A stretch of DNA of 64,000 nucleotides, from assembly GCA_051382295.1 (NCBI GenBank), contig JBBCAW010000062.1, forward strand, positions 1 through 64,000. Direction: 5' to 3'. Both the position numbers and the translations under genes were made by a program. The notes under the pieces were generated by a model. That model was not told the origin of the DNA and made no database searches. It worked only from the letters and a program-made list of their open reading frames with translations. Below are positions 1 through 64,000 of the stretch, piece by piece. Every line of letters starts with the position of its first letter. Within the stretch, counting starts at the first letter, position 1. Source of the DNA: Bdellovibrionota bacterium FG-1. GTDB taxonomy: Bacteria > Bdellovibrionota > UBA1018.

Positions 1-98
1 GTTTGTGCGGTTTCGCTGAGCGCCCGAGGTGCCCTGGGTGAACTCGTTCTAGGGTAGTGTTTCTCGGGTAGTTCTCGGGTAGTGCTCCTACCCTTCAA

Positions 99-758
99 AT
101 GATCTTGAACGGTTCGATATTCAGCCGGCCGTTCGAAAGTAATGGTAAAAAACATGTCACTTTTAAATCTTGGCGCGCGGCCCGATTCAAAGGGGTAGAA
201 AAACGCGAATTCTTAGATAATCGACATTTATATGGCAATGGGTTCACGATTCTTGACGAGGCAATGAGATTCTTGCAACGACATTTGCCTATTGCTGGCA
301 GGCTTGGACCGGATGCGATGATCCGAAAGGATGAACCTCTGTTTCCGGTCAGCGCGCTCCGCGAAGCCCTTGTCAATGCAATATGTCACCGAGATTATGT
401 TGCACCCGGAGGATCAATCAGTGCGGCAGTCTACGATGATCGCGTGGAAATCTGGAGCACGGGGTTATTACCAGCCGGGATCAGCATTGATGATTTATCC
501 AAAAGTCACGAATCTAAGCCCAGAAACCCACTTATTGCAGATGTCTTTTACTTTCGAGGCCTAGTCGAGCGATGGGGCGAAGGGACTCGAAATATCATTA
601 CGGCCTGTCAACAGGCAGGACATCCAACACCTGAATTCATCGAGCAAAGCGGTGCGATCGGCGTCCGATTCCTTATGGCAGCCATCCTTAAACGCCTCAA
701 ATTAATTGAGTCATTCGGACAAGGCTACAACGTCATTTATCGGCCAAAAAACCGCTAA
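99..758 (+). pseudogene. Fragment of an AlbA_2/HATPase_c_4 (RecG-C-like) ATP-binding regulator
   Basis: Motifs ALREALVNAICHRDY, VYDDRVEIWSTG and PRNPLIA..F...GLVERWGEG are present. The N-terminal domain is absent and the C-terminal HTH looks collapsed. Confidence 0.7.
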
Positions 759-804
759 CCAAAGCGAAGTGGCGCGATCCCATCGGCCGAACTGGCCAAA
801 ACTT

Positions 805-1002
805 TCATGCTGCGACGTATTTTTGGATATCAACCTGAACGCCAGCCTTTGCCGCTGCCTCGGCCTGCCCAAGAAGTTCTCCGCAACTCTCACATACATC
901 AGCGGGAACGCTCTTAACCACGATGGTGGCGCCTTCGCGCTCGAAGGTCGCGGTAATGGTCCCGGGCTTGGTATTCCCATGCTTACAAATAACGCATTTC
1001 AT
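805..1002 (-). CDS. YgiT-type zinc-finger (MqsA-like) antitoxin, probably with a ~10-aa in-frame deletion
   Basis: MKCVICK...VPADVCESCGE with two CxxC pairs; shorter than typical after CGE. Confidence 0.75.
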   Translation of the reverse strand: MKCVICKHGNTKPGTITATFEREGATIVVKSVPADVCESCGELLGQAEAAAKAGVQVDIQKYVAA

Positions 1003-1088
1003 AAATCTTTACGCCGCTCAAAACCTAGCTCCCAATGATCAAAGTCAGGTTCATAGACGGTGATAATAATAAGTGACTGTTCAGCCAC
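999..1088 (-). pseudogene. 3' remnant of a DUF4258-like toxin gene
   Basis: Hand translation VAEQSLIIITVYEPDFDHWELGFERRKDL*. The stop overlaps the YgiT ATG, the usual DUF4258-YgiT pairing. Confidence 0.6.
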
Positions 1089-1102
1089 TCTAGAACCACC
1101 TA

Positions 1103-1315
1103 TCATGCCGCGTCTTCACCTTTTTTACGCAGTCGTGAAAAATCAATCTTCAATGGCTTGAGTTTCGATTTCCTAATGCCTAATTTTTTCGCCAACTTCC
1201 GTGTTTCACGATGAAATTTTTCAGGATCGGCGGCCTCGCGTTTTGCGGATTTCTCCCGAATTTTCCGTACTTCTTCAACAATATCATCTTTTTTCCAAAA
1301 TTTCATAGTCATCAA
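1103..1315 (-). CDS. Small putative antitoxin partner of the PIN gene
   Basis: DDIVEEVRKIRE motif; start overlaps the PIN stop. Confidence 0.55.
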   Translation of the reverse strand: MMTMKFWKKDDIVEEVRKIREKSAKREAADPEKFHRETRKLAKKLGIRKSKLKPLKIDFSRLRKKGEDAA

Positions 1316-1756
1316 ACCTCCATCAATTCTTCAGGGGTACAAAGTGTCGGCATCACTAGATCAAGCTCTTTGCCTATTTCAGCAAAGGTCCGTTTTACGG
1401 GGGCGCCGACTACGTGCTCAAAATTCCACGAAAGAACGTAGTCCACTTGATAAACGACCGAAAACGCAAGATGAAAGGCATCGAATCGTGCACGATGAGG
1501 AATTTTGAATTCCGCGTAACACCTCAAGACGCCTTCTCGCGGCCTCGGGGTCACCGGCGCGGGCTTCATCCAAAACATAGTCCGATATCACTGCATCGAC
1601 TTTTGGAAATATTTTTCCCCACCACTCCCTCGTCTTGACTTGGCGATAGTATTTTTCCAAATCCGTCGAAAATCGTGAAGTCAGATAGCTCGGAATCGTC
1701 GTTTCAATGTAAACTGTCGGTTTTTTTTTACTAACGCTTCGAAGTACCATACCCAT
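1312..1756 (-). pseudogene. Frameshifted PIN-domain toxin
   Basis: N-half (VYIETTIPSYL...VLDE...GDPEAA) is in ORF 1418-1756. C-half (DAFHLA...DYVLSWNFEH...TPEEL) is in another frame, 1312-1578. Confidence 0.75.
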
Positions 1757-1959
1757 CCCTTACCACAAGCCACGACTCAAAAGTCTGCGGCACAAACCCA
1801 AAAAGCAATTATGACGCACTTGTAATGAACTTTTCAAGCAAAAGCCTATACCCGATAGTAAACCCACTCAAACCCCGAGTGGGACATTCGAAAAATGGAC
1901 TGCCTGCCGTCATTTTTGAGGCATTATTGATGGCGATGAATACAAGCGGCAAGGAACCC

Positions 1960-2080
1960 TCTCCGCAACTCTCATATACATCAGCGGGAACACTCTTAAC
2001 CACGATTGTGACGCCTTCGCGCTCAAAACCTAGTTCCCAATGGTCAAGATCAGGTTCAGAGATGGTGATAATAATAAGTG
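1960..2080 (-). pseudogene. Second, internally deleted copy of the DUF4258/YgiT junction
   Basis: Diverged duplicate of 878-1075 with ~77 bp removed at a CGCTC microhomology. Confidence 0.8.
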
Positions 2081-2090
2081 CGATCAGGGT

Positions 2091-3908
2091 CTAATGTTTA
2101 CAACAAAACGCATAGACATAAGACTGTAACGACGCTGCCTTCGCCGGATCCACAGATTCACATTTGACCCACCATTGTTGCGACACGAAGGCTGGACCAT
2201 TGATCGACATATAATAATCTATACCACCAGCAATATTACAATTACCTCCACCCCCCAAAAGAATCTCCCCAGCAGGACATGTTGCAGTAACCTTCGCGTG
2301 GCCTGAAGGCATTGGACCGACATCCATGTCTTGCCTATGACACCCATACGGTACAGTGCCTGTCGCCCCAGGCTGACCCAACGTTAATGATCCATAAATT
2401 GAGCTCGTTGAACCATCTAAAACAGCATACTGCTGGGGATCGGCGAGCTTTTTCACGATTAATGCACCAAAAATATTATTCGTACCATCTTTTCCAAGCA
2501 CTAATCTATCTTGGACAGCATCCGTAAGGGCAGGGGGTACGTTTGGACTCATAGCACGTAAAGTCAAATCCCCCTTAGTCGTATCCGACTGAATACTCGC
2601 GGCTTTGCTCGAATCAAACTCGGGCCCACTTCCCGGAGTGTACTTAGCAAATGCAATGACACCATTACTAGTTCCTGTTATTCCAGTAGGCCCTACCACC
2701 ACCGTGCCATCGTTTCGAATCACCATTCGTGATTGGCCACCAGTCGAAAACGTCAAATCATCGAACGAAGGATGCGACTCAATTTTTTCCGTGGGTGCAA
2801 CTAAGTTCCCACCAGCGTCAACACCTCCCCCAAAAGCAAGCATACTATTGTCTGCTTCCAGTCTCGGATTAAGCACCAAAACCCCAGATTTATCCAGCGC
2901 CATCAAATGGGTCGTATTACCTGAACCAGCCTCAGCGACCTGCGTCCAAACAAATGAATTGATCGGTAATCCCAAATTAGGGGACTGAATCGTACCTGCC
3001 CCTGCGCTGCCACCAATATTAAACCACATCTGCTGATCACTGTACCCGATCATATAATCCGAAGCCTGTGGATTTTTATATCCACCGTTTTTGCTATAAA
3101 GCTGCAACCTGGCTCCAGGATAATTGCCAGCACCATACGTTTCTCCTACCGCCCCATATGTACTGGGGGCGCCAGCAAAGTTTGAAAAATAGGGGAAATA
3201 ACAATGCGCAGGTGCAACGGTAAGATACTGACCACCCATAGCTTCGCAAATAGCCTGCGGATCTGTGCTGTCGGAATGACAAGAGTAAATAATGCCTTCC
3301 TGAGCAAGACCTGTCGGCGTGCCATCTAAATTCGTTTCCGGCCCCGTCACTATCGTCAGAGGAATCGGAATGCTCATTGAGAGATTCTTACCCCCTAACG
3401 GAGTAGGCTCCATCGTATTTTTTGTCGCAGTCATACTTAAACTACCTTGATACACGTTGAATGAGTAACTCGTCCCATGATAGGTCCCCGTCACGGATGA
3501 AAACGCAGGCGATTGGGGTGTAAGACTGATGCCACTCAAAGTAAATGATTTGTAATTAGTCCCCACTTTTGCCAGCACCATTGCAGCCGGAGCAGGCCGA
3601 TCAATCTGACTCATAGTTCCCACTGGAGAACCATCATTCTGGTCGATTCCACCAGCAGGAATCCATTTGTAATTGTGGTTGCCGCCCAAATACTTCTTGC
3701 AACTATCATCAAGCGACAGTGAGAGTTTTACGTTCGAAACGAAATTGTTCCAATCCGCGTTGATGGTCACATTACGAGTGGACCGTTGAGAGAGATTTAC
3801 GATCTGCAGAATGCCGATCATCATGATCGAGGCAATCCCCAGCGTAATCATCACCTCAAGGAGTGTCATCCCGTCGATACGACGCAATTCGGACATGGGG
3901 TGTTTCAT
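2091..3908 (-). CDS. Prepilin-type N-terminal cleavage protein with long adhesin-like C-terminus (minor pilin/tip adhesin)
   Basis: G|MTLLEVMITLGI class III signal; fibre-like LTFSTGGQSRMVIRNDGTVVVG segment; Cys-rich end (ATCPAGEILLGGGGNC...YAFCCKH). Confidence 0.75.
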   Translation of the reverse strand: MKHPMSELRRIDGMTLLEVMITLGIASIMMIGILQIVNLSQRSTRNVTINADWNNFVSNVKLSLSLDDSCKKYLGGNHNYKWIPAGGIDQNDGSPVGTMSQIDRPAPAAMVLAKVGTNYKSFTLSGISLTPQSPAFSSVTGTYHGTSYSFNVYQGSLSMTATKNTMEPTPLGGKNLSMSIPIPLTIVTGPETNLDGTPTGLAQEGIIYSCHSDSTDPQAICEAMGGQYLTVAPAHCYFPYFSNFAGAPSTYGAVGETYGAGNYPGARLQLYSKNGGYKNPQASDYMIGYSDQQMWFNIGGSAGAGTIQSPNLGLPINSFVWTQVAEAGSGNTTHLMALDKSGVLVLNPRLEADNSMLAFGGGVDAGGNLVAPTEKIESHPSFDDLTFSTGGQSRMVIRNDGTVVVGPTGITGTSNGVIAFAKYTPGSGPEFDSSKAASIQSDTTKGDLTLRAMSPNVPPALTDAVQDRLVLGKDGTNNIFGALIVKKLADPQQYAVLDGSTSSIYGSLTLGQPGATGTVPYGCHRQDMDVGPMPSGHAKVTATCPAGEILLGGGGNCNIAGGIDYYMSINGPAFVSQQWWVKCESVDPAKAASLQSYVYAFCCKH

Positions 3909-3964
3909 AATGTTAAGTATAAGCGAGTAATGGAGAATTTCTCAAGGAACACAATCAGCTATAT

Positions 3965-4360
3965 TCAATTACTAATCGATGGAAAACCTGACACAGGTGG
4001 CGCAATTTGTGTCGGCAACGGGATTTGTGTCGGCAACGGGATTTGTGTCGGCAACGGGATTGGTGTCGGCAACGGGATCGGCGTCTTTAAGAGTACTTTA
4101 TCAGGCGAATTCCCATAGCCTTGCTTTTGATCCAAATTCAGCTTTTGCAAAGCGGCTTGTTTTAGTTTTAAATTAGCCTTCGCCGCAATACATTCATCTC
4201 CGCAAAAATGATCTATGGGTACTTGATAGAATTTTTTTTCGGGCGGTGCCGGTGCCATATCTCCATCTTTATCCGCCCGCGCCTCCCCCCCGAACACGCC
4301 AAACATCATCATCCCCGCCACGACCCCAACAACCCCGACCTTACTAAATAAATTCTTCAT
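3965..4360 (-). CDS. Secreted protein with (P/Q)IPLPT repeats
   Basis: Start re-set to ATG 4360 (GGGAGG SD); signal peptide ending EARA; Pro/Thr repeats. Confidence 0.6.
   Translation of the reverse strand: MKNLFSKVGVVGVVAGMMMFGVFGGEARADKDGDMAPAPPEKKFYQVPIDHFCGDECIAAKANLKLKQAALQKLNLDQKQGYGNSPDKVLLKTPIPLPTPIPLPTQIPLPTQIPLPTQIAPPVSGFPSISN
4005..4085. repeat. 18-bp tandem repeat ATTTGTGTCGGCAACGGG x4.5 (coding)
   Basis: Units start at 4005, 4023, 4041 and 4059, with a partial unit at 4077. Confidence 0.95.
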
Positions 4361-4485
4361 AAACCCCTCCCCTTTTTCCATGATTCTACGGTCAACTCCA
4401 CATCTTCGCAATGCGTCCTTACAGACACGGCTGTATCTATTGGATATTTACCGTCAAAATTCTGCCAATTACCTACTGGTTGCGA

Positions 4486-4695
4486 TTCGATGGCCAGCTA
4501 ATCCGTGAAACCCGTGAAAGGCTCCATATGTCTCAAGGTGTGTTCGCAAGTCTCCTGCGGGTTAACGCGCGTACTTTGCAAAACTGGGAACAGGATCGGA
4601 GCAAACCCAATGACCAAGCCTCGACCCTAATTCTAATGGTTCGAGAATATCCGGACACCTTGCCTAAGTGCTCTAGACAGGCCGTCGATGCCTAA
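4486..4695 (+). pseudogene. XRE-HTH antitoxin (HigA/NadS-like) C-terminal fragment
   Basis: IRETRERLHMSQGVFASLLRVNARTLQNWEQDRSKPN; no convincing N-terminus and no toxin gene. Confidence 0.65.
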
Positions 4696-4820
4696 AAGCG
4701 GTCTTCTTCTTCAAAGGCTGAGGGCTGAGGGCTAATCGCTGACACCTGATCGCTCTTTAGATACCAAATCGGACAGCTCCCATCCATGAGAACACCGGTT
4801 GCGCTGCACCCCGATCCTCC

Positions 4821-4973
4821 TCACTGATGATCTAGATAGAACAGAACCAACTTGGCTAAAAACCATAAAAACTGGGATAACATTTTTTGAGTCCCTATTT
4901 TTTGCTTTAGTTTTTTAAGCCATCGACGAAAAGAATAGTGTTCGATCTTACGACCGTTCTTATTGTTTTTCAT
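4821..4973 (-). CDS. Small basic/hydrophobic peptide (50 aa)
   Basis: Strong SD AAAGGAGGT upstream of ATG 4973; hydrophobic C-terminal helix. Confidence 0.45.
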   Translation of the reverse strand: MKNNKNGRKIEHYSFRRWLKKLKQKIGTQKMLSQFLWFLAKLVLFYLDHQ

Positions 4974-5234
4974 CGGGGTTACCTCCTTTCTTTGAAAAAG
5001 GGGGTAGCTCCATCTTTCCTGTCCGATTTGGCAGAGACCCATAGAGCAAGGTTGGTGCCACGGCTATCGCGATTTTCTTGGTGTTTTTGTGAGGTCTTGG
5101 TTCGATAGTCAGTATGTGCGACCGAAAATAGGATCGATGTTCATCATGTCGCTGAGGCTCTTTCGGATTCTCCTGGCCCTGGCCCCACATGGGGGTTCCC
5201 GGTAAAAAGTGAGGCCCATGATCTGAATCTGAAC

Positions 5235-5588
5235 GTGGCTCGAAGTCATCTTTACGAAATGGCCCTTCGTTTGCAGCAAAAGCTCACTCAGCGCCTCACC
5301 GCTTACATGGTCGACCTTGCTGATGGGCGCGACATCGGTCGCTACGCACGAGGAGAGCGGAAGCCTCATCCTGGCACGCAAATGAAGCTCCGCGATCTGT
5401 TCAGCCTAGTATCTATGCTGACTGAACGAGAAGATGCCGAAACGATCCAGGCTTGGTTTATGGGGCGCAACCCTGAGCTCAAACATCGGGCCCCCGCGCT
5501 GCTGCTACATGAGAATTTCAACGTAAACTATGAGCAGGTCCGAAAGGCGGCCATCAAGTTTTCAGGAAGGTACCCGCTTACTTCGTGA
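5235..5588 (+). CDS. Xre/MbcA/ParS-like antitoxin (orphan)
   Basis: IGRYARGERKP HTH-like part and IQAWFMGRNPEL..RAPA.LL C-terminal motif; the stop codon lies inside repeat R1. Confidence 0.65.
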   Translation: MARSHLYEMALRLQQKLTQRLTAYMVDLADGRDIGRYARGERKPHPGTQMKLRDLFSLVSMLTEREDAETIQAWFMGRNPELKHRAPALLLHENFNVNYEQVRKAAIKFSGRYPLTS

Positions 5589-5603
5589 TGCCCACCGCGT
5601 CAC
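5569..5603 (+). repeat. Cassette-boundary element R1
   Basis: GGTACCCGCTTACTTCGTGATGCCCACCGCGTCAC. Confidence 0.95.
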
Positions 5604-5605
5604 GC

Positions 5606-5995
5606 CTAACCGGTGCCTTGTAAAATAACCTCAGCCCAGACATGAAGCTTCGAGATCACTTTCTTCACGGCATGGCGATCGATCGAGACCACGCTGTTTC
5701 CGTCATAACGAAATTCAACCGCGAACGGTCCCAATTCCCCCAACTCTTCGAATAACACCGGACAAACCAGCCCATTTTGAACCATCAGATCGTGCAAAAG
5801 CATTAAATCATGGGTTTTCGGAAATAGGATCGACTTTTCCATTAACACGGATTTAATAAATTTTTCGGCCGCCTGTTGTGCATGAAATCCCCAAATAGAA
5901 TCTGCGATATCGGAATCATCGATGAGCTTATCTAAAAGCAACTCATCCTCCATCGCTTTTCGAAAAAATAGCCCCGCCTCATTATGCTGCGTCAT
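5606..5995 (-). CDS. HEPN-domain toxin
   Basis: GFHAQQAAEKFIK, FPKTHDL and AVEFRY motifs; overlaps the upstream MNT gene. Confidence 0.85.
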   Translation of the reverse strand: MTQHNEAGLFFRKAMEDELLLDKLIDDSDIADSIWGFHAQQAAEKFIKSVLMEKSILFPKTHDLMLLHDLMVQNGLVCPVLFEELGELGPFAVEFRYDGNSVVSIDRHAVKKVISKLHVWAEVILQGTG

Positions 5996-6308
5996 AAAGA
6001 ACTTTTCCTTCTGTTCGCGCAAAAAAGTGAAGCGTACTCGGAATTTTGGAGCGATCCTCGAACTCAGCTTCAGACACCACAAGAATATCCATAGGTACCA
6101 AGATCCCTCGAAGCGCCATCCGCAATCGAATGGACTCTCGGTATTTAGATACCACCTCCGACTCGATCACCAGTATATCCAAATCCGAATCCGCATGGGT
6201 ATCCCCGCGCGCAAAAGAACCAAACAAGATGATCTTCCTCGGCTGAGCCGTTGCAACCAACCTCGTTACAATTTCCTCAAGCATGTCTTGGGGGTTTGGG
6301 AGCCGCAT
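5982..6308 (-). CDS. Minimal nucleotidyltransferase (MNT) antitoxin
   Basis: IILFGSFARG...DSDLDILV; start uncertain (ORF extends to 6377). Confidence 0.85.
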   Translation of the reverse strand: MRLPNPQDMLEEIVTRLVATAQPRKIILFGSFARGDTHADSDLDILVIESEVVSKYRESIRLRMALRGILVPMDILVVSEAEFEDRSKIPSTLHFFARTEGKVLYDAA

Positions 6309-6459
6309 CTTTTTAGACTGCCTTTTTACTCTACGATCGTCAACCGTCTCCGCCCCGTGATTTTGATGAAAAACCATCGTCCTCGTGTCACTATTTTTTC
6401 GAGCTTGTTCAACTCAATGTTTATACCGTAAAAGCCCCAAGCCATAGTCCCTCGCTGTT

Positions 6460-6511
6460 AGATAAAAACTTTTACCTTAAGTCTGGTTACACAAGGTAAA
6501 AGTTTTTATCT
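6460..6511. repeat. Perfect 19-bp inverted repeat with 14-bp spacer
   Basis: AGATAAAAACTTTTACCTT (6460-6478) / AAGGTAAAAGTTTTTATCT (6493-6511). Confidence 0.9.
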
Positions 6512-6753
6512 TAGCTTATTAGGCCACCTAACATAATGATTTATAACGCATTTAGATTGTCGGCCTGAGTGAGACTTCCAAGATTCAAGATGGGATGAAA
6601 GCAGCAATTCCGCGAAAGCCAGGTGTTTATAAAATGAACGTGCCGGTAAATCCTTCCGCCGTAAAGGCCCCGTGTGGTCTTCGGTCGGTCGAGATAGGTA
6701 ATCGACCACTCAGCGGGACAGCTACCCCGGAATGAGGTGATTAATGGGTAATG

Positions 6754-6782
6754 TTGACATGCATGTGCGTGCATGTTAAGAT
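6754..6782 (+). promoter_or_regulatory. Sigma70 promoter with operator palindrome; likely leaderless vapBC transcript
   Basis: TTGACA-17-TAAGAT, ACATGCA-N6-TGCATGT across the spacer, ATG 6 nt after the -10. Confidence 0.7.
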
Positions 6783-6788
6783 ACATTA

Positions 6789-7028
6789 ATGAGAACGACC
6801 ATTGAACTCACCAAAGAGCAAAGGGCGGAACTTCTGAGGCTAGCGGCTAAACGCGGCCTCAAGGGGTTTTCATACATCATCCAAGAAGCCCTGGATGAAT
6901 ACCTCAAGCAAGAGTCCCAGAAGTTGGAGCTGATTGGCGCGGCTCTCGGCCTCAAGGGGGCCTTTCAAGGCAAGGCCGCCGAAGAATTTGAAGAACGAAC
7001 CCAGGAACTGAGGAGCCATTGGCGATGA
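6789..7028 (+). CDS. CopG/RHH antitoxin (VapB-like)
   Basis: MRTTIEL...S.IIQEALDEYL ribbon-helix-helix pattern; overlaps vapC. Confidence 0.75.
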   Translation: MRTTIELTKEQRAELLRLAAKRGLKGFSYIIQEALDEYLKQESQKLELIGAALGLKGAFQGKAAEEFEERTQELRSHWR

Positions 7029-7411
7029 TGATTGCAGACTCGGATGTACTGATCGATTTTCTTCGCGGCAAAGGGGCTGCCGATCGGATCGCGTATGAAA
7101 TTAAAACCGGCGGTCTTCACACAACAGCAATTTCAGCATTTGAACTTTGGGCGGGAGCCAAAAGTGATCAGCAGGCCGCCGTCGTTGAAACGCTCTTGGC
7201 GGCGATGACCGTTCTGCCATTGGAACGCGAAAGCGCTAGACGTGCTGCGAAGATACGACGGGAATTGGATGGTAAAAATTCTTCAATCGGGATGGCCGAC
7301 TCTCTGATTGCTGGCATCTGTTTAGAGCGCGACGGCGTTCTCATCACGCGCAACAAGAAACACTTTGAGCGGGTTCCAGGAATTAAACTCACGCATGGCG
7401 GTGAGGCGTAG
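7025..7411 (+). CDS. vapC: VapC PIN-domain toxin
   Basis: IADSDVLIDFLRG...ISAFEL...DSLIAG...LITRNKKHF. Confidence 0.9.
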   Translation: MMIADSDVLIDFLRGKGAADRIAYEIKTGGLHTTAISAFELWAGAKSDQQAAVVETLLAAMTVLPLERESARRAAKIRRELDGKNSSIGMADSLIAGICLERDGVLITRNKKHFERVPGIKLTHGGEA

Positions 7412-7424
7412 GACCCAGGTAAAA

Positions 7425-7459
7425 CGTATCAGGTTACTTCTTGATGCTCACTGCATCAC
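7425..7459 (+). repeat. Cassette-boundary element R2
   Basis: CGTATCAGGTTACTTCTTGATGCTCACTGCATCAC. Confidence 0.95.
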
Positions 7460-7589
7460 GACTCTGGTCCGGCAAAATGAGGGGATCAGCACGCGCAGAA
7501 CCTCTCATGAATATATTTTCGACCAAAAATCGCTCCATATGTTAAAATAGGACCAGAAAACGATCTTTTACTATAAATAGGACCAAAAA

Positions 7590-9092
7590 ATGCGCTCGGA
7601 GCCAACCCACCTTCTCCCCCCCCTTCTTTATCCTAGCCTCAACAGCTCTGAACGCAAAAAATTAACGCTCCTTCGTAAGAAGGGCCAAATTCGGCTGATC
7701 GGTCCCAGGCTCTATGCTTCAGTTCCACTCAAACAAGTTGCGACTGTAGTACGGGCTAACTGGGCCCAGATCCTATCCGCACTTTTTCCGAATTCGTTTC
7801 TCAGCCACCGCACTGCTTTTGAATACAAGCCGAGCCCTGAGGGAGAGGTTATTCTTACGGGAACAACCAATCGCGAAATCAACTATCCTGGTCTGCGACT
7901 CAGATTCATTCGTGGACCGGAACCGCTTGAGGACGATCCAAAATTTTTAACGCTTCGGGCTTCTTCACAGGCACGAATGCTGCTCGAAAACCTTTCCACA
8001 ATCCGAAAAGGGGCGAAGCCAAAAACCGCTTCCCGCGCTCAGATCGAAATGCGGCTTGAACAGCTCGTTCGTGATGGGGGTGAAGACGCGATCAATGCCC
8101 TGAGGGATCGCGCGCGTACGATTTCAAAGCAATTCGAGTGGAAGATGGAATTTGAAAGACTCGACGGCTTGATTGGCGCCATCCTGGGTACACGGTCCTG
8201 CCGCACGATCACAACAGCCTTGGCGCGGGCCCGTGCGATAGGACAGCCTTACGATCCAGCTTGCCTAGAACGAATGCAACTGCTCTTTGGTGAACTTCGT
8301 AACCGTGCTCTGCCCGCGATCCCAGATCGTTTCGTGGCATCAGGCCATTTCAAAAATAAATCTTTTTTTGAATCCTATTTTTCGAACTTCATCGAAGGCA
8401 CTACCTTTGAGCTCGAGGAGGCCGAGGATATCGTTTTTAATAAAAAAATCCCGCGTAATCGGCCGAAAGACGCCCATGATATTGTCGGAACTTTTCAAAT
8501 TATTTCAGATCCAAATGAAATGCGCCGGACGCCTCAGGGGTTTGATCAACTGCAAAACCTTTTAATCTCCCGCCACCACACTTTAATGAAGTATCGTCGC
8601 GAAGCGTCTCCGGGAGAATTCAAAAAAAACGTCAATCGCGCGGGGGATACCGTGTTTGTCCATCCCGATCTAGTCGTCGGAACCTTGAAGAAAGGACTCG
8701 AGCTTTATGACGACCTTACTCCTGGCCTTCCGCGGGCTATTTTCATGATGTTTTTGATCTCCGACATTCATCCATTCGTAGATGGCAATGGTCGCATCGC
8801 CCGAATCATGATGAATGCTGAGCTGGTTTCGTCAGGTTTCTCGACGATCCTAGTCCCTAACGTCTACCGTGAAGACTACCTCTTGGCCCTTCGTTCATTG
8901 ACTCGACGGCACCGGCCACGAGTACTGGTAGACATGTTGCTTCGAGCCCAGAGATTCTCAAATCTTGAGTTTTCGCCCTATGCTAAAATCCTCAAAGAAC
9001 TTCAACGTCGCAATTGGTTTCGAGAGCCCGAAGACGCTCGAAGAGGTATCAGGTTACTTCCTGATGCTCACTGCGTCACAAAAACGCCATGA
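7590..9092 (+). CDS. Fic-domain protein
   Basis: Canonical HPFVDGNGRIAR; SNFIEG inhibitory-like motif; last codons read through R3. Confidence 0.9.
   Translation: MRSEPTHLLPPLLYPSLNSSERKKLTLLRKKGQIRLIGPRLYASVPLKQVATVVRANWAQILSALFPNSFLSHRTAFEYKPSPEGEVILTGTTNREINYPGLRLRFIRGPEPLEDDPKFLTLRASSQARMLLENLSTIRKGAKPKTASRAQIEMRLEQLVRDGGEDAINALRDRARTISKQFEWKMEFERLDGLIGAILGTRSCRTITTALARARAIGQPYDPACLERMQLLFGELRNRALPAIPDRFVASGHFKNKSFFESYFSNFIEGTTFELEEAEDIVFNKKIPRNRPKDAHDIVGTFQIISDPNEMRRTPQGFDQLQNLLISRHHTLMKYRREASPGEFKKNVNRAGDTVFVHPDLVVGTLKKGLELYDDLTPGLPRAIFMMFLISDIHPFVDGNGRIARIMMNAELVSSGFSTILVPNVYREDYLLALRSLTRRHRPRVLVDMLLRAQRFSNLEFSPYAKILKELQRRNWFREPEDARRGIRLLPDAHCVTKTP
9045..9079 (+). repeat. Cassette-boundary element R3
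   Basis: GGTATCAGGTTACTTCCTGATGCTCACTGCGTCAC. Confidence 0.95.
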
Positions 9093-9155
9093 TCCCAGAA
9101 AACCATTCCAATTTCATCCCACTTCAGTCTATAATTGGAATGGTTAGGAGGGCAA

Positions 9156-10358
9156 ATGCCCCATTCTCGACCCCGATACGCGTTTTCAGCCTTGGAACGA
9201 AAGCTCAAATTTGCACGCGTGGTGACCCTTCAAGGAGCCAGGCAGTGTGGAAAGAGCTTTCTCGTCAAACATTTTCTGGGACAAACCCATCCGAAAATGG
9301 TGCTCGAGCGCTTTGATTTGGGCGAAACTCGAGCTTTTGCCACTGAAAATCCGGATCTCTTTCTGAGGGAGCGCATGAAAGCAAACCCCTTGGCGATTGA
9401 TGAGGCTCAAAGAGTGCCGGCCATTTTCGATGCGATCAAAGTCCAAGCCGATGAGAACCCCACCCCAGGGCGCTTTGTGCTTCTAGGGTCGACCGAGTTT
9501 TCACATCAGTTTCGAATTCAAGAATCCCTCACGGGCCGCATGAGTCGACTCAGGCTCTTTCCGATGACCTTGGGTGAGTGCCTGGAGCTACCCAACACCA
9601 AGGGGGATTTGCATGGAATTCTCTTTCGATCCCCCCGCGCCCAGGTCGATTCGGTCCTCACCATGCTGGAACGGGGCGGAATGCCCGGGATCTTTGCGGT
9701 TCGCTCGGATGAAGAACGAGAGGGACTCTTTGAAGATTGGGTCAACCTGACCTGCAATCGCGACCTTCATCAAATCCCAGGCCTCAGACTGGATTCAGAT
9801 CTTGCACACGATCTCCTTCGGGCGATCGCCACGATCGAGGAACCCATTGCGATTGAACTCGCTAAAAAATTGCACGTTTCACCCAAGGTGGTTGAAAAAC
9901 ATTTAAAAGCGCTGGAGACGCTTTTTGTGATTCAACATCTCAAGCCCCATGCCGCTGGCACCGGAAAAAATCGCTTTTATCTTTGCGACGTCGGAATTGC
10001 ACACTTTCTAGGCGGACGTCAGCAGCGCTTGCTCGAGACCTGGATTTTTCAAGAACTCAGTGCCAAGCGAGCACTCTTACCCGCTCCCTCCAAACGGCAG
10101 ATCACTTACTATCGCACCTCCAAGGGTTCAACGCTTCCTTTCGTCGTGGAGGATCAAACTCAAGGCGTTACCCTCGCTCTTCAGGCGCGTTATAAAGAAA
10201 AGGTCGACAAACGAGACCTCGCCATTGTTCAAAGCTTCAGACAAGCCCTCGGCCGTGAATCCTCAAAAAATAACTTCCACTCCTATTTGCTGCTGGCTTC
10301 GGCCTCGCGCCAAAAAATCGATGAGACCGAGGTTTTGCCCTGGGGGGCGCTCATTTAG
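9156..10358 (+). CDS. AAA_14/DUF4143-type ATPase
   Basis: GARQCGKS Walker A, IDEAQR Walker B, ESLTGR, GGMP, YLCDVG; start ATG 9156 after AGGAGG; C-terminal nuclease-like motif degenerate. Confidence 0.85.
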   Translation: MPHSRPRYAFSALERKLKFARVVTLQGARQCGKSFLVKHFLGQTHPKMVLERFDLGETRAFATENPDLFLRERMKANPLAIDEAQRVPAIFDAIKVQADENPTPGRFVLLGSTEFSHQFRIQESLTGRMSRLRLFPMTLGECLELPNTKGDLHGILFRSPRAQVDSVLTMLERGGMPGIFAVRSDEEREGLFEDWVNLTCNRDLHQIPGLRLDSDLAHDLLRAIATIEEPIAIELAKKLHVSPKVVEKHLKALETLFVIQHLKPHAAGTGKNRFYLCDVGIAHFLGGRQQRLLETWIFQELSAKRALLPAPSKRQITYYRTSKGSTLPFVVEDQTQGVTLALQARYKEKVDKRDLAIVQSFRQALGRESSKNNFHSYLLLASASRQKIDETEVLPWGALI

Positions 10359-10391
10359 GTACAGGTTACTTCTTGATGCTTGCCGCGTCAT
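10358..10391 (+). repeat. Cassette-boundary element R4
   Basis: GGTA-CAGGTTACTTCTTGATGCTTGCCGCGTCAT; overlaps the TAG of the ATPase. Confidence 0.9.
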
Positions 10392-10446
10392 TTTCGCTCA
10401 TTTGAGCCCTAGAAAAACCCGCCCTTTTGCGCTATGAATTCGCCCC

Positions 10447-13400
10447 ATGCTCTCGAATTCAGCCCCCACTGCCCCGTCCCGGCCACCCGCCCGAGAACCC
10501 GGCCGCAATGACCGCTGCCCCTGCGGAAGCGGGCGCAAATACAAACGTTGCTGCTCAGGCAGAGTGATGTCCCCTACCGCCCATTCATCCTCTGAAAAAA
10601 TGAATCATGGCTTTTGCCTTCCTTCCGAATCCAAACTTCGCGTCTACACCCTCCTCAAACTGAAAGCGGCCTTTTTTGACCGAGACTCTTTTCCATTGGC
10701 CGAAGAAATTCTCTGCGACCTGGAGAGCAAGCAGGGGGTTCAGGCCAAACGCCTCACGACCGGCGAATTGGATTTGTCCTTCACCTATGACGGGATCAGC
10801 GATGACGACTACACTCCGCTGAAGCCGGCACACGTCCGCATTCAGGAGTCAAAACCCTCAGAAGACTTTGTCGCTCGTTGTGATTGCCAAAATGGACGTC
10901 AAGACCGCCTTTGCGGTCATCTCATGGCTTCTTTAATCCTCCTTTGGCGACTTCTCAATCGCGACTACAAAGGAATTAAACACCCACCCCTCGAAGAGTA
11001 TTTGGCTGAAAAGGTCGAACCCCAACTCGACGTGCTCCTGGGGCGTACCCATCGGCCAAATCCAAATGCTGGCATCTCCTTGGCCGCTGTGGTTTTTTGC
11101 CTATCCGATGCCTCCGAGCCTCTCAAACCAAAAGAGGCTTCCATCTCAGGATCCATCCCGCCTATGCGGTCCGGTGACCTTCACTCTCTCATTCAAAGAG
11201 CTCGATTGCCCCTGACTTCGTCAACCCTGTCGCCAGATGATTTTCCTGCCACCTTAAGAAGTCAACTTGAGCACCCCGAATATTCTTACTGGAACAATCC
11301 CCAGACCTTGCTCCGCGAACACCTCCAATACCAGTTTTCAGATGGGACTACACTCACCGCGCTAGAATTGCTCCGTCATCGATTTCTAAAAAAGGTTCCC
11401 AAAGACCTCTTACCTCTTCGCGAAACCTCCGAAGCCCCCATCCCCGGATGGGCCCATCTAATCTTGCCAGAGGCCCTCAGTGCTCGCTACTGGTATGACA
11501 AAGACATGGAGCGCGCCTTCATCGGACTCCTCGCCCGCGCACTGAAAACGAAATCAAAAAGTGCAAATGCTCCTCGGGTCGCCTTCACCTCCAGCGTCCT
11601 CCGCGAACAGAAACGATCCACCCTTGAAATTCAAGCCATCGAATTCGATGCCCCGCCAGCAGAAGGATCCAAATCCCACTGGCAACTCATCCCGAGTCCC
11701 GAAAGTCGCCCCAACGAAGCTCAACTCAAATTTTCCGGAGATTCACAACACTGTTGGACCATCGACGGCAGCACGCTGCGCTTCCTTCCGGGGCCCGCGA
11801 CCGCTTCCGCGCGCCCAAAATCCTCTACTCACATCATCGCCAACCAAGAACAAATCACCGACGAAGTTCAAGCGCTGAACAACTTCTTGACCGCCCGAGA
11901 CCTTCCAGGCGTCACCCTCCCCGAGCCACTGCGACTCAATGCCACTGATCCCTCCGTCGTGCGCCCCGAGATCCGTCTCGATTCGACGGATACTTTTCGG
12001 TTCGCCCTGTTTTTGCCCGCATTCAATACCCGCGTCTGGAACCCTAATCCGGAAGCCCGCAGCTGGATCTATCTCCTCAAGGACGGCATCGGCGCCGCAG
12101 CCCCCGTTGATAAGTCCGAACTTGCACACAATCATCGAGGTTCCAAGCGAGACGCCGATCTCAAATTACTACGCCACTGTGGCTTTGCCTCCTGTTTATT
12201 TTTAGAGACGGCCTCCTACGCTCTCGAAGGAAAGTCATCATCGGGGCAAGAATTTGCCAATCCCAAGGATTTTAAAGCCTGGCTCAAAACCAGACTCACC
12301 ACGCTCGCCCTTGAAATTATCGACAAAACCGAGCCTCTCGAAACCGTCTACTCCCATCGCGTGGTCGAGTTTATCTGGCTGTTGGCCCAGCAAATTCAGG
12401 ATTCACTGACAAAACCCCGCGCTTGGCACTGCCTAGTCGCAGGCAACTGGCTGACCCTCGAACAAGGATCTTTGCCGATCGCCCGTTTCATACTCCAACT
12501 TCTGCGGGGAGCCGCACTCCGCACGGGCGGGCTTTGCTTTACCAAGGCCCGCACCCCCGCGGCTTTTCAAGGTACGACTCAATTTACCCCGATTCTAGTA
12601 GCCCCAGCAGACTCCTCAGAAAATTCCGAAGATCTTTTGATCTCGAAATTTGGAATCGAAGAACCTTTCAAAGTCTGCCTCCCCCTGCTTGCTCATGGCT
12701 ATGACCTCTATTGGAAGGGTAAGCCCTTAGGACTTCTCAATGCTGATGATTTAAAAACGGTGTTTGACCTGACGGGCTCAAAATCACTCGATTGGTTTGA
12801 GCTCAATCCCAAAGTCTTTTTGATGGGCAAGCAAATCAGTCGCGACGCGTTTAGCGAAATCGCTCGTACTGGCATGATGGAATTTCAAGGCCAGCTCTAT
12901 TTGATCCCCGCCGCCAATCTGCCCTCGATGAAGAGACTTTCCAAATTCTGGGAACGCCTAGGCGGAAATGGGAATGCTTTAGGCAATTTTAACGAGGAGT
13001 CCGGTGGTTACCACCGACTGCCCAAAAGCCAAGCGCTCGAATTTCTGGCGCTGGAAAAAGAACTGGGCGCGGAGGTGCTGGGTGAAAACGCGGAATGGAA
13101 AGCGGTTCGCGAATTTTACCACTCACTTGATTTGCCCCGCCCCCCGCTTGAGGTTCCGAAAACGATTTTGGCCGAACTCAAGCCCTATCAGAAACTCGGC
13201 GTGCAATGGCTTTTGGACCTCCATCGCTTGCGCCTCGGGGGCATTTTGGCCGATGACATGGGCTTGGGTAAAACCCTGCAAGCGCTCGCATTTTTAGAGA
13301 TTTTACGCATTCAAAACCGCCTGGGTCCAAGTCTAATAATCGTCCCCACCAGCCTGACCTGGAATTGGAAGAGCGAAGCCGAGCGCTTTACCCCCTCACT

Positions 13401-14634
13401 TCCAATCCGAGTTTTTGATCCCAAGGCCAAGACGGCAATCGAGCAAGACTTGGCCGCAGGCACCCTCAAACTTTTGGTGGTCACCTACGGCTTACTCCTC
13501 GAACATCAAGAATGGTTTGAGAAGCAAACCTCCGGCGATCCGCGCCGCTGGGACGTGGTGCTCCTTGACGAAGCTCAAAACATCAAAAACATTCGCGCCA
13601 AACGGACCGAGGCCGCGCGCAGTCTCAATGCCGCTTACAAATTTTGTATGACGGGCACGCCGCTTGAGAATAATTTGGGTGAGCTTTATTCGCTCATGGA
13701 CCTCGTGGTGCCGGGTTCGCTGGGCGAGCTGACCGGCTTTCGTTCGAAATATGAGGGAATTTCAGACCCTCAAGAAGCGGCGATTGAGTTTGGCTTTCTC
13801 CGGTTACTCCTCAGACCTTTGATGCTCCGGCGAACGAAATCCCAAGTTTTAATGGAATTACCGCCCAAAACTGAAAGTCGGGTGAATCTTCCGCTTGAAG
13901 CCAAACAACGCAAAATCTACCGAGATGTGGCGCTTTCGTGGAATCAACAAGTGCAGGCCTCGATTGAGCAATATGGTGAAGCGCGCAGTCAATTGGTGAT
14001 GCTGACGGCATTACTGCGGCTGCGCCAAGTTTGCTCGGATCCCGCCACGGTGCCGGGGGTGAAATATCCAGGTATTTCGCCCAAAATGGATCTGTTGGCG
14101 GAGTCCCTTCAAGAAATTCTGGAAGCGGGCGAAAGCGTCCTGGTGTTTACACAGTTTGTGGGGACCCTGGAGCGGTTACGGACGCATTTGACCTCGCTTG
14201 GAATCGAAACTCTTTGTATTCACGGCGCCATTTCGCGCGCGGAACGCGAGCGGATTTTGCGGCAGTTTCAAGATCCGCAAGCACCCGCGCAAGTGCTGAT
14301 CATGACGCTTAAAACCGGGGGCGTGGGCCTCAACCTCACGCGCGCAAGTTACGTGTTTCATCTAGAGCCGTGGTGGAATCCTGCCGCTGAAAACCAAGCC
14401 ACAGACCGTGCCCATCGCATTGGACAGGAGCGCCCGGTGCAGGTTTATCGCTATGTGATGCAAGACACGGTGGAAGAAAAGATCGAGCTCCTCAAGGCGC
14501 GCAAGGCTGCGGTCTTCGATGCGGTGATGGTGGAATCGGCGGATGGCGCGGTCGAAGGCACCCCGGGCCTGAGAACGCTCAGTCAGCGGGATTTTGAGGT
14601 GTTGTTGTCCGAAAGGTATCAGGTTACTTCGTGA
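10447..14634 (+). CDS. SEC-C + SWIM zinc finger + SNF2-family helicase
   Basis: GRNDRCPCGSGRKYKRCC; CDC...CGH; LADDMGLGKT, DEAQ, TGTPLEN, QATDRAHRIGQ; stop inside R5. Confidence 0.92.
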   Translation: MLSNSAPTAPSRPPAREPGRNDRCPCGSGRKYKRCCSGRVMSPTAHSSSEKMNHGFCLPSESKLRVYTLLKLKAAFFDRDSFPLAEEILCDLESKQGVQAKRLTTGELDLSFTYDGISDDDYTPLKPAHVRIQESKPSEDFVARCDCQNGRQDRLCGHLMASLILLWRLLNRDYKGIKHPPLEEYLAEKVEPQLDVLLGRTHRPNPNAGISLAAVVFCLSDASEPLKPKEASISGSIPPMRSGDLHSLIQRARLPLTSSTLSPDDFPATLRSQLEHPEYSYWNNPQTLLREHLQYQFSDGTTLTALELLRHRFLKKVPKDLLPLRETSEAPIPGWAHLILPEALSARYWYDKDMERAFIGLLARALKTKSKSANAPRVAFTSSVLREQKRSTLEIQAIEFDAPPAEGSKSHWQLIPSPESRPNEAQLKFSGDSQHCWTIDGSTLRFLPGPATASARPKSSTHIIANQEQITDEVQALNNFLTARDLPGVTLPEPLRLNATDPSVVRPEIRLDSTDTFRFALFLPAFNTRVWNPNPEARSWIYLLKDGIGAAAPVDKSELAHNHRGSKRDADLKLLRHCGFASCLFLETASYALEGKSSSGQEFANPKDFKAWLKTRLTTLALEIIDKTEPLETVYSHRVVEFIWLLAQQIQDSLTKPRAWHCLVAGNWLTLEQGSLPIARFILQLLRGAALRTGGLCFTKARTPAAFQGTTQFTPILVAPADSSENSEDLLISKFGIEEPFKVCLPLLAHGYDLYWKGKPLGLLNADDLKTVFDLTGSKSLDWFELNPKVFLMGKQISRDAFSEIARTGMMEFQGQLYLIPAANLPSMKRLSKFWERLGGNGNALGNFNEESGGYHRLPKSQALEFLALEKELGAEVLGENAEWKAVREFYHSLDLPRPPLEVPKTILAELKPYQKLGVQWLLDLHRLRLGGILADDMGLGKTLQALAFLEILRIQNRLGPSLIIVPTSLTWNWKSEAERFTPSLPIRVFDPKAKTAIEQDLAAGTLKLLVVTYGLLLEHQEWFEKQTSGDPRRWDVVLLDEAQNIKNIRAKRTEAARSLNAAYKFCMTGTPLENNLGELYSLMDLVVPGSLGELTGFRSKYEGISDPQEAAIEFGFLRLLLRPLMLRRTKSQVLMELPPKTESRVNLPLEAKQRKIYRDVALSWNQQVQASIEQYGEARSQLVMLTALLRLRQVCSDPATVPGVKYPGISPKMDLLAESLQEILEAGESVLVFTQFVGTLERLRTHLTSLGIETLCIHGAISRAERERILRQFQDPQAPAQVLIMTLKTGGVGLNLTRASYVFHLEPWWNPAAENQATDRAHRIGQERPVQVYRYVMQDTVEEKIELLKARKAAVFDAVMVESADGAVEGTPGLRTLSQRDFEVLLSERYQVTS

Positions 14635-14649
14635 TGCCCGGCGCGTTAA
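14615..14649 (+). repeat. Cassette-boundary element R5
   Basis: GGTATCAGGTTACTTCGTGATGCCCGGCGCGTTAA. Confidence 0.95.
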
Positions 14650-14893
14650 GAGACCTCAGAACAGCGCATCAAGTGTCACGTCTGAATGAACCAATCGTCC
14701 ATAGTACACGTTTTGCGTTACCCCCCTGGTTGTGACCAACGAATCCAGCCCTAAGGCCGACTGAATCTTACTCACATGCTTGAGGCAAACCCCTTCAAAC
14801 GTAAAACCGGCCTCTTCAAGATATAAACCGCCAAATCATAAATAATAAACACATGATTTGGCGAACTATAGACAACCTATAATCCGCCAAATC
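14650..14893 (-). pseudogene. Miniature triple-deleted copy of the 16349-17961 ATPase cassette
   Basis: Four colinear blocks matching 16349-16441, 16667-16739, 16917-16930 and 17886-17961. Confidence 0.9.
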
Positions 14894-14909
14894 TACAGAG
14901 AATCCAACC

Positions 14910-16265
14910 TCAGTCGCTAGGCCTAAAGACCTGATCCACGGCATACACTGGCCAGCTCTCGAGGTTATAGCGGGCGCGGGCTCGTCCTTTGCCGGTCATC
15001 ATCTCGACATCGATTTGTTGCTTCACAGGAGACGAACTATCAAAACGAATAGCCTGTTTCAATTTTTTTTCATGCATGAATTGGTGCAAGGATCTCAACG
15101 ATCCGGACTTTCCGGCCTTCACCTCGAGCGGCATGACCCGCCCCCCCTCGGACCAAACAAAATCAATTTCAGCGTTTCCGGCGCTCCCGTCTCGCAGCCA
15201 ATAAAACAGTTCCGGAAATGGCCGCGCATGCTGAATCAAATGTTGCGCCACAAACTGCTCAACGATGGCCCCTTTTTGAAGCCATAGCGCATCAGCACCC
15301 TCATTAACATCCTCCCACTTGAGCCCCATCGAAGCGTTCGCTAGCCCCACGTCTAAAAAATAGAGTTTATAAACCTCATCTGACTTTCCTGCGGCCAACG
15401 GCACGCCCGAGCAATCGGAGTGAAAGACGGGCAACACGACTCGCGCTTGGATCAAAAGCTTGATTGCATTTTTTAAATACTTGGACTGCACGTCTGCGGT
15501 GATATTGGAGTACTTGATTTTTTGACCCAATGCTCGAGGTACGTAATCAAAGACACGATCAAGTCGCCCGATCTCAGTCTTTTTGGCGTACTTCGGAAAG
15601 TCGTCCCGATAGGTTTCCAGAATCGATTGCTGCACCCGACGAACCTCCAGCATGGAGCCACTTTCAGAGTAAGCCCGCACGGCCTCAGGCATTCCCCCCA
15701 CAAAGAGGTATTCGCGCCATTTTCGAAGTAAAAGTTCATGTTCCTCTGGAGAAACCGAGCTTGTCCGAATTTCATTCAATCGCTCCCAAAGCTGCTCGCC
15801 TCGGGTAGCCTGCAAAAACTCCCCAAAACTCATGGGCCCCAAGTGAAGATACTCGATACGGCCGACAGGCATGGAAAACTGACCTTCCTCAATCGCAAAT
15901 TCGAGTAAGGACCCGGCGGCAATGACGGGGATCTTCGGGGCCTCCTCGTAAAAGTACCGCAACGCCTCAAGTGCCTGGGGATTACCCTGAATCTCATCGA
16001 GAAACAACAACGACCGCTGAGGTGTAAAGCTCTTACCGACGGTCGATTCGATGTCCCTTAAAATTTGCTGAGGATCGAGGGTTGCGAAGGACTGAAGTAA
16101 CGGCCGCTTTTCGAGATTGATCTCAAGCAGCTCCAGCCCCATCGAGGCGGCAAACTGGCGGACGAGTGTGGATTTGCCGACCTGACGAGCACCCCGCAAA
16201 ACGAGGGGCTTTCGATGAGCGGACTTCCACCAGGAGGCTAATCTGTCTTCAGAAGAACGATACAT
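14910..16265 (-). CDS. AAA_14/DUF4143 ATPase with C-terminal PD-(D/E)XK-like motif
   Basis: GARQVGKS, FLDEIQ, PVGR, GGMPE, EIDFV...PLEVKAG. Confidence 0.9.
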   Translation of the reverse strand: MYRSSEDRLASWWKSAHRKPLVLRGARQVGKSTLVRQFAASMGLELLEINLEKRPLLQSFATLDPQQILRDIESTVGKSFTPQRSLLFLDEIQGNPQALEALRYFYEEAPKIPVIAAGSLLEFAIEEGQFSMPVGRIEYLHLGPMSFGEFLQATRGEQLWERLNEIRTSSVSPEEHELLLRKWREYLFVGGMPEAVRAYSESGSMLEVRRVQQSILETYRDDFPKYAKKTEIGRLDRVFDYVPRALGQKIKYSNITADVQSKYLKNAIKLLIQARVVLPVFHSDCSGVPLAAGKSDEVYKLYFLDVGLANASMGLKWEDVNEGADALWLQKGAIVEQFVAQHLIQHARPFPELFYWLRDGSAGNAEIDFVWSEGGRVMPLEVKAGKSGSLRSLHQFMHEKKLKQAIRFDSSSPVKQQIDVEMMTGKGRARARYNLESWPVYAVDQVFRPSD

Positions 16266-16313
16266 ACCCCTATTTTAGTCTAAATTAGACCAAAAGATAC
16301 CCCTATTTGAGTG

Positions 16314-16348
16314 GGTACCCGCTTACTTCGTGATGCCCGGCGCGTCAA
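16314..16348 (+). repeat. Cassette-boundary element R6
   Basis: GGTACCCGCTTACTTCGTGATGCCCGGCGCGTCAA. Confidence 0.95.
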
Positions 16349-16354
16349 AAAACC

Positions 16355-17836
16355 TCAGAATAGTGCATCCAGTGTCACGTCTGAATGAACCAATCGTCCA
16401 TAGTACACGTTTTGCGCTACCCCCCTGGTTGTAACCAACGAGAGAAAGATCTCTTTGCGCTTTCGCTGGGACTTTCGAAAAACGTCCATTTTTCGCTCGA
16501 GCTCTGCTGCGTAGGACTTGTCGATCACAAACTCATTTTCACTATACTTAAGCTCACAAAGCGTCACCACAGAATCAGCGCGATCAAAAAGTAAATCAAC
16601 CTGCGCACCGGATTCTTTCGATTTTTTTGGCGGCATATATCGCCAGGTTCCGATTTCGCATTCACCCGAATCCAGCCCTAAGGCCGACTGAATCTTACTC
16701 GCATGCTTCAGACAAACCCCTTCAAACGTAAAACCGGCCCAACTCCGCCAAGCTGGCGTTCCGCGCTTTTGCATCCAATACCGGGACGGCGTCCCAGCAA
16801 AGAGTCCCTTGGGCGCCGACGCAATCCATTTTAGATAAAAGTAACAGTATTCATCTATTACCCTGAAAAACATTTCCTTCTTTTTTTTTCCATATGGCAC
16901 GAAACTTGAAATAAATCCGGCCTCTTCAAGTTCCCGAAGCCTTTCGTTAAGCCAACCACCCGAGGTGAGATGCAAGCTCGAATCGATTTTAGCATTTTGA
17001 ATCAGCTCGGTTCTACTAATACCATACCGATGGCGAGCAATTTCCTCAAAGAGACGATATTGCACTCTAGCCTCTGAAAACAGAGAAGAGAATAGCCTTT
17101 GATATTCTTCACGAAGCAGACCATCCCTGGAAAAGCATACCTGATCAATAATTTGAGCCGCAGATTTCCCCCTTTGTGCTTTTTGAAGATAAAAAGGGAC
17201 GCCCCCAAAAGCCATGTACAACTCCAAAACCTGCTCCCGACTCAATTTTACGTTTCGGCTATGAAGGTATTCTTCAGTTTCAGCAAGAGTAAACGGCTGC
17301 AGCTGTATCGTTTGCGTGATTCGGTTATGAAGGCCGCCCTTTGCATGAATCAACTTTTCGATCATCCATGATGCAGCGGATCCACACAGCACGATTTTTA
17401 GCTGAGGCAATAAATTCCATTCGGTGTTCCAAAAATGATCAAGCGCCTGAAGTAAGCCGGATTTTGGCGTAGCCAACCAAGGGAGTTCATCCAAAAACAA
17501 TACAAATCGATCTCGTTTCTTTCCCTTTTTTACCTCATCAGTAAACATTCGAAAAGCGGCGTTCCAATTAGGCACTCGTTGAATCGAAATCCCACCATAA
17601 AAAACTGTCTGAAGCGCCGAAGTAAAGATTTCGAGTTCTTCTTCCATCGTGCCGTCCTTCAGTCCCACGACCTCCATATACCCCCCCTTTCTCTTGAGGG
17701 TTTCTCTAATGAGTTCAGTTTTTCCGATACGGCGACGACCATAAACTGCAACAAGCTCTGCTCGATTGGATGCCCAAGCCTGTTGAAGCAGGGTTTTCTC
17801 AGCCTTCCGACCCACAAAAATCTCTTTTGGCTCCAT
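16355..17836 (-). CDS. ATPase_2 (archaeal-type) ATPase with wHTH and C-terminal nuclease-like domain
   Basis: FVGR..E, YGRRRIGKT, FLDELPW, LCGS, GGVPFYL, QVDLL...LCELKY; start re-set to ATG 17836. Confidence 0.88.
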   Translation of the reverse strand: MEPKEIFVGRKAEKTLLQQAWASNRAELVAVYGRRRIGKTELIRETLKRKGGYMEVVGLKDGTMEEELEIFTSALQTVFYGGISIQRVPNWNAAFRMFTDEVKKGKKRDRFVLFLDELPWLATPKSGLLQALDHFWNTEWNLLPQLKIVLCGSAASWMIEKLIHAKGGLHNRITQTIQLQPFTLAETEEYLHSRNVKLSREQVLELYMAFGGVPFYLQKAQRGKSAAQIIDQVCFSRDGLLREEYQRLFSSLFSEARVQYRLFEEIARHRYGISRTELIQNAKIDSSLHLTSGGWLNERLRELEEAGFISSFVPYGKKKKEMFFRVIDEYCYFYLKWIASAPKGLFAGTPSRYWMQKRGTPAWRSWAGFTFEGVCLKHASKIQSALGLDSGECEIGTWRYMPPKKSKESGAQVDLLFDRADSVVTLCELKYSENEFVIDKSYAAELERKMDVFRKSQRKRKEIFLSLVTTRGVAQNVYYGRLVHSDVTLDALF

Positions 17837-17890
17837 GGTCACACCCCCCTTTAGCCTAACAATACAACGGTATCTCGCAAAACAGAAGAT

Positions 17891-17961
17891 ATAATCCGCC
17901 AAATCTAAAATAATAATCACATGATTTGGCGTACTATAGGCTACCTATAATCCGCCAAATC
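17891..17961. promoter_or_regulatory. Operator-like boxes ATAATCCGCCAAATC x2 plus inverted GATTTGGCG
   Basis: Direct copies at 17891 and 17947, inverted at 17923; conserved in the remnant at 14822-14893. Confidence 0.6.
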
Positions 17962-17967
17962 GATTTG

Positions 17968-18002
17968 GGTACCCGCTTACTTCGTGATGCCCGCCGCGTC
18001 AC
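17968..18002 (+). repeat. Cassette-boundary element R7
   Basis: GGTACCCGCTTACTTCGTGATGCCCGCCGCGTCAC. Confidence 0.95.
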
Positions 18003-18312
18003 GAGGTCGGGTGCGTTCTCGAAAATATTGATCATGAATGGAGGACGGCAGTTGTTTGAGCGACTTTGCGAGGATCCCCCTTAATTCATCCAGGTAGAAA
18101 CATCTCGGATTCCATTCGTATACGCGGGTACGACCCACGAGCCGGCTTGACAAAACCCCTTCCAACTCGAATTTTTCGAGCTGCTTTTGCACCTGTCCCA
18201 CTGCCACGTCAAAAGCTTTTGCAATGCCCCTTGGATAACCCGACCCGTAGTTCTCAAGGTACAAAAGAGCCTTTTCTGCGGTCTCACTGCCAAAAAGTGT
18301 GGATATGATCAT
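17977..18312 (-). CDS. Winged-helix (ArsR-like) regulator
   Basis: YPRGIAKAF...VQKQLEKFE..GVL.SR.VGRTRVY.WNPR; AGGAG SD; C-terminus (DAAGITK*) is encoded by R7. Confidence 0.75.
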   Translation of the reverse strand: MIISTLFGSETAEKALLYLENYGSGYPRGIAKAFDVAVGQVQKQLEKFELEGVLSSRLVGRTRVYEWNPRCFYLDELRGILAKSLKQLPSSIHDQYFRERTRPRDAAGITK

Positions 18313-18454
18313 GACTCCTAATTAGAGTAATATAACTCCTTAAAGAGGTCAATCCACTTTTTAACACTGGCTCTATCCCCTCGGTATCGCCAAAACCCTG
18401 ACACCCTAAATCCCCATATTACCTAAGGCTTAGGTAAAAAGTTCACGAACCCCC

Positions 18455-18482
18455 TTGCCAACGCCAACAGCCCAGCTACAAT
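18455..18482 (+). promoter_or_regulatory. Putative sigma70 promoter of pilA
   Basis: TTGCCA-16-TACAAT. Confidence 0.45.
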
Positions 18483-18539
18483 TTAAAGTCGAAACACCTT
18501 TTTGGCCGTCACCCTATTTTTTAGCCCAGGAGAAGCCTT

Positions 18540-19160
18540 ATGCCACTGACCCTCAATGCCAAGTCCGCTCTTCGAAATAACCAGGGTTTTACACTCATCG
18601 AGTTGATGGTCGTCGTGGCCATTATCGGAATCTTGGTCGCCATCGCCGGCCCGCAGTATTCGAAATTTCAAGCGAAGGCGCGGCAGACTGAGGCGAAGAT
18701 TGGGCTGGGTGCGGTGTATACGGCACAGAAAACGTTTGCTACGGAAAACCAAAGCTATACCACTTGTCTACAAGAAATAGGAGTAGGCAGTGACAGTGGC
18801 AGAACCTATTATACTATCGGATTTAAGAGCGGCGTTCCAGACACAAAAGCCTGTGGACCTTCTCCAGGAGTAGCAGGAGGGGATTGCAATGCTACCGGGT
18901 GGTCGATTGATGCTGCTGGTGTTGTCACACCAGCGAAATGTGCTGCGACCAACCCCGCTGTTCAAGCGAAACTCTCCGTGATTGCAGGAAATCCAGCTCA
19001 AATAGCCTCGCTCCCTGCAACAGCACTTGCCGACAAAGTAACAAACGCTGTCTTTATCGTAGGGGCTGCGGGTCAGATTTCAACCACAGGACCCGCAACT
19101 GTGGATGCTTGGACAATAGACCAAGATAATAATCTATTGAATACCACAGTAGGCCTTTAA
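18540..19160 (+). CDS. pilA: Type IVa pilin (probable major pilin)
   Basis: G|FTLIELMVVVAIIGILVAIAGPQYSKFQAKARQTEAK; AGGAG SD; C-terminal D.WTIDQ. Confidence 0.85.
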   Translation: MPLTLNAKSALRNNQGFTLIELMVVVAIIGILVAIAGPQYSKFQAKARQTEAKIGLGAVYTAQKTFATENQSYTTCLQEIGVGSDSGRTYYTIGFKSGVPDTKACGPSPGVAGGDCNATGWSIDAAGVVTPAKCAATNPAVQAKLSVIAGNPAQIASLPATALADKVTNAVFIVGAAGQISTTGPATVDAWTIDQDNNLLNTTVGL

Positions 19161-19169
19161 CCTTCCTTG

Positions 19170-19227
19170 CCCCCGGCTCTTCCTCTCCTAGCTCCCTGCT
19201 AGCCGACAAATCCGGGGGTTTTTATTT
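19170..19227 (+). terminator. pilA terminator-like structure
   Basis: CCCCCGG...CCGGGGG stem enclosing a CTAGC-TCCCT-GCTAG inner hairpin, followed by a T-tract. Confidence 0.6.
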
Positions 19228-19371
19228 CTACCTCCGCAACTTCTCCAACTTGCGCGCCAGTCTTCCAATCTCCGGAGTCGGTTCATCTTCAAGATGCTGA
19301 TCCCTCGAGCTGAGGTTTTGGCGAAGGATCCATATTTTTTCAAGAGCCTCCCTGCGAATTGGGCGAAAGTG
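19182..19371 (+). repeat. Direct repeat D1 (pilA terminator + end of a convergent gene)
   Basis: Diverged match to 21429-21527 and 27680-27866. Confidence 0.9.
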
Positions 19372-19536
19372 AAAGACCGAATGATCAACGTCGGTGTGGA
19401 CGGCGTAATTTAACTACTGATTATTGGATTTAAAGCACCTGTGAAAATAGGTGTTAAAACAGTATGTTACCAATTACACGACATGTATTTCTCTATCGCG
19501 AAAACACTATTGTGTAAATTGTAACATCTTGATATT

Positions 19537-20616
19537 ATGTATTTGATGAACCAGGCAGCCCCCAGGGCGCTATCCTATATCCAGACCGTCCTTGAAAGCG
19601 GCCCTCTCGGTGGCTCCGCCGAATTCCGAGCGCTCGAACGGTTGTCTGAGGTGCCCGTCTGGATCAACGATGCGGCCCATTTCACAGAAGTAAGCCTTTC
19701 AAGCGGCTATAAGTTTATTCTCATCGAGCCCCGCGCCGAGATGGCAGCTGATCGGCTGCTCGCACTCTACCGCGTAACGCAGTCGGCTCTGCCGACGCCA
19801 CTCATCCTGGTCACTGACCAGCAACGCCATCAAGTTCGCAGCGCCCTCATGCGAGCGCATATCGGACTCGTGCGCACCGGGAGCTTGTTGTTCGCTCCGC
19901 AATTTGGCTTGCACCTGAAAGGCTCACCAAAACCGAGCGCGGCGCTTAATGGTCCATTGGATGATCACCAGTTCCAGCCGCAGGAACAGATCTTTCTCGC
20001 TGCGGTCATCCTCCACGAGTCTCTTCGCCACGCTTCATCACTCACCCAATTCGTGGCAGAATTCGTGCGCATTCACTCCCAGCCGACAGCGCTCAATCTT
20101 TCGCCGGAAAAGATTCTTGGTCGGGTTTCACGCGCTGTCGCTCATTTTCAGCGTCGTAATCTTGTAACGATTCAACGTGCCGGAAACGAAGTGAGCATTC
20201 ACTTTTCCGCGCCCGAGGTTCTTTGGGCGAGCCTTTGCCGTGAGTCCCAACCGCTTGCCACGCGCACTTACCCGGTCTTTTCCGACGCGAAGGATCTCGA
20301 ACCGTATCCGGCAAGCGCTCTGTCCGCGCTAAGTCACTATTCCGATCTCTTGCCGCCAAAACTTTCAACAGTTGCGATGAGCCGCGCTGAATGGGCGTCC
20401 TGGTCAAAGAGGCCGGTTCAAGGCGGTCAAACCGCGCCCACCGCTAACGTCGAGGTTTGGAAAACAAACCCGAGGTATCTCGAATTAAGAGGAACCGTGA
20501 ATCCGCTTCTGCTCGCCGTGAACTGTAGGCGCGACCCAGACGAACGCGTGCGAATAGCTATCCGCGAGATGCTTGATGGCCTTCGCGTTTCAGCCGACCC
20601 GCTCTGGGCATTATAG
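19537..20616 (+). CDS. AbiEi-like/HTH antitoxin-type regulator
   Basis: SALSALSHYSDL and C-terminal VNPLLL....DPDERVRIAI..L pattern; directly upstream of a nucleotidyltransferase. Real start may be ATG 19546. Confidence 0.55.
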   Translation: MYLMNQAAPRALSYIQTVLESGPLGGSAEFRALERLSEVPVWINDAAHFTEVSLSSGYKFILIEPRAEMAADRLLALYRVTQSALPTPLILVTDQQRHQVRSALMRAHIGLVRTGSLLFAPQFGLHLKGSPKPSAALNGPLDDHQFQPQEQIFLAAVILHESLRHASSLTQFVAEFVRIHSQPTALNLSPEKILGRVSRAVAHFQRRNLVTIQRAGNEVSIHFSAPEVLWASLCRESQPLATRTYPVFSDAKDLEPYPASALSALSHYSDLLPPKLSTVAMSRAEWASWSKRPVQGGQTAPTANVEVWKTNPRYLELRGTVNPLLLAVNCRRDPDERVRIAIREMLDGLRVSADPLWAL

Positions 20617-20627
20617 GAGAACTATTC

Positions 20628-21375
20628 ATGTCGCCGCTTGAGACAAAACTACTCAATCATCGGGGGCGCGGCAACACTTCTGCACCTTGAGGAACGCGCG
20701 CAGGGCGAGCACAACAAAGCGACCCAGGATCTCGACATTGCTGTGCTCGATCTCAGCACGGACGGAAATCAATCGCTGTTTTTCGCCACGTTCAGCCGAT
20801 ATGTGGCGGAAATGGAATACGAGGCCTTTGTCGGGCAAACCGGAAAAACACATGCGTACCGTTTCGTGAAGCCGAAGAAACCACTCGCCCCGAGCAAGAT
20901 CGAGATTGCCACACGGCAACTGGACGGCTTGAGGCTCAAGGGGAATGCGCAGCGGCTGACGGATTTCGACATCTCGGCGATTGTCTGCGACCAGCTCTAC
21001 ATCGAACATTTGAAAACTCATTCCGAAAAGAAGCCCTTGCTTGGACCGGGCAGCGCGCCGGTCAACGTGGCACGCGTCGCCTCGATCATTCTTATGAAGG
21101 CACTGGCGTATGTGAACCTGAGCGGTGAAGCTAAAACGCGTGAACACGCGAATCGCCACGCCTCAGACGTCATCCGGCTTTCGGCTGTACTCCGAGATGC
21201 GGACAGTTTGCGGGTTCCATCAGAACTCTACGCGCCGTTCGAAAAATTGCTCGCTATGAAAGATCAGGCATTCAACCTCCCGCGCGTGGCCCAGCTTTTG
21301 GGCGCGGCCGCCACCGGAGATAAAGTGGTCGCCGATCTACGGAAATTCATTACTTTGGAAGAGGAGCGCGGGTGA
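20628..21375 (+). CDS. AbiEii-like nucleotidyltransferase, 5' end probably frameshifted
   Basis: NYSIIGGAA...KATQDLDI, LMKALAY, RHASDVIRL. The SD-linked ATG at 20628 is out of frame with the ORF starting at TTG 20638. Confidence 0.65.
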
Positions 21376-21430
21376 TGACCATCATCAAATTGGATCGGTT
21401 TGGCGCGACGCTGAACGACCGCGAATATGC
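21375..21430 (+). pseudogene. Truncated N-terminus of a STAS-like (DUF4325-like) gene
   Basis: TGATG-coupled MTIIKLDRFGATLNDREY, cut by repeat D2. Confidence 0.45.
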
Positions 21431-21527
21431 TGACAAATCCGGGGGTTTTTATTTCTACCCCCGCAACCTCCCCAATTTACGCACCAGCGTCCCAAGTTCC
21501 GGAGTCAGTTCATCTTCACGATGCTGA
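21429..21527 (+). repeat. Direct repeat D2
   Basis: GACAAATCCGGGGGTTTTTATTTCTACC...TTCATCTTCACGATGCTGA matches D1 and D3. Confidence 0.9.
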
Positions 21528-21761
21528 TGATTTAAGTCTTTCCCCGAGGACTTACGGCATACCGTTAAAAAAACATCAACTATTTCAACCATTAAATGGA
21601 TTCTGAATGCCCCATAGCCTTCCTAGCCGCTCGAAAAAAGTCACACCACACTCCACATTAGTTGACACTTTTGATCAACTTATGTTAAACCAACACTGCC
21701 TAGTGCCTTAGCCCTCCATCGGCTGGCACTTACCCTTGATCACCAGGGGGAAGGGAACCGT

Positions 21762-24194
21762 ATGATTCGTTTTCTTGTTCCATTTGTTTTGTTTCAAATT
21801 TCGGCCCAAGTTTCTGCGCTGGGTTCTTTGGTTTATTCCTCGATGTATACCGGAGGACTTTCAGGCCCTGCCCTTATGGCCCTCATCCAGGCACTCGCAA
21901 ATGCCGGCGCACTTCTGGTTGCCCAAAAGCTTTCATACAAAATAGCTCCACGAATGATTCTTTGGTGCACAGCAGGGTTTTCGATCCTCAACGGAATCGT
22001 CGCGTTCCACATTTCAGACATCTCTTCAATCACCCTTTTCCTTCGCCTCCTTTCGGGAGCGCTCCTGACCAGCTTCCTGTTCAGTCAGGGTCCTAGAATC
22101 CTTTCCTCCGATGTGAAAAAGTCAAATCAGGTCATTCAAACCTGGGCGTCCGTTGCAGCTCTCATTGGCTTTGGCCTGGCCCCGATCCTCGCCTCCTCAA
22201 TCAAACATCTATACCTTGTGGACACGCTTCTCAATGGACTCGCCTTGGGGGCCTCTGCTGTATTTTTTGGGGGAATTAACTTCCCCATGTTCAAACACCC
22301 TGAGGAAAAAACACCCGAAGAAGAACCAAACCTCTGGGGGGCCTCCGTCGAGAAGCCTGTCCTTTATCTTGCAATCGTAACATTTGCTCTGTGGTGCTTT
22401 GGCGGATTCTTCCATGTAGTCGAAGTACCTCTCCTGCTACAACGCTTTCGGCTCAACAACTTCCAAGTTTCCCTGATTTTTATTTTAACGATCACCCTCA
22501 ATATCAGTTCAATTGCCCTTTTAAATAGGAAATGGGTGGCCCGATTTCCATGGACCATCCTCATTTCTTCTACGGCACTCGTCGGCGTAGCCTGCATCCT
22601 CTATCTCGGCACTCGTTCCCTTCTTACCGTAATCCTTGTCGTCACGCTGATCGGTTTAGCAAACGGCGCATTTAACTTATCTCAAACAACAATGCTCCAA
22701 CGCATCGAATCCGCGCAAACTCGGCTTTCTTCTTTTATTTTTGTGCGCTTGCTCGCCCAAATGGGGTTAATGGTAGGTGCCCTACTCGCAGGCTCTGGGC
22801 TGCTGTTTGGAACTGCTGAATTCGCAAATCTGACTCAAATCGAAAAAACTTCATCTCCACCCCCCATCCGGGACGCGAATATCCTAATCCAAAATCTTCC
22901 TCAAAGGATCGAACCTTACAAAAATTCAGATACAGGCGCTATGTTGGTGATTCATCAGATTTTTGACAATCTGTTTGAATATGACAGCCGAAACAACCTG
23001 GTCCCAAACCTTGTCGAATCACTGATCTGGAAAAACGAGAATCGAACTTTACTCCTTACCCTCAAAAAAAACATCTCCTTCTCAAATGGTGAACATCTTA
23101 ATTCATTTGATGTAAAAAATACCCTTAATGAGGCCAAAGAAGGTATGGGTGAATCTGGTAATTGGGCCTTTGGCCAGCTCAAATCTCTCGTTGCCATCAA
23201 TGAGCATGAAATCGAATTCAACTTTTTTCGGCCATTCACCCTCATGCCAGCGATTTTGGCATCTCCCTATTTCGGAGTTTTCAAAAAGGATAAGGCAGGC
23301 GCAATTATCGGTACGGGTGACTATGCTTTGGAATCTAAGGAAACCCATCAAATCACTCTTGGTAAAAACACAAAAAATAGAAACATCCCATCTACCGCCC
23401 CAGAAAAAATTTATTTCTCGGACAAGGCGGATCCAACGGTCTCATATCTTATTTCTGATGGAAAAGTGAACAACCTCACTCCGATAGAATTTAGAACACT
23501 TCAAACTGTACTTTTTGTTCCTAATCTTTCAGATCCGGTACTTCGGTCAAAGGAAATACGTTGTCATTTAATCACAGAAATATCAAAACTTGCTCCCCAA
23601 GTTTATAGTAAATGGAAACCCACCGATCTCGGGCTCCCGTTTTCGTCCGACCTTTTCCCTATAATGGAAAGACCACAATCCGATTCTCAGTTAATATTAA
23701 ACACCCCGCTGGTCATCCATTTTTCGAATTCTGTGGCAGGGTTTGAACAGGCCTCGAACCTTCAGCTTAGTAAAACACTATTAAAACATGGATTTCCCGT
23801 CAGATTTGAACAAATTCCGATCCGCGAATTGATCGAACGCGCACAGAAGGGGCGTTTTTCAGGGCTAATGTTCGGTTACGTCCCCGACTTTGTACACCCC
23901 CATGCTCTCGTCGCACCACTCTTGGCAAGCGGTCAGACTTTTAATTTCGGAAAATACAAAAACAAGGAAGTTGACCGCCTTATTGAACTCGCTCTATCTG
24001 AGACAGACAAGGGCAAGTAAAGTCAGTACTATGCTGCAGTGCTTCGAATCATTCAAAAAGATTGTAGTGTTGCCTTTCTCGGTTCTCAAACAAGTCCTGT
24101 TTACATCGATCCAAATATCCAAACACCAGAAATCGGACAACTTGGCCTACACAACATGAGGCTTTCTCATCTCAAAAATAAGGCGGGAACCTAA
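21762..24194 (+). CDS. MFS transporter fused to a family-5 solute-binding domain; in-frame TAA at 24018-24020
   Basis: ~350 aa multi-TM N-half, then QIFDNLFEYD...LVPNL...FSNGEHLNSFDVK.TL, IGTGDY and YKNKEVDRLI. The frame stays open 57 codons past the TAA, to a TAATG overlap with the next gene. Confidence 0.75.
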
Positions 24195-25564
24195 TGCCAA
24201 AACTTTATACCTACCCAGAATTTTATCTCAAGGCCTTTTCACAAATGACAAATGATGCTGCCACCATCCGCTTATTTACCGAGCAATGCCCAGAGGGTGA
24301 TATCCTCGAAATCGGTGGCGGCAGCGGTAGAACTCTTGGATTTTTTACTTCTAGGAAGCATATCTTGCTCGAATCCGACCCGGAAATGATTCAAATCCTT
24401 AATCGCAAAATCAACGAATATCCCCATGCTGTCATATTAAATGGAAGATGTCCTAGCATTCCGGCACACGACCAGTCCATCGCAGGAGTTTTTGCCGCCT
24501 TTGGGACAATGGGTGAAATCAATCCCATCTGTACAACACTACAGGAGATTGAACGGGTTTTGATTCCAGGAGGATCTGCCCTCCTCTCCTTACTAAACCC
24601 CCTCACTTATTGTTCCCCTCCACTGGGAATTTATCGGAGCAACTTTTCTAAAATCGATGATCTTAGTTTTGTCGCAAATACTCTACCTAATGCAATTCTT
24701 GGCGCGGGAGAATTTCAAACTCATGTTTGGGTGCGACAACCAGGCTTCAATCAACACTTTACCATTCAACAATACTTTCCGACCCTTAACCAATGGCTCA
24801 TCCTCATTGAGCAAGCAGGCTTAACTTTAATCAATGAAGACACTCCTGAGGCACTCAACAAATCCCAGGTTTTTTCTTTTTTGCTAAAAAAATCGGAATC
24901 CAAAACCATCGTCAACAAAAAAACCATAGAAGTCATTTACGATACAGTGGGAACTAACTATGATCAATTTATAAGCAAGGCTCAGTATGGAGTATCAGAC
25001 TGGTTAGCGCCCCATCTCAAGCGCCTAAGTAAACTCCATCCTCGAATCATTGATCTCGCGTGTGGTAATGGTTATGTCGGTCGACTTATTTCTGATAATG
25101 AAATTTCTTGTAGTGAACTACTAGGCTATGACATCTCGGCTGTAATGGTAAAGGAATGTCAGAAGTCCGGTAGCTATTCAAACGTTTGCCGTTTCGACCT
25201 TAACTCAGGGCTCCCTGGAGTAGGAGGTTTGACAACAGATATTGTCACTGCGTTCGGCTTAATGGAGTTTTTGCCTGACCCATCCTCGGTCCTTCAAGAT
25301 ATAAGAAGGATTTTAGTCCTCGGCGGAGAGCTCCTTTGTTCATTTGAGGCTACAGATCCCGGTAGCAATGACGATCAGGTTGAGATGAGTTTTGACGGTC
25401 GGACGGTAGTCCGGTACCGATACTCTCAGCAATCCATTGAACAAAGGTTAACGGAAATCGGTCTATCCAAAATTACAATCGAACGTCGCCAAGGCTATCG
25501 ATCTCCCACAACCGGACAATCGGTAGACTATCTTTTTGTTCATGCCGTGAGGGAGAGGCTATAA
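24194..25564 (+). CDS. Tandem class I SAM-dependent methyltransferase
   Basis: Two SAM motifs, ILEIGGGSGR and IIDLACGNG, each followed by an R.L..GG motif. Confidence 0.85.
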   Translation: MPKLYTYPEFYLKAFSQMTNDAATIRLFTEQCPEGDILEIGGGSGRTLGFFTSRKHILLESDPEMIQILNRKINEYPHAVILNGRCPSIPAHDQSIAGVFAAFGTMGEINPICTTLQEIERVLIPGGSALLSLLNPLTYCSPPLGIYRSNFSKIDDLSFVANTLPNAILGAGEFQTHVWVRQPGFNQHFTIQQYFPTLNQWLILIEQAGLTLINEDTPEALNKSQVFSFLLKKSESKTIVNKKTIEVIYDTVGTNYDQFISKAQYGVSDWLAPHLKRLSKLHPRIIDLACGNGYVGRLISDNEISCSELLGYDISAVMVKECQKSGSYSNVCRFDLNSGLPGVGGLTTDIVTAFGLMEFLPDPSSVLQDIRRILVLGGELLCSFEATDPGSNDDQVEMSFDGRTVVRYRYSQQSIEQRLTEIGLSKITIERRQGYRSPTTGQSVDYLFVHAVRERL

Positions 25565-25568
25565 ATTT

Positions 25569-27668
25569 ATGCAAAAAACACGAATAGCGGCTCGAACGCT
25601 TTTTACAAGCTCTCTGGCGGTGATCCTCACTCTCATTGGAGTATTGATCCTGTTTTCCTGGGTCGATGGTCGAAACCGGAGTCGCATCCTCACCGAACGT
25701 GCGAAACTCGAAATTGAATCTATTCAGATCATTATCAATGATTCCTACACACTGGGGGATATCATTGGCCTAAGAAAATATTTGGATACCTTTTCTAAAT
25801 TGAATTCCTGGGAAAGTGCATCATTAGCAGATAGTCAGGGGGCCGAAATTTGGAGAGGCGAGCAAGTGCAACCAAACGGACACACCCGCTTTCAACTTAC
25901 CTCAGAAATAAAAACGGCCACCGGCGGAACTATCGGTACCCTCTCGATTACAAAAAACCAAACTGCTGAAATTGAAAAATGGAATGAACAGCATATGCTC
26001 TCATTTCTTGGCCTCGCCGTAATAGCAATGGTGGTTCTATTTATTCAAAACTTCACCCTTTTTAGAATCCTTCGGCCAGTAACCGAACTGACTAATGAAA
26101 TTCGGAGAGAGGCAGCGCAACTCAAGCTCCATCTTACCGAAGGAAAGGGTGAGGACGAAATCTTTCTAATCAAGAAGTGGTTTTCTGAAATTGCTCGTTC
26201 ATGGCATCAGGAAAAGGAGCGTGCTGCTACCGAGTCTCAATTCAGGGCAATTGGTACTTTAGCCGCTCAAGTCGCCCACGATATCCGATCCCCCCTTGCA
26301 GCGCTTGATAACGTTATAGGTAATATTAGAGAGCTTCCCGAAGACGATCGTGTCCTTGTTCGAACTGCCGTTAACCGCATCAAGGATATCGCCAATAACC
26401 TGATTGAGAAGAACCGTGAACTCAAATCAAATCATCAGAATGATCGCTCGACGCCTACGGAGGTATCCACCCATGCCGAAGTCGAAATGATTCAACTTCT
26501 CTCCAGTCTTGTGGACCCTCTCATCACCGAAAAACGGATGCAATTTCGTTCTAAAATCGGCGTCCAGATCGACGGGCGAATTGACGCCTCCTCCTACGGA
26601 TTATTCGCAAGCATTCAGCCCACGGAATTTAAAAGGGTACTATCCATTCTGATCAATAACGCCGTCGAAGTATTGGAAGACAAGGGTACCGTAATCCTGA
26701 CCCTCGCAGGAAACGGCAATGAAATTGCGATTTGTATTGCCGACAACGGCAAAGGGATTCCGCCCGAGATTCTGGCCAAACTGGGGCAACGTGGTGAAAC
26801 TTACGGAAAACAGGGAGGATCAGGGCTTGGTCTCTACCACGCCAGAACAACGATTGAACGTTGGAGTGGGAAGCTCACCCTTAGGTCGGAGCTTGGCAGG
26901 GGTACCTCTGTGATCATCACCTTGCCGCAAGCGAAGGCACCTGAGTGGTTCGTCTCGGAGCTTAAGATCCCGGCAGAATCGGCAGTGGTCGTCCTCGATG
27001 ACGATTCGTCAATTCACGGAATTTGGCAGGGACGTTTTGATTCTCTGCACTTACCGGATAAGGGCATTAAAGTCTTCCATTTCTCAACTCCCGATGAATT
27101 GACAAAGTGGGTGCTCGAGACGCCAGCCGCAAAGACCGCACTTTATCTTGCCGACTTTGAACTTCTTGGCCACCGTCAAACCGGCCTAGATCTGATCGAG
27201 ACGTTAAAACTGGGTCCCCAAAGCATCCTTGTGTCAAGCCGTTTTGAGGAAAAAAATATCATTGACGGTTGCCGCCGCCTTAACGTTCGTTTGATTCCAA
27301 AAGGTATGGTTGGGTTCGTACCCATTTCACTTGAGGTACCATTAGAAATATTCGATGCGATCTTGATCGACGATGACGAGTTAGTACATATGACCTGGAA
27401 ATATGCTGCTAACCAAATTGGCAAACGACTTCGGGCATTCTCTCACCCCGATCAGTTCTTTGACGTTGCAGAAGGCTTTTCGAAAAATTCTCCCGTCTAT
27501 GTAGATGCCAATCTCGGAAATGGCATCAGAGGAGAGGATATCGCAGAACGTGTTCATGCGCTTGGGTTTGTAATGGTTTACCTAACAACTGGGTATGAGC
27601 CCGATCAATTTCACGGACTCAGTTACCTTGCGGGTATTTTAGGAAAGGATCCCCCCTTCGAAGTTTGA
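25569..27668 (+). CDS. Membrane sensor histidine kinase with two C-terminal receiver-like domains
   Basis: Two TMs; AAQVAHDIRSPL H-box, DNGKG, GSGLGL; VVLDDD and ILIDDD receiver starts. Confidence 0.9.
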   Translation: MQKTRIAARTLFTSSLAVILTLIGVLILFSWVDGRNRSRILTERAKLEIESIQIIINDSYTLGDIIGLRKYLDTFSKLNSWESASLADSQGAEIWRGEQVQPNGHTRFQLTSEIKTATGGTIGTLSITKNQTAEIEKWNEQHMLSFLGLAVIAMVVLFIQNFTLFRILRPVTELTNEIRREAAQLKLHLTEGKGEDEIFLIKKWFSEIARSWHQEKERAATESQFRAIGTLAAQVAHDIRSPLAALDNVIGNIRELPEDDRVLVRTAVNRIKDIANNLIEKNRELKSNHQNDRSTPTEVSTHAEVEMIQLLSSLVDPLITEKRMQFRSKIGVQIDGRIDASSYGLFASIQPTEFKRVLSILINNAVEVLEDKGTVILTLAGNGNEIAICIADNGKGIPPEILAKLGQRGETYGKQGGSGLGLYHARTTIERWSGKLTLRSELGRGTSVIITLPQAKAPEWFVSELKIPAESAVVVLDDDSSIHGIWQGRFDSLHLPDKGIKVFHFSTPDELTKWVLETPAAKTALYLADFELLGHRQTGLDLIETLKLGPQSILVSSRFEEKNIIDGCRRLNVRLIPKGMVGFVPISLEVPLEIFDAILIDDDELVHMTWKYAANQIGKRLRAFSHPDQFFDVAEGFSKNSPVYVDANLGNGIRGEDIAERVHALGFVMVYLTTGYEPDQFHGLSYLAGILGKDPPFEV

Positions 27669-27679
27669 AAACCTAGAGC

Positions 27680-27866
27680 CCTCTCCTAGCTCCCTGCTAG
27701 CCGATGAATCCGGGGGTTTTTATCTACCCCCGCAACCTCCCCAACTTGCGTACTAGCGTTCCAAGTTCCGGCGTCGGTTCATCTTCAAGATGCTGAGCAC
27801 TCGAGCTGAGGTTTTGGCGAAGTATCCATATTTTTTCAAGCTCCTCCCTGCGAATAGGACGAATGT
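27680..27866 (+). repeat. Direct repeat D3
   Basis: CCTCTCCTAGCTCCCTGCTAGCCGA...CCCTGCGAAT matches D1. Confidence 0.9.
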
Positions 27867-28146
27867 AACGCTTATATTCCGAAAAACGCTCCCAAATTTT
27901 GGGACCCGCAATTTTTGAGGCCTTATAAATTCCAAAAACTTGAACCAAACGCCCCAACGCTGGCAGCTCACCGCGAACCACCGCAATCGAAAAATCAATC
28001 AGTCCTACATAAAGCCGATCCCAAAGAAGCTCCGCCTCCAATTTTCGGGTTGCCTCAGGATCGCCCAATACCGGAAGCGGCCGAAGAAGATCCTCTGCGC
28101 GCAGCTGAAGTGCTTCAGCCAGTTTTTTGAGATGAGGCGACCTCAC
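27724..28146 (-). pseudogene. N-terminally truncated XRE-like regulator remnant, possibly fused to another gene's tail
   Basis: Begins at an HTH end (LKKLAEALQL..EDLL). The tail (EDE.TPELGTLVRKLGRLRG*) also occurs in D2 with different upstream sequence. Confidence 0.5.
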
Positions 28147-28176
28147 GTTGAGTTCCGTATATTATCGCAACTCCGC

Positions 28177-28869
28177 CTAATCCGCCAGCTTCGCCAAATC
28201 AGGCGCAGCCTCCAAGAGCCGCCAAAGTCGATAAGCGGTTTCGACGTTGCAACCCAAAAACTTTGAAGCCTGATAAGCATTCTCCACGATGCGAAAGGCC
28301 ATCAAATAAGCAATGTCGGCTCTAAAATTTGCTCCAATCAGGGCACGCATCCTCAACCAGGCGTTTTGCTTAAGTATCCCTTCAACTGAAAGAATTTTCT
28401 TCGACTCAGCCGGAATCAAACGAGCCATTCGAATCCCAAACTCAAGAAACTCCTCGTCAATTCCCTGCTTGGAAACAAGATACTCATCATACTCAACATC
28501 TAACTCCAGGCCTGGTACGTCCTGAATTTTCTGTCGTTCCATCTCCCGCTTAACAGCTGTAACCAAAATCGAAAAACGGCGATCACCACCCCGAACTTGC
28601 TTCAAACAAACAGCACCAAATACCGGAAGAAACTGACCGTCAAGTGTAGACAAAATCGACTTTAACCGTTCCACATGAATCAGATCTCTGACCTTCTCAA
28701 ACCAGGCCAGAAGCATCAAAAAAGACTTTCGCTCCGTTGAAAAGAGTTTAACCGTCCGCAACACCGTCCGCTCTGGATCCGCCGACCGGGACGATGGATC
28801 ACCGTAGAAAGCGAACCCCAAGGAAATAAGCTCTGGCTTAAGATACAAAAACTGGTTTTTCTTATTCAT
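28177..28869 (-). CDS. Hypothetical partner of the nucleotidyltransferase (C-terminal HTH-like)
   Basis: 230-aa ORF overlapping the upstream gene; ENAYQASKFLGCNVETAYR. Confidence 0.6.
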   Translation of the reverse strand: MNKKNQFLYLKPELISLGFAFYGDPSSRSADPERTVLRTVKLFSTERKSFLMLLAWFEKVRDLIHVERLKSILSTLDGQFLPVFGAVCLKQVRGGDRRFSILVTAVKREMERQKIQDVPGLELDVEYDEYLVSKQGIDEEFLEFGIRMARLIPAESKKILSVEGILKQNAWLRMRALIGANFRADIAYLMAFRIVENAYQASKFLGCNVETAYRLWRLLEAAPDLAKLAD

Positions 28870-29401
28870 GGCTCAGTTTTCGTTTCAGCAAAAGGAGCCG
28901 AGTTTCCACCCGCCGCGGCCAAAGAACCGAGGCGTCTCGATCTAGAAGCCAATTTCTCAGAGACTCAACCTCACTCCAAGATGGAGCCATCCCCCAAATA
29001 TCATCTAAATCTTGCTCGTCACGATCACAAAAAGCAAAGAGCTTTGACGCCAGCAGATCCCGCTTCCCCAGGGATTCAAGCCTCAATGCTACGCCTTGAA
29101 AAATAGACTCAGTTCTATTTTTCCAGCCAGGCTCGAGATCCCGCGCAAGAGAAGCAGGACCATTATTCAGCCACCCCTCTTCTAGTCCGTGTCGTTTTCC
29201 AATCAGCGTGGCAAGATCCTTCAGAACAGTGTCCAATTCAGGCGTGATCACATCAATGTCTCGAGTGGTTCTATCAATGAGATCAACCACAAGAAGGGCA
29301 CTCCCCCCACAAACGATAAGAATCCGATTTTCACTTAACTTCGCAAGAGCTTGATCAAGTTCGCAGAGGATGGTTTGAATATTTTCTAAGGCAAGGGCCA
29401 T
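28862..29401 (-). CDS. DUF6036/AbiEii-like nucleotidyltransferase
   Basis: IVCGGSAL.....RTTRDIDV, WLNN, LLASKL.A..DR..D..D. Confidence 0.8.
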   Translation of the reverse strand: MALALENIQTILCELDQALAKLSENRILIVCGGSALLVVDLIDRTTRDIDVITPELDTVLKDLATLIGKRHGLEEGWLNNGPASLARDLEPGWKNRTESIFQGVALRLESLGKRDLLASKLFAFCDRDEQDLDDIWGMAPSWSEVESLRNWLLDRDASVLWPRRVETRLLLLKRKLSHE

Positions 29402-29631
29402 ATATTATGGATAACACAATAGTGGGTACACCACAAGTGCATGCAAACAATTGAAAACATTGATCATTAATCCTAACATTTTTTAAACGGCAACAAATGA
29501 AGGCCACCAGACAACACCGACGTCGGTGCTCATCCTCTCCAGTGGGTTTTACTACCTCGCTCCGGCGGTTTATTAAACTCACCACTAGAAAACAAAGGCC
29601 ATCCCCCCTCCCCACTGAGACTTTCTACCCA

Positions 29632-29660
29632 TTGACAAAAATTGTCACCCCCCCGACAAT
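29632..29660 (+). promoter_or_regulatory. Sigma70 promoter of the pilB operon with palindrome TGACAA-AAA-TTGTCA
   Basis: TTGACA-17-GACAAT; the palindrome overlaps the -35. Confidence 0.55.
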
Positions 29661-29700
29661 AGACTCATAGCTTCATGATGAGGCTTCGGAAAGAGACACG

Positions 29701-31410
29701 ATGTCACGGCAGTTAGCCGAGCTCTTAGTCAAGGATCGTATTATTTCGACCACTCAATTTGGCGAAGCCGTCGAGGCGGCCAAATCAGGGCAAAGCCATG
29801 TCCGTTACCTGATCGAAAAAAGATATGTTGCTGAGACTAAACTGCTTTATTATCTCAGCCAAAAATTTGGCATTCCGAGCATCAATCTTCAAAAATTTGA
29901 AATCAACGCCGACGTCATTCGCCTCATTCCCCAAGAACTCGCACACAAGCACGGGATCATCCCCATTCAATCCAATAAGGGAACCCTGGTCGCCGCAGTT
30001 TGTGACCCCTCGAATCTTGGCTTTTTAGAAGATCTTAAATTTCGCACCAAACTCAACGTCGAGGCAGTGCTCACCTCCTTCTCGGCGTTTGATGCTTCCA
30101 TGCACAAGTATTACTCAGGCACCGCGCGCGTGGGCGCGGCAATCGAAACCTACAAAAAAGAGAGCAAAAACCAAGAAGACGATGCCGCCTCCGTCAACCT
30201 AGAACTCTCCGAAGTCCACAATATCGACCATGCCACCAACGAGCAGGACGCGCCGGTCATTACCCTGGTCAACGGAATCCTCTCCGAATGCGTCCGCCGC
30301 GGGGCCAGCGATATTCACGTCGAGCCTTACGAAAAACGCTTTCGCGTCCGCATGCGCGTCGACGGCGTCTTGCAAGAAATTGTGCAAATCCCAACTGAAA
30401 TGCGCAGGGCCGTGATCGCGCGCTTTAAGATCATGAGCCGCATGGACATCGCTGAAAGCCGCGTCCCACAAGATGGCCGCATCAAACTCAAGGCCTCCGG
30501 GGTGGAAATCGACTTTCGCGTCAGCTCCATGCCCACCCTGTTTGGCGAAAAAATCGTACTTCGAATGCTCAGCAAAGGCAATTTGCAGCTCGATTTAATG
30601 AAGCTTGGCTTCGAAACCCGCCAGCTTGAGGTTTTCAAAAAGGGCATTCTCGCGCCCAATGGAATGGTCTTGGTCACCGGCCCGACCGGTTCCGGAAAAA
30701 CCACCACTCTGTACTCCGCGCTGACCGAGCTCAACCAAATCTCAGACAATTTATCGACCGCCGAAGATCCCGTCGAATACAATCTCGAAGGCATCAATCA
30801 GTGCCAAATCAACAAAGACGTGGGCCTGACATTTGCGTCCGTGCTCCGCGCTTTACTCCGCCAAGATCCGGACACCGTGCTCGTCGGCGAAATTCGCGAT
30901 TACGAAACCGCTGAAGTTGCGATTCAAGCGGCACTCACGGGCCATTTGGTGCTATCCACGCTTCATACGAATGACGCCACCAGTACCATCACTCGCTTAG
31001 TGAATATGGGGGTCGAACCGTTTTTAGTCGTGGCTTCGCTCAATACGGTCGTGGCCCAACGACTCTTACGAACCATTTGCCCACGCTGCAAGGTCGAGGC
31101 CCCCACCCCCAAAGAGCGCCTCATCGAGCTCGGAATGCTCGAAGCTGAAGTCGCAACCGCCCAAACCTTTAAGGGTAAGGGCTGCACCCACTGCAACAAT
31201 ACCGGGTACAAAGGGCGCGTCGCTATCTACGAAGTCTTTGATTTCAGTTCCAACCTCAAAGAAATGGTTTTGAGCGGCGCAAGCATCATGGATCTCAAAA
31301 AGCAGGCCATCAAAGAGGGCATGAAAACGCTGCGCCTATCCGCGCTCTCAAAAGCCGCCCAAGGAAAAACAACCCTCGAAGAAGCTATTTCGCTGACGAT
31401 GGAGAATTAG
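29701..31410 (+). CDS. pilB: Type IV pilus assembly ATPase PilB
   Basis: ASDIHVEP, GPTGSGKTTTLY, LRQDPD, GHLVLSTLHTND, Zn-binding CxxC pairs. Confidence 0.95.
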   Translation: MSRQLAELLVKDRIISTTQFGEAVEAAKSGQSHVRYLIEKRYVAETKLLYYLSQKFGIPSINLQKFEINADVIRLIPQELAHKHGIIPIQSNKGTLVAAVCDPSNLGFLEDLKFRTKLNVEAVLTSFSAFDASMHKYYSGTARVGAAIETYKKESKNQEDDAASVNLELSEVHNIDHATNEQDAPVITLVNGILSECVRRGASDIHVEPYEKRFRVRMRVDGVLQEIVQIPTEMRRAVIARFKIMSRMDIAESRVPQDGRIKLKASGVEIDFRVSSMPTLFGEKIVLRMLSKGNLQLDLMKLGFETRQLEVFKKGILAPNGMVLVTGPTGSGKTTTLYSALTELNQISDNLSTAEDPVEYNLEGINQCQINKDVGLTFASVLRALLRQDPDTVLVGEIRDYETAEVAIQAALTGHLVLSTLHTNDATSTITRLVNMGVEPFLVVASLNTVVAQRLLRTICPRCKVEAPTPKERLIELGMLEAEVATAQTFKGKGCTHCNNTGYKGRVAIYEVFDFSSNLKEMVLSGASIMDLKKQAIKEGMKTLRLSALSKAAQGKTTLEEAISLTMEN

Positions 31411-31413
31411 ATC

Positions 31414-32496
31414 ATGGCAAAAATCGGTCTATCCCAACTTCTCAAGACCATGGTCGAACAAGGTGCTTCGGATTTGCACCTCACGGTCGGCATCCCTCCC
31501 GAGTTTCGCATTGGCGGTAAGATGATCAAGGTTAAAATTGATCCAATGATTCCTGCCGACGTCAAAGAGCTCTGCTATTCAGTGCTTTCAGACTCGCAAA
31601 AAGCTGAATTTGAATCCGAATTCGAGATCGATTTTTCGTTTGGAATCAAGGATCTTGCGCGCTTTCGCGGCAATCTATTTTTTCAACGCGGGAATGTCGG
31701 TGGAGTTTTCCGCCAAATTCCGTTTGCGATTCCGGATTTTGATTCACTCAAACTCCCTCCCATTCTCAAAAAAATCATTCGCCGCCCCAATGGGCTAATC
31801 CTCGTCACCGGCCCCACCGGCAGTGGTAAATCCACCTCGCTTGCGGCGATGCTCGATCTGCTCAATCGCGAAGAATACGGGCACCTCATGACCATTGAGG
31901 ATCCCATCGAGTTTGTCCATCAACACAAAAATTGCATTATCAATCAGCGCGAGGTCGGCACCGACACCAAGAGCTTTCACTCAGCGCTCAAACGAATCCT
32001 CCGCCAAGACCCCGATTACATTCTCGTGGGCGAGCTTCGCGACGCCGAAACCATCGAAATGGCCCTTACCATGGCCGAGACGGGTCATCTTGTCTTCGCG
32101 ACCCTACACACCAACGGTGCGGTGCAATCCATTAACCGCCTGATCAACGCGTTTCCACCTCATCAACAGGCCCAGATTCGCCAGCTTCTCTCCTTCACGC
32201 TCCAAGCCATTGTCTCGCAGATGCTCATCCCCAAAAGCTATGAACCCGGTCGGGCGATGGCTTGCGAAATCCTGATCCCGACCATGGGAATTCGAAATCT
32301 CATACGGGAAGACAAGATCCACCAAGTTTACTCGGCTATGCAGACCGGGCAGGACGACTCCGGAATGCAAACGATGAATCAAAATCTGGTCACTCACGTC
32401 CGCACCGGCGCGCTCTCCAAACAAGATGCGATCGAAAACAGCACTATGGCTGACGAATTGACCAAGATGCTGGCTTCTATAACGGATAAAAAATAG
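31414..32496 (+). CDS. pilT: Retraction ATPase PilT
   Basis: GASDLHL, GPTGSGKST, IRNLIRE, GMQTM. Confidence 0.95.
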   Translation: MAKIGLSQLLKTMVEQGASDLHLTVGIPPEFRIGGKMIKVKIDPMIPADVKELCYSVLSDSQKAEFESEFEIDFSFGIKDLARFRGNLFFQRGNVGGVFRQIPFAIPDFDSLKLPPILKKIIRRPNGLILVTGPTGSGKSTSLAAMLDLLNREEYGHLMTIEDPIEFVHQHKNCIINQREVGTDTKSFHSALKRILRQDPDYILVGELRDAETIEMALTMAETGHLVFATLHTNGAVQSINRLINAFPPHQQAQIRQLLSFTLQAIVSQMLIPKSYEPGRAMACEILIPTMGIRNLIREDKIHQVYSAMQTGQDDSGMQTMNQNLVTHVRTGALSKQDAIENSTMADELTKMLASITDKK

Positions 32497-32519
32497 AACA
32501 GGAATCCTAACCGCCGCCC

Positions 32520-33728
32520 ATGCCACAATTTCAATATCAAGGAATCAACAAAGCAGGCAAAAAGGTAAACGGCAGCGTTGAGGCCGGTTCAGACGGCGAT
32601 CTGCGCATGATTCTCCGAAGCCAGGGCATTCGCCCCACCAAAATCAACAAGGGTAATGTTCTGAATACGGACCTGGGCACGATGTTTAGAAGCGGTGGGT
32701 CCGTCTCGCTCGAAGTCCTAGTGGGTTTTACCCGCCAACTGCAGGTCTTGATCAGCTCAGGCATTCCGATCGTGCAAGCGCTTGAGATTCTTTTAGAACA
32801 GGCCTCCGATGGTACAATGAGATCGACCGTCGCGATTCTTAAAGAAAAGGTCTCCAGTGGCTCCTACTTTTGGGAGGCGCTCAGTGGCTTTCCAAAAATT
32901 TTCCCAAAGCTTTATATCGCGCTTATTAAAGCCGGCGAAGCCTCCGGTTCGATTGATCAAATGCTCAAACGCCTGAGTCGCTACCTGGAAGATGCCGATC
33001 GGCTCCGCAAAATGCTCAAAAGCGCTATGGTGTATCCCATCGCCGTCGTCTCCATCGGCATCGGCGTCATTACGCTGATGTTGGTTTTTGTGATTCCAAA
33101 GTTCGAAGAACTTCTAGCGACTAACGGCCAAACCTTGCCCGCGCCCACCCAACTGGTCATCAACATGTCCCATTTTATGATCCACAACATCGCCTATATC
33201 CTGGGCATTAGCGGTGTGTGTATTTATTTGCTCATTCAATACGCCAAATCCGACGAAGGCCGGGCGATGATCGACCGTACCTTTTACCATGTGCCTCTTT
33301 TTGGCACTATTATGCAAAAGGGCGGAGTGGCTCGTTTTTCCCGCACGATGCAAACGCTACTTGCCTCCGGGGTCAACATCATCGATGCCATCGATATTTG
33401 CAAGGCCACCATCGACAACGCAGTCATTGAACAAGCCGTTTCGAAAATGCGCGCTGATGTCGAAAGCGGGAAAACCCTGGGTGTGGTCATCGCCAAAACG
33501 GGAGTTTTTCCGAAAATGGCCGTTCAAATGATCTCCGTAGGGGAAAGCACCGGCAATCTCGACAAAATGCTCGAAAAAGTCGCGGACTTTTACGAAGCTG
33601 AGGTCGAAAACCTGATTGGTGGGCTCACCAAACTCATTGAGCCGCTCATCCTCGTTTTTTTGGGGACTACCGTCGGTGGCTTAATGATTGCGATGTATCT
33701 TCCGATTTTAAAGATGGCAGGGAGTTAA
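32520..33728 (+). CDS. pilC: Inner-membrane platform protein PilC
   Basis: T2SSF repeats, GEASG, VGESTGNLD.ML, AMYLP. Confidence 0.95.
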   Translation: MPQFQYQGINKAGKKVNGSVEAGSDGDLRMILRSQGIRPTKINKGNVLNTDLGTMFRSGGSVSLEVLVGFTRQLQVLISSGIPIVQALEILLEQASDGTMRSTVAILKEKVSSGSYFWEALSGFPKIFPKLYIALIKAGEASGSIDQMLKRLSRYLEDADRLRKMLKSAMVYPIAVVSIGIGVITLMLVFVIPKFEELLATNGQTLPAPTQLVINMSHFMIHNIAYILGISGVCIYLLIQYAKSDEGRAMIDRTFYHVPLFGTIMQKGGVARFSRTMQTLLASGVNIIDAIDICKATIDNAVIEQAVSKMRADVESGKTLGVVIAKTGVFPKMAVQMISVGESTGNLDKMLEKVADFYEAEVENLIGGLTKLIEPLILVFLGTTVGGLMIAMYLPILKMAGS

Positions 33729-33734
33729 CAGCCT

Positions 33735-34772
33735 ATGAATCGTCCTATTCTTGGCGAGTCCAAGCCTGTTAAGCAAATGATGGAGATGATCAAACGGGTC
33801 GCTCCGGCAAAAACCAACGTCCTCATCATCGGAGAAAGCGGAACCGGCAAGGAACTCGTGGCCCGCATGATCCATGAAAGCGGCCCCCTGCAAGGCAAGC
33901 CGTTTGTTCCGGTCAATTGTGGCGCCATTCCGGAGAATTTGATTGAAAGCGAAATGTTTGGTCACAAAAGGGGAAGCTTTACCGGGGCGGTGAACGAAAA
34001 AGAGGGCCTGTTCGAAGCCGCTAACGGGGGCACCCTATTTTTAGACGAAGTCGGGGAACTTCCCCTCAATATGCAGGTTAAGCTTTTACGAGCGATACAA
34101 GAAAGATCCTTTCGAAAAGTCGGAGGCAATGACGACATCAAAGTGGAATTGCGGATCATCGCCGCCACGAACCGCAATCTCGAATCTGCGGTCGCCGCCG
34201 GCACCTTCCGCGAAGATCTGTATTATCGACTCAACGTGATCCTCATCACGACCCCGCCGCTGCGCGAACGACGGGGGGATGTTAAGCTTCTTTCAGAGGC
34301 CTTTTTGAAACGTTCTGCCGCGAAGATCGGCAAACCCATTGTGGGCATCAACTCCGATGCATTAGCCGCGATGGAAGGCTACGCTTGGCCCGGCAATGTA
34401 CGTGAGCTCGAAAATGTTTTAGAACGCGCCATCACCCTGGAACCCGGTCCCCACATTTCAATCACGGCTCTGCCAGAATCTATCCGCTCTGCGGCCTTGC
34501 ATCGTGCCGAGCAGGTGCCCAAAACAGGGGAAGCCGCCCTCGTGCCGATTCAATTACCCGCCCCTTATTTTTCGAATGGCCCGCTCAACCTAGATGAAAT
34601 TCTCGGACGAGTCGAACGAATCTATCTCAACGCAGCGATCCAAGAGGCCGGAGGCAGCAAGAAAAAGGCAGCTACCCTACTCGGCATCACTTTTAGAAGT
34701 ATCCGCTATCGCCTGCAAAAACAGGGGGTCATAGCTGACCCCGATGGAGAGCCAGATCCTGATTCGGAATAG
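33735..34772 (+). CDS. pilR: PilR-like sigma54 activator lacking a receiver domain
   Basis: GESGTGKE, GSFTGA, FLDEVGE, WPGNVREL, C-terminal GITFRSIRYRL HTH; starts directly at the AAA+ domain. Confidence 0.75.
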   Translation: MNRPILGESKPVKQMMEMIKRVAPAKTNVLIIGESGTGKELVARMIHESGPLQGKPFVPVNCGAIPENLIESEMFGHKRGSFTGAVNEKEGLFEAANGGTLFLDEVGELPLNMQVKLLRAIQERSFRKVGGNDDIKVELRIIAATNRNLESAVAAGTFREDLYYRLNVILITTPPLRERRGDVKLLSEAFLKRSAAKIGKPIVGINSDALAAMEGYAWPGNVRELENVLERAITLEPGPHISITALPESIRSAALHRAEQVPKTGEAALVPIQLPAPYFSNGPLNLDEILGRVERIYLNAAIQEAGGSKKKAATLLGITFRSIRYRLQKQGVIADPDGEPDPDSE

Positions 34773-34777
34773 GGCAG

Positions 34778-35713
34778 TCAACCCACCAAAACTTTCCCGG
34801 CGTCCTTGGCATCTTGGTCAATCTGCGTTTTAAGCTCTGCCATCCCGGAAAAACGGCGTTCATCGCGCAGGCGGCGCACAAAACGCACTTCCAGCTCTTT
34901 GCCGTAAAGATCAATCGTCGTATTCAAGAGATGCGTTTCTACCAAGGCCGGCAACTCCGGCCCTTCGCCCTGAAACGTTGGCCGCACTCCGATATTAGTG
35001 ACGCTCGCGAAAGACTGCCCTTCAAGCACAGCCCGCGTGGCATAAACGCCATAAGGCAGGGTGAGTTTGTTTTCGAGTCGGAGATTCGCCGTAGGAAATC
35101 CTATTTTTCGGCCACGGCCCTCGCCTTTAACAACGATGCCCCGATAAAAGAACTCACGTCCTAAAAGGGCATTCGCCAATTCGATTTCGCCGGCTCGCAA
35201 ATGCTGACGAATCCGAGAACTCGACACCACTTCTGCCCCAATCCGGTGCGGTGCAACCACTACCAGCTCCACACCCGCGCTCCGGCAAAATTCTTCAAGC
35301 GCCTCAAGCGTCCCTGCGCGTTCTTTGCCAAACGCGAAATCATAACCAACGACTATCGCCTCAGCGGACAGCCGGCGCAAAATGACGTCTGTAAAAAATT
35401 CGTGCGGTGCCACAGTGGAAAATTCACGACTAAATGGCTCCTCAATCACGCAGTCCAAGCCCGCTTTCGCTAAGAGCTCGAGCTTTTCATCATAAGTGTT
35501 CAGTAATTGAACCTCAGCCGCCGGACGAAGCGCCACCTGAGGATGCGGCCGAAATGTATAGGCAACCGCTATTCCTCCTCGAACACGAGCCTTTTCTACC
35601 GCCAAACGAATGATGTGTTGATGACCAAGATGAACTCCGTCAAAATTGCCAATCGTCAGCACAGGATGAGGCAAACTTTTAGTGAGGTGCTGAATTCCAT
35701 GAATCAATTCCAT
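34778..35713 (-). CDS. ribF: Bifunctional riboflavin kinase/FAD synthetase
   Basis: IGNFDGVHLGH, VSSSRIR, GFPTAN, NIGVRPT. Confidence 0.97.
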   Translation of the reverse strand: MELIHGIQHLTKSLPHPVLTIGNFDGVHLGHQHIIRLAVEKARVRGGIAVAYTFRPHPQVALRPAAEVQLLNTYDEKLELLAKAGLDCVIEEPFSREFSTVAPHEFFTDVILRRLSAEAIVVGYDFAFGKERAGTLEALEEFCRSAGVELVVVAPHRIGAEVVSSSRIRQHLRAGEIELANALLGREFFYRGIVVKGEGRGRKIGFPTANLRLENKLTLPYGVYATRAVLEGQSFASVTNIGVRPTFQGEGPELPALVETHLLNTTIDLYGKELEVRFVRRLRDERRFSGMAELKTQIDQDAKDAGKVLVG

Positions 35714-35716
35714 GAT

Positions 35717-36037
35717 CTATCTCTTAAAACTGTAACCGCATTGGTCGACTTCAGAGTCTCGCGCATCAAAAGGATAATTACGGCAATTGGTCGGCCGCAG
35801 TTCGCCGTACACACGGCAATAAGGCATGTTTTGGCCATCCCGCCCCAAAAAAGGACAACGAAAAAGTAGCTCACAACAGGCGCCACAGCGCTTGCATTCA
35901 CCGGAGCGCGTCGAATCAATGGCCTTTTGGATATGGCCAGGATTAAAGTTTCCAATGAAAAACCGGCGCCATTTACGAAGAAATTGCCCCAGCAAGTTGC
36001 GCTTCTCTACCCGCTGTTCATACCATTTCAAAATCAT
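35717..36037 (-). CDS. Cysteine-cluster (YkgJ-like) protein
   Basis: CKRCGACC...CPFL...CRVY..RP..CR.YP. Confidence 0.7.
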   Translation of the reverse strand: MILKWYEQRVEKRNLLGQFLRKWRRFFIGNFNPGHIQKAIDSTRSGECKRCGACCELLFRCPFLGRDGQNMPYCRVYGELRPTNCRNYPFDARDSEVDQCGYSFKR

Positions 36038-36233
36038 CGCAATGAGTTAGCCAAAAAAGAGGGTGTGAGTCAAGCTGTCAAGTAGCCGGTGCACGGAAAC
36101 CTCAGTCCTAATTGTCCAGTACGCCCCCAGTAACGCAGCAAGTCGGACCCCACAAAGCTCAACAGTAGCCATTGATTTTCATGCACAAAAAGAGCAATTT
36201 GAAAGGAACGTTTAATCAAGATGGCGAGGAATA

Positions 36234-37031
36234 ATGATCATCACGGTAGCTAATCAAAAAGGCGGAGTGGGAAAAACCACCACCACCATGAATATCGGCG
36301 TCGCGCTCGCTCGCGAGGGTAAGCGAGTACTATTGATCGATGCTGATCCTCAGGCCAACCTCACCAGCTATCTGGGTGTGACCCCTGGAGAACCCCCACA
36401 CGAAGATATTGGAACCCTGGATGAGGTGTTTTTGGCAAAACGCCCACTAGACGCCGCTGGCCGCAAACGCCTGATTGCAAACACTGCTTCAGGGGTAGAC
36501 CTCGTCGCCTGCGATAAGGCGCTCGCAGGGGTGGAGTACTATCTTTTTTCCAGACCCGATCGCGAACAGGTTCTCGCCCGGTTTCTTGCGGCTGTTCGCA
36601 GCGACTACGACTTTATTTTCTTGGACACGCCCCCGAGCCTGAATCTTCTGACTCTCAATGCCCTTTGCGCCAGTGATGGCGTGATCATACCCGTTCAACC
36701 CGAGTTTTTCAGCCTCGAGGGAATCGTCAAAATCCGCGAGAGTATCGAAGATGTCCAAAAACGCTGGAACCGGAACCTCCGGATTTTGGGTGTCCTCCCC
36801 ACCCAAGTGTCCCATCGGCGTAAACTCACTCAAGAGGTCATCGACACCCTCAAGGCCGAGTTAGGACCTATTTTATTTGAAAGCGCGATTCATGATAACT
36901 CCGCCGTAACTGAAAGCTCAGGACATGCACAATCCGTGATTGAATATGACCGAAGCTCGCGTGGCGCCAAAGATTATATGGCCGCTGCCCGCGAACTCCT
37001 TGTCCGTTGCCAAAAGGAAGCCTCACTATGA
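36234..37031 (+). CDS. ParA/Soj-family ATPase
   Basis: [23 protein letters not shown]. Confidence 0.92.
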
Positions 37032-37234
37032 CCCCCGCCAAACGAATGGGACGCAATCCCTTTGAAAAGAAACATCTCCCTACCCCCTCCGCAAAATCGC
37101 GCGCCTCGCTCACCCCTCACGCCCCAGGATCATTCTGTCCCGTGCGATGGGTAGCGATCGAACTCCCGACCCAAGTCATTATGCTCGGACTCAAATCACT
37201 GCTAGTGATGAAGTACCTCATCGGAGGCATCTAA
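37028..37234 (+). CDS. Small ParA-coupled hypothetical protein
   Basis: ATGA overlap with the ParA stop; basic N-terminus KRMGRNP. Confidence 0.45.
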
Positions 37235-37378
37235 AACTGTAGGGGATCCCCCACGGTTTTGGTTTGCAAACCCTACAGTGGGCCAAAAACTCAGTTCAGC
37301 TCTTTTTTTATTTTTAAAAAAGACATCTACTTTCAATTAGTTACATACAAACTCCCTGAATTTAAACCTTACGCCGGT

Positions 37379-37395
37379 TTGGCATTAAGCTTGCT
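37379..37395 (+). promoter_or_regulatory. Sigma54 (-24/-12) promoter
   Basis: TTGGCATTAAGCTTGCT with GG-N10-GC spacing; IHF-like TTTCAATTAGTTA at 37331; ACTGTAGGG/CCCTACAGT inverted repeat at 37236-37279. Confidence 0.75.
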
Positions 37396-37440
37396 CTAGC
37401 GCTGGCTCGTTGCGTTAATTTTAAACCAAAGGAGTATCCC

Positions 37441-40380
37441 ATGAAATCCCGTTTTAATAGCCCGCTCATCTTCATCAGCCTAGCCAGCTTGCTCTCACTC
37501 AGTCTGCAGGGCTGTGGCAGCTCAAAAAGTTCGGACACCCCGGCTCTCTCTGATAGCTCGTCACCCACCCCCGCTAGCCAAGCTCAATCCGCCGAAAGTG
37601 CAAAATCAGCCTGGAAAATGCCGGACGAAACCTCTGACTCAGCCAAATTGTCTTCTAACACACGTTCGCTGATCACCGCCCTCTCTTCGGATGCCAACAT
37701 CAACCGATTTTCTCCTCCAGCCTACGTCATGGCCAGCCGCTACGTTAAAGAACTCGCCATTCGCGAAGGACAAGACGGTGGATTCTCAGGGGAACAGGCC
37801 TTTCAGCAACTTATCCCCACCTCGTCCGATCCATCCACCAGTCTCCAAACCATTCAAACGAAGCAAGCCGATGCCAAATTTGCCATGCAGCTCCCGATCG
37901 TCATGTCGGCTAATCAAAGCGATGAACTCAGATCATTAGTACTCCAACCCGATCGGAATGGAGCCGCCTTCAAGCCCTTTAGCACGATTGACAGGCTCGC
38001 CCTCGGCGCCGCGGCCGAAGCATCCCGCCTAGGCGTAGCCGAAGTGATTCAAGAATGGAGTACGTATGCCGAAGGCTTAGCGAAATCCTTCTTGGCCACC
38101 CGGCTTCAAGAGCTATCAGGGTCGGAACTACAGCAGTGGGAATCCTTTCTTCAAACTCCACCTGACCAAGTCGAACCAATCCTGAGTCACCAAGTTCAAA
38201 AATGGGTCGACGAAATACCCGTCACCATGGATAATCCGGAGCGGGTAAAGCCCGTCAAAGCCGCCATCTTTAACTACCTTTTCAAGGCCTCACTCGAACA
38301 AATTCGCTCGCAGCAAACCTTGCAAGATTTTATCAAGGCCCAGGGCAACTCAAATACGAATGAAATATCCCACCAATTAGCCGGGATTGCTAAAACATTT
38401 GTGGAATTTTCAGATGTTTCCCAGGAACACTTAAATTCGATTAAAAAACAGCAAACCGAAATTCAAGCCGGCTTAAAAAAACTAGAAGAAGAAGCTGCGA
38501 CCGAAGCCAAGAGAAGTGAAACATCCACACCAGAAGAGAAAAATGAGGCCCTCTCGATTTCCGGCGCCACCGGTTTTTTAAATCAATTTTTATCGGGGCA
38601 AAAGACCCTCCAAGAAATGGAGGACTATCTCACAAGTCAAAAATTTAAAAAGATGCCCAAAGATCTGGAAAATAAGATTGAAGAAAAAATTAACCTCATC
38701 AGTAAAGCAAAGGGCGTAGAAGCCAAAGTCGGAAACCTCTTGAACGGCGCTGAAGACCTAGTCAACATTGCAAAAACGTTTGGTTTGCCCGAAAATATTA
38801 CCCAAATGGCACAAAAAGGCATTGACCTTGGCAATCAGGCTGCAACCGCCGTCCAATCGATTCTTGAAGGAAATATGATCAAGGCCGCCGGATCGGTTCT
38901 CGGAATGCTGGGCATAGGTGGACCTGACATCGCACAACAAAGACAAGAGCAGGTCATGAAAGGACTGGGCGCAATTCAAAATGGCCAAAAAGAAATCCTG
39001 AACGGCGAAAAGACCCTTGCCCTCGGGGAAAACATGATTATGAGCAGCCAACAGGAGCTCCTCGAATACAATAAGACCATTCTTGATAATCAAAAATCGA
39101 TCATTCAAAACCAAAAGGCCACGTTTGAGGGCCTCCAACAGCTCTCAATCCAAGCCGATGAAGGATTCAACAAGATTCAAACCAGTTTGGATGCTCTGCA
39201 TATCGACGTCAAAACGCTTATTGAACTTGTTGAAAATCTGTCCAAAGTAGAAATTGTCAAATGCGACGCGTTTTTTGATGCTCGAAAAAAGGTCAGCCAC
39301 GGCTATGATGAACAACTGTCGCTCTTTGTCTCTTTTGGGGGCTTCGAGGAACATTTCAACCACAATCTGGACGAATTCAATAAATGTAATAGTGGTTTGA
39401 CTTCATTTATCAACACTCCAAACTGGGCTTCGAATTTTCTAAAATTGAGTAGGGTTGATGAAACCAAGAATCAAGAACTGCTAAAAAAGGTCTATCGCCC
39501 CACGTTAGCGCTGATGAATCAATCCAGAACCGCTACGGACACCCTCAGTCAACTCAGCCTAATGATGCCCCCCCGAAATCTATCGAAATTGGTAGAAAAA
39601 GAACTCATTTTAGCAGCCGCAGAGAAACTCCCCTCAACCATGGCCGATAGCGTCTATAATCCCAGCCTTCTTGCAGAACCCTTAGTGGTCGAGGAAATTA
39701 TCAAGGATGTCCGCTCCTGGCTCTCCCTCTATTTCTACTCCGATTTTTCACCGATTGCAGGACAGGGCCTATCCGACCTCAACCAACTGCTTCAGGCGCG
39801 ACCCACTGAGTTCTTAAACTCACGCTCCCAAAGCATGTTCAGTAATGCCCTTAAGCTGGTTAATTTAGGCATCGCTCAAGAATCGATCATCAGTGGCGAC
39901 AACTTAGTGGATCAGCTCTACAGAAGATTTCCCGTCAATCAAGCGGTCGACTGTTCAGATCCGGCTGGAAAAAACTGGGAAAAACCCCTTTGTGTGCTCG
40001 AGCATAATAGCTATCTTGCTGAAAACCTGGTCAAATACGGAATCAAGCAAGATCTCGAGAAAAGTGGATCCAACTTGCTGATCTACGATTACGCCAAAGC
40101 CATGCAACTTGACGCCAGCACGCTCAGATCCATCACCAGCAATCACTGGAACTTCGTCCGAGACGGTGACCATTGGGCCGTAGCCTTTGGCAAACACAAC
40201 GTGAAACTTCCAAGCTCAATCGAGCTTCAAGATGATCAAGTGGTTTATCGCGCTCAAATGAGCGAGCTACTTAGCCTTCGAGACCAACTCACCGCAGTCA
40301 TGCTCGAAGTAAATACCCAACCTTGGCTGAGCCAAGACCTCAAGAGAGATTTATATTACCTTCTTCTGAAATCTCTCTAA
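37441..40380 (+). CDS. Large lipoprotein of unknown function with coiled-coil/heptad central region
   Basis: Lipobox LQG|C; AAGGAG SD; 979 aa. Confidence 0.8.
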   Translation: MKSRFNSPLIFISLASLLSLSLQGCGSSKSSDTPALSDSSSPTPASQAQSAESAKSAWKMPDETSDSAKLSSNTRSLITALSSDANINRFSPPAYVMASRYVKELAIREGQDGGFSGEQAFQQLIPTSSDPSTSLQTIQTKQADAKFAMQLPIVMSANQSDELRSLVLQPDRNGAAFKPFSTIDRLALGAAAEASRLGVAEVIQEWSTYAEGLAKSFLATRLQELSGSELQQWESFLQTPPDQVEPILSHQVQKWVDEIPVTMDNPERVKPVKAAIFNYLFKASLEQIRSQQTLQDFIKAQGNSNTNEISHQLAGIAKTFVEFSDVSQEHLNSIKKQQTEIQAGLKKLEEEAATEAKRSETSTPEEKNEALSISGATGFLNQFLSGQKTLQEMEDYLTSQKFKKMPKDLENKIEEKINLISKAKGVEAKVGNLLNGAEDLVNIAKTFGLPENITQMAQKGIDLGNQAATAVQSILEGNMIKAAGSVLGMLGIGGPDIAQQRQEQVMKGLGAIQNGQKEILNGEKTLALGENMIMSSQQELLEYNKTILDNQKSIIQNQKATFEGLQQLSIQADEGFNKIQTSLDALHIDVKTLIELVENLSKVEIVKCDAFFDARKKVSHGYDEQLSLFVSFGGFEEHFNHNLDEFNKCNSGLTSFINTPNWASNFLKLSRVDETKNQELLKKVYRPTLALMNQSRTATDTLSQLSLMMPPRNLSKLVEKELILAAAEKLPSTMADSVYNPSLLAEPLVVEEIIKDVRSWLSLYFYSDFSPIAGQGLSDLNQLLQARPTEFLNSRSQSMFSNALKLVNLGIAQESIISGDNLVDQLYRRFPVNQAVDCSDPAGKNWEKPLCVLEHNSYLAENLVKYGIKQDLEKSGSNLLIYDYAKAMQLDASTLRSITSNHWNFVRDGDHWAVAFGKHNVKLPSSIELQDDQVVYRAQMSELLSLRDQLTAVMLEVNTQPWLSQDLKRDLYYLLLKSL

Positions 40381-40386
40381 GGTTAT

Positions 40387-40437
40387 AAAAAGGCCTCTCT
40401 GAGTGTCGGGATACTCCAGAGAGGCCTTTATTTTTTT
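40387..40437. terminator. Bidirectional intrinsic terminator
   Basis: AAAGGCCTCTCTG...CAGAGAGGCCTTT plus T-tract between convergent genes. Confidence 0.85.
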
Positions 40438-40448
40438 AAAAAAATTAC

Positions 40449-42677
40449 TCAGGACAAGAACAACATCTCACGATACTTAGGCAGCGGCCAAAAATCATCA
40501 GCCACGATCGCCTCCAACTCATCACATACCGTACGTACGTCGAACATCGACTGGGCCACATCTTTTGCGAGATGTTTAGCCTTTTCCTCTTCGTTGGCAA
40601 GAGCCTCCGTCTTGTTCCAACTCGTTTCGAGTCCCAGGCGTTTGCCCTGGAGATCCATAATGAGCTTAGTCACCCGGCTGAGCGTATCGCTCTGAGGGGC
40701 CCCCACTCCCGCCCCTTTGGCCGAAACCACGTTCGAGGACAACAATCCATGATAGGCATAGCAACCCGGAAGAATTTGGGTGTCGATCATATGCCTCAGC
40801 GTATCCACCTCAATCTGCAGATTTTTAACATAACGCTCGGTACGCACGTGGAACCGCGAAACCACTTCAGCTTCGGTAAAAATGCCCAACCCAGTGAGCA
40901 AGGCCTTTGAGGTTTTGGTCACGATTTGTTCAAGCGCCTCAGGAGTCTTTCGAAGATTAGGTAACCCTCTCCTCTCAGCTTCTTTTACCCATTCCTCAGA
41001 GTAGCCATTGCCTTCGAACCGAATCGACTTGGTCTCAATCACGGCCTCTCTCAGGGCTTCCCAAATGGCCTGATCCTGATTTTTGGCCGTCTTCATTTTG
41101 GCCGTCAATTTTTCGGTCATCTCGATAAAACCATCCGCGACGGCCGCATTGACCAAGGTCACCGGAAAAGCCGTCGAAGCCGACGACCCTACCGCGCGAA
41201 ACTCAAACTTATTGCCCGTAAAAGCAAAGGGACTGGTCCGGTTTCGGTCCGTGTTGTCCTTCATCACTTCCGGAAGCTTGCTAATCCCTAGTTGAATCAC
41301 GGCTGCTTCAGTTCCCTTGGTACCGACTTGGCCTTTTTCAATTTCGTCCAGAATATGTGAAAGCATATCTCCTAAGAAGGCTGAAATAATCGCGGGAGGA
41401 GCCTCATTAGCACCCAAACGATGATCATTTCCACTACTGGCCACCCCAGCGCGCAACAAGCCCGCATGTTTGTGAACGCCTTTAAGCACGGCGGCCAAAC
41501 AAAGTAAAAAACGCAGGTTCTGGTGAGGTGTTTTTCCAGGTTCGAGTAGATTTTCGCCATCCCACTCATCGCCGGGAGCCGCAATGCTCATCGCCCAGTT
41601 ATTGTGCTTTCCGCTGCCGTTAATTCCGGCAAAAGGCTTTTCGTGCAACAACATCGAGAAATTATGCCTGAGCGATACCTTACGAAGAACTTCCATCGTC
41701 AGCTGATTATGGTCCGTAGCGATATTGGCCTCTTCGAAAATGGGCGCAGTTTCAAACTGATTAGGCGCCACTTCGTTATGACGTGTTTTGACGGGCACGC
41801 CTAACTTGTAAAGCTCATATTCTACTTCGGCCATGAAGGCCTGCACTCGGGCGGGAATGGCGCCAAAGTAATGATCCTCGAGCTGTTGACCTTTCGGAGG
41901 CTGACCGCCCACCAAAGTCCGTCCTCCCATCAAAAGGTCAGGGCGAAGACTCGCAAACGCACGATCGATCAAAAAATATTCTTGTTCGACCCCCAGAGTG
42001 GGCACAATCCTTTTAACGTGCTTTTCACCGATGAGATGGAGAAGTTCACATGCTTTCAACGAAAGAACGTCCATCGAACGAATAAGTCCCGTTTTTTCAT
42101 CGAGGGCATCACCATGGTAGCTGATAAAAACCGAAGGAATGCAGAGAGTCTTTCCGTTGGCGTGCTCCATAATGAATACGGGACTAGTGGGGTCCCAAGC
42201 CGTGTACCCACGCGCCTCAAAGGTGGTTCGCATTCCTCCTGACGGAAAACTCGACGCGTCCGGCTCAGATTGAATCAGCTGCGCGCCCGAAAATTTTTCG
42301 ATAGTTCGACCGTTGTCATCATAAGAAAAAAAGGCGTCATGCTTTTCAGCCGTCGTTCCGGTTTGTGGCTGAAACCAATGGGTATAGTGCGTGACCCCGC
42401 GAGCAAGGGCCCACTCTTTGATCGCATGAGCAACCGTGTTTGCGATTTCCTGGTCAAGCTTCATTCCCTCCTTCATCGTCGAAACAAGCTTGAGATAGAT
42501 TTCCTTAGGGAGCTTCTCCTTCATCTTATGGATGTCGAAGGTATTCACCCCGTAAAATTCAGATACTTTCAGTCTTTTGCCCTGCTCATCGCGAGGCGGA
42601 TCAAATTTCCGCGGCGTCCGTAAGTTCACTTCATGACTGGCGTTAAAACGAGCTTTTGCTCCGGTTCCCATGCTCAT
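40449..42677 (-). CDS. glnA: Glutamine synthetase type III
   Basis: THWFQP.TG.TAEKHD, EPDASSFPSGG, HEKPFAGINGSGKHNNW, DRNRTSPFAFTGNKFEFR. Confidence 0.95.
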   Translation of the reverse strand: MSMGTGAKARFNASHEVNLRTPRKFDPPRDEQGKRLKVSEFYGVNTFDIHKMKEKLPKEIYLKLVSTMKEGMKLDQEIANTVAHAIKEWALARGVTHYTHWFQPQTGTTAEKHDAFFSYDDNGRTIEKFSGAQLIQSEPDASSFPSGGMRTTFEARGYTAWDPTSPVFIMEHANGKTLCIPSVFISYHGDALDEKTGLIRSMDVLSLKACELLHLIGEKHVKRIVPTLGVEQEYFLIDRAFASLRPDLLMGGRTLVGGQPPKGQQLEDHYFGAIPARVQAFMAEVEYELYKLGVPVKTRHNEVAPNQFETAPIFEEANIATDHNQLTMEVLRKVSLRHNFSMLLHEKPFAGINGSGKHNNWAMSIAAPGDEWDGENLLEPGKTPHQNLRFLLCLAAVLKGVHKHAGLLRAGVASSGNDHRLGANEAPPAIISAFLGDMLSHILDEIEKGQVGTKGTEAAVIQLGISKLPEVMKDNTDRNRTSPFAFTGNKFEFRAVGSSASTAFPVTLVNAAVADGFIEMTEKLTAKMKTAKNQDQAIWEALREAVIETKSIRFEGNGYSEEWVKEAERRGLPNLRKTPEALEQIVTKTSKALLTGLGIFTEAEVVSRFHVRTERYVKNLQIEVDTLRHMIDTQILPGCYAYHGLLSSNVVSAKGAGVGAPQSDTLSRVTKLIMDLQGKRLGLETSWNKTEALANEEEKAKHLAKDVAQSMFDVRTVCDELEAIVADDFWPLPKYREMLFLS

Positions 42678-42765
42678 TGCGGGGTCTCCCTGATTTTGAT
42701 CGATTGAGAGAAAGAACCCAATGGCTTTCCCTACTACTATTTATAACGAGGTCTTTGAATCCGGG

Positions 42766-44700
42766 CTAGCTCTTTTGACAAATCTCGCGAACCAATCCTT
42801 GACCCTCGCTCACCCAACGAATCAATTCAGACCGAGCTTCTGCCTCCGAAACCGCCCCCGCCGAGGCGGCAAAGCGGACGGTTTCAGCATACTCAAGAAG
42901 TCTGGCAATTCGCTTCCAAACCGCCAACGACATACCGTACTCCTCGACCAAAATTTCCTGAAGCTGAGCCCTGGGCCTGGATCTCGCACTCACGGTATAA
43001 ACCTGATCAATCGCCTCGAACATCACGCCCACAAGAAGCTCATAGGTCTGAACGACCTCCTGCCAAGAAGCACCTTCGACCGCCGAACGCGCGTTGCGCG
43101 AAAGCCTTTCCCAGCTTCGCGACTGAATTTTGGCGCGTGAAAGGGACCGTTCGGCCAGAATCATTCGGCTCCGTTTAATCCAGTCATAGGCAATGACGCC
43201 GGCCAAACCGAAAACCACTAAGCTAAACAACCAGTAAATCCATCTCCACGCAGGGAAGTCTCTTCTTCCACCGACAAGTTCGGGAGGCTTGAGTCCAAAA
43301 ATAACCGGTTTCTGCTCAGTCTCCGAGGACGTCAAGGCCTTGACTCCGCCTGGCGTTTGAATGCGGGCCGGACCAGACCCAGGAGATCCCTCCGCCACGC
43401 GAATTGTAATCGGCTCTGTCGATCGAGTTACATACGATTTTTTTGCCGGATCAAAATAGCTAAATTCGAGCGGCGGAAGTATTACCTGACCGGCAACACG
43501 CGGGATCAAAACAAATTCAAACACCTTTTCGCCCACGCCCTGCCGCCCGGCCTTAGCCACTCCTTTAGAATCATAGAGCTCGACCTGATCAGGCCATTTG
43601 GCTTTGGGCTCTCCCACTGCGGCTAAATTGCCACGGCCTTCGACCTTAAATGTCAGGGTCAAAGCCTCATTAGCTTTCACATCGTATTTATCCACAGCCG
43701 AGGAAATCGTAAAATCGCCGACCCCCCCGGTAAATGAATTCGGCTTCCCCTGCTCGGGGAGCGCCTCAACGTCAATACTGAGCATCTCACTGCGATCTGA
43801 ACCCTGCTGGGGATTCATTTGACGAAAAAACCCCATAAAAGGATCTTCCTCATCTAGCGAGTTGCTAGTGCCATAATAATTGTACTTGAGTGCGGCTGAA
43901 TCAATTTTGAGCTTCCCATCCTGTAAGGGATACGCTGCATATCTCATCAATAAAGACCGCTCATAGGGAGCCCCATCCAAGATGACCCGCTCAGTGTCTA
44001 TCCGCTGCCCTAATACAGGCATTTCAAGATCTTCGCGCAGAAATCCACTGAGCACCGGAAACTTTTCAACCTGAATATTGAAGACGCGAACACGGCGATA
44101 CAGATAATAACTCACAATGACCTGTTCACCCTTGAAAACACGATCTTTGCTCACTTCCGCGCGCACCTTCACCGAAGGGCCAGAGGAAGTCCGCTTTACC
44201 GCACCACGCAGGCCGATTCCGCCGCCCCCGTATCCTCGTGGAGGAGGCGTCGCGGCTCCCGAGCCCACAACCTGAACCACCAAATCGGCGGCCGAATAGG
44301 TCTTACCATTCACAACCGCACTGATCGAAGTAATTCTCAGATTACCAGTCTTGTTCGGCTTAAGAATCTTGGTCAGCTGTTGGGTATTCTTCATGCCAAA
44401 ACGCCCGGTTGTCCCATCGTAGTACGAACTCACACTCGACCCCGAATACTCGTTCACGACATCAAAGTCAGGGGCCTTAAAATGAACATCCCCCATGCGC
44501 ATCGTCCCCTCCAATAAAAGGGTCAACTTCACTGAAACGGATTCATCGATCGAAATCTGCTCCCGATCGAGCTGGGCCGAAAACTCCACCTCGGCCGCAA
44601 AACTTGGGGCCACAGGAAGAACAAGCAACCAAATCATCGCCCAGATTTTCAGCACTTTTTCACCAATCCTTGGCATTTTCCTGCGCTTCCGGTTTTCCAT
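42766..44700 (-). CDS. batD: BatD-family protein
   Basis: Signal peptide, Ig-like repeats, GGVGDF, FSYFDP, C-terminal TM; operon context. Start may be 44676. Confidence 0.8.
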   Translation of the reverse strand: MENRKRRKMPRIGEKVLKIWAMIWLLVLPVAPSFAAEVEFSAQLDREQISIDESVSVKLTLLLEGTMRMGDVHFKAPDFDVVNEYSGSSVSSYYDGTTGRFGMKNTQQLTKILKPNKTGNLRITSISAVVNGKTYSAADLVVQVVGSGAATPPPRGYGGGGIGLRGAVKRTSSGPSVKVRAEVSKDRVFKGEQVIVSYYLYRRVRVFNIQVEKFPVLSGFLREDLEMPVLGQRIDTERVILDGAPYERSLLMRYAAYPLQDGKLKIDSAALKYNYYGTSNSLDEEDPFMGFFRQMNPQQGSDRSEMLSIDVEALPEQGKPNSFTGGVGDFTISSAVDKYDVKANEALTLTFKVEGRGNLAAVGEPKAKWPDQVELYDSKGVAKAGRQGVGEKVFEFVLIPRVAGQVILPPLEFSYFDPAKKSYVTRSTEPITIRVAEGSPGSGPARIQTPGGVKALTSSETEQKPVIFGLKPPELVGGRRDFPAWRWIYWLFSLVVFGLAGVIAYDWIKRSRMILAERSLSRAKIQSRSWERLSRNARSAVEGASWQEVVQTYELLVGVMFEAIDQVYTVSARSRPRAQLQEILVEEYGMSLAVWKRIARLLEYAETVRFAASAGAVSEAEARSELIRWVSEGQGLVREICQKS

Positions 44701-46507
44701 TTTGCTTTTTTACTTTAGCTTGAAGTTCACGTTCACGATTCGACAGTTCGGCCATCACGCGTTCAGCATCCTCGGGAGACAACGTCTTAGATTTGAACTG
44801 GCGTTTGCCAGACTTTGAAGGATCTGCAAACTTTTTGTCTTTGTCCTGTTTTCCCTCATCCTGCTTATCTTTCTTGTCTTTATCTTTATCTTTATCTTTA
44901 TCCTGCTTTTGCTGATCCTGCTTTTTTTCGTCTTGTTTCTCTTTGTCTTGTTTTTGCTGCTCCTCCTTTTTCTGCTGTTGGCGCTTTTGAATGAGTAGCT
45001 CAAGATTTTTGCGAATATCTGTTTCTAAATCAGAATCCTTGCTTCGCCGTGCCGAGTCGATCGATCCCAAGTAAGAACGAACAGCCCCAGGAATATCGCC
45101 CTTTTTCGCTAAGACGCCTCCGAGGTTAAAGAGCGCTTGAGCTTCTATTCCAGCGTTTCCTCGCTCCTTCGCCTTTTTGGCGGCATCATCAAAGGCCTGA
45201 ATAGCGCCATCGACCGCGCCCTGTCCCATTTGCACCACACCTTGATTAAACTGGAGCTCGGGCAACTCGGGATCAGTCGCCTGAGCGGTCCCAAAGTTTT
45301 TTTGAGCCTCGCCCAGCTTTCCCTCCTTAAAGTCCTTGAGTCCCTTCTCGTTGTTTAAATAAGCATTCAGGGATGACGAATGGTCTGTCAGCGAAAACGC
45401 AAAGCTATTGGGAGAGGAAACAGCCAATAACGCCCCTAAAAAAACAGCCGCAAGACGCCGCATTCTTCGAACAGGCAACGAAAGCTCAAGAATGAGTAAA
45501 ATGACCGCAATTGCCAAAGGCCACTGAAACCGTTCTTCGTAGACGACATAACGACGCTCAGCGTACTCACTTCTATTGAGGGCGCCCATATCCCGAAGCA
45601 TTTCTTCGAGTTCGGACTCATCGGCGGTAATATTCCAATACCTTCCGCCGGCGGCTTGAGCGACACCCATGAGCGCATCCGGATGAAAACTCGTCACAAT
45701 CGGCTGCCCACGACGGTCTTTTTTATAGCCCACCAGGTTGCCGCCCTCATCACGAATAGGAATAGGGCCACCTTTTTCAGTTCCCACACCCAGCACATAC
45801 AGTTTAATTCCAGAGCCCTTAAGCAGCTGAGCAGCCGCAAGGGCGCCTTCCTCCTGATCCTCACCATCCGACACCAGGACGACCACGTGCGAGGCAGGGC
45901 GAGAGCCCCCCTCTGACGCTTGACCCGCTGGCCCTTTTGAAACCTCTTCCGCTCCGCGTTCGAGCGCCCTGCGCGCGGTATCCAGACCAATTCCAACGTC
46001 CGTGCCTTGATGGGTCACCATCTTGCTGCTCATGATCTGCAGCATCTCGACAAAATAATCGACATCCGTGGTCAGAGGGCAGGCTACATACGAACTTGCG
46101 GCAAAAGCCACCATTCCCAATCGATCCCCCCGAACTCGGTCTGCCAAAGTCTTGATCAAGTGACGAGCTTTTTTTGTTCGACTCGGAACAACGTCCTCAG
46201 CCTCCATACTATTAGAGACATCAAAAACAACCATGATATCCAGGCCGGAAGTTTTGACCGTTTCTTCATGACTTCCCCATTGCGGGCGCGCCAAGGCTAA
46301 AACCAAAAAAATAAAAACTGCGAGCCAAACCCATACCTTGCGCACTCGGGCTAAAGGCTCCCAATCTGGAACAAGAGCGCGCCACACGGCTCGATCGGCG
46401 AATCGAGAAAACCGTTGTTGCCGATAAGACTCATCACGCAAAGCAAGCCATAAAAGGGGGATCCCCGCCGCCAGAAGCCATAGCCATTGAGGCGCTTGAA
46501 ACTTCAT
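44660..46507 (-). CDS. batB: BatB-BatC fusion (vWA + TPR + K/Q/D-rich tail)
   Basis: LARPQWG, DVSNSM MIDAS, SDGED, TPR segments. Confidence 0.8.
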   Translation of the reverse strand: MKFQAPQWLWLLAAGIPLLWLALRDESYRQQRFSRFADRAVWRALVPDWEPLARVRKVWVWLAVFIFLVLALARPQWGSHEETVKTSGLDIMVVFDVSNSMEAEDVVPSRTKKARHLIKTLADRVRGDRLGMVAFAASSYVACPLTTDVDYFVEMLQIMSSKMVTHQGTDVGIGLDTARRALERGAEEVSKGPAGQASEGGSRPASHVVVLVSDGEDQEEGALAAAQLLKGSGIKLYVLGVGTEKGGPIPIRDEGGNLVGYKKDRRGQPIVTSFHPDALMGVAQAAGGRYWNITADESELEEMLRDMGALNRSEYAERRYVVYEERFQWPLAIAVILLILELSLPVRRMRRLAAVFLGALLAVSSPNSFAFSLTDHSSSLNAYLNNEKGLKDFKEGKLGEAQKNFGTAQATDPELPELQFNQGVVQMGQGAVDGAIQAFDDAAKKAKERGNAGIEAQALFNLGGVLAKKGDIPGAVRSYLGSIDSARRSKDSDLETDIRKNLELLIQKRQQQKKEEQQKQDKEKQDEKKQDQQKQDKDKDKDKDKKDKQDEGKQDKDKKFADPSKSGKRQFKSKTLSPEDAERVMAELSNRERELQAKVKKQNGKPEAQENAKDW

Positions 46508-47487
46508 AGAAGCACCCTCCACCAAACTCGCTCAAGGAGCTGCCCAAGAAACAGTAAAAAAAGGCCAAGTTTCAACGGCTTTTGAAACACATCATCATAC
46601 TTAACTTTTTCAGTGGCTTTGACCTCAGTTTTTTCAAGCTGGTCGATTTCTTTAAAGACGCTTTCGAGCGTGTCGTAATCCGTCACTCGATAAAATTTTC
46701 CATTGGTTTTTTCTGCAATCTGTTTAAGAAGTTCCGGGTTCAAGGCATTTTCAAACCACTGATAACTGGTCACCGGATTTCCTAAGAGTCCACGATGACG
46801 AATCGGCATCTTCACTCGTCCTTCTTTGCCAATCGCAATCGTATAGACCCGAATACCATATCCTGCCGCAAGCTCTCCTGCGGTCGCTGGGTCCACTTGT
46901 CCCAAATTATTATCGCCGTCGGTGAGCAGCACAATCACCTTGCTCTTAGCTGTCGAATTGCGCAATCGACTGATGGCCACCGACAAACCATCGCCGATCG
47001 CCGTGCCATCCTTAAGAACCCCCAGCTGGGCGTCGTGCAATGCCCGAAGAACAAGCCCATAATCCAAGGTGGGCGGCGCCAAGGTCAGTGGCTCGCCACT
47101 AAAAATGACCAATCCAATTCGATCGTTACTTCGTCCCTTGATGAAATTTTCCATCATTTCTTTGGCAATCTCAACGCGGGAACGATCAGCCAAATCCTCA
47201 ATACTCATACTGGCCGAAAAATCCATCAGCATCACAATGTCAATGCCATTCACATTGCGCTCAGTCTGACGATAGCTCGTTTGAGGCCGCGCCAAAGCTA
47301 TAATCAAAAAAAATAACGCTAAATACTTAATGACTAATAAAATTTTAAGCGGACTTTTCCGTGCCGCTTCAGCCGGAATCGGAATTGAAAAAGTCACTTT
47401 GGCTGGCGTATTGCGTGCCAGCCACCATCGATGGAGCAATGGAATCAGAGTCAGTAATATCAGAAAAGGCCAATGCGCCAACCTCAT
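46504..47487 (-). CDS. batA: BatA vWA-domain protein
   Basis: LARPQ, DFSASM, GTAIGDG, LLTDGDNN. Confidence 0.88.
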   Translation of the reverse strand: MRLAHWPFLILLTLIPLLHRWWLARNTPAKVTFSIPIPAEAARKSPLKILLVIKYLALFFLIIALARPQTSYRQTERNVNGIDIVMLMDFSASMSIEDLADRSRVEIAKEMMENFIKGRSNDRIGLVIFSGEPLTLAPPTLDYGLVLRALHDAQLGVLKDGTAIGDGLSVAISRLRNSTAKSKVIVLLTDGDNNLGQVDPATAGELAAGYGIRVYTIAIGKEGRVKMPIRHRGLLGNPVTSYQWFENALNPELLKQIAEKTNGKFYRVTDYDTLESVFKEIDQLEKTEVKATEKVKYDDVFQKPLKLGLFLLFLGQLLERVWWRVLL

Positions 47488-48503
47488 GACAGGGGCCCCC
47501 CCGGTGGGGCAGACTTGATGCGCGTGATGATCACAAATTCACGGGCCTCTCCCAGCAAACGAGCGCCCTCGTCCGGAATCGGAATATGGTCGGTAAATTT
47601 AACGAGATCGAGTTTTCCAAAAAGCAAATCTAACCGATCCAAGGAATCATCGACTATCGTGTGCCGCTGCTCTAATGCGATAATAATTTCACGACTAGTG
47701 GACTCCACCGCATCAATCCGAAACCGTTCTGCAAGGTACACCTTAAGAATTTCGGACACTCTAAAGTAATGACCTTTGAAGTCGCCCCTTTTGAGCGGCC
47801 CCGTTCGTTCGAGTTCTGCCAGAGCCGCCAGCGCCACCTCATCGGCGGGACGCACCGGTTCGGGAGGCCTAGCAGGCGCAGGTTTTTGCTTAGCCCGCGA
47901 AAATCTGCGATAAACTAACACAGCCAAGACAACCAGAACAGCCAGCAATAAAATCAAAGCCCCCACAACCCACCAAGGAAAGCGCAAGCCCAGTGGAGGC
48001 CGCAAGCCCACCGGTTCTTGCGCCTTGGGATCATCCGCCTTGATCGATGATTCTACATCCATCACTAAGGGATTAGTCCTGGCAAAAGCTTTATCCAACG
48101 GCTCCCCTTCTTTGAGGATTACCATCGAAGGAATCGTGAGCTTCCCGCCCTTAAGTGGAGTCACTTTTAACCGTAGTTCTCCGGGAGACTGATTGGCGGA
48201 AGCATCCCCGTCCCGCGCGACGTCCCATCCTAAATCCATCAACGACTCAGAACCAGACGGAGGCTGAACAGTCATCCCCGGGTTAAGGCCAGGACCGCGC
48301 AAGCTCATCAGCAAAGAATCCCCAACCCGAATTTTAGAAGAGCCGGGTGAAGGACTTGGCTGTGGAATAGAGACCCGTTCAAGATCATAGGCTGGGAGAC
48401 TTAAAAAGGCCGGATCAGAATCCCCCGCCATTGCATTGGGCGTGAGCATGACCCCATAAAGCACCCAAAGGACTAATAGGAATCTCAAAATAAAAAATCT
48501 CAT
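47484..48503 (-). CDS. Bat-operon membrane protein (DUF4381-like)
   Basis: Signal peptide, TM helix, AVESTSRE, DLVKF; operon position. Confidence 0.7.
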   Translation of the reverse strand: MRFFILRFLLVLWVLYGVMLTPNAMAGDSDPAFLSLPAYDLERVSIPQPSPSPGSSKIRVGDSLLMSLRGPGLNPGMTVQPPSGSESLMDLGWDVARDGDASANQSPGELRLKVTPLKGGKLTIPSMVILKEGEPLDKAFARTNPLVMDVESSIKADDPKAQEPVGLRPPLGLRFPWWVVGALILLLAVLVVLAVLVYRRFSRAKQKPAPARPPEPVRPADEVALAALAELERTGPLKRGDFKGHYFRVSEILKVYLAERFRIDAVESTSREIIIALEQRHTIVDDSLDRLDLLFGKLDLVKFTDHIPIPDEGARLLGEAREFVIITRIKSAPPGGPLS

Positions 48504-49384
48504 CGCAGCTTAGCACGACGGGAGCGTGCGCGAAAAAACCGCACCACCGCCTCGCCGTAATCCTCCTGGGTCAGAACTCGCAGAGCTTCAACTTTGCCAC
48601 TCTTAAATGCCGTTTCGCGATCAGTCTCAAATTCACTTCGATGATCCTCAAGCCATTTTTTGAAGGCATAAGACGAAGTATCTACCCAGCTCTCCTGCCC
48701 GGTCTCGGGATCCACCAAAATGACCTGTCCCACTTCGGGTACCTCTCGTTCTCTGGCATCGCCGACCGCAACAGCGACCACATCGTGTTTTCGAGATAAA
48801 CGCTTAAGTGCCACATCGTAGCCCGTGGCCATAAAATCACTAATGACAAACACCACGCCCGAGTGTTTCATGATCCGCCCGGCCGCATCCAGTGCGCCCT
48901 TGAGGTCGGTTCCGCGGGTCTTAGGCTGAAAACTCAGAACATCCCGAATAACCCGCAGAATATGTTGTTTGCCTTTTTTGGGAGGAATGATTTTTTCAAC
49001 TTGGCCGCCAAAAAGCAAAACACCCACCTTATCACCTGTGTGAACGGCCGCATAAGCCAACATTCCAGCGATTTCAGCGGCCATCTCGGCCTTAAGCTTT
49101 TTGGAAGAACCAAAATTTTTAGAACCAGAAACATCAACAATCAAAAATACGGTAAGCTCCCGTTCTTCTTCATATTTTTTAATAAGCGGTTCACGTGAAC
49201 GCGCACTCACTTTCCAATCAATATGTCGAATATCATCCCCAGGCAAATAGACTCGATGCTCGGAAAATTGAACACCTTGTCCTTTGAAGGCACTCCGATA
49301 ACTACCGGACATGACGTCATCCACCATCTTGCGCGTGGTGATCTCGATCAATCGCACCTTGCGGATTAGCTCGTCAGGAAGCAT
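48500..49384 (-). CDS. DUF58 protein
   Basis: FSEHRVY.PGDDIRHIDWKVSAR, DVSGS, ISDF. Confidence 0.92.
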   Translation of the reverse strand: MLPDELIRKVRLIEITTRKMVDDVMSGSYRSAFKGQGVQFSEHRVYLPGDDIRHIDWKVSARSREPLIKKYEEERELTVFLIVDVSGSKNFGSSKKLKAEMAAEIAGMLAYAAVHTGDKVGVLLFGGQVEKIIPPKKGKQHILRVIRDVLSFQPKTRGTDLKGALDAAGRIMKHSGVVFVISDFMATGYDVALKRLSRKHDVVAVAVGDAREREVPEVGQVILVDPETGQESWVDTSSYAFKKWLEDHRSEFETDRETAFKSGKVEALRVLTQEDYGEAVVRFFRARSRRAKLR

Positions 49385-49407
49385 CCTGCCAAACTCCTCT
49401 CATTCAA

Positions 49408-50400
49408 TTATGGCACTTCCACGTGTTCAAGGATTTTGCGAACCAACTGTTCGCTATCCACACCGTCAGCCTCAGCTTCGAAGGACACCAAAATACGATG
49501 TCTCAAGACATCGTAGGCCACGGACTTAACATCCTCTGGCGTCACAAAGCCGCGATGATGCATAAAAGCGTTCGCTCGGGCTGCTTTGGCCAAAGCCAAA
49601 GTGGCGCGTGGACTTGCCCCGACCTGAATTTGTTGTTTGAGTTGGGGCACGCCAAATTTATCGGGAAAACGTGTCGCAAACACCAAAGCTAGAATGTAGT
49701 CCTTGAGTTTTTCATCCATATAAATCTTAGCGCAGATCTCACGGGCTTCGAGAATCGTTTGAGGATGACAAACCTTACTCGCTTTCGGCGGCTGAACAGC
49801 AGACATTCGGTTCAAGATATTTTTTTCTTCAGCTAAGGTGGGGTAGCCGACCTTCACCTTAAAAAGAAACCTGTCAAGCTGAGCCTCAGGCAAAGGATAA
49901 GTCCCTTCCTGTTCAATCGGATTTTGAGTCGCCAACACGATAAAGGGGTCAGCCATCGGATAAGTCGTCTCACCGATTGTAACTTGATGTTCTCCCATCG
50001 CTTCCAACAGCGCGCTCTGAACCTTGGCTGGTGCACGATTGATTTCATCCGCCAAAACCAGATTCGTAAAAATCGGCCCTTTGCGGATCGAAAAGTCTCC
50101 GGTTTTTTGGTTAAAAATCATCGTGCCAATCAAATCTGACGGCAAAAGATCAGGGGTGAATTGGATGCGTTGAAAGTCAGCATGAATAATGTCAGCTAAA
50201 GTCTTGATCGTCAGCGTCTTGGCAAGGCCCGGAAGCCCTTCCAGCAAAACATGCCCGTCACATAACAGTGCCTGTAGCAGACGCTCAACCAGGAGTTTTT
50301 GTCCGACGATGACTTTACTCGCTTCATTGAGTACAACATCGACAAACTGACTTCGTTGCTTGATCTCTTCGGTAAGGGACTGAACATCGATAGTAGCCAT
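49408..50400 (-). CDS. moxR: MoxR AAA+ ATPase
   Basis: GLPGLAKT, RIQFTPDLLPSD, DEINRA, NPIEQEGTYPLPEAQLDRF. Confidence 0.95.
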   Translation of the reverse strand: MATIDVQSLTEEIKQRSQFVDVVLNEASKVIVGQKLLVERLLQALLCDGHVLLEGLPGLAKTLTIKTLADIIHADFQRIQFTPDLLPSDLIGTMIFNQKTGDFSIRKGPIFTNLVLADEINRAPAKVQSALLEAMGEHQVTIGETTYPMADPFIVLATQNPIEQEGTYPLPEAQLDRFLFKVKVGYPTLAEEKNILNRMSAVQPPKASKVCHPQTILEAREICAKIYMDEKLKDYILALVFATRFPDKFGVPQLKQQIQVGASPRATLALAKAARANAFMHHRGFVTPEDVKSVAYDVLRHRILVSFEAEADGVDSEQLVRKILEHVEVP

Positions 50401-50434
50401 ATGGGCAAAGTATACTCACAACTATCCCCCCCGT

Positions 50435-53400
50435 CTAGCGATTCAGAGCCCTCCGAGCCTCCGAAAAAAAGGCGCCGAGCTCCCCATCTTGAATATGACT
50501 ACTCAGGGTTTTGAAAATACCCATGACTCCCTCTGGGTTTCGTCGACCTAACAAGAAAAACTGGTCCAATTCACCCTTCTCCAGGCGTTCGGCCAAATAA
50601 AGCCGAATTTTTAACGCGGTTATTTTTGCCATAGGATCAGGGTCTCGCTCCTCAAAAAAATCCAAAGCACCTCGACCCAACCTATCCAAGCCGAGCGCCC
50701 CATACTCTGGCAAACTGGTCAAGATGCCCCACCGTGCATTCACCTCTTGCCATGCCTCGCGCGCCCCCTGGGTATCCTCGTCCACGGCACGCAAAACATT
50801 CAAACCATCCACTGCCAATGTGGACTCCTCAAAAAATTCTCGAATCAAATCTCCCAAATGTTCCTTAGTGGGTTGATCGGTATCCTCATAGAGGGCCCTC
50901 ATCAGATCAGCGATCTTCTTTGATCGCAGCAACCCTTCTATCTTATCCGTATTTTGCGCAAGATAACTTAAATGCGCGTGTAATACAGCACCCCCTGTCT
51001 TAACAACCGGTTGAATTAAACCCAGTGGTCCCGCTTGAGCCAAGGCAAAAAAAGCCATCTGCCTCATTCGGGTATTTTCACGCCCCCACTCAGAGCGAAT
51101 TCGATTCACCTCGTCTACAGACTTTCCTTGAATTTCTTTACTATGTGCGTCATCAAGACTGCGCCCCTCTGCTGCATCGATCACACCAAAGATATTTTTA
51201 AGTACACCCCAAATCAACTCGTGCTTAGAATCCAGCAAAGGATCAACCAAAGAATGAGCCGTGTAATGTGGGTGAACGGGATCCTGCGGGTTATCTACCG
51301 TGGTCGCGCCCTCCATCAGCGAATCAAAAAAATCGACTACCCGAGAATCGTCCACACTCCACCCTTTTAAATGTCGCGTCGCTTCACGGGTTAAGCCCAA
51401 TCGCACAAGCCGATTGATCACCGAGAGGTTGTTTTTAAAGCCGTCGGCAACACGATGAAAATCCGCCTTTTGATATTCATCTGGGGTACTATAATAAAGC
51501 TGATAAAACAGATCCCTCATGATTCGCATTCCATTGACGAATTTTCCGCCCTGACCAAGCGGATAACCTCGTCGAGGCAGATTTTCTTCCAACACACTCA
51601 GCACCTGCTCAAGATTAAACAAGTAGCGACGCATCTGAGGAATATCAAAACCCGGCATCCAGCGAGGAACACCTACCGTATGAGGGGTAGGATCCCAGAC
51701 CTCCTCTGGATCTCCCTCTTGCTGACAAGACGGTAAATTTGGCAAACCTACCACATGCAAAAACATGTTTTTAGTGCCGATAATATCATGAACCGCCTCC
51801 GCCAAAGTAGGCGGTCGAGAACCTCGATATTTCTCTCGAATGTTTTGGGGCCAGGATTCTCTTGGCTCATCCCCCCAGGCATCGGCCACTTTCGACAAAA
51901 ATAACAAACTGAAATTACGATGGTTGCCAAAATCTGGCAAAAACCGCCCCGGAACAAAAGGCCAGATGCTCCAAAAATCCGCGTTCATGAGCACGAGTTC
52001 AAATCGATCCATCGTGCTCACCAGCCTCACGCGTGGTCGAGCCTCACCTGGAAAAAAATAAGAAATCAAACGGTGATCATCCGATCGATCCATCAGAAAT
52101 TTTCGCAACTCATCCCGATGGTAATGTTGAAACTCATTGGGCACGGTTTGGCCGTCTGGCAGCGTGAAATAGCGCAACACGTTCAACATGCTATCCAGCA
52201 CACCGCCCTCACCCACCTTGGTCAGCACATCGTCCAATTGACCCTTAAATTCTTCCAAAGTCCAATCTCGACGTTGCGAACCTCCTACGAGATCCCAAGT
52301 GGTAATGGCCTGTTCCCAATCATCGATAATCTGATGAGTGCGCTGTTGTTTAAATCTCTCGATATCACCCATCGTCGAATGCGACGGAAGGCCATCACAC
52401 TCCTTATTCCACACCCGTCGCTTGATGCGTTCTCGATCATATTCACTCAAGGGACCCACGAGTTCAACCTCGGGTTTACTGTCCAATAATCCGTCCATAT
52501 AGCGCAAAATTCGGACAAAATCGTCGCGCCGAAAAACACGTGCTACAAAACCTTCCAACCGCCGGATTGAAGGCCTGATTCGCTCATCCATCACCGGCCT
52601 GAGTAACTCCACCACAGGCGCCACCACCGACTCGACCCGGCCCGGAATGCCCTTCACAAAAAGTGGAATCGCATCCAAGCCTTTAAAAATGCGCTGATCA
52701 TCTACGAGCTGAGAAAAACGGTTGACCAAAAATCCAAACTCCTGCGCTCCTAGCGCATGGGCGCCCGCCCCGATCTGACCGACAAAATCCATCCCAAAAC
52801 TAAAGAAATCTCGCCCATCTTCCGTCTTTTCTGACCGCAAAAGCTTCAACGCGTCCTCAAGGTCGTCATGACGACTGTCCGAATTAATGCAATGAGCGAA
52901 GTGATCGAGTTCTTTCTCGAAGTCCCGATCGCGAGTGTTTACCAGCGACACACGCAGATCAAGCTGGCGACAATCCGAATTAGCCAGGGAGAACTCCTCG
53001 CGCTTGCCGAAATGGTTTAAATCAGCCGAAATCAGGTTATGCCGCGCACGAGGGATAAACACTGGCTCAGAAGTCAAATGAATTTCCATTTTTCCTTGAC
53101 TAGAAAATTTATGAAAAACTGAAAGCATCGCGCCCATCAGCTCCTTCAGTCTTCCATCCTTGGCCATATTCGAAAAAAGCCGAATCGACGCCTGAAATTC
53201 CTGCAGGTCTGACATCAAAAACAGGGTATTGAAAAGTTCCTGATTGGAATTAGCCTCTGACAAAATTTCTCGAACTAAGTCCACAACCGGATGCACATCA
53301 TTGACATAGTAAGCCTGTCTTAGAGCAATCAGGGCTGGCTCAAGCATTTTTCGGTCTGTTGCCAAAAAATGGCGCATACTGAAAATAAAATTGTAAAAGC

Positions 53401-54895
53401 TTTGTCGCGAATTCCGCGATACTGCCCGACTGAGCACATCGTAAACGCTTTCTTTATCCCCCTGAGAGCCCAAGGTCTTTTCAACCAAAAAACCAAGCTC
53501 GCTCCGAATCCCTGCCCGATCCGCCTCACGGGGGACCGAAAGCAGCAGAACCAGATCTTCCCATGCATGACGGTCCGTTAATTCAGCCAAAACGGGAAGA
53601 AGTCGTTTAAGTCCCGCGGTATTTTCGGAAGGACCTCCCACTGCTGCGTATTCGGCGCTGCCGGTGTCCGATAAAAGATCGACCACCATCTTAGTCATTT
53701 TTGGACTGACTCCCTGAGTGGCCTTGATGATATCCACAACGGGTTCGATAGCTGCAGTATCCGCTAGCGAAACGATCGCTGGATAAAAATCACCCAGTTG
53801 GCGTGGCAACTCACAAATAGGATTGAGCGCCATCAAAGTCAGGGGATTGGACCGTTTCAAAAAAGATGAGGCACTCGGAGTTTCAAGCCGTACCAACTCA
53901 TCCACCATGAACATTGCACCATCGGAAACTGAAACACCGCCCTTCAGACAGGAAATCGGACGATGCGAGTAATGCAAAAGAGAGCTCAGTCCATCCAGCA
54001 ACTGAGCATTATGAGACAGGGTCACGTCCAAAATCGACGCCAATCTGGGTACGGTTAAACCCAAGCGAGCGACATCGGATCCCAATACGGCTGGGTTATC
54101 CAAAACCGAAAAAAAGTTTCCAGAGATCACTTCGCCAATCAACTTGTTCCCGGCATCCACATGCCGGGGATCTCCAATGTCCTGCAAGTAACCCAGGACA
54201 CCATCGGTCAAATCGCGAAGTTTTCGACCCGATAAACTATCGCCGTGGAAACGCTCTTGCAGCGCACCAAAGGACCGCGCCTGCGCAATAGTCAACGCAG
54301 CATCCGTGAAGTCAGAGATATGATCGAGGGACAAACGCGTCGATAGCCGTTCGATCGCCAACAAAAGCGTGCGATCCGCCGAGAAATTCGAAGTTCCCCC
54401 CTCTTCGTTAAATCCTTCCTTCAATAAAGCAATCGAACTTGAGACAAACTCCTCATTTTCCAAAAGTCGGCCGAATTCCACCAAACTGTTATCTAATATT
54501 TTTTTTTCGCTCAACGTTTCAAAAGTCCGCTCCAGCTGAAAAAGAAGCTTTCGGTCGTTTAAAAGGTATCGATTGACAATCCGAACGAGCGGCTGCAAAT
54601 CAACATCCGCCAGCCGACTCGTCAAATTTTCTATTGGCTCAATCGCGCCATGGGAATTAAAACAATGAATAAGCCGTCTAAAAATCGGAACATCTAGACT
54701 AGGGCTCGAAATGTCGATCCCAGAGCAGCTCGTATTCACCCGTCGGTAGCCCGGTGTATTTACAACTCCACCGTCTTGACTTTCACCCCAGAACGTCGCC
54801 GGGGAACACCCGTCCAAGGCTACACAGAGGCCCAAAAGGGCAGTAAATTTACAAAAAGTCTTAAAATTCAACCACACAACGCGGTGTAGTATCAT
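50435..54895 (-). CDS. Very large alpha-helical putative lipoprotein of unknown function
   Basis: 1486-aa ORF, lipobox-like LDG|C. Confidence 0.7.
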   Translation of the reverse strand: MILHRVVWLNFKTFCKFTALLGLCVALDGCSPATFWGESQDGGVVNTPGYRRVNTSCSGIDISSPSLDVPIFRRLIHCFNSHGAIEPIENLTSRLADVDLQPLVRIVNRYLLNDRKLLFQLERTFETLSEKKILDNSLVEFGRLLENEEFVSSSIALLKEGFNEEGGTSNFSADRTLLLAIERLSTRLSLDHISDFTDAALTIAQARSFGALQERFHGDSLSGRKLRDLTDGVLGYLQDIGDPRHVDAGNKLIGEVISGNFFSVLDNPAVLGSDVARLGLTVPRLASILDVTLSHNAQLLDGLSSLLHYSHRPISCLKGGVSVSDGAMFMVDELVRLETPSASSFLKRSNPLTLMALNPICELPRQLGDFYPAIVSLADTAAIEPVVDIIKATQGVSPKMTKMVVDLLSDTGSAEYAAVGGPSENTAGLKRLLPVLAELTDRHAWEDLVLLLSVPREADRAGIRSELGFLVEKTLGSQGDKESVYDVLSRAVSRNSRQSFYNFIFSMRHFLATDRKMLEPALIALRQAYYVNDVHPVVDLVREILSEANSNQELFNTLFLMSDLQEFQASIRLFSNMAKDGRLKELMGAMLSVFHKFSSQGKMEIHLTSEPVFIPRARHNLISADLNHFGKREEFSLANSDCRQLDLRVSLVNTRDRDFEKELDHFAHCINSDSRHDDLEDALKLLRSEKTEDGRDFFSFGMDFVGQIGAGAHALGAQEFGFLVNRFSQLVDDQRIFKGLDAIPLFVKGIPGRVESVVAPVVELLRPVMDERIRPSIRRLEGFVARVFRRDDFVRILRYMDGLLDSKPEVELVGPLSEYDRERIKRRVWNKECDGLPSHSTMGDIERFKQQRTHQIIDDWEQAITTWDLVGGSQRRDWTLEEFKGQLDDVLTKVGEGGVLDSMLNVLRYFTLPDGQTVPNEFQHYHRDELRKFLMDRSDDHRLISYFFPGEARPRVRLVSTMDRFELVLMNADFWSIWPFVPGRFLPDFGNHRNFSLLFLSKVADAWGDEPRESWPQNIREKYRGSRPPTLAEAVHDIIGTKNMFLHVVGLPNLPSCQQEGDPEEVWDPTPHTVGVPRWMPGFDIPQMRRYLFNLEQVLSVLEENLPRRGYPLGQGGKFVNGMRIMRDLFYQLYYSTPDEYQKADFHRVADGFKNNLSVINRLVRLGLTREATRHLKGWSVDDSRVVDFFDSLMEGATTVDNPQDPVHPHYTAHSLVDPLLDSKHELIWGVLKNIFGVIDAAEGRSLDDAHSKEIQGKSVDEVNRIRSEWGRENTRMRQMAFFALAQAGPLGLIQPVVKTGGAVLHAHLSYLAQNTDKIEGLLRSKKIADLMRALYEDTDQPTKEHLGDLIREFFEESTLAVDGLNVLRAVDEDTQGAREAWQEVNARWGILTSLPEYGALGLDRLGRGALDFFEERDPDPMAKITALKIRLYLAERLEKGELDQFFLLGRRNPEGVMGIFKTLSSHIQDGELGAFFSEARRALNR

Positions 54896-55020
54896 TCCAT
54901 ACTAAATTAATCAACGATAGAAACAAAGAGCATACTTTCCTCATGATATCAACACTTTCTACTTGTATCAGACCCCTGGTTTTCGATATGAATAAACTGA
55001 AAAAATAGGAGATCTCTAAA

Positions 55021-55395
55021 ATGGCTCAGACTGGTTCTTCTAAAAAAAATAAGTCCCGTGTTTCCCAAGTTCTCGATCAGGCTCGAGAATCCCTTAAGCT
55101 CCTAGAAACTCTTGAAAAAGAAACCTTGGCCAAGGCCAAGACCTTTGTTCGTAATCCGCTTCAGGCCGAACGACGCAAAAAAATGGCCAATGAGAAAATT
55201 TTGGCCAAATTTAAAACGATGGGCGTCGCCACCTCGACCGAAGTTCGTGCTCTTGAAGAAAAAATCGAGAGACTCGAAAGAGAGTTTGCCGCACTTCAGG
55301 CCATGGTCGCTGAATCACAACTCAAACGAGCTGCCAAGGCAGCGAATAAGACAGCACCAACTCCTCCATCGACGGAAACATTTCCGAATACTTAA
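55021..55395 (+). CDS. Phasin/PhaF-like coiled-coil protein
   Basis: MGVATSTEVRALEEKIERLE motif; AGGAG SD. Confidence 0.55.
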   Translation: MAQTGSSKKNKSRVSQVLDQARESLKLLETLEKETLAKAKTFVRNPLQAERRKKMANEKILAKFKTMGVATSTEVRALEEKIERLEREFAALQAMVAESQLKRAAKAANKTAPTPPSTETFPNT

Positions 55396-56924
55396 AACCC
55401 CACCTGATCGCCTCTATCGGGCCGCGGCGGATGTACCGGCGTCCCTGGGGCATCGCTGGCTAGATTCGCAAACAAGGTGTATTCGGATAGCCAAGCCAGC
55501 CGAATCGTAGCGGTTTCACCGGCACGGTGTTTGCCGACAATCAGCTCCGCAATGCCTTTTTCTTCAGTGTCTTTATTGTACACTTCATCACGATAGATGA
55601 AGCACACCATATCGGCGTCTTGCTCGATTGCGCCGGACTCACGCAAATCCGAAAGCATCGGACGCTTATTAGGACGTTGCTCAAGACCGCGATTCAGCTG
55701 CGAAAGTGCGATAATCGGCACCTTGAGCTCTTTAGCGAGATTTTTTAGGCCTCGACTGATTTCCGAAATTTCTTGCTCGCGCGAGCCACTCGCTTTTGCG
55801 TTGCGCGACCCCTGCATCAACTGAAGATAATCGATCACAATCAAATCGAGCTTTTTCTCAGTAGCCAGAAGCCGCCGACAACGCGATCGGATGTCCATCA
55901 CCGTAATGCCAGCCGCATCATCAATAAAAATCTTAGCCTTTGAAAGCTGATCAGCCGCCTGGGCTAACCGCGCCCACTCACGATCCGCAATTCGTCCGAC
56001 CTTAAGTCGCTTTGCATCAATTCGAGACATCCCCGAAAGAAAACGCATCCCCAGTTCATCTTTGGTCATCTCAAGAGAAAAAATACTCACCACCGACTTT
56101 GAATGCACTGCCATGTGTTGAGCCATCGACAAAAACATCGATGTTTTTCCCATCGCAGGCCGTGCCGCCAAGACAATCAACTGTCCAGGGCGCATTCCGC
56201 CGGTCAGCTTATCGAAATCGGTAAAGCCCGTCGGAACCCCGATCACATCGGTTTTTCGCGAAGCAAGTTCCTCAATCGTATGCATGTTGGCGACAAGGAT
56301 TTCCTGCATACTCGACATCGTGTCGACTTTGCCGGTATCAGCGACATTGAGAATTTTCGTCTCAACCTCGTCCATAAAGGCTTCCGTATCCTCGATGCCT
56401 TCGTATGCTCGTGCTGCGATTTCAGACGAAGTGTCGATCACCCGACGTAGCAACGCCTTCTCGCGCACAATGCGAGCATAATGGCTCACATTCCCAATCG
56501 CGAAGGTGTCCTCAAAGAGGCTCGTTAAAATCGCACTTCCACCCACCGCCTCATACCAGCCCTTATCGCGCAAGGTCGAGGTCAGAGTGACCAAGTCGGC
56601 CGGCTCTCCCCGACTGACAAGGGCGTAAATCGCATCAAAGATTTTTTGATGCCGCTCATGATAGAAATCGCGGCCCTCGAGACCGACTTCAGAAATTCGA
56701 TAGACTGATTCGTTATTCAGAAGGCAAGCACCTAAAACAGAGCGCTCAGCCTCAAGATTATGAGGTGGAATCCTTCCCCCTGGAGAGCCCGACTTGGACG
56801 AACCAGTCGTCTCCCAAAAAGGAGCCGTAGACACACTCGCAGTACTACCCGATTTTCGAGTAGACTTATCCCAATCGCCAGAAGGCGGATAAAATCCGTC
56901 CCCCGGTCCATTCCCCCCAGACAT
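55392..56924 (-). CDS. dnaB: Replicative DNA helicase
   Basis: PPHNLEAE, AARPAMGKT, IDYLQL, SDLRESGAIEQDAD. Confidence 0.97.
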   Translation of the reverse strand: MSGGNGPGDGFYPPSGDWDKSTRKSGSTASVSTAPFWETTGSSKSGSPGGRIPPHNLEAERSVLGACLLNNESVYRISEVGLEGRDFYHERHQKIFDAIYALVSRGEPADLVTLTSTLRDKGWYEAVGGSAILTSLFEDTFAIGNVSHYARIVREKALLRRVIDTSSEIAARAYEGIEDTEAFMDEVETKILNVADTGKVDTMSSMQEILVANMHTIEELASRKTDVIGVPTGFTDFDKLTGGMRPGQLIVLAARPAMGKTSMFLSMAQHMAVHSKSVVSIFSLEMTKDELGMRFLSGMSRIDAKRLKVGRIADREWARLAQAADQLSKAKIFIDDAAGITVMDIRSRCRRLLATEKKLDLIVIDYLQLMQGSRNAKASGSREQEISEISRGLKNLAKELKVPIIALSQLNRGLEQRPNKRPMLSDLRESGAIEQDADMVCFIYRDEVYNKDTEEKGIAELIVGKHRAGETATIRLAWLSEYTLFANLASDAPGTPVHPPRPDRGDQVGF

Positions 56925-56942
56925 GATGGGATCTCCTAAAAC

Positions 56943-57389
56943 TTATTGTTCTTTTACAACCCAAACTTTAACGGTGGCCGTAACATCAGCATCGAGACGA
57001 ATGGTCACAGGATGCACACCCAAGCTCTTAATAGGATGCTCGAGAATGATATCCTGTTTTTCGATCGGATAGCCAGCCTTTACAAGAGCCGACGAAATAT
57101 CGCTGGAGGTTACAGAACCAAACAACTTATCGTGTTCGCCAGTCTTGCAACCAATGGTGCAAGAAAAGTCAGCCAATTTTTTGGCCAGCTCATCGGCAGA
57201 AGCACGAGCCAAAAGGCGCTTCTTTTCCAATGTTTTTTTGTGATGCTCGATAACAGCAATATTTTTAGCATCAGCAGCGACCACTAGACTTCGCGGCAAA
57301 AGAAAATTGCGGGCGTAGCCATCGGAAACATTAACGACATCACCGATACGACCCAGTTTAGCCACATTTTCACGCAAAACGACCAGCAT
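56943..57389 (-). CDS. rplI: 50S ribosomal protein L9
   Basis: LGRIGDVVNVSDGYARNFLLP, KLFGSVT. Confidence 0.97.
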   Translation of the reverse strand: MLVVLRENVAKLGRIGDVVNVSDGYARNFLLPRSLVVAADAKNIAVIEHHKKTLEKKRLLARASADELAKKLADFSCTIGCKTGEHDKLFGSVTSSDISSALVKAGYPIEKQDIILEHPIKSLGVHPVTIRLDADVTATVKVWVVKEQ

Positions 57390-57437
57390 TGCTTAAACTC
57401 CTTGAAAGAAAAAAACCAAAACCTTTGATATGTCAGC

Positions 57438-58451
57438 CTAAGATGACTGCCTGAACTTGCTCCGAAAGTCAAACCAGAGGTCAAAGAACCCAAGGCTCAA
57501 TAGCAGAGGCATCATCAGAAAAGTCGCAATCAAAAAACCGACTGTTCGAAAGAACCCACGAACCTTCCACAAATCAAAAAAGAAGCTCAAAACACTCAAG
57601 CCCTGAATGGCATAAATCGCCATAAAAAACCTGAACAAATTCAGCGATATATACGAAATCCGCCCTACTTCCACGATCAAAAAAAACGCCGTAACAATCG
57701 TTGGCCACACCAGCCATTCTGGAGCCTTCCACTCGCGCAAAAACCGGGCATTAAGTCCCATTTTGTCACGAATCCCTGCAGGATTAATTCGAAGCAACGT
57801 TACGAGGTTAGCCCACACCAGGACCAGAGCAAAAACAGCGACGGCAGAAGGGAACTCCCGAAACAAGTTTTTCTTCCATTCATCGATATCCCCAGGACTT
57901 AACGAGGACCCATTTGACATGGATTGCTGCAAAAAATCAACCATCGCAGAGATCTGCAAACGGACCTCTTGCATCCAGTTCACTGAGTGTCCAAAAGAAT
58001 ACCAAGCCAATACCACAACCCCGCAAACACCCGCCGTAACCAAACTCATTGCGGCTATTTTCTCTAAAGACTTTCGACGATCAATCCCCTCGCTCATAGA
58101 AACGGCTACGGCCACGACAAAAATAAAGTAAAACGCAAGACTAACCGTCCCTGCGGCGACGCCGACGATGAGACTATTAGTTAAAATCGCAATGAATGAC
58201 CACTTTCGACCCGCCCGAAACCGTAAAAAAAGAATCGGAAGCGGTGCGAAAATTGAAAACAAGGCGCTCAAAAAAAAGAAGGCGCTCAGAAAAAAAGGAA
58301 CTACTCTCAACCATAAAGGCGTCGAGATCGGCTTTCTTCCTGGCATTCCATCTGGAAGTCCGGAAACTTCATCTCCACCCCGAGACGTACCGAGACCCGA
58401 AACGTTCGAATCCGAAGGCTGATGATGAAGCGAAGTTTCCGACGATTCCAT
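57438..58451 (-). CDS. DUF2232/YybS membrane protein
   Basis: Multi-TM, QGLS, LGFFDLWFDFR; lies between rpsR and rplI. Confidence 0.85.
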   Translation of the reverse strand: MESSETSLHHQPSDSNVSGLGTSRGGDEVSGLPDGMPGRKPISTPLWLRVVPFFLSAFFFLSALFSIFAPLPILFLRFRAGRKWSFIAILTNSLIVGVAAGTVSLAFYFIFVVAVAVSMSEGIDRRKSLEKIAAMSLVTAGVCGVVVLAWYSFGHSVNWMQEVRLQISAMVDFLQQSMSNGSSLSPGDIDEWKKNLFREFPSAVAVFALVLVWANLVTLLRINPAGIRDKMGLNARFLREWKAPEWLVWPTIVTAFFLIVEVGRISYISLNLFRFFMAIYAIQGLSVLSFFFDLWKVRGFFRTVGFLIATFLMMPLLLSLGFFDLWFDFRSKFRQSS

Positions 58452-58459
58452 AATTGAGC

Positions 58460-58768
58460 TTAGTTGCCCATCGACACGTAGCCAACGAGCGCAAGATTGC
58501 GGGCGCGCTTAACCGAAGAGGTCAGGGCACGCTGATGTAACGCACAGTTTCCAGAGATTCGGCGCGGAACGATCTTCCCATGCTCGGTCACAAAGGACTG
58601 CATCATGCGAATATCTTTATAATCCATGACAAAATCCTGATCGGAGCAGAAACGGCAGACTTTCTTACGAGTAAAGCTGCGGCGCCCGCCGCCATCGGCA
58701 TCTTTGTCCTGACGATCAGAGCGGTCGTCTCGGTCGCGCATATCGGTTTTCAAGTGGGTTGTAGCCAT
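58460..58768 (-). CDS. rpsR: 30S ribosomal protein S18
   Basis: [29 protein letters not shown]. Confidence 0.97.
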
Positions 58769-58812
58769 TGAGTATATCCTCTTTAAAAAATTGTATTTCT
58801 TTAGATCTCGCC

Positions 58813-59337
58813 TTAAATCTCGTCTGACTCAACATCGCTAACGTCGTCCACGACATCAGGGGCTGGTCCGCGATGACGGCTTTCCGAATGACCTCGATCA
58901 TCTCCGTAGCCACGCCGCTCTTGCATGCGCTCTTCACGACGAGCTTCACGTTCCTCTTCACGACGCTTGGCAGCGGCATGGAGTTCGGCACGGCGCTTAG
59001 CAAAAACCTCACCGTCAAATTCTTTTTCCAAATTCACGGTCAAGAAGCGAAGCACGTGCTCATGGAGACGAAGATTACGTTCAATTTCATGAACGATGTC
59101 ACTGGTGCCAGTATACACAAAATAGGTATATTGCCCACGAGCCTCTTTGTGGATCGGATAAGCCAGCTTACGCTTACCCCAGTCTTCTTGCAGTACGACT
59201 TGTCCTTTATAAGCGGACACTACGCCATTCAAACGTTCCTGCAGTACCTTTAAGGCATCATCGGACATCTCAGCGCGAGTAATAAAGGTCGTTTCGTAAC
59301 CGGGCAAAATACTTGCACCGGCAGTTTCATTTGCCAT
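58813..59337 (-). CDS. rpsF: 30S ribosomal protein S6
   Basis: [21 protein letters not shown]. Confidence 0.97.
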
Positions 59338-59339
59338 AA

Positions 59340-59435
59340 CTTCTCTCCTTTTGGTTAATGAACCGACTTATGGTTTTCCGGCTCAAAAGCCCATTTGCCT
59401 GAAATCAATGACCAGACACCTGAGCAAGGTTAACT
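59340..59435 (-). promoter_or_regulatory. Possible S6:S18-binding rpsF leader RNA
   Basis: CCTTGCTC...GAGC leader motif upstream of the rpsF SD; recalled similarity only, not folded. Confidence 0.3.
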
Positions 59436-59505
59436 GAGCAGCAGGATGCCACTCTTCTTCGTTTAAAGAAGCGGTGGAATTAACACAACGATTGGGGATT
59501 ATCCA

Positions 59506-60330
59506 CTACGGTTTTGGGGAGGGCTCACTGGAACGACCGACCAGAGCGTTTTTCTCGACTTCGGCGGCTTCGCGCTCTTCACTGGTCGCCTCGGCAGACC
59601 GCCTGAGCCCCATCCAGTGAACCACCCAAATGGAGCACTCGTAAAGTAGAACCAACGGCCCCCCCAACAAGAGCATGGAAACCGCGTCGGGTGGCGCAAA
59701 GAGGGCCGACACCACTGTAATTAAAATAATAGCCATTCGGCGTTGCTTACGGAGCATGGGTGCATCCACCACACCCAAAAAACCTAATAAGCACACCAAA
59801 ACAGGGAGTTCAAACGACATCCCAAAAAGCAACAGAAGCTTAAGCACGGTGCCATAGTAGGAATCTATGGTCAGCATGGGAACATCCGAGGGGGAGCCGT
59901 AATGCACGAAGTAATCAAATCCCACCGGCATGAGAACAAAATAAGCAAAGCCGGCCCCTGCCGCAAAAAAGAAGGTCGCCGCCCCCACAAAGGGGAACAC
60001 CAACCGACGCTCTTTGGGATAAAGCCCCGGCGCGATAAAGCCCCATATTTGGAAGAAAAAATAAGGAGAAAGAAAAAAGAGGGACGCGTACCCCGAAATT
60101 TTAAGATGGGTCAAAAAGTTCTCAAAAAGACTCGTAAAATATAACTTTCGTTGCTCCGGCGGCAGCGCATTAAAAAGCGGCCTACGCAAAACAGCCAGCA
60201 TGGGTTCTGAAACAAAATAGAGGGCAACAAATCCGCCCATAAATACCCAGAGCGAACGGATCAATCTGACCCGTAATTCCTCCAAGTGACTATAAAAGCT
60301 CATGCTCTTCACGTTATTCTCTTGAGACAT
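59506..60330 (-). CDS. tatC: Twin-arginine translocase TatC
   Basis: HLEELRVRL, FIAPGLY..E, FELP, PPD. Confidence 0.95.
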   Translation of the reverse strand: MSQENNVKSMSFYSHLEELRVRLIRSLWVFMGGFVALYFVSEPMLAVLRRPLFNALPPEQRKLYFTSLFENFLTHLKISGYASLFFLSPYFFFQIWGFIAPGLYPKERRLVFPFVGAATFFFAAGAGFAYFVLMPVGFDYFVHYGSPSDVPMLTIDSYYGTVLKLLLLFGMSFELPVLVCLLGFLGVVDAPMLRKQRRMAIILITVVSALFAPPDAVSMLLLGGPLVLLYECSIWVVHWMGLRRSAEATSEEREAAEVEKNALVGRSSEPSPKP

Positions 60331-60390
60331 CCTGAGTTGGGAGTAGAAGGTATAGCTTTGAGTTTCAAGTAGAAATGGAGTGATCTATCC

Positions 60391-61047
60391 ATGCGTCACC
60401 GGATACTGCCGGCTTTGTTCGTCATAATATTGTGTGTTTTCGTTGCCTTAGGTGTTGTTTTTGCTCGCAAAAACACCGTTCGCGAAAGCGCCGTGCAACC
60501 TGCCCTTCCCATCGCAACCCCTTCGGTTGTGGCACTGACCTCACCTACTCCGTCACCGTCCACCACCGTTGCTCCAACCCCCAATCCATCACCGGATCTG
60601 AGCGTCGATCCGAGCGGACTCTCTAATGCAACAGTCGTGATCACGACGACCCAGGGGGTTATCAAATTTAAGTTCTACCCCCAGGACGCCCCCAACACGA
60701 TTCAACGTTTAATCGTACTGATGAATCAGGGTTTTTATAATGGACTGGTCTTTCACCGGGTTGTGCCCGGATTTGTTATTCAAACGGGCGACCCCCTGGG
60801 CAATGGGACCGGCGGAAGCGGACAGAAACTCAAAGCCGAGTTTAATAACCGCCGCCACATAGAAGGTACCGTCGCGATGGCGCGAGCTCAAGACCCAGAT
60901 TCGGCGGATTCGCAATTCTATATCAGCCTAGGGACCCTACCTCACCTCGATCACGGCTACACGGTGTTTGGGCAGGTGATTGAGGGGATGGACGTCGCAA
61001 AGAAGATCAAGATCGGGGATAAAATGACCTCGGTGAGAATTGAGTAG
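60391..61047 (+). CDS. Membrane-anchored cyclophilin-type PPIase
   Basis: FHRVVPGFVIQTGDP, AMAR, SQFYI, YTVFGQV. Confidence 0.93.
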   Translation: MRHRILPALFVIILCVFVALGVVFARKNTVRESAVQPALPIATPSVVALTSPTPSPSTTVAPTPNPSPDLSVDPSGLSNATVVITTTQGVIKFKFYPQDAPNTIQRLIVLMNQGFYNGLVFHRVVPGFVIQTGDPLGNGTGGSGQKLKAEFNNRRHIEGTVAMARAQDPDSADSQFYISLGTLPHLDHGYTVFGQVIEGMDVAKKIKIGDKMTSVRIE

Positions 61048-61054
61048 CCCCGCC

Positions 61055-62314
61055 CTAACTCAGGTTTTCGAGATAATTTAGGTCTTTTCCAAACGTTTCC
61101 TTCAGTCCGAAAAGAGCAACTGCCGCGATTACGAGCGTGACCGCACCAACGACCATCGCACTCCAGAGCATGGCCAATGGATCTGAGGTGCCGGCCCATC
61201 CTGCCGCGCGGATTAAACCTACCCCCGCTTGAAATGCCAGTGTAACCGGTACGACCGCTCCTCGAACAAAATTAGGTGCGGTGGTTGTAACGGTGGCTCG
61301 TAAATTAGTCCCGAATTGCTCCGAGGCCACTGTCACAAAAACTGCCCAGTAACCGGTAGCAAAACCCAGGGCGGTACAAAGTCCATAGAAGGCCATGGGA
61401 GAGATGCCCCGCAAAGTTCCATAAGCGATGACAAAAGAGGTCGTTAAAAACAAAAAAATTCCCAAAATTTTGCGACGACTTTGAAAATACTGGCTCAAAA
61501 ACCCGCTCGCAAAATCGCCAAAAATCAATCCGATGTAGCAATATTTGATGCTTTGCCCCCCTTTAATGGGACCAGTGACAGCTAAAGCCCGACTGAGTTC
61601 AGGCGAAAACGTAATCAGAATGCCAATCACATACCAGATGGGCACGCCGACCAAAATACAGCACAAATACCGCTGGAACCGTTCACGGTGCGTAAAAAGG
61701 GCGATAAAATCCCCTCTTTTAACGTGGGCATCTGCAGCCATGTGTTCAAACATTCCGGAGTCGCTCAATTGAACTCGCAAAAGCAACAAAAAGAGACCCA
61801 AGCATCCCCCCATCACATAGGCCGCCTGCCAGGATAATGTGTCGCCCACCCAAGCAGCAAACACCGCGCCCGATACGCCCACGGTCGCGACAAGGGTAGC
61901 ACCCCATCCACGAGTTTCTTTAGGCATGATTTCGCTAATCAAAGTGATGGCCGCCCCGAGTTCACCGGCGAGCCCCACTCCCGCCAGAAATCGCAAAAGA
62001 GTATAGGCTGGCACACTGGTCACTAGCGCATTGCCAAGATTTGCCAGGGAGTAGAGAAGGATGGAGCCAAATAAAACCGAGAGTCTACCGCGCTTGTCAC
62101 CGAGTACGCCCCAAAGCACGCCACCCACAAGCATCCCCGCCATCTGCGCATTCAGCAGCCAAACGCCCGTGGAGAGAATCTCACTTTCGGGAGTGCCCAG
62201 TCCTCTGAGGCTCGGCACTCGGACGATACTAAAGAGGACTAAATCGTAAATGTCGACAAAGTAGCCAAGTGAAGCCACCAGAAGGGTAAAGAGAATTTTA
62301 CGACGATCACTCAT
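61055..62314 (-). CDS. MFS transporter
   Basis: GVLGDKRGR motif A, RFLAGVGLAGE, EQFGTNLRAT. Confidence 0.9.
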   Translation of the reverse strand: MSDRRKILFTLLVASLGYFVDIYDLVLFSIVRVPSLRGLGTPESEILSTGVWLLNAQMAGMLVGGVLWGVLGDKRGRLSVLFGSILLYSLANLGNALVTSVPAYTLLRFLAGVGLAGELGAAITLISEIMPKETRGWGATLVATVGVSGAVFAAWVGDTLSWQAAYVMGGCLGLFLLLLRVQLSDSGMFEHMAADAHVKRGDFIALFTHRERFQRYLCCILVGVPIWYVIGILITFSPELSRALAVTGPIKGGQSIKYCYIGLIFGDFASGFLSQYFQSRRKILGIFLFLTTSFVIAYGTLRGISPMAFYGLCTALGFATGYWAVFVTVASEQFGTNLRATVTTTAPNFVRGAVVPVTLAFQAGVGLIRAAGWAGTSDPLAMLWSAMVVGAVTLVIAAVALFGLKETFGKDLNYLENLS

Positions 62315-62343
62315 GCGGTAGGCATATAGCGGATGTCGGTCAT

Positions 62344-63144
62344 CTACACCTCAAAAAAATCCATCAGCACGGCAAAAGGGGCTTGTTCTGGCGACTTTTC
62401 GACGATTGGCTCGATATCTTGAAGGAGTTGAAGCATCATCGAGCGAATTCGCTCGGCATCGACGCGCGAGATTCCAAACAGGGCCGAATAGTGAAGGGGC
62501 TGACCTTTCGGACTTTCGATCGCACTGAGAGCTTTGACCCGCCAATTGCTATGGTGACGCGGAAGAAGGGGCGATGAAGTCCCGAGATGAATTCGACCGG
62601 TCCCAATGGAAAGCTTGCCGCCCTTTTCTTTAACCAGGCCTCGTTGAATCAAGAAACGGAGCCCCTTTTCAACCAGCTCTGGAGCAAGACCTAACCGCTC
62701 AATGATGGCTTCGCTAGTTTGAGTGCCCGGCAACGCGCTCAGAATGTGAATCGCGCCATACCACCAGGCACTGTAATAAGTGACCTGATCGTCTAAACCG
62801 AGTTCGTTTTTAACCCCGATGCGCTCTTTGACTAACTGGCGTTTTTGCAAAATGGCGTCGGCCTGCGCTTGAAAAAATCGTTCGAGTTCTTTGGACCCTG
62901 CTTTGTCTTTTTGAACCAAGAGCATGAAGAACTGACTTTCTTCAGCGGTGTGCCTGAAAAACTCTGAGGTTTTTAGCGCATGTTCCAGACTCAATTGCGA
63001 CTTTCCACTCAGGACCTGCGACACAAACGAGGTCTGGCACTGAAGATGTCGCGCAAGGCGCGCCCGTCCCCCTTTTTGCAGGGTCTCTTGGTTCATTTGG
63101 GCGATGAGGTAGTCTCGATAATGATTAAAATCAAAGAGGGCCAT
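62344..63144 (-). CDS. TIGR02147/DUF4423-like HTH protein
   Basis: FDFNHYRDYL, LARHLQCQTSFVSQVLSGK, YYSAWWY.AIH, HHSNWR. Confidence 0.8.
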   Translation of the reverse strand: MALFDFNHYRDYLIAQMNQETLQKGGRARLARHLQCQTSFVSQVLSGKSQLSLEHALKTSEFFRHTAEESQFFMLLVQKDKAGSKELERFFQAQADAILQKRQLVKERIGVKNELGLDDQVTYYSAWWYGAIHILSALPGTQTSEAIIERLGLAPELVEKGLRFLIQRGLVKEKGGKLSIGTGRIHLGTSSPLLPRHHSNWRVKALSAIESPKGQPLHYSALFGISRVDAERIRSMMLQLLQDIEPIVEKSPEQAPFAVLMDFFEV

Positions 63145-63271
63145 ATTAAGTAATTACTACCTGATTGCGTTAATTTTTCACTACATTTATCTATCGAGCT
63201 TAAAAAATTCAAAGCAAACTCATTTCAAGAAGAGCATTGACCACTTGGATAACAGGGGAGAAAACACGATT

Positions 63272-64000
63272 ATGGGCATCTGGAAAAATGGATTGGGAAT
63301 CGCAGCAGTTTCACTGGGCCTTTTGATGGGGCTAAACGCTCATGCGGGCGTAGGGACAAGTGGCGGGGGTGCCGTCGCGGTTTGTCGAGATGCAGCTGGA
63401 CATATTCAATCGGCAGAATTACTAGATCTGTACGAGGGCAAGGTCAGGTTTGGAATGACGATTGATCAGTCCGCAACCGACCCAAACCAGGGGTTTTTAC
63501 GGGCGGTCTCTCGCTTTGTAGACCAACCTTATTACGGAGCCTTGATCCGCGAATCCGCCAAAGACGTGCTCGAACGAATGGTGTTTTTGCCACCAGGAGT
63601 GGGACTTTCGCCGGGAGTGGACCTCGGAAACGACTACGGTGTGGTGATTCCAGATGGGTGTCGCCTCGAGTATGTGGGCTACTACGAATCGGATGGGACG
63701 CTCAAGGTTGCGCAGCCCGTTTACCGAGCCTTAAGTGCGACTGATCGCGCGGCTTTTGTGATCCACGAAGCGGTTTACAAAATCGCGAGAGAATACCTCG
63801 GCCAAACCGATTCGAGCCATTCACGGAAATTTACGGCGGCCCTTTTTGCGGGGAATAATTCGGAGGGGGATCTGATTCATTTGGCGCAGGAGGTGTTTCC
63901 GATTCAAGAAGGTGATTCTCTCATTGTTCTTCCCAAAAACCTTTCTCATTCAATTGAGGTGATCCAAACCCCACAAGACAGCCAGGTTCTAATACACTAC
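63272..64000 (+). CDS. Secreted protein (partial, runs off the window)
   Basis: Not in the ORF track. GGGGAG SD; hand translation MGIWKNG...AHA|GVGTSGGGAVAVC...SAELLDLYEG...AAFVIHEAVY; open to the end. Confidence 0.75.
   Translation, partial: MGIWKNGLGIAAVSLGLLMGLNAHAGVGTSGGGAVAVCRDAAGHIQSAELLDLYEGKVRFGMTIDQSATDPNQGFLRAVSRFVDQPYYGALIRESAKDVLERMVFLPPGVGLSPGVDLGNDYGVVIPDGCRLEYVGYYESDGTLKVAQPVYRALSATDRAAFVIHEAVYKIAREYLGQTDSSHSRKFTAALFAGNNSEGDLIHLAQEVFPIQEGDSLIVLPKNLSHSIEVIQTPQDSQVLIHY

What the first reader, a model, noticed from the sequence alone, without database searches (positions are those of the whole stretch)
5569..18002. Integron-like cassette array delimited by an unrecognised 35-bp motif + hairpin element (7 copies)
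Seen: seven same-orientation copies at 5569, 7425, 9045, 10358, 14615, 16314 and 17968, consensus GGTAYCMGS-TTACTTC-B-TGATGC-N5-GCRTCA. TTACTTC and the hairpin arms are nearly invariant while the 5-nt loop varies (CCACC, TCACT, TTGCC, CCGGC, CCGCC), which suggests selection on structure. The intervals (1.3-4.2 kb) each hold one gene or TA module in either orientation, with an upstream region at one end and a gene 3' end at the other. I saw no copies in the 34 kb of core genes. Established: attC sites have RYYYAAC/GTTRRRY ends, dif sites have XerC/XerD arms and CRISPR spacers are ~30-40 bp; none of these fits. A conserved motif next to a short hairpin is the architecture used by ssDNA HUH (Y1) enzymes (IS200/IS605 TnpA, RAYT/REP). 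Inference: a gene-capture/shuffling platform beside the pilin locus, driven by an enzyme encoded outside the window.
Basis: partly seen in the sequence, partly recalled or inferred. Interest (0 to 1): 0.92.

Follow-up and report, generated by a model that had tools for sequence, protein, structure and literature searches.

The report
REP repeats punctuating an accessory-gene island
The seven repeats are real, but they are copies of a small hairpin repeat (a REP element) that belongs to a single-strand-DNA transposase gene elsewhere in this genome, clustered unusually densely between toxin-antitoxin and ATPase genes, and not the recombination sites of an integron-like gene-capture machine.

Summary
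Seven co-oriented copies of a 34-35 nt motif lie at the stated places, where 0.03 are expected by chance, and the window has no others.

The motif is not private to this array. The genome holds 18 strong copies, and 11 of them are scattered, mostly right at the 3' ends of core genes or a tRNA. One scattered copy overlaps the stop codon of a single-copy gene for a REP-associated tyrosine transposase (RAYT, HUH/Y1) on another contig. In related genera the orthologous RAYT is flanked on both sides by inverted copies of the motif or of diverged versions of it. There the motif also forms tight convergent doublets. So it is a lineage-specific (Bdellovibrionales/Oligoflexia) REP family.

The integron-like capture platform is not supported. 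The 114-kb contig has no integrase or resolvase, and Fic orthologues in six other genomes carry no repeat.

What remains unusual:
- 7 of the 18 copies sit in 12.4 kb, all in one orientation.
- The repeats coincide with the ends of a duplication and of a gene loss.
- RAYT-driven shuffling is therefore possible but not shown.

Unchecked notes of this scan describe similar repeat-punctuated islands in other phyla.

The parts
5569..5602 (+). REP copy c1 (GGTACCCGC-TTACTTCG-TGATGC-CCACC-GCGTCA)
   Evidence: 55.3 bits. Homology of the upstream ORF to its paralogue on contig C97 stops at 5562, just 5' of the repeat. The ORF ends at the TGA inside the repeat.
7425..7458 (+). REP copy c2
   Evidence: 53.7 bits. 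It starts 13 nt after the stop codon of the PIN gene 7019-7411.
9045..9078 (+). REP copy c3
   Evidence: 55.7 bits. The Fic ORF reads through it to 9092. Orthologues in other genomes end at about residue 485 of 500, which is where the repeat starts.
10358..10390 (+). REP copy c4 (one base shorter in the 5' block)
   Evidence: 44.9 bits. The TAG stop of the AAA_14/DUF4143 gene 9135-10358 overlaps its first base. It is the only 1 of the 7 copies that also fits the terminator-like rule.
14615..14648 (+). REP copy c5 (5' block of the c2-c4 type, 3' half and flank as c6)
   Evidence: 57.6 bits. The SNF2 ORF 10447-14634 ends at the TGA inside it. 14615-14742 is 91% identical to 16314-16441.
16314..16347 (+). 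REP copy c6
   Evidence: 55.2 bits. It lies 49 nt upstream of the start of the minus-strand AAA_14/DUF4143 gene.
17968..18001 (+). REP copy c7
   Evidence: 52.6 bits. It is 97% identical to c1. The minus-strand ORF 17977-18312 ends at the TTA of its TTACTTC.
5235..5588 (+). orphan antitoxin-like ORF (117 aa), cut at its 3' end by c1
   Evidence: No Pfam hit. 5206-5562 is 85% identical to C97:87-443. There the gene has a faint Xre_MbcA_ParS_C match (E 0.089, below cut-off) and overlaps the start of a RES-domain toxin gene (PF08808, E 1.7e-7, over cut-off). That toxin gene is missing here.
5606..6377 (-). HEPN (5606-6082) and nucleotidyltransferase (5982-6377) pair, MNT/HEPN-type TA-like module
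   Evidence: PF05168 E 2.8e-11; PF18765 E 3.6e-11 and PF01909 E 8.2e-11.
6789..7411 (+). RHH (6789-7028) and PIN (7019-7411) pair, VapBC-type TA-like module
   Evidence: PF01402 E 3.5e-5; PF01850 E 7e-16.
7590..9092 (+). Fic/DOC-domain gene with its own upstream operator-like repeats
   Evidence: PF02661 E 5.1e-13. Orthologues of 53-58% identity occur in 6 other genomes of the family, none with a repeat beside it.
9135..10358 (+). AAA_14/DUF4143 ATPase gene
   Evidence: It is one of about 40 DUF4143 matches in the genome.
10447..14634 (+). SNF2-family helicase gene with N-terminal SEC-C motif (1395 aa)
   Evidence: PF00176 E 3.7e-61, PF00271, PF02810.
14649..14893 (.). deleted remnant of the c6-c7 module (ATPase_2 gene ends and promoter region)
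   Evidence: 14615-14742 matches 16314-16441 (91%), 14740-14812 matches 16667-16739 (96%), and 14818-14893 matches 17886-17961 (91%).
14910..16265 (-). AAA_14/DUF4143 ATPase gene, lying between the remnant and c6 with no repeat on its 3' side
   Evidence: PF13635 E 1.1e-30, PF13173 E 8.6e-25.
16355..17920 (-). ATPase_2 (archaeal-type/STAND-like) ATPase gene
   Evidence: PF01637 E 7.3e-13.
2091..3908 (-). left flank: large pilin-like protein with N-terminal methylation motif
   Evidence: PF07963 E 3.6e-4, just under cut-off.
18540..19160 (+). right flank: type IV pilin-like gene
   Evidence: PF07963 E 2.2e-10; ComP_DUS 27.2 bits against a cut-off of 27.3.

Best explanation
The 35-nt motif is a REP (repetitive extragenic palindrome) family specific to a group of Bdellovibrionales/Oligoflexia genera.

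The enzyme. Its cognate enzyme is a single-copy RAYT, a REP-associated tyrosine transposase of the HUH/Y1 class. It is encoded outside the window, next to tRNA-Val on contig C78.

The unit. It runs about 41 nt. A first hairpin is well formed in relatives (AAAAGGTGG-loop-CCACCTTTT) and degenerate here (AAAGGTA-TCAGGT-TACTTT). A tail follows that ends in the conserved GCGTCA.

Inference from known RAYT/IS200 biology: the RAYT binds the folded top strand as single-stranded DNA and nicks and rejoins beside it. This seeds copies preferentially at or in the last codons of genes.

The array. The seven window copies are direct REP singlets of one subtype (TTACTTC). They sit at the junctions of self-contained accessory modules: TA pairs, Fic, AAA_14/DUF4143, SNF2 and ATPase_2. 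Their common orientation follows from the preference for the 3' end of a co-oriented gene in a mostly co-directional island. Once in place, the direct repeats served as endpoints of a tandem duplication and of at least one gene loss.

Shown: the repeat family, its spread, the adjacent RAYT, the flanked orthologues, and the junction coincidences. Inferred: the catalysis, the target preference, and how the array grew. It is not an integron.
For: 1. Genome-wide spread. There are 18 strong copies (44.9-63.6 bits) and 5 weak ones in the 4.44-Mb genome. Eleven of the 18 lie outside the array, on 10 contigs.

2. Position of scattered copies. Seven of the 11 directly follow or overlap the end of a co-oriented gene or tRNA: an RRM protein, propionyl-CoA carboxylase carboxyltransferase, a giant Laminin_G_3 protein, an ABC permease, czcD, ksgA and tRNA-Val. 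An eighth follows a tRNA-like 3' fragment. In the array the figure is 5 of 7.

3. The RAYT. The ORF at C78:5433-6092 (219 aa) ends in a TGA that overlaps a motif copy. It matches NCBIfam NF047646 'REP-associated tyrosine transposase' at E 2e-20, 73.1 bits against an equivalog cut-off of 80. It also matches E. coli TnpA-REP, PDB 4er8, at E 2.2e-7. HUH (N60-H61-x-H63) and K119-Y120...R123-N124-P125-V126 are invariant in 10 aligned homologues. The genome has only one copy.

4. Flanked orthologues. Of the 29 RAYT loci searched (one of the 30 fetched was left out to fit the size limit), copies flank the gene on both sides in inverted orientation in 4 (G062, G059, G058, G078). In 3 (G000, G081, G006) they lie on one side. 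Most of the rest are flanked by diverged versions.

5. Hairpin covariation. In an alignment of 33 such flanking repeats, 5 of the 9 hairpin-1 pairs change on both sides. That is 22 cells against 11.5 +/- 2.6 in shuffles, and 0 of 500 shuffles reach it.

6. Co-occurrence. 13 of the 14 motif-positive genomes have the RAYT, against 13 of the 61 motif-negative ones (relatives are not independent).

7. REP-like organisation in relatives. In 5 relatives, 122 hits include 17 tight convergent doublets and 0 tight divergent ones. Metagenome contigs also show doublets and clusters.

8. In-place insertion. The carboxyltransferase orthologue in G064 ends ...GTTTAA where G000 has ...GTTTAG followed by the repeat. 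Fic orthologues end where c3 begins.

9. Junctions at the repeats. The duplication of the c5 and c6 blocks, and the homology breaks at 5562 and 17961, lie at the repeats.

10. Published definition. [quoted passage not shown]
Against: - No copy was found on the 5' side of the RAYT in G000 itself.
- The RAYT scores under NCBIfam's equivalog cut-off and under Pfam's Y1_Tnp cut-off (17.3 against 23).
- The repeat has no GT[AG]G head, which most described REPs carry (PMC3733652, PMC6006769; passages read).
- The copy number (18-23) is low for a REP family.
- All G000 copies are singlets, although doublets are thought to be the mobile unit in pseudomonads (PMC3337134, abstract in the search listing).
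- A gene-end preference alone does not explain 7 of 18 copies in 0.28% of the genome. My arithmetic gives an expectation of 0.05 and a Poisson tail of about 1e-13. No comparable kb-spaced run was seen in 5 relatives. Something local, such as subtype amplification, duplication or module insertion beside repeats, must be added, and which one is not shown.
- No binding or cleavage has been tested.
Confidence: 0.8

Rival explanations
1. RAYT-driven cassette shuffling. Any two direct REP singlets act like the left and right ends of an IS200/IS605 element. The RAYT then peels out the repeat-to-repeat segment as a single-stranded circle and pastes it beside another repeat. On this view the array is a working gene-exchange platform for TA and defence-type modules.
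For: - Seven co-oriented copies of one subtype (TTACTTC in 7 of 7 array copies against 2 of 11 scattered ones) separate self-contained modules.
- Homology breaks fall at the 5' edge of the repeat unit twice: 5562|5569 and 17961|17968.
- c5 combines the 5' block of one subtype with the 3' half and flank of another.
- The AAA_14 gene 14894-16313 sits exactly between a module end and c6.
- A second contig (C64) has two co-oriented copies around AAA_14/DUF4143 genes.
- Accessory genes abut scattered copies: AAA_14 on C8, a zeta-toxin-like gene on C11, and an rve/AAA_25 element on C13.
- Nunvar et al. proposed RAYT cleavage at two directly repeated REPs with circularisation of the module as a model for how composite REP clusters (BIMEs) form (PMC2817692, Discussion passage read).
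- Unchecked notes of this scan report similar islands in other phyla.
Against: - No circle, empty site or alternative order was observed.
- Six Fic orthologues in other genomes, including REP-bearing G008 and G059, are not repeat-bounded.
- Only about 5 of about 40 DUF4143 genes lie by a repeat.
- The c5-c6 interval has a module junction with no repeat at 14893/14894.
- No kb-spaced direct run exists in 5 relatives with 122 hits.
- Ordinary unequal recombination between direct repeats explains the duplication and the loss equally well. REPs at rearrangement joints are known in E. coli (PMC1428787, passages read).
Confidence: 0.15
2. RNA-level element. The repeat is kept mainly because, once transcribed at the 3' end of a gene, its hairpin protects or ends the mRNA or insulates neighbouring modules. 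The array reflects selection for such insulators between independently regulated toxin and defence genes.
For: - 12 of 18 strong copies follow a co-oriented gene or tRNA end.
- All variation in the 3' arm keeps Watson-Crick or G-U pairs on the + strand only: GC 16 and GU 9 at one pair, UG 21 and UA 3 at another.
- REPs are reported as 3'UTR regulators in E. coli (bioRxiv 10.64898/2026.03.23.713779, abstract in the search listing only).
Against: - Only 1 of 7 array copies fits a hairpin-plus-T-run terminator rule.
- The hairpin is weak.
- Copies also lie upstream of genes, in divergent spacers and inside an rpsP-trmD operon in relatives.
- Inverted copies flank the RAYT, and tight convergent doublets are common. 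An RNA role does not explain either.
- This reading is compatible with a REP origin and does not replace it.
Confidence: 0.1
3. Site-specific recombinase cassette system (integron-like, Xer/dif-module-like or serine-recombinase-like). The repeat is then the att site of a tyrosine or serine recombinase.
For: A direct array of short conserved sites lies between single modules. An imperfect dyad GGTATCA-N10-TGATGCC can be read in the sequence. Integrase-like ORFs lie 5.4 kb and 2.5 kb from two scattered copies, on C140 and C128.
Against: - None of the genome's 27 PF00589 hits and 14 PF00239 hits lies on the 114-kb contig that holds the array.
- The only gene recurrently adjacent to the site across genera is the RAYT.
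- The loop, the one candidate overlap region between the inverted arms, varies between copies.
- Copies occur as tight inverted doublets in relatives.
- Rfam found no family in the window.
Confidence: 0.02

Closest known systems
REP-RAYT systems (REPtrons; REP/BIME of enterobacteria, REPIN-RAYT of pseudomonads; E. coli TnpA-REP, PDB 4er8)
   Same: - A short hairpin repeat scattered in extragenic or gene-end positions.
- A single-copy HUH/Y1 transposase homologue flanked by inverted copies of the repeat.
- Repeat and enzyme diverge together between genera.
- Convergent doublets and small clusters occur in relatives.
   Different: - No GT[AG]G head.
- A two-part unit: a hairpin plus a tail of about 16 nt ending in GCGTCA.
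- Only about 18-40 copies per genome.
- In this genome all copies are singlets, and 7 form a co-oriented array with kb spacing between accessory genes.
- The host is an Oligoflexia/Bdellovibrionales lineage. My one library search for 'Bdellovibrio' with 'RAYT' listed 9 papers, none on this topic by title or abstract.
CGTC-tagged REPs (Di Nocera et al. 2013, PMC3733652; passages read)
   Same: A conserved CGTC lies at one end of the unit (within GCGTCA). The stem is 8-9 bp and starts with A-T pairs. The loop is 3-5 nt in the relatives' version.
   Different: [quoted passage not shown] Here CGTC lies about 16 nt from hairpin 1, is paired within hairpin 2 in this sub-lineage, and the repeats flank a RAYT. 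Membership is not established.
IS200/IS605-family ends (IS608 LE/RE) and their miniature derivatives
   Same: A Y1 HUH enzyme. Subterminal hairpins of like sequence and the same orientation at both ends of a mobile segment. Strand-specific folding. This is recalled from knowledge of the family and is touched on in the PMC6006769 abstract.
   Different: No tnpA or tnpB lies between the repeats. The two 'ends' of each interval are the same unit, not distinct left and right ends. The cargo is unrelated accessory genes. The TTAC in the motif is the same tetranucleotide as the IS608 target, but this was not tested and may be coincidence.
Integron cassette arrays (attC sites, IntI)
   Same: A direct array of mostly single modules, rich in TA genes, separated by a short structured repeat whose folding is strand-specific.
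   Different: - No intI, attI or common promoter.
- The repeat is 35 nt and lacks the paired R/L boxes.
- Modules lie in both orientations with their own promoters.
- The repeat is also scattered after core genes and flanks a RAYT.
- It does not travel with the Fic gene between genomes.

Membership tests
REP/RAYT system | Short (20-40 nt) repeat with hairpin potential, in many scattered, mostly extragenic copies | tested here: met
   The genome has 18 strong and 5 weak copies. Relatives have 10-40 copies each. The copy number is low for the kind.
REP/RAYT system | RAYT gene flanked by two copies of the repeat in inverted orientation (PMC2817692) | tested here: met
   Both sides are flanked in 4 of the 29 RAYT loci searched with the model, and one side in 3, including G000. 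Diverged inverted versions are seen by eye around most of the others. In G000 itself only the 3' side is flanked.
REP/RAYT system | The enzyme is a Y1 HUH transposase homologue of the RAYT type (HUH motif, catalytic Tyr, RAYT-specific profile) | tested here: met
   NF047646 at E 2e-20 but 73.1 bits, under the cut-off of 80. PDB 4er8 TnpA-REP at E 2.2e-7. HUH and KY..RNPV are invariant in 10 homologues. Pfam Y1_Tnp scores only 17.3 bits.
REP/RAYT system | Conserved GT[AG]G tetranucleotide at the 5' foot of the hairpin | tested here: not met
   The consensus is AAAAGGTATCAGGTTACTTNNTGATGC..GCGTCA. There is no GTAG or GTGG head at the foot. Quentin et al. note atypical structures for some subclasses (PMC6006769, passages read).
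REP/RAYT system | Single-copy, vertically inherited RAYT that co-diverges with its repeat | tested here: met
   G000 has 1 match. Homologues occur in 26 of 75 family genomes, several in the same tRNA-REP-RAYT arrangement. The repeat sequence differs between genera while the architecture stays. No tree test was run.
REP/RAYT system | Doublets (REPIN) or BIME-like clusters | tested here: inconclusive
   There are 17 tight convergent doublets among 122 hits in 5 relatives, and doublets or clusters in 5 of 13 metagenome loci. G000 has none: all its copies are singlets.
REP/RAYT system | The RAYT binds and cleaves its repeat as single-stranded DNA | not testable with these tools
   This needs protein and oligonucleotide assays.
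Integron | intI tyrosine recombinase with attI and Pc next to the array | tested here: not met
   The genome has 27 PF00589 hits, none on contig C62. The ORFs of window 1-24000 scanned with Pfam include no recombinase.
Integron | attC sites: 57-141 nt imperfect palindromes with R''/L''/L'/R' boxes that travel with the cassette | tested here: not met
   The conserved block is 34-41 nt with no conservation beyond it. The repeat is absent beside 6 Fic orthologues. IntegronFinder's attC model itself could not be run.
CGTC-tagged REP super-family (PMC3733652) | Unpaired CGTC directly at one end of an 8-9 bp stem; 3-nt tail; no associated transposase | tested here: not met
   CGTC is present, but about 16 nt from hairpin 1 and paired within hairpin 2. 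The repeats flank a RAYT.

The most novel reading that the evidence does not exclude
Direct REP singlets and their single RAYT form a working HUH-driven module-exchange system. The enzyme excises and re-inserts whole repeat-to-repeat segments, as IS200/IS605 elements move between their two like-oriented hairpin ends. Islands of TA and defence-type genes would then be assembled and reshuffled at REP sites. Together with the similar islands noted by this scan in other phyla, this would be a widespread, integrase-free counterpart of the integron.
Probability: 0.15. Interest if true: 0.8.

Novelty: new member of a known kind. Interest (0 to 1): 0.35.

Why it matters
The finding shows that REP-RAYT systems, studied mostly in gamma-proteobacteria, exist in an uncultured Bdellovibrionales/Oligoflexia lineage. 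Here they take an unusual form: no GTAG head, and a hairpin plus a GCGTCA tail. The repeat sits exactly at stop codons and at the joints of a duplicated and eroded TA/ATPase island. That makes the island a compact natural case for asking whether REPs only mark permissive sites and fuel ordinary recombination, or whether a domesticated HUH transposase can move host genes. If the second were shown, it would add a new route of accessory-gene shuffling. As it stands, the element is an ordinary kind in a new host.

Tried and rejected
- Strain comparison. No other genome of the same genus is held. The genes flanking the island are too diverged for synteny: the 359-aa neighbour has homologues in only 6 of 74 other family genomes, at 36% identity or less. 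Downstream synteny of the carboxyltransferase locus is also not conserved.
- Metagenome scans. The array subtype gave 0 loci. The general pattern gave 13 loci, none with a kb-spaced array.
- Sequencing runs. None was listed, so no reads were laid and excision joints could not be sought.
- Rfam. Nothing in the window reached the gathering scores. ARAGORN found no tRNA in the window.
- Replication-strand bias. Repeat orientation against local GC skew shows no consistent sign across independent loci: about 9 negative and 6 positive.
- Alternative hairpin GGTATCA/TGATGCC. It folds in 2 of 8 copies, but the GGTACCC subtype cannot form it.
- Link to AAA_14/DUF4143 genes. Only about 5 of about 40 lie by a repeat.
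- Other Y1-like ORFs of the genome (2 of IS200 type, 7 of a family of about 200 aa). None lies by the motif, and none has an exact inverted repeat of 12 nt or more between its flanks.
- Rejected on sequence form: DNA uptake sequence (far too few copies), dif/Xer sites, CRISPR.
- RAYT subclass. Assigning the RAYT to the subclasses of Quentin et al. or Bertels et al. was not possible without their profiles. Supplements of the papers were not opened.

Full report
**1. The observation**

A pattern search for TTACTTCNTGATGCN5GCRTCA, allowing up to 3 mismatches, gave 7 matches in the 64-kb window. Shuffles expect 0.03 matches, and 0 of 100 shuffles reached 7.

The aligned copies share a block of 34-35 nt, GGTAYCMGS-TTACTTC-N-TGATGC-N5-GCRTCA. 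Nothing is conserved beyond it, except between c5 and c6. A covariance model built from 25 copies and run over the window without filters found the same seven and nothing else above 7 bits. Rfam and ARAGORN found nothing in the window.

**2. What lies between the copies**

| Position | Content |
|---|---|
| upstream of c1 | an ORF with no Pfam hit |
| c1-c2 | a HEPN/nucleotidyltransferase pair and an RHH/PIN pair |
| c2-c3 | a Fic/DOC gene |
| c3-c4 | an AAA_14/DUF4143 ATPase |
| c4-c5 | a 1395-aa SNF2 helicase with a SEC-C motif |
| c5-c6 | a second AAA_14/DUF4143 gene, minus strand |
| c6-c7 | an ATPase_2 gene, minus strand |

Pilin-like genes flank the island. The c5-c6 interval also holds a deleted copy of the c6-c7 module:
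- 14615-14742 matches 16314-16441.
- 14740-14812 matches 16667-16739.
- 14818-14893 matches 17886-17961.

**3. The motif is not private to the array**

The window is G000:C62:1-64000, in a 4.44-Mb assembly of 158 contigs. A relaxed pattern and the model find 18 strong copies (44.9 bits or more) and 5 weak ones. Eleven strong copies lie on 10 other contigs.

Seven of those 11 directly follow, or overlap, the end of a co-oriented core gene or tRNA:
- an RRM protein
- a propionyl-CoA carboxylase carboxyltransferase
- a 1956-aa Laminin_G_3 protein
- an ABC permease
- czcD
- ksgA
- tRNA-Val after rpoC

An eighth follows a tRNA-like 3' fragment that neither ARAGORN nor Rfam calls.

Several ORFs end at the TGA inside the repeat: SNF2, the ABC permease, czcD and the ORF before c1. 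Others read through it (Fic, ksgA). Two minus-strand ORFs end at the TTA of TTACTT.

Two comparisons show that the repeat was inserted at the very end of resident genes:
- In the carboxyltransferase orthologue of G064 the native ...GTTTAA stands where G000 has ...GTTTAG followed by the repeat.
- Fic orthologues stop at about residue 485 of 500, where c3 starts.

**4. Where else the motif occurs**

A strict 33-nt pattern scanned over one genome of each of 185,579 species hit 7 loci. All are titled MAG Bdellovibrionales or Oligoflexia. The model hit 14 of 75 genomes of the family. Five genera have 10-40 copies each.

In those five genomes, 122 hits at E of 0.01 or less include 17 convergent pairs within 150 nt, no tight divergent pair, and only one run of three co-oriented copies, which spans 550 nt. 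Metagenome contigs show the same doublets and small clusters. This is how REP/BIME/REPIN repeats are organised.

**5. The enzyme**

The genome has 10 Y1_Tnp-like ORFs. One of them, C78:5433-6092 (219 aa), has its stop codon inside a motif copy that lies between it and tRNA-Val.
- It matches NCBIfam NF047646 'REP-associated tyrosine transposase' at E 2e-20 and 73.1 bits, against an equivalog cut-off of 80.
- It matches E. coli TnpA-REP (PDB 4er8) at E 2.2e-7.
- Pfam Y1_Tnp scores only 17.3 bits.
- It is single-copy in G000 and has homologues in 26 of the 75 family genomes.
- HUH and the KY..RNPV tyrosine motif are invariant in 10 aligned homologues.

With the model, motif copies flank the homologue on both sides in inverted orientation (REP, then RAYT, then inverted REP) in G062, G059, G058 and G078. 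They lie on one side in G000, G081 and G006. That makes 7 of the 29 loci searched.

Printing the flanks shows that most other homologues are bracketed by diverged versions: AAAAGGTGG-TCA-CCACCTTTT followed by about 16 nt ending in GCGTCA. In an alignment of 33 such flanking repeats, 5 of the 9 pairs of this first hairpin change on both sides. That is 22 cells against 11.5 +/- 2.6 in shuffles, and 0 of 500 shuffles reach it. Relatedness inflates such numbers.

Thirteen of the 14 motif-positive genomes have the RAYT, against 13 of the 61 motif-negative ones. In ten of those 13 motif-negative genomes the gene's flanks, printed, show a diverged repeat. Nunvar et al. define RAYTs by exactly this arrangement (PMC2817692, abstract and passages read).

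The other Y1-like ORFs are two IS200-type genes and seven copies of a family of about 200 aa. None is next to the motif.

**6. Anatomy of the repeat here**

Only the 3' arm varies, by transitions that keep G-T/G-U wobble on the + strand. As DNA it is weak. Across genera this second hairpin is not kept. The first hairpin and the terminal GCGTCA are kept. In G000 the first hairpin is degenerate (AAAGGTA-TCAGGT-TACTTT).

There is no GT[AG]G head. The CGTC in the tail recalls the 'CGTC-tagged' REPs of Di Nocera et al., but there the tag sits unpaired at the stem foot and no transposase is associated (PMC3733652, passages read). I do not file it there.

**7. Is the array a capture platform?**

Evidence against:
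- The genome has 27 PF00589 and 14 PF00239 hits, and none lies on the 114-kb contig.
- Six Fic orthologues of 53-58% identity carry no repeat, two of them in REP-bearing genomes. They do carry the same upstream operator-like repeats, so the module travels without the site.
- Only about 5 of about 40 DUF4143 genes lie by a repeat.
- One module junction (14893/14894) has no repeat.
- Only 1 of the 7 copies looks like an intrinsic terminator, so a simple terminator reading fails too.

Evidence that something local happened:
- By my arithmetic, 7 of 18 copies in 12.4 kb has an expectation of 0.05.
- All seven copies share TTACTTC, which only 2 of the 11 scattered copies have.
- c5 joins the 5' block of c2-c4 to the 3' half and flank of c6.
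- The c5 and c6 blocks are a duplication that begins at the repeat.
- Homology of the ORF before c1 to its paralogue on C97 stops at 5562. On C97 the gene runs into a RES-domain toxin gene (PF08808, E 1.7e-7), which is missing here.
- Homology of the remnant to the c6-c7 module stops at 17961, 6 nt before c7.

Unequal recombination or slippage between direct repeats explains a duplication whose joint is a repeat, and a deletion that ends at one. REPs at such joints are on record in E. coli (PMC1428787, passages read; it cites Kofoid 2003, which I did not read). RAYT-catalysed repeat-to-repeat excision would explain them as well, and Nunvar et al. drew such a model for BIME formation (PMC2817692, Discussion passage). 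I cannot tell the two apart with the data at hand.

**8. Verdict**

The repeat is a new REP family of a RAYT in a Bdellovibrionales/Oligoflexia lineage, which is a known kind of system. The integron-like reading is not supported.

The co-oriented, kb-spaced array in a TA/ATPase island is unusual among the genomes searched, and it coincides with rearrangement joints. I put 0.15 on active RAYT-driven module shuffling.

Unchecked notes of this scan describe similar REP/RAYT-punctuated accessory islands in Methylomirabilota-like, myxobacterial, Bacteroidota, Firmicute and Acidobacteriota genomes. A note on another piece of this genome reports a different hairpin repeat. I did not test any of these. 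They only suggest that the pattern recurs.

Noticed in passing
window 4696-5135: A non-coding-looking repeat of about 440 bp, with no Pfam hit in its two small ORFs. It recurs at 71-87% identity elsewhere in the genome, three times in tandem on contig C5 (62193-63488) and on C22 (72206-73402), and once each on C23, C30 and C89. Its nature is unknown.
   Followed up: partly
window 3987-4094: Five tandem copies of an 18-nt unit (ATTTGTGTCGGCAACGGG) lie inside the 148-aa minus-strand ORF 3965-4411, next to the large pilin-like gene. They would encode a hexapeptide repeat.
   Followed up: no
window 19202-19301, 21429-21528 and 27680-27796: A repeat of about 100-120 nt (86-87% identical), beginning GCCGACAAATCCGGGGGTTTTTATTTC, follows three genes of the pilin neighbourhood.
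   Followed up: no
window 878-1075 and 1960-2080: Two adjoining segments of 68 and 61 nt are repeated about 1 kb apart at 90-93% identity, left of the large pilin-like gene.
   Followed up: no
G000 contigs C33 (two), C1, C41, C61, C98, C130: Seven near-identical ORFs of about 200 aa have a weak Y1_Tnp match (23-28 bits) and an NHIHLL motif. They form a multi-copy HUH-like family unrelated to the motif, and no exact inverted repeat of 12 nt or more lies between their flanks.
   Followed up: partly
G000 genome-wide; contig C64 (L007): The genome has about 40 DUF4143 matches (AAA_14/DUF4143 ATPases). The 8.5-kb contig C64 consists almost wholly of them, carries two co-oriented motif copies (one truncated), and ends 31 nt from a copy.
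   Followed up: partly
L004 (G000:C13:45501-57967): Two motif copies lie 442 nt apart after an ABC permease gene. They are followed by an AAA_25/GntR gene and a 673-aa rve-integrase gene, which looks like a mobile element inserted beside the repeats.
   Followed up: no
L009 (G000:C128) about 2900-2990: A motif copy follows a tRNA-like 3' fragment ending in CCA that neither ARAGORN nor Rfam calls. A partial integrase ORF lies 2.5 kb away. In G002 a full tRNA with a similar 3' end is followed by a REP and the RAYT.
   Followed up: partly
window 7480-7590 and loci L101-L106: The Fic gene and all six of its orthologues keep two to three upstream copies of an ACCAAAAAATGA-like box. This is probably the operator of the module's own regulation.
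   Followed up: no
window 14822-14901 and 17890-17967: Copies of CCGCCAAATC and its complement, inverted and direct, bracket the start of the ATPase_2 gene and recur in its remnant. This is an operator-like arrangement.
   Followed up: no

Follow-up and report, generated by a model that had tools for sequence, protein, structure and literature searches.

Organization of the locus

The 64,000-nucleotide window of Bdellovibrionota bacterium FG-1 (genome G000) analysed here carries a cluster of toxin-antitoxin and defence-like genes, encoded in both orientations and interspersed with seven direct repeats (R1 to R7). The first gene is a 117-aa ORF (5235..5588, forward strand), which ends inside R1, has no Pfam match and may be antitoxin-like. 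It is followed by a nucleotidyltransferase and HEPN pair on the reverse strand (5606..6377; PF18765, PF05168), by a PIN-domain gene with a short ORF upstream (7019..7411, forward; PF01850) and by a Fic-domain gene that reads through R3 (7590..9092, forward; PF02661, with PADLOC matches to PDC-S04/SoFic). Three ATPases were recognized: two of the AAA_14-DUF4143 type, one forward (9135..10358; domain match and PADLOC PDC-S01) and one reverse (14910..16265; PDC-S01, 2e-146), and one of the ATPase_2 family (16355..17920, reverse; PDC-S27, 4.5e-168). A SEC-C/SNF2 helicase gene identified by domain match (10447..14634, forward) takes its stop codon from R5, and a 111-aa ORF with a weak PADLOC PDC-M05A match (17977..18312, reverse) has its 3' end clipped at R7 position 35. 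No Rfam match was found in positions 1-22000. A resemblance to a Xer half-site around 6527-6554 was checked and found to be without support.

The repeats start at positions 5569, 7425, 9045, 10357, 14615, 16314 and 17968, all in one orientation (forward strand) within 12.4 kb. They belong to a 34-nt REP/TIR-like family with 23 copies in the FG-1 genome, all singlets (none with the reversed control); the other 4.43 Mb of this genome contain only 16 of them. In the window, a 16-nt repeat pattern with up to three mismatches gave 8 matches for 1.55 expected, a number attained by none of 100 shuffled sequences. As the initial annotation had stated, the left halves are of two types. R2 (7425..7458), R3 (9045..9078) and R4 (10357..10390) are A-type, with the details that R2 begins with C and that the left half of R4 is damaged, some bases being missing. 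R1 (5569..5602), R6 (16314..16347) and R7 (17968..18001) are B-type, and R7 is identical to R1 at 35 of 36 nt. R5 (14615..14648), discussed below, combines an A-type left half (positions 1-9) with B-type features at positions 16-17 and in the loop. R1 to R7 are copies of the end-repeat of a single-strand DNA transposase of the RAYT/TIRYT type, and one is present at every joint of the cluster.

Joints between repeats and genes

Comparison with repeat-free homologues located the new joints at either end of the repeat (position 1 or position 34/35), and gene 3' ends were often clipped there. Outer-end joints were found at R1, R3, R6 and the SNF2 gene (R5). The ORF upstream of R1 is clipped at the 5' edge of R1 relative to a repeat-free paralogue on contig C97, the 3' end of the Fic gene is replaced by R3 relative to its G008 homologue (locus L123), and the G002 homologue of the promoter upstream of R6 matches up to position 16312. 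Outside the FG-1 cluster, such joints were seen at SpoVR in G029, by comparison with 24/24 orthologues, and at KsgA and RidA, each compared with 11/11 orthologues. Inner-end joints were found at R7, where the G002 homologue of the downstream gene matches from position 18002, and at an AAA gene on contig C8. The repeats showed no lagging-strand bias (8 versus 7 independent loci).

A class-wide DNA search, in which two candidates per genome were scored, gave cargo homologues of 65-75% identity, and in none of them did the matching edge carry a repeat; the FG-1 genome is the sole member of its genus in this comparison. Scanning metagenomes for sequences closely related to the array gave 13 loci, none with the cargo of the window. 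The idea that left-half types mark the upstream cargo was not supported: the types track genomes rather than cargo and correspond to the prevailing repeat subtypes of different genomes.

Association of the repeat with a Y1 transposase gene

On another contig, a copy of the repeat lies at the 3' end of a TnpA-Y1 gene (RAYT/TIRYT-like HUH enzyme, 219 aa; G000:C78:5433-6092), on that side only. The protein matches NF047646 at 2e-20, below the cut-off, and the TnpA-REP structure PDB 4ER8 at 2e-7. Its HuH motif is NHFH, and the HUH and Y-x-x-NP residues are invariant in the 8 aligned proteins. The only domain found at E<=0.05 was PF01797, the HTH-like C-terminal domain being without match; in the genome search with Pfam Y1_Tnp, nine other genes were retrieved and the C78 gene fell below the cut-off.

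In other Oligoflexia, homologous Y1 genes have this repeat on their flanks in inverted orientation. The repeat was found within 200 nt at 12 of 33 such loci (on both sides and inverted at eight, on one side at four, among them the FG-1 locus), and an inverted flank match of some kind at 24 of 32; inverted repeat doublets occur in G032 and G029. The repeat pattern is present in 17 of the 127 genomes of the class. A Y1 gene (E<=1e-20) is encoded by 14 of these 17 genomes and by 22 of the 110 others, related genomes not being independent in this count. On a tree of 32 Y1 proteins, from which the remnant L025 was left out, the repeat-flanked label required six changes (mean of shuffled labels 9.2; as low in 5 of 500 shuffles). 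Since many branches are unresolved, we claim no monophyly for the repeat-flanked proteins. The association between gene and repeat and the sharp joints at both repeat ends are direct observations.

Origin of R5

Over 128 nt, R5 and R6 share 91.4% identity. Their 11 differences fall at positions 5, 7, 9, 33, 36, 38, 48, 51, 57, 104 and 120, leaving positions 10-32 identical; the 40 nt upstream of each are unrelated (4/40 matching). The initial annotation had correctly described common downstream DNA with different left halves and upstream DNA, while its statement that the right halves are wholly identical does not hold at position 33. The DNA after R5 (14649..14893, reverse strand) is what is left of a second version of the whole R6-R7 ATPase module, a diverged allele with internal deletions: 14615-14742 matches 16314-16441, 14740-14812 matches 16667-16739, 14802-14820 matches 16912-16930 and 14818-14893 matches 17886-17961, which corresponds to three deletions at microhomologies of 3, 6 and 3 nt. 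Six of the eight coding differences between the R5-side allele and the R6-R7 module are at third codon positions. That the assembly is a draft (158 contigs, 5.01% contamination) leaves room for R5 being an assembly chimera. This is most improbable: what follows R5 is a separate allele carrying three deletions rather than a copy of the R6 flank, and the 6-7 core bases common to A and B repeats would be too short for a k-mer misjoin. If A and B shared all 23 bases, the hybrid would be real anyway.

The dinucleotide CG at positions 16-17 was found in all five copies with C at position 9 and in one of 15 A-left copies (Fisher p=4e-4), this single copy being R5. R5 is thus probably a secondary hybrid with an A-type left and a B-type right part, crossed at positions 10-16 (14624..14630, forward strand), an interval that follows from the last left-half difference, at position 9, and the first right-type marker, at 16-17. 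An exchange in or beside TTACTTC, as first proposed, is accordingly the likeliest origin of R5; the core as the usual joint was not supported, the new joints seen against repeat-free homologues lying at the repeat ends. The proposal that the right half moves with downstream DNA was borne out by R5/R6 and by a second pair in G002 (L072), in which two sites share the right half and about 50 nt, one of them being fused to a gene end at about positions 11-13 and lacking the left half. Among 178 copies compared, we found only one R5-type hybrid and one such half-repeat pair. The single R5 hybrid is no proof of where the normal cut is located, or of which enzyme makes it. Because TTACTTC is the longest stretch common to the A and B subtypes and three microhomology deletions adjoin R5, short-homology recombination explains R5 as well as a dedicated cut does.

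R5 could also have formed without any exchange in the core, either by movement of a whole repeat followed by conversion of its left half, or by joining of an intact A-type R5 at position 34/35. In agreement with this, R5 has T at position 33, a base also present there in 8 of 14 other A copies, and it differs from R6 at 36 and 38 as well. Repeats without the right-hand hairpin still carry the terminal six bases at a fixed distance, as a cut site would be, and at locus L023 whole repeats have different flanks on both sides. However, this route requires either a chance match over positions 16-32, an identity seen in none of the 91 pairs that the other A-type copies form, or an extra conversion, and a rough likelihood comparison favours exchange in the core about 2-10-fold. 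We therefore regard it as an improbable origin.

Variability of the core and candidate recombinases

Among 144 copies, TTACTTC itself occurs in only nine, and positions 10-16 exist in 29 forms. CT at positions 13-14 is present in 117 of them, many having been retrieved by patterns that fixed CT, and a T-G stem mismatch is conserved in 129. The TGATGC arm was found in only 5 of 26 gene-flanking repeats. None of 228 tests for covariation or complementarity between guide and target remained significant after correction (best p=0.004), and for this reason no cut site was derived.

The initial annotation had suggested that the 7-bp core could be the overlap of a tyrosine recombinase, considered here as the 6-7-bp overlap of an integron-, Xer- or phage-type enzyme. 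Of the 23 FG-1 copies, 18 agree at positions 10-15, the A-type left half and TGATGC box are roughly inverted about six bases, and the genome contains 27 tyrosine recombinase matches. We did not find, however, a simple site with inverted arms and a conserved 6-8-bp overlap: the symmetry is restricted to A-type copies, being missing in the B-type and G032-type, and the 29 core forms argue against a conserved overlap. No IntI was found above the cut-off (TIGR02249, best 80.5 versus 265 bits), contig C62 has no tyrosine recombinase match, the two matches closest to a repeat copy lie at distances of about 2.5 and 5.3 kb, and the gene that the repeats flank encodes a HUH/Y1 enzyme. A tyrosine recombinase thus appears very unlikely. 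The companion suggestion of an IS608-like TnpA was right as to the HUH class of the enzyme, but the TTAC tetranucleotide that it invoked is not conserved across the family.

Alternatively, the Y1 enzyme may cut inside the core, for example at CT 13-14, excise single-stranded circles between direct repeats and insert them at another repeat; the cassette unit of the initial annotation would then be driven by an HUH enzyme. The core sits between two hairpin-like halves, and E. coli TnpA-REP cleaves at CT on the 5' or 3' side of the hairpin and recombines CT-cut REP sites in vitro (PMC3333891, PMC8266576). The R5 hybrid and the L072 pair would be expected from such a cut, as would locus L130 of G029, where a single AAA gene lies between two identical direct repeats. 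Of 24 FG-1 copies, eight have an AAA_14 gene within 350 nt, compared with 2.6% of ORF ends; these eight copies, however, derive from only three loci, and a repeat accompanies only 6 of the 51 AAA genes. Against a core cut, the new joints are at the ends of the repeat, the frequency of CT partly reflects the retrieval patterns, and at a dapA-like locus the upstream gene keeps the complete repeat while the genes downstream vary. Under the core model one of seven module ends is mismatched (R1 right half, R2 left half), the same count as for intact repeats. On balance we consider core cutting rather unlikely.

Proposed origin of the array

We favour, with some reserve, the explanation that R1 to R7 are end-repeats of the C78 TnpA-Y1 enzyme with joints at the repeat ends, R5 being a later short-homology hybrid. 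The predicted enzyme would act on the exposed coding strand and join the outer end of the repeat to gene or tRNA 3' ends. Inserting by itself or together with DNA linked to its inner end, the repeat would come to mark the seams of accessory modules. In FG-1 the 12.4-kb cluster would have grown joint by joint, its toxin-antitoxin and ATPase modules coming from two blocks, a resident one of subtype A (R2-R4) and an imported one of subtype B (R1, R6 and R7). R5 would have arisen later by recombination of A and B copies in direct orientation within their longest shared stretch (10-16); the simplest route would be the same deletion process at short homologies by which the adjoining module was cut three times.

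A transposase-driven, integron-like cassette array at this locus is a tentative, rather doubtful reading. A domesticated single-strand HUH transposase would here run an integron-like system, in which toxin-antitoxin and defence-candidate modules would be excised as single-stranded circles between direct repeats and stacked into arrays; the cut would fall between the two hairpin halves of the repeat, with R5, L072 and L130 as scars. As an observation against the explanation favoured above, the seven same-orientation copies in 12.4 kb and locus L130 fit enzyme-driven cassettes at least equally well.

The host function of RAYT-type domesticated transposases is an open question (10.1101/119735). 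If the integron-like reading were true, the little-studied TIRYT/group-1 RAYT enzymes would gain a host function in gene shuffling; if only the favoured explanation is true, the repeats are a new lineage-specific family that contributes modestly to genome plasticity. The locus offers a defined enzyme, a 34-nt putative substrate with natural subtypes and a candidate cargo array, with joints mapped at three positions (1, 10-16 and 34/35).

Comparison with known systems

Integron and CALIN arrays consist of direct repeats between promoter-bearing toxin-antitoxin and defence-like genes, with stop codons inside the site. The array studied here likewise has direct repeats between such genes and stop codons inside the repeat. 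It differs in that IntI was not found in a genome 97.7% complete, that attC end boxes were not seen by eye, that the cargo is in both orientations and that the same repeat is dispersed beside core genes.

The IS608 and IS200/IS605 peel-and-paste elements (mechanism in PMC8266576) share the enzyme fold and single-strand, strand-asymmetric hairpins, together with conserved terminal bases at a fixed distance from the hairpin. Here, in contrast, the gene ends are inverted copies rather than a distinct left and right pair in direct order, and neither guide-target pairing nor lagging-strand bias was detected.

With the REPtrons of E. coli and Pseudomonas (PMC3333891, PMC8266576, 10.1101/119735), the system shares a single-copy HUH/Y1 gene of class 2 (Y-x-x-NP), inverted flanking repeats with their 5' ends outward, dispersed extragenic copies at gene 3' ends, where they often provide the stop codon, doublets (here in G032 and G029) and the T-G stem mismatch. 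Column counts did not reveal the GT[AG]G tetranucleotide of the hairpin foot, the hairpin is optional and lies 17 nt from the 5' end, and FG-1 has singlets only, seven direct copies of which bound protein-coding modules. Capture of neighbouring genes by REP/RAYT was proposed in PMC3333891. Our literature search, with most subscription papers outside it, found no report of a Y1-driven cassette array or of these repeats in Bdellovibrionota.

TIRYT/TIRtron (PMC3733652) probably corresponds to TnpA-Y1 subclass 2.1 of Quentin et al. 2018 (PMC6006769), which was reported without REP-like structures. The NHFH motif agrees with the NH[YF]H/NHVH motif of this subclass, whereas the C-terminal HTH-like domain of the subclass, whose members have a median length of 238 aa, was not recovered by our Pfam search, which returned only PF01797. 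Compared with TIRYTs, the enzyme is about 218 aa long without a Pfam HTH tail and has F-G in place of F-Q/W-Q, and Y-V-Y-R-N-P. In the sections of PMC3733652 consulted, arrays of direct repeats around cargo genes are not mentioned. TIRtrons are defined there as Y1 genes with non-GTAG terminal inverted repeats (Di Nocera et al. 2013), an arrangement seen in the inverted matches at the 24 of 32 loci. Compared by description, both have moderately abundant repeat families, single or doubled and partly self-complementary. The GGGGWSAS motif, a feature of only some TIRs, is exact in the homologue at L027 and matched at 6 of 8 positions by the A-type left half.

A lineage-specific family of end-repeats

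The seven 34-nt repeats of the window, R1 to R7, start at 5569, 7425, 9045, 10357, 14615, 16314 and 17968 and were all direct in a repeat search. The feature is real: the repeat pattern gave 8 matches against 1.55 expected, and 0 of 100 shuffles reached 8. A profile scan of the whole genome detected 23 copies and 0 in the reversed control; of the 16 copies outside the window, most stood singly at a 3' end, that of a core gene or of a tRNA-like sequence. With an exact pattern, 55 loci were found, spread over 10 species genomes that all bear a Bdellovibrionota/Oligoflexia title. The class was sampled by 127 genomes, which are related and not independent: 17 carried the pattern and 36 the gene of the associated Y1 (HUH single-strand-DNA) transposase, both being present in 14 of the 17. 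The 34-nt layout consists of a 13-nt mini-palindrome, a T-run, a variable middle and six conserved terminal bases toward the gene. It was found at 16 of 32 Y1 gene loci and, turned the other way round, on 2 of 64 sides; the pattern used fixed several of the scored positions and missed some known copies. Only 5 of the 26 repeats found in this way had the right-hand hairpin arm. A literature search turned up no account of these repeats as a family, nor of a cassette array run by a Y1 enzyme. We class R1 to R7 with the TIRYT/RAYT end-repeats, as a new form specific to this lineage that marks module joints and includes one probable core hybrid. In genome G018, the copies (L115, L129, L132, L137-L148) continue beyond position 34 with about 19 conserved nt. 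The last bases of this tail are similar to the 3' end of another repeat, which flanks the Y1 gene of L027, and the G018 copies may be composites of two repeat types.

Association with a Y1 transposase gene

On contig C78 of the same genome, a 219-aa gene has one copy at its 3' end. The protein matched REP-associated tyrosine transposases (NF047646, 73 bits, below the cut-off of 80) and, among PDB structures, the TnpA-REP of E. coli (4ER8, 2e-7), and its HUH and catalytic-tyrosine motifs were invariant in 8/8 aligned homologues. A repeat was present within 200 nt at 12 of 33 Y1 gene loci, 8 of which had it on both sides, inverted and with 5' ends outward; a broader criterion gave an inverted flank match at 24 of 32. 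Repeat and gene fit the definition of TIRYT/TIRtrons in section 16 of PMC3733652, and work like REP and RAYT. In this family, TnpA-REP cleaves and recombines single-stranded substrates at CT sites that flank the hairpin, and capture of neighbouring genes has been proposed (PMC3333891, PMC8266576). A link of TnpA-REP to lanthipeptide genes, also proposed, is later called unresolved by its own authors (10.1101/2020.03.09.984088).

Several Y1 genes (L162, L167, L169, L171, L185, L025) lie just 3' of a sequence that by eye is tRNA-like, with the repeat between, some having it on the tRNA-like side only. Seven weakly scoring Y1-like ORFs on contigs C33, C1, C41, C61, C98 and C130 belong to another family, and no copy of the R1-R7 repeat was found beside them.

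The enzyme would act on the exposed coding strand, would join repeats to the ends of genes, either alone or together with DNA attached to them, and direct copies may recombine afterwards. Most copies sit after a sense-strand 3' end, with no lagging-strand bias (8 versus 7 loci); no guide rule for the repeat could be derived here. An integron-like system run by the Y1 transposase, with a cassette array between direct repeats, is a possible but less likely reading. The initial annotation had noted that a 7-bp core would fit a tyrosine-recombinase overlap. We consider this very improbable, since none of the 27 tyrosine-recombinase matches of the genome lies on the contig of the window, no IntI in the genome exceeded the cut-off, and the inverted-arm symmetry of folded A-type copies is absent from B- and G032-type copies.

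Module joints lie at both ends of the repeat

Joints could be placed to within a few bases, using homologues 65-85% identical. At the outer end of R1, a repeat-free paralogue on contig C97 (85% over 357 nt) stops matching 7 nt before the repeat, four further bases matching by eye. The cargo is cut at the outer end of R3, as seen from a repeat-free Fic homologue of G008, and a repeat-free G002 homologue matches up to 16312, at the outer end of R6. The SNF2 gene is likewise cut at the outer end of R5 (compared with 13 homologue loci), as are, at outer ends of other copies, SpoVR in G029 (24/24 orthologues longer) and KsgA and RidA (11/11 orthologues each). Joints at the inner end were observed for R7, where the G002 match begins at 18002 (position 35), and for an AAA gene on contig C8. 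The genes flanking ksgA remain neighbours in several relatives, indicating that the repeat can arrive by itself.

At either edge of the array, the outer gene (5235-5588 and 17977-18312) is cut short by the repeat and lacks the partner ORF seen after its homologue (C97; L115). These are putative toxin/antitoxin pairs, for which Pfam gave no match. Other TIR-like doublets (L290, L294) lie directly 3' of the same core genes, ridA-like and carboxylase, in relatives, and these gene ends may be shared targets.

R5 is probably a hybrid at the core

The repeats fall into left-half subtypes, A (R2 to R5) and B (R1, R6 and R7). Each genome has one or a few of these: type A prevails in the genome studied, where it also adjoins the Y1 gene, and type B in another (loci L044, L049, L055, L080). 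The types thus mark lineages, instead of following the upstream cargo as first proposed. The array looks like an A block (R2 to R4) within B-type DNA, with R5 at the border.

The observation that R5 and R6 share downstream DNA and differ in left half and upstream sequence was confirmed. Mismatches fall at positions 5, 7 and 9, then at 33, 36, 38, 48, 51, 57, 104 and 120; positions 10-32 are identical, and upstream only 4 of 40 bases match. The DNA that follows R5, as far as 14893, represents the entire R6-R7 module as a second, shortened allele, its four blocks joined at microhomologies of 3, 6 and 3 nt. Of its 8 coding differences, 6 fall at third codon positions, so the divergence took place when it was still a gene.

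The exchange may have occurred at positions 10-16 or at 34/35. All 5 copies with C at position 9 have CG at 16-17, against 1/15 A-left copies, that one being R5 (p=4e-4), and none of 91 other A-A pairs was identical over positions 16-32. Position 33 of R5 is A-like (as in 8 of 14 other A copies), which speaks for 34/35. The rough likelihood ratio favours 10-16 by 2-10, making the core the probable boundary. Two other loci count in favour of the core. At L130 of G029, two direct repeats identical to each other flank an AAA_14 gene. At L072 of G002, two sites share the right half and about 50 nt at 89%; at one of them the end of a methyltransferase gene meets the repeat at about positions 11-13 and there is no left half, a state also seen in G095. 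L072 could just as well have been a complete repeat once, with its left half lost since. R5/R6 and L072 are the only pairs among 178 copies that share downstream DNA without being parts of a doublet, and a locus that we take to be dapA-like keeps the whole repeat with the upstream gene; both argue against core crossover. This locus (L045, L204, L200) occurs with the repeat twice in G095 and once in G002, each time with a different downstream gene.

The initial annotation, which placed the crossover in or next to TTACTTC, was partly right: a boundary in the core is probable, but its position names no enzyme, because 10-16 is the longest stretch common to A and B copies and R5 has three deletions at microhomologies within 210 nt of it. 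TTACTTC itself occurs in only 9 of 144 copies, the interval taking 29 forms.

Cargo of the array

Domain assignment, which covered 26 of 134 ORFs, identified nucleotidyltransferase-HEPN, PIN, Fic, two AAA_14-DUF4143 ATPases, SNF2 and an ATPase_2 gene; several cargo genes match PADLOC candidate-defence models. Counting a half copy on contig C64 with the 23, 8 of 24 copies lie near AAA_14 genes, versus 2.6% of ORF ends, these 8 coming from 3 loci. Only 6 of 51 AAA_14 genes have a repeat, indicating that repeats are not required for their spread. The genome has 62 AAA_14 matches, 50 over the cut-off on their own, most away from repeats. A small second cluster on C64 (L018) comprises a full repeat, a half repeat, three AAA_14 genes and a paralogue of the pilin-like gene that the window has at 2091-3908; it may be a further array, or else the copy of a different strain.

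The end-repeat expected between the nucleotidyltransferase and PIN modules under the cassette model was not found; what lies between them is an inverted repeat (6460-6511) with arms of about 19 nt. Direct and inverted operator-like repeats at 17886-17961 precede the ATPase gene, with similar ones in G099 and G016 homologues, and autoregulation is possible. Elsewhere in the window, ORF 3965-4411 contains five tandem 18-nt units (3987-4094), and pairs of direct repeats, 61-100 nt long and with 86-93% identity, lie at 878-945/1960-2027, 1015-1075/2020-2080 and 19202-19301/21429-21528.
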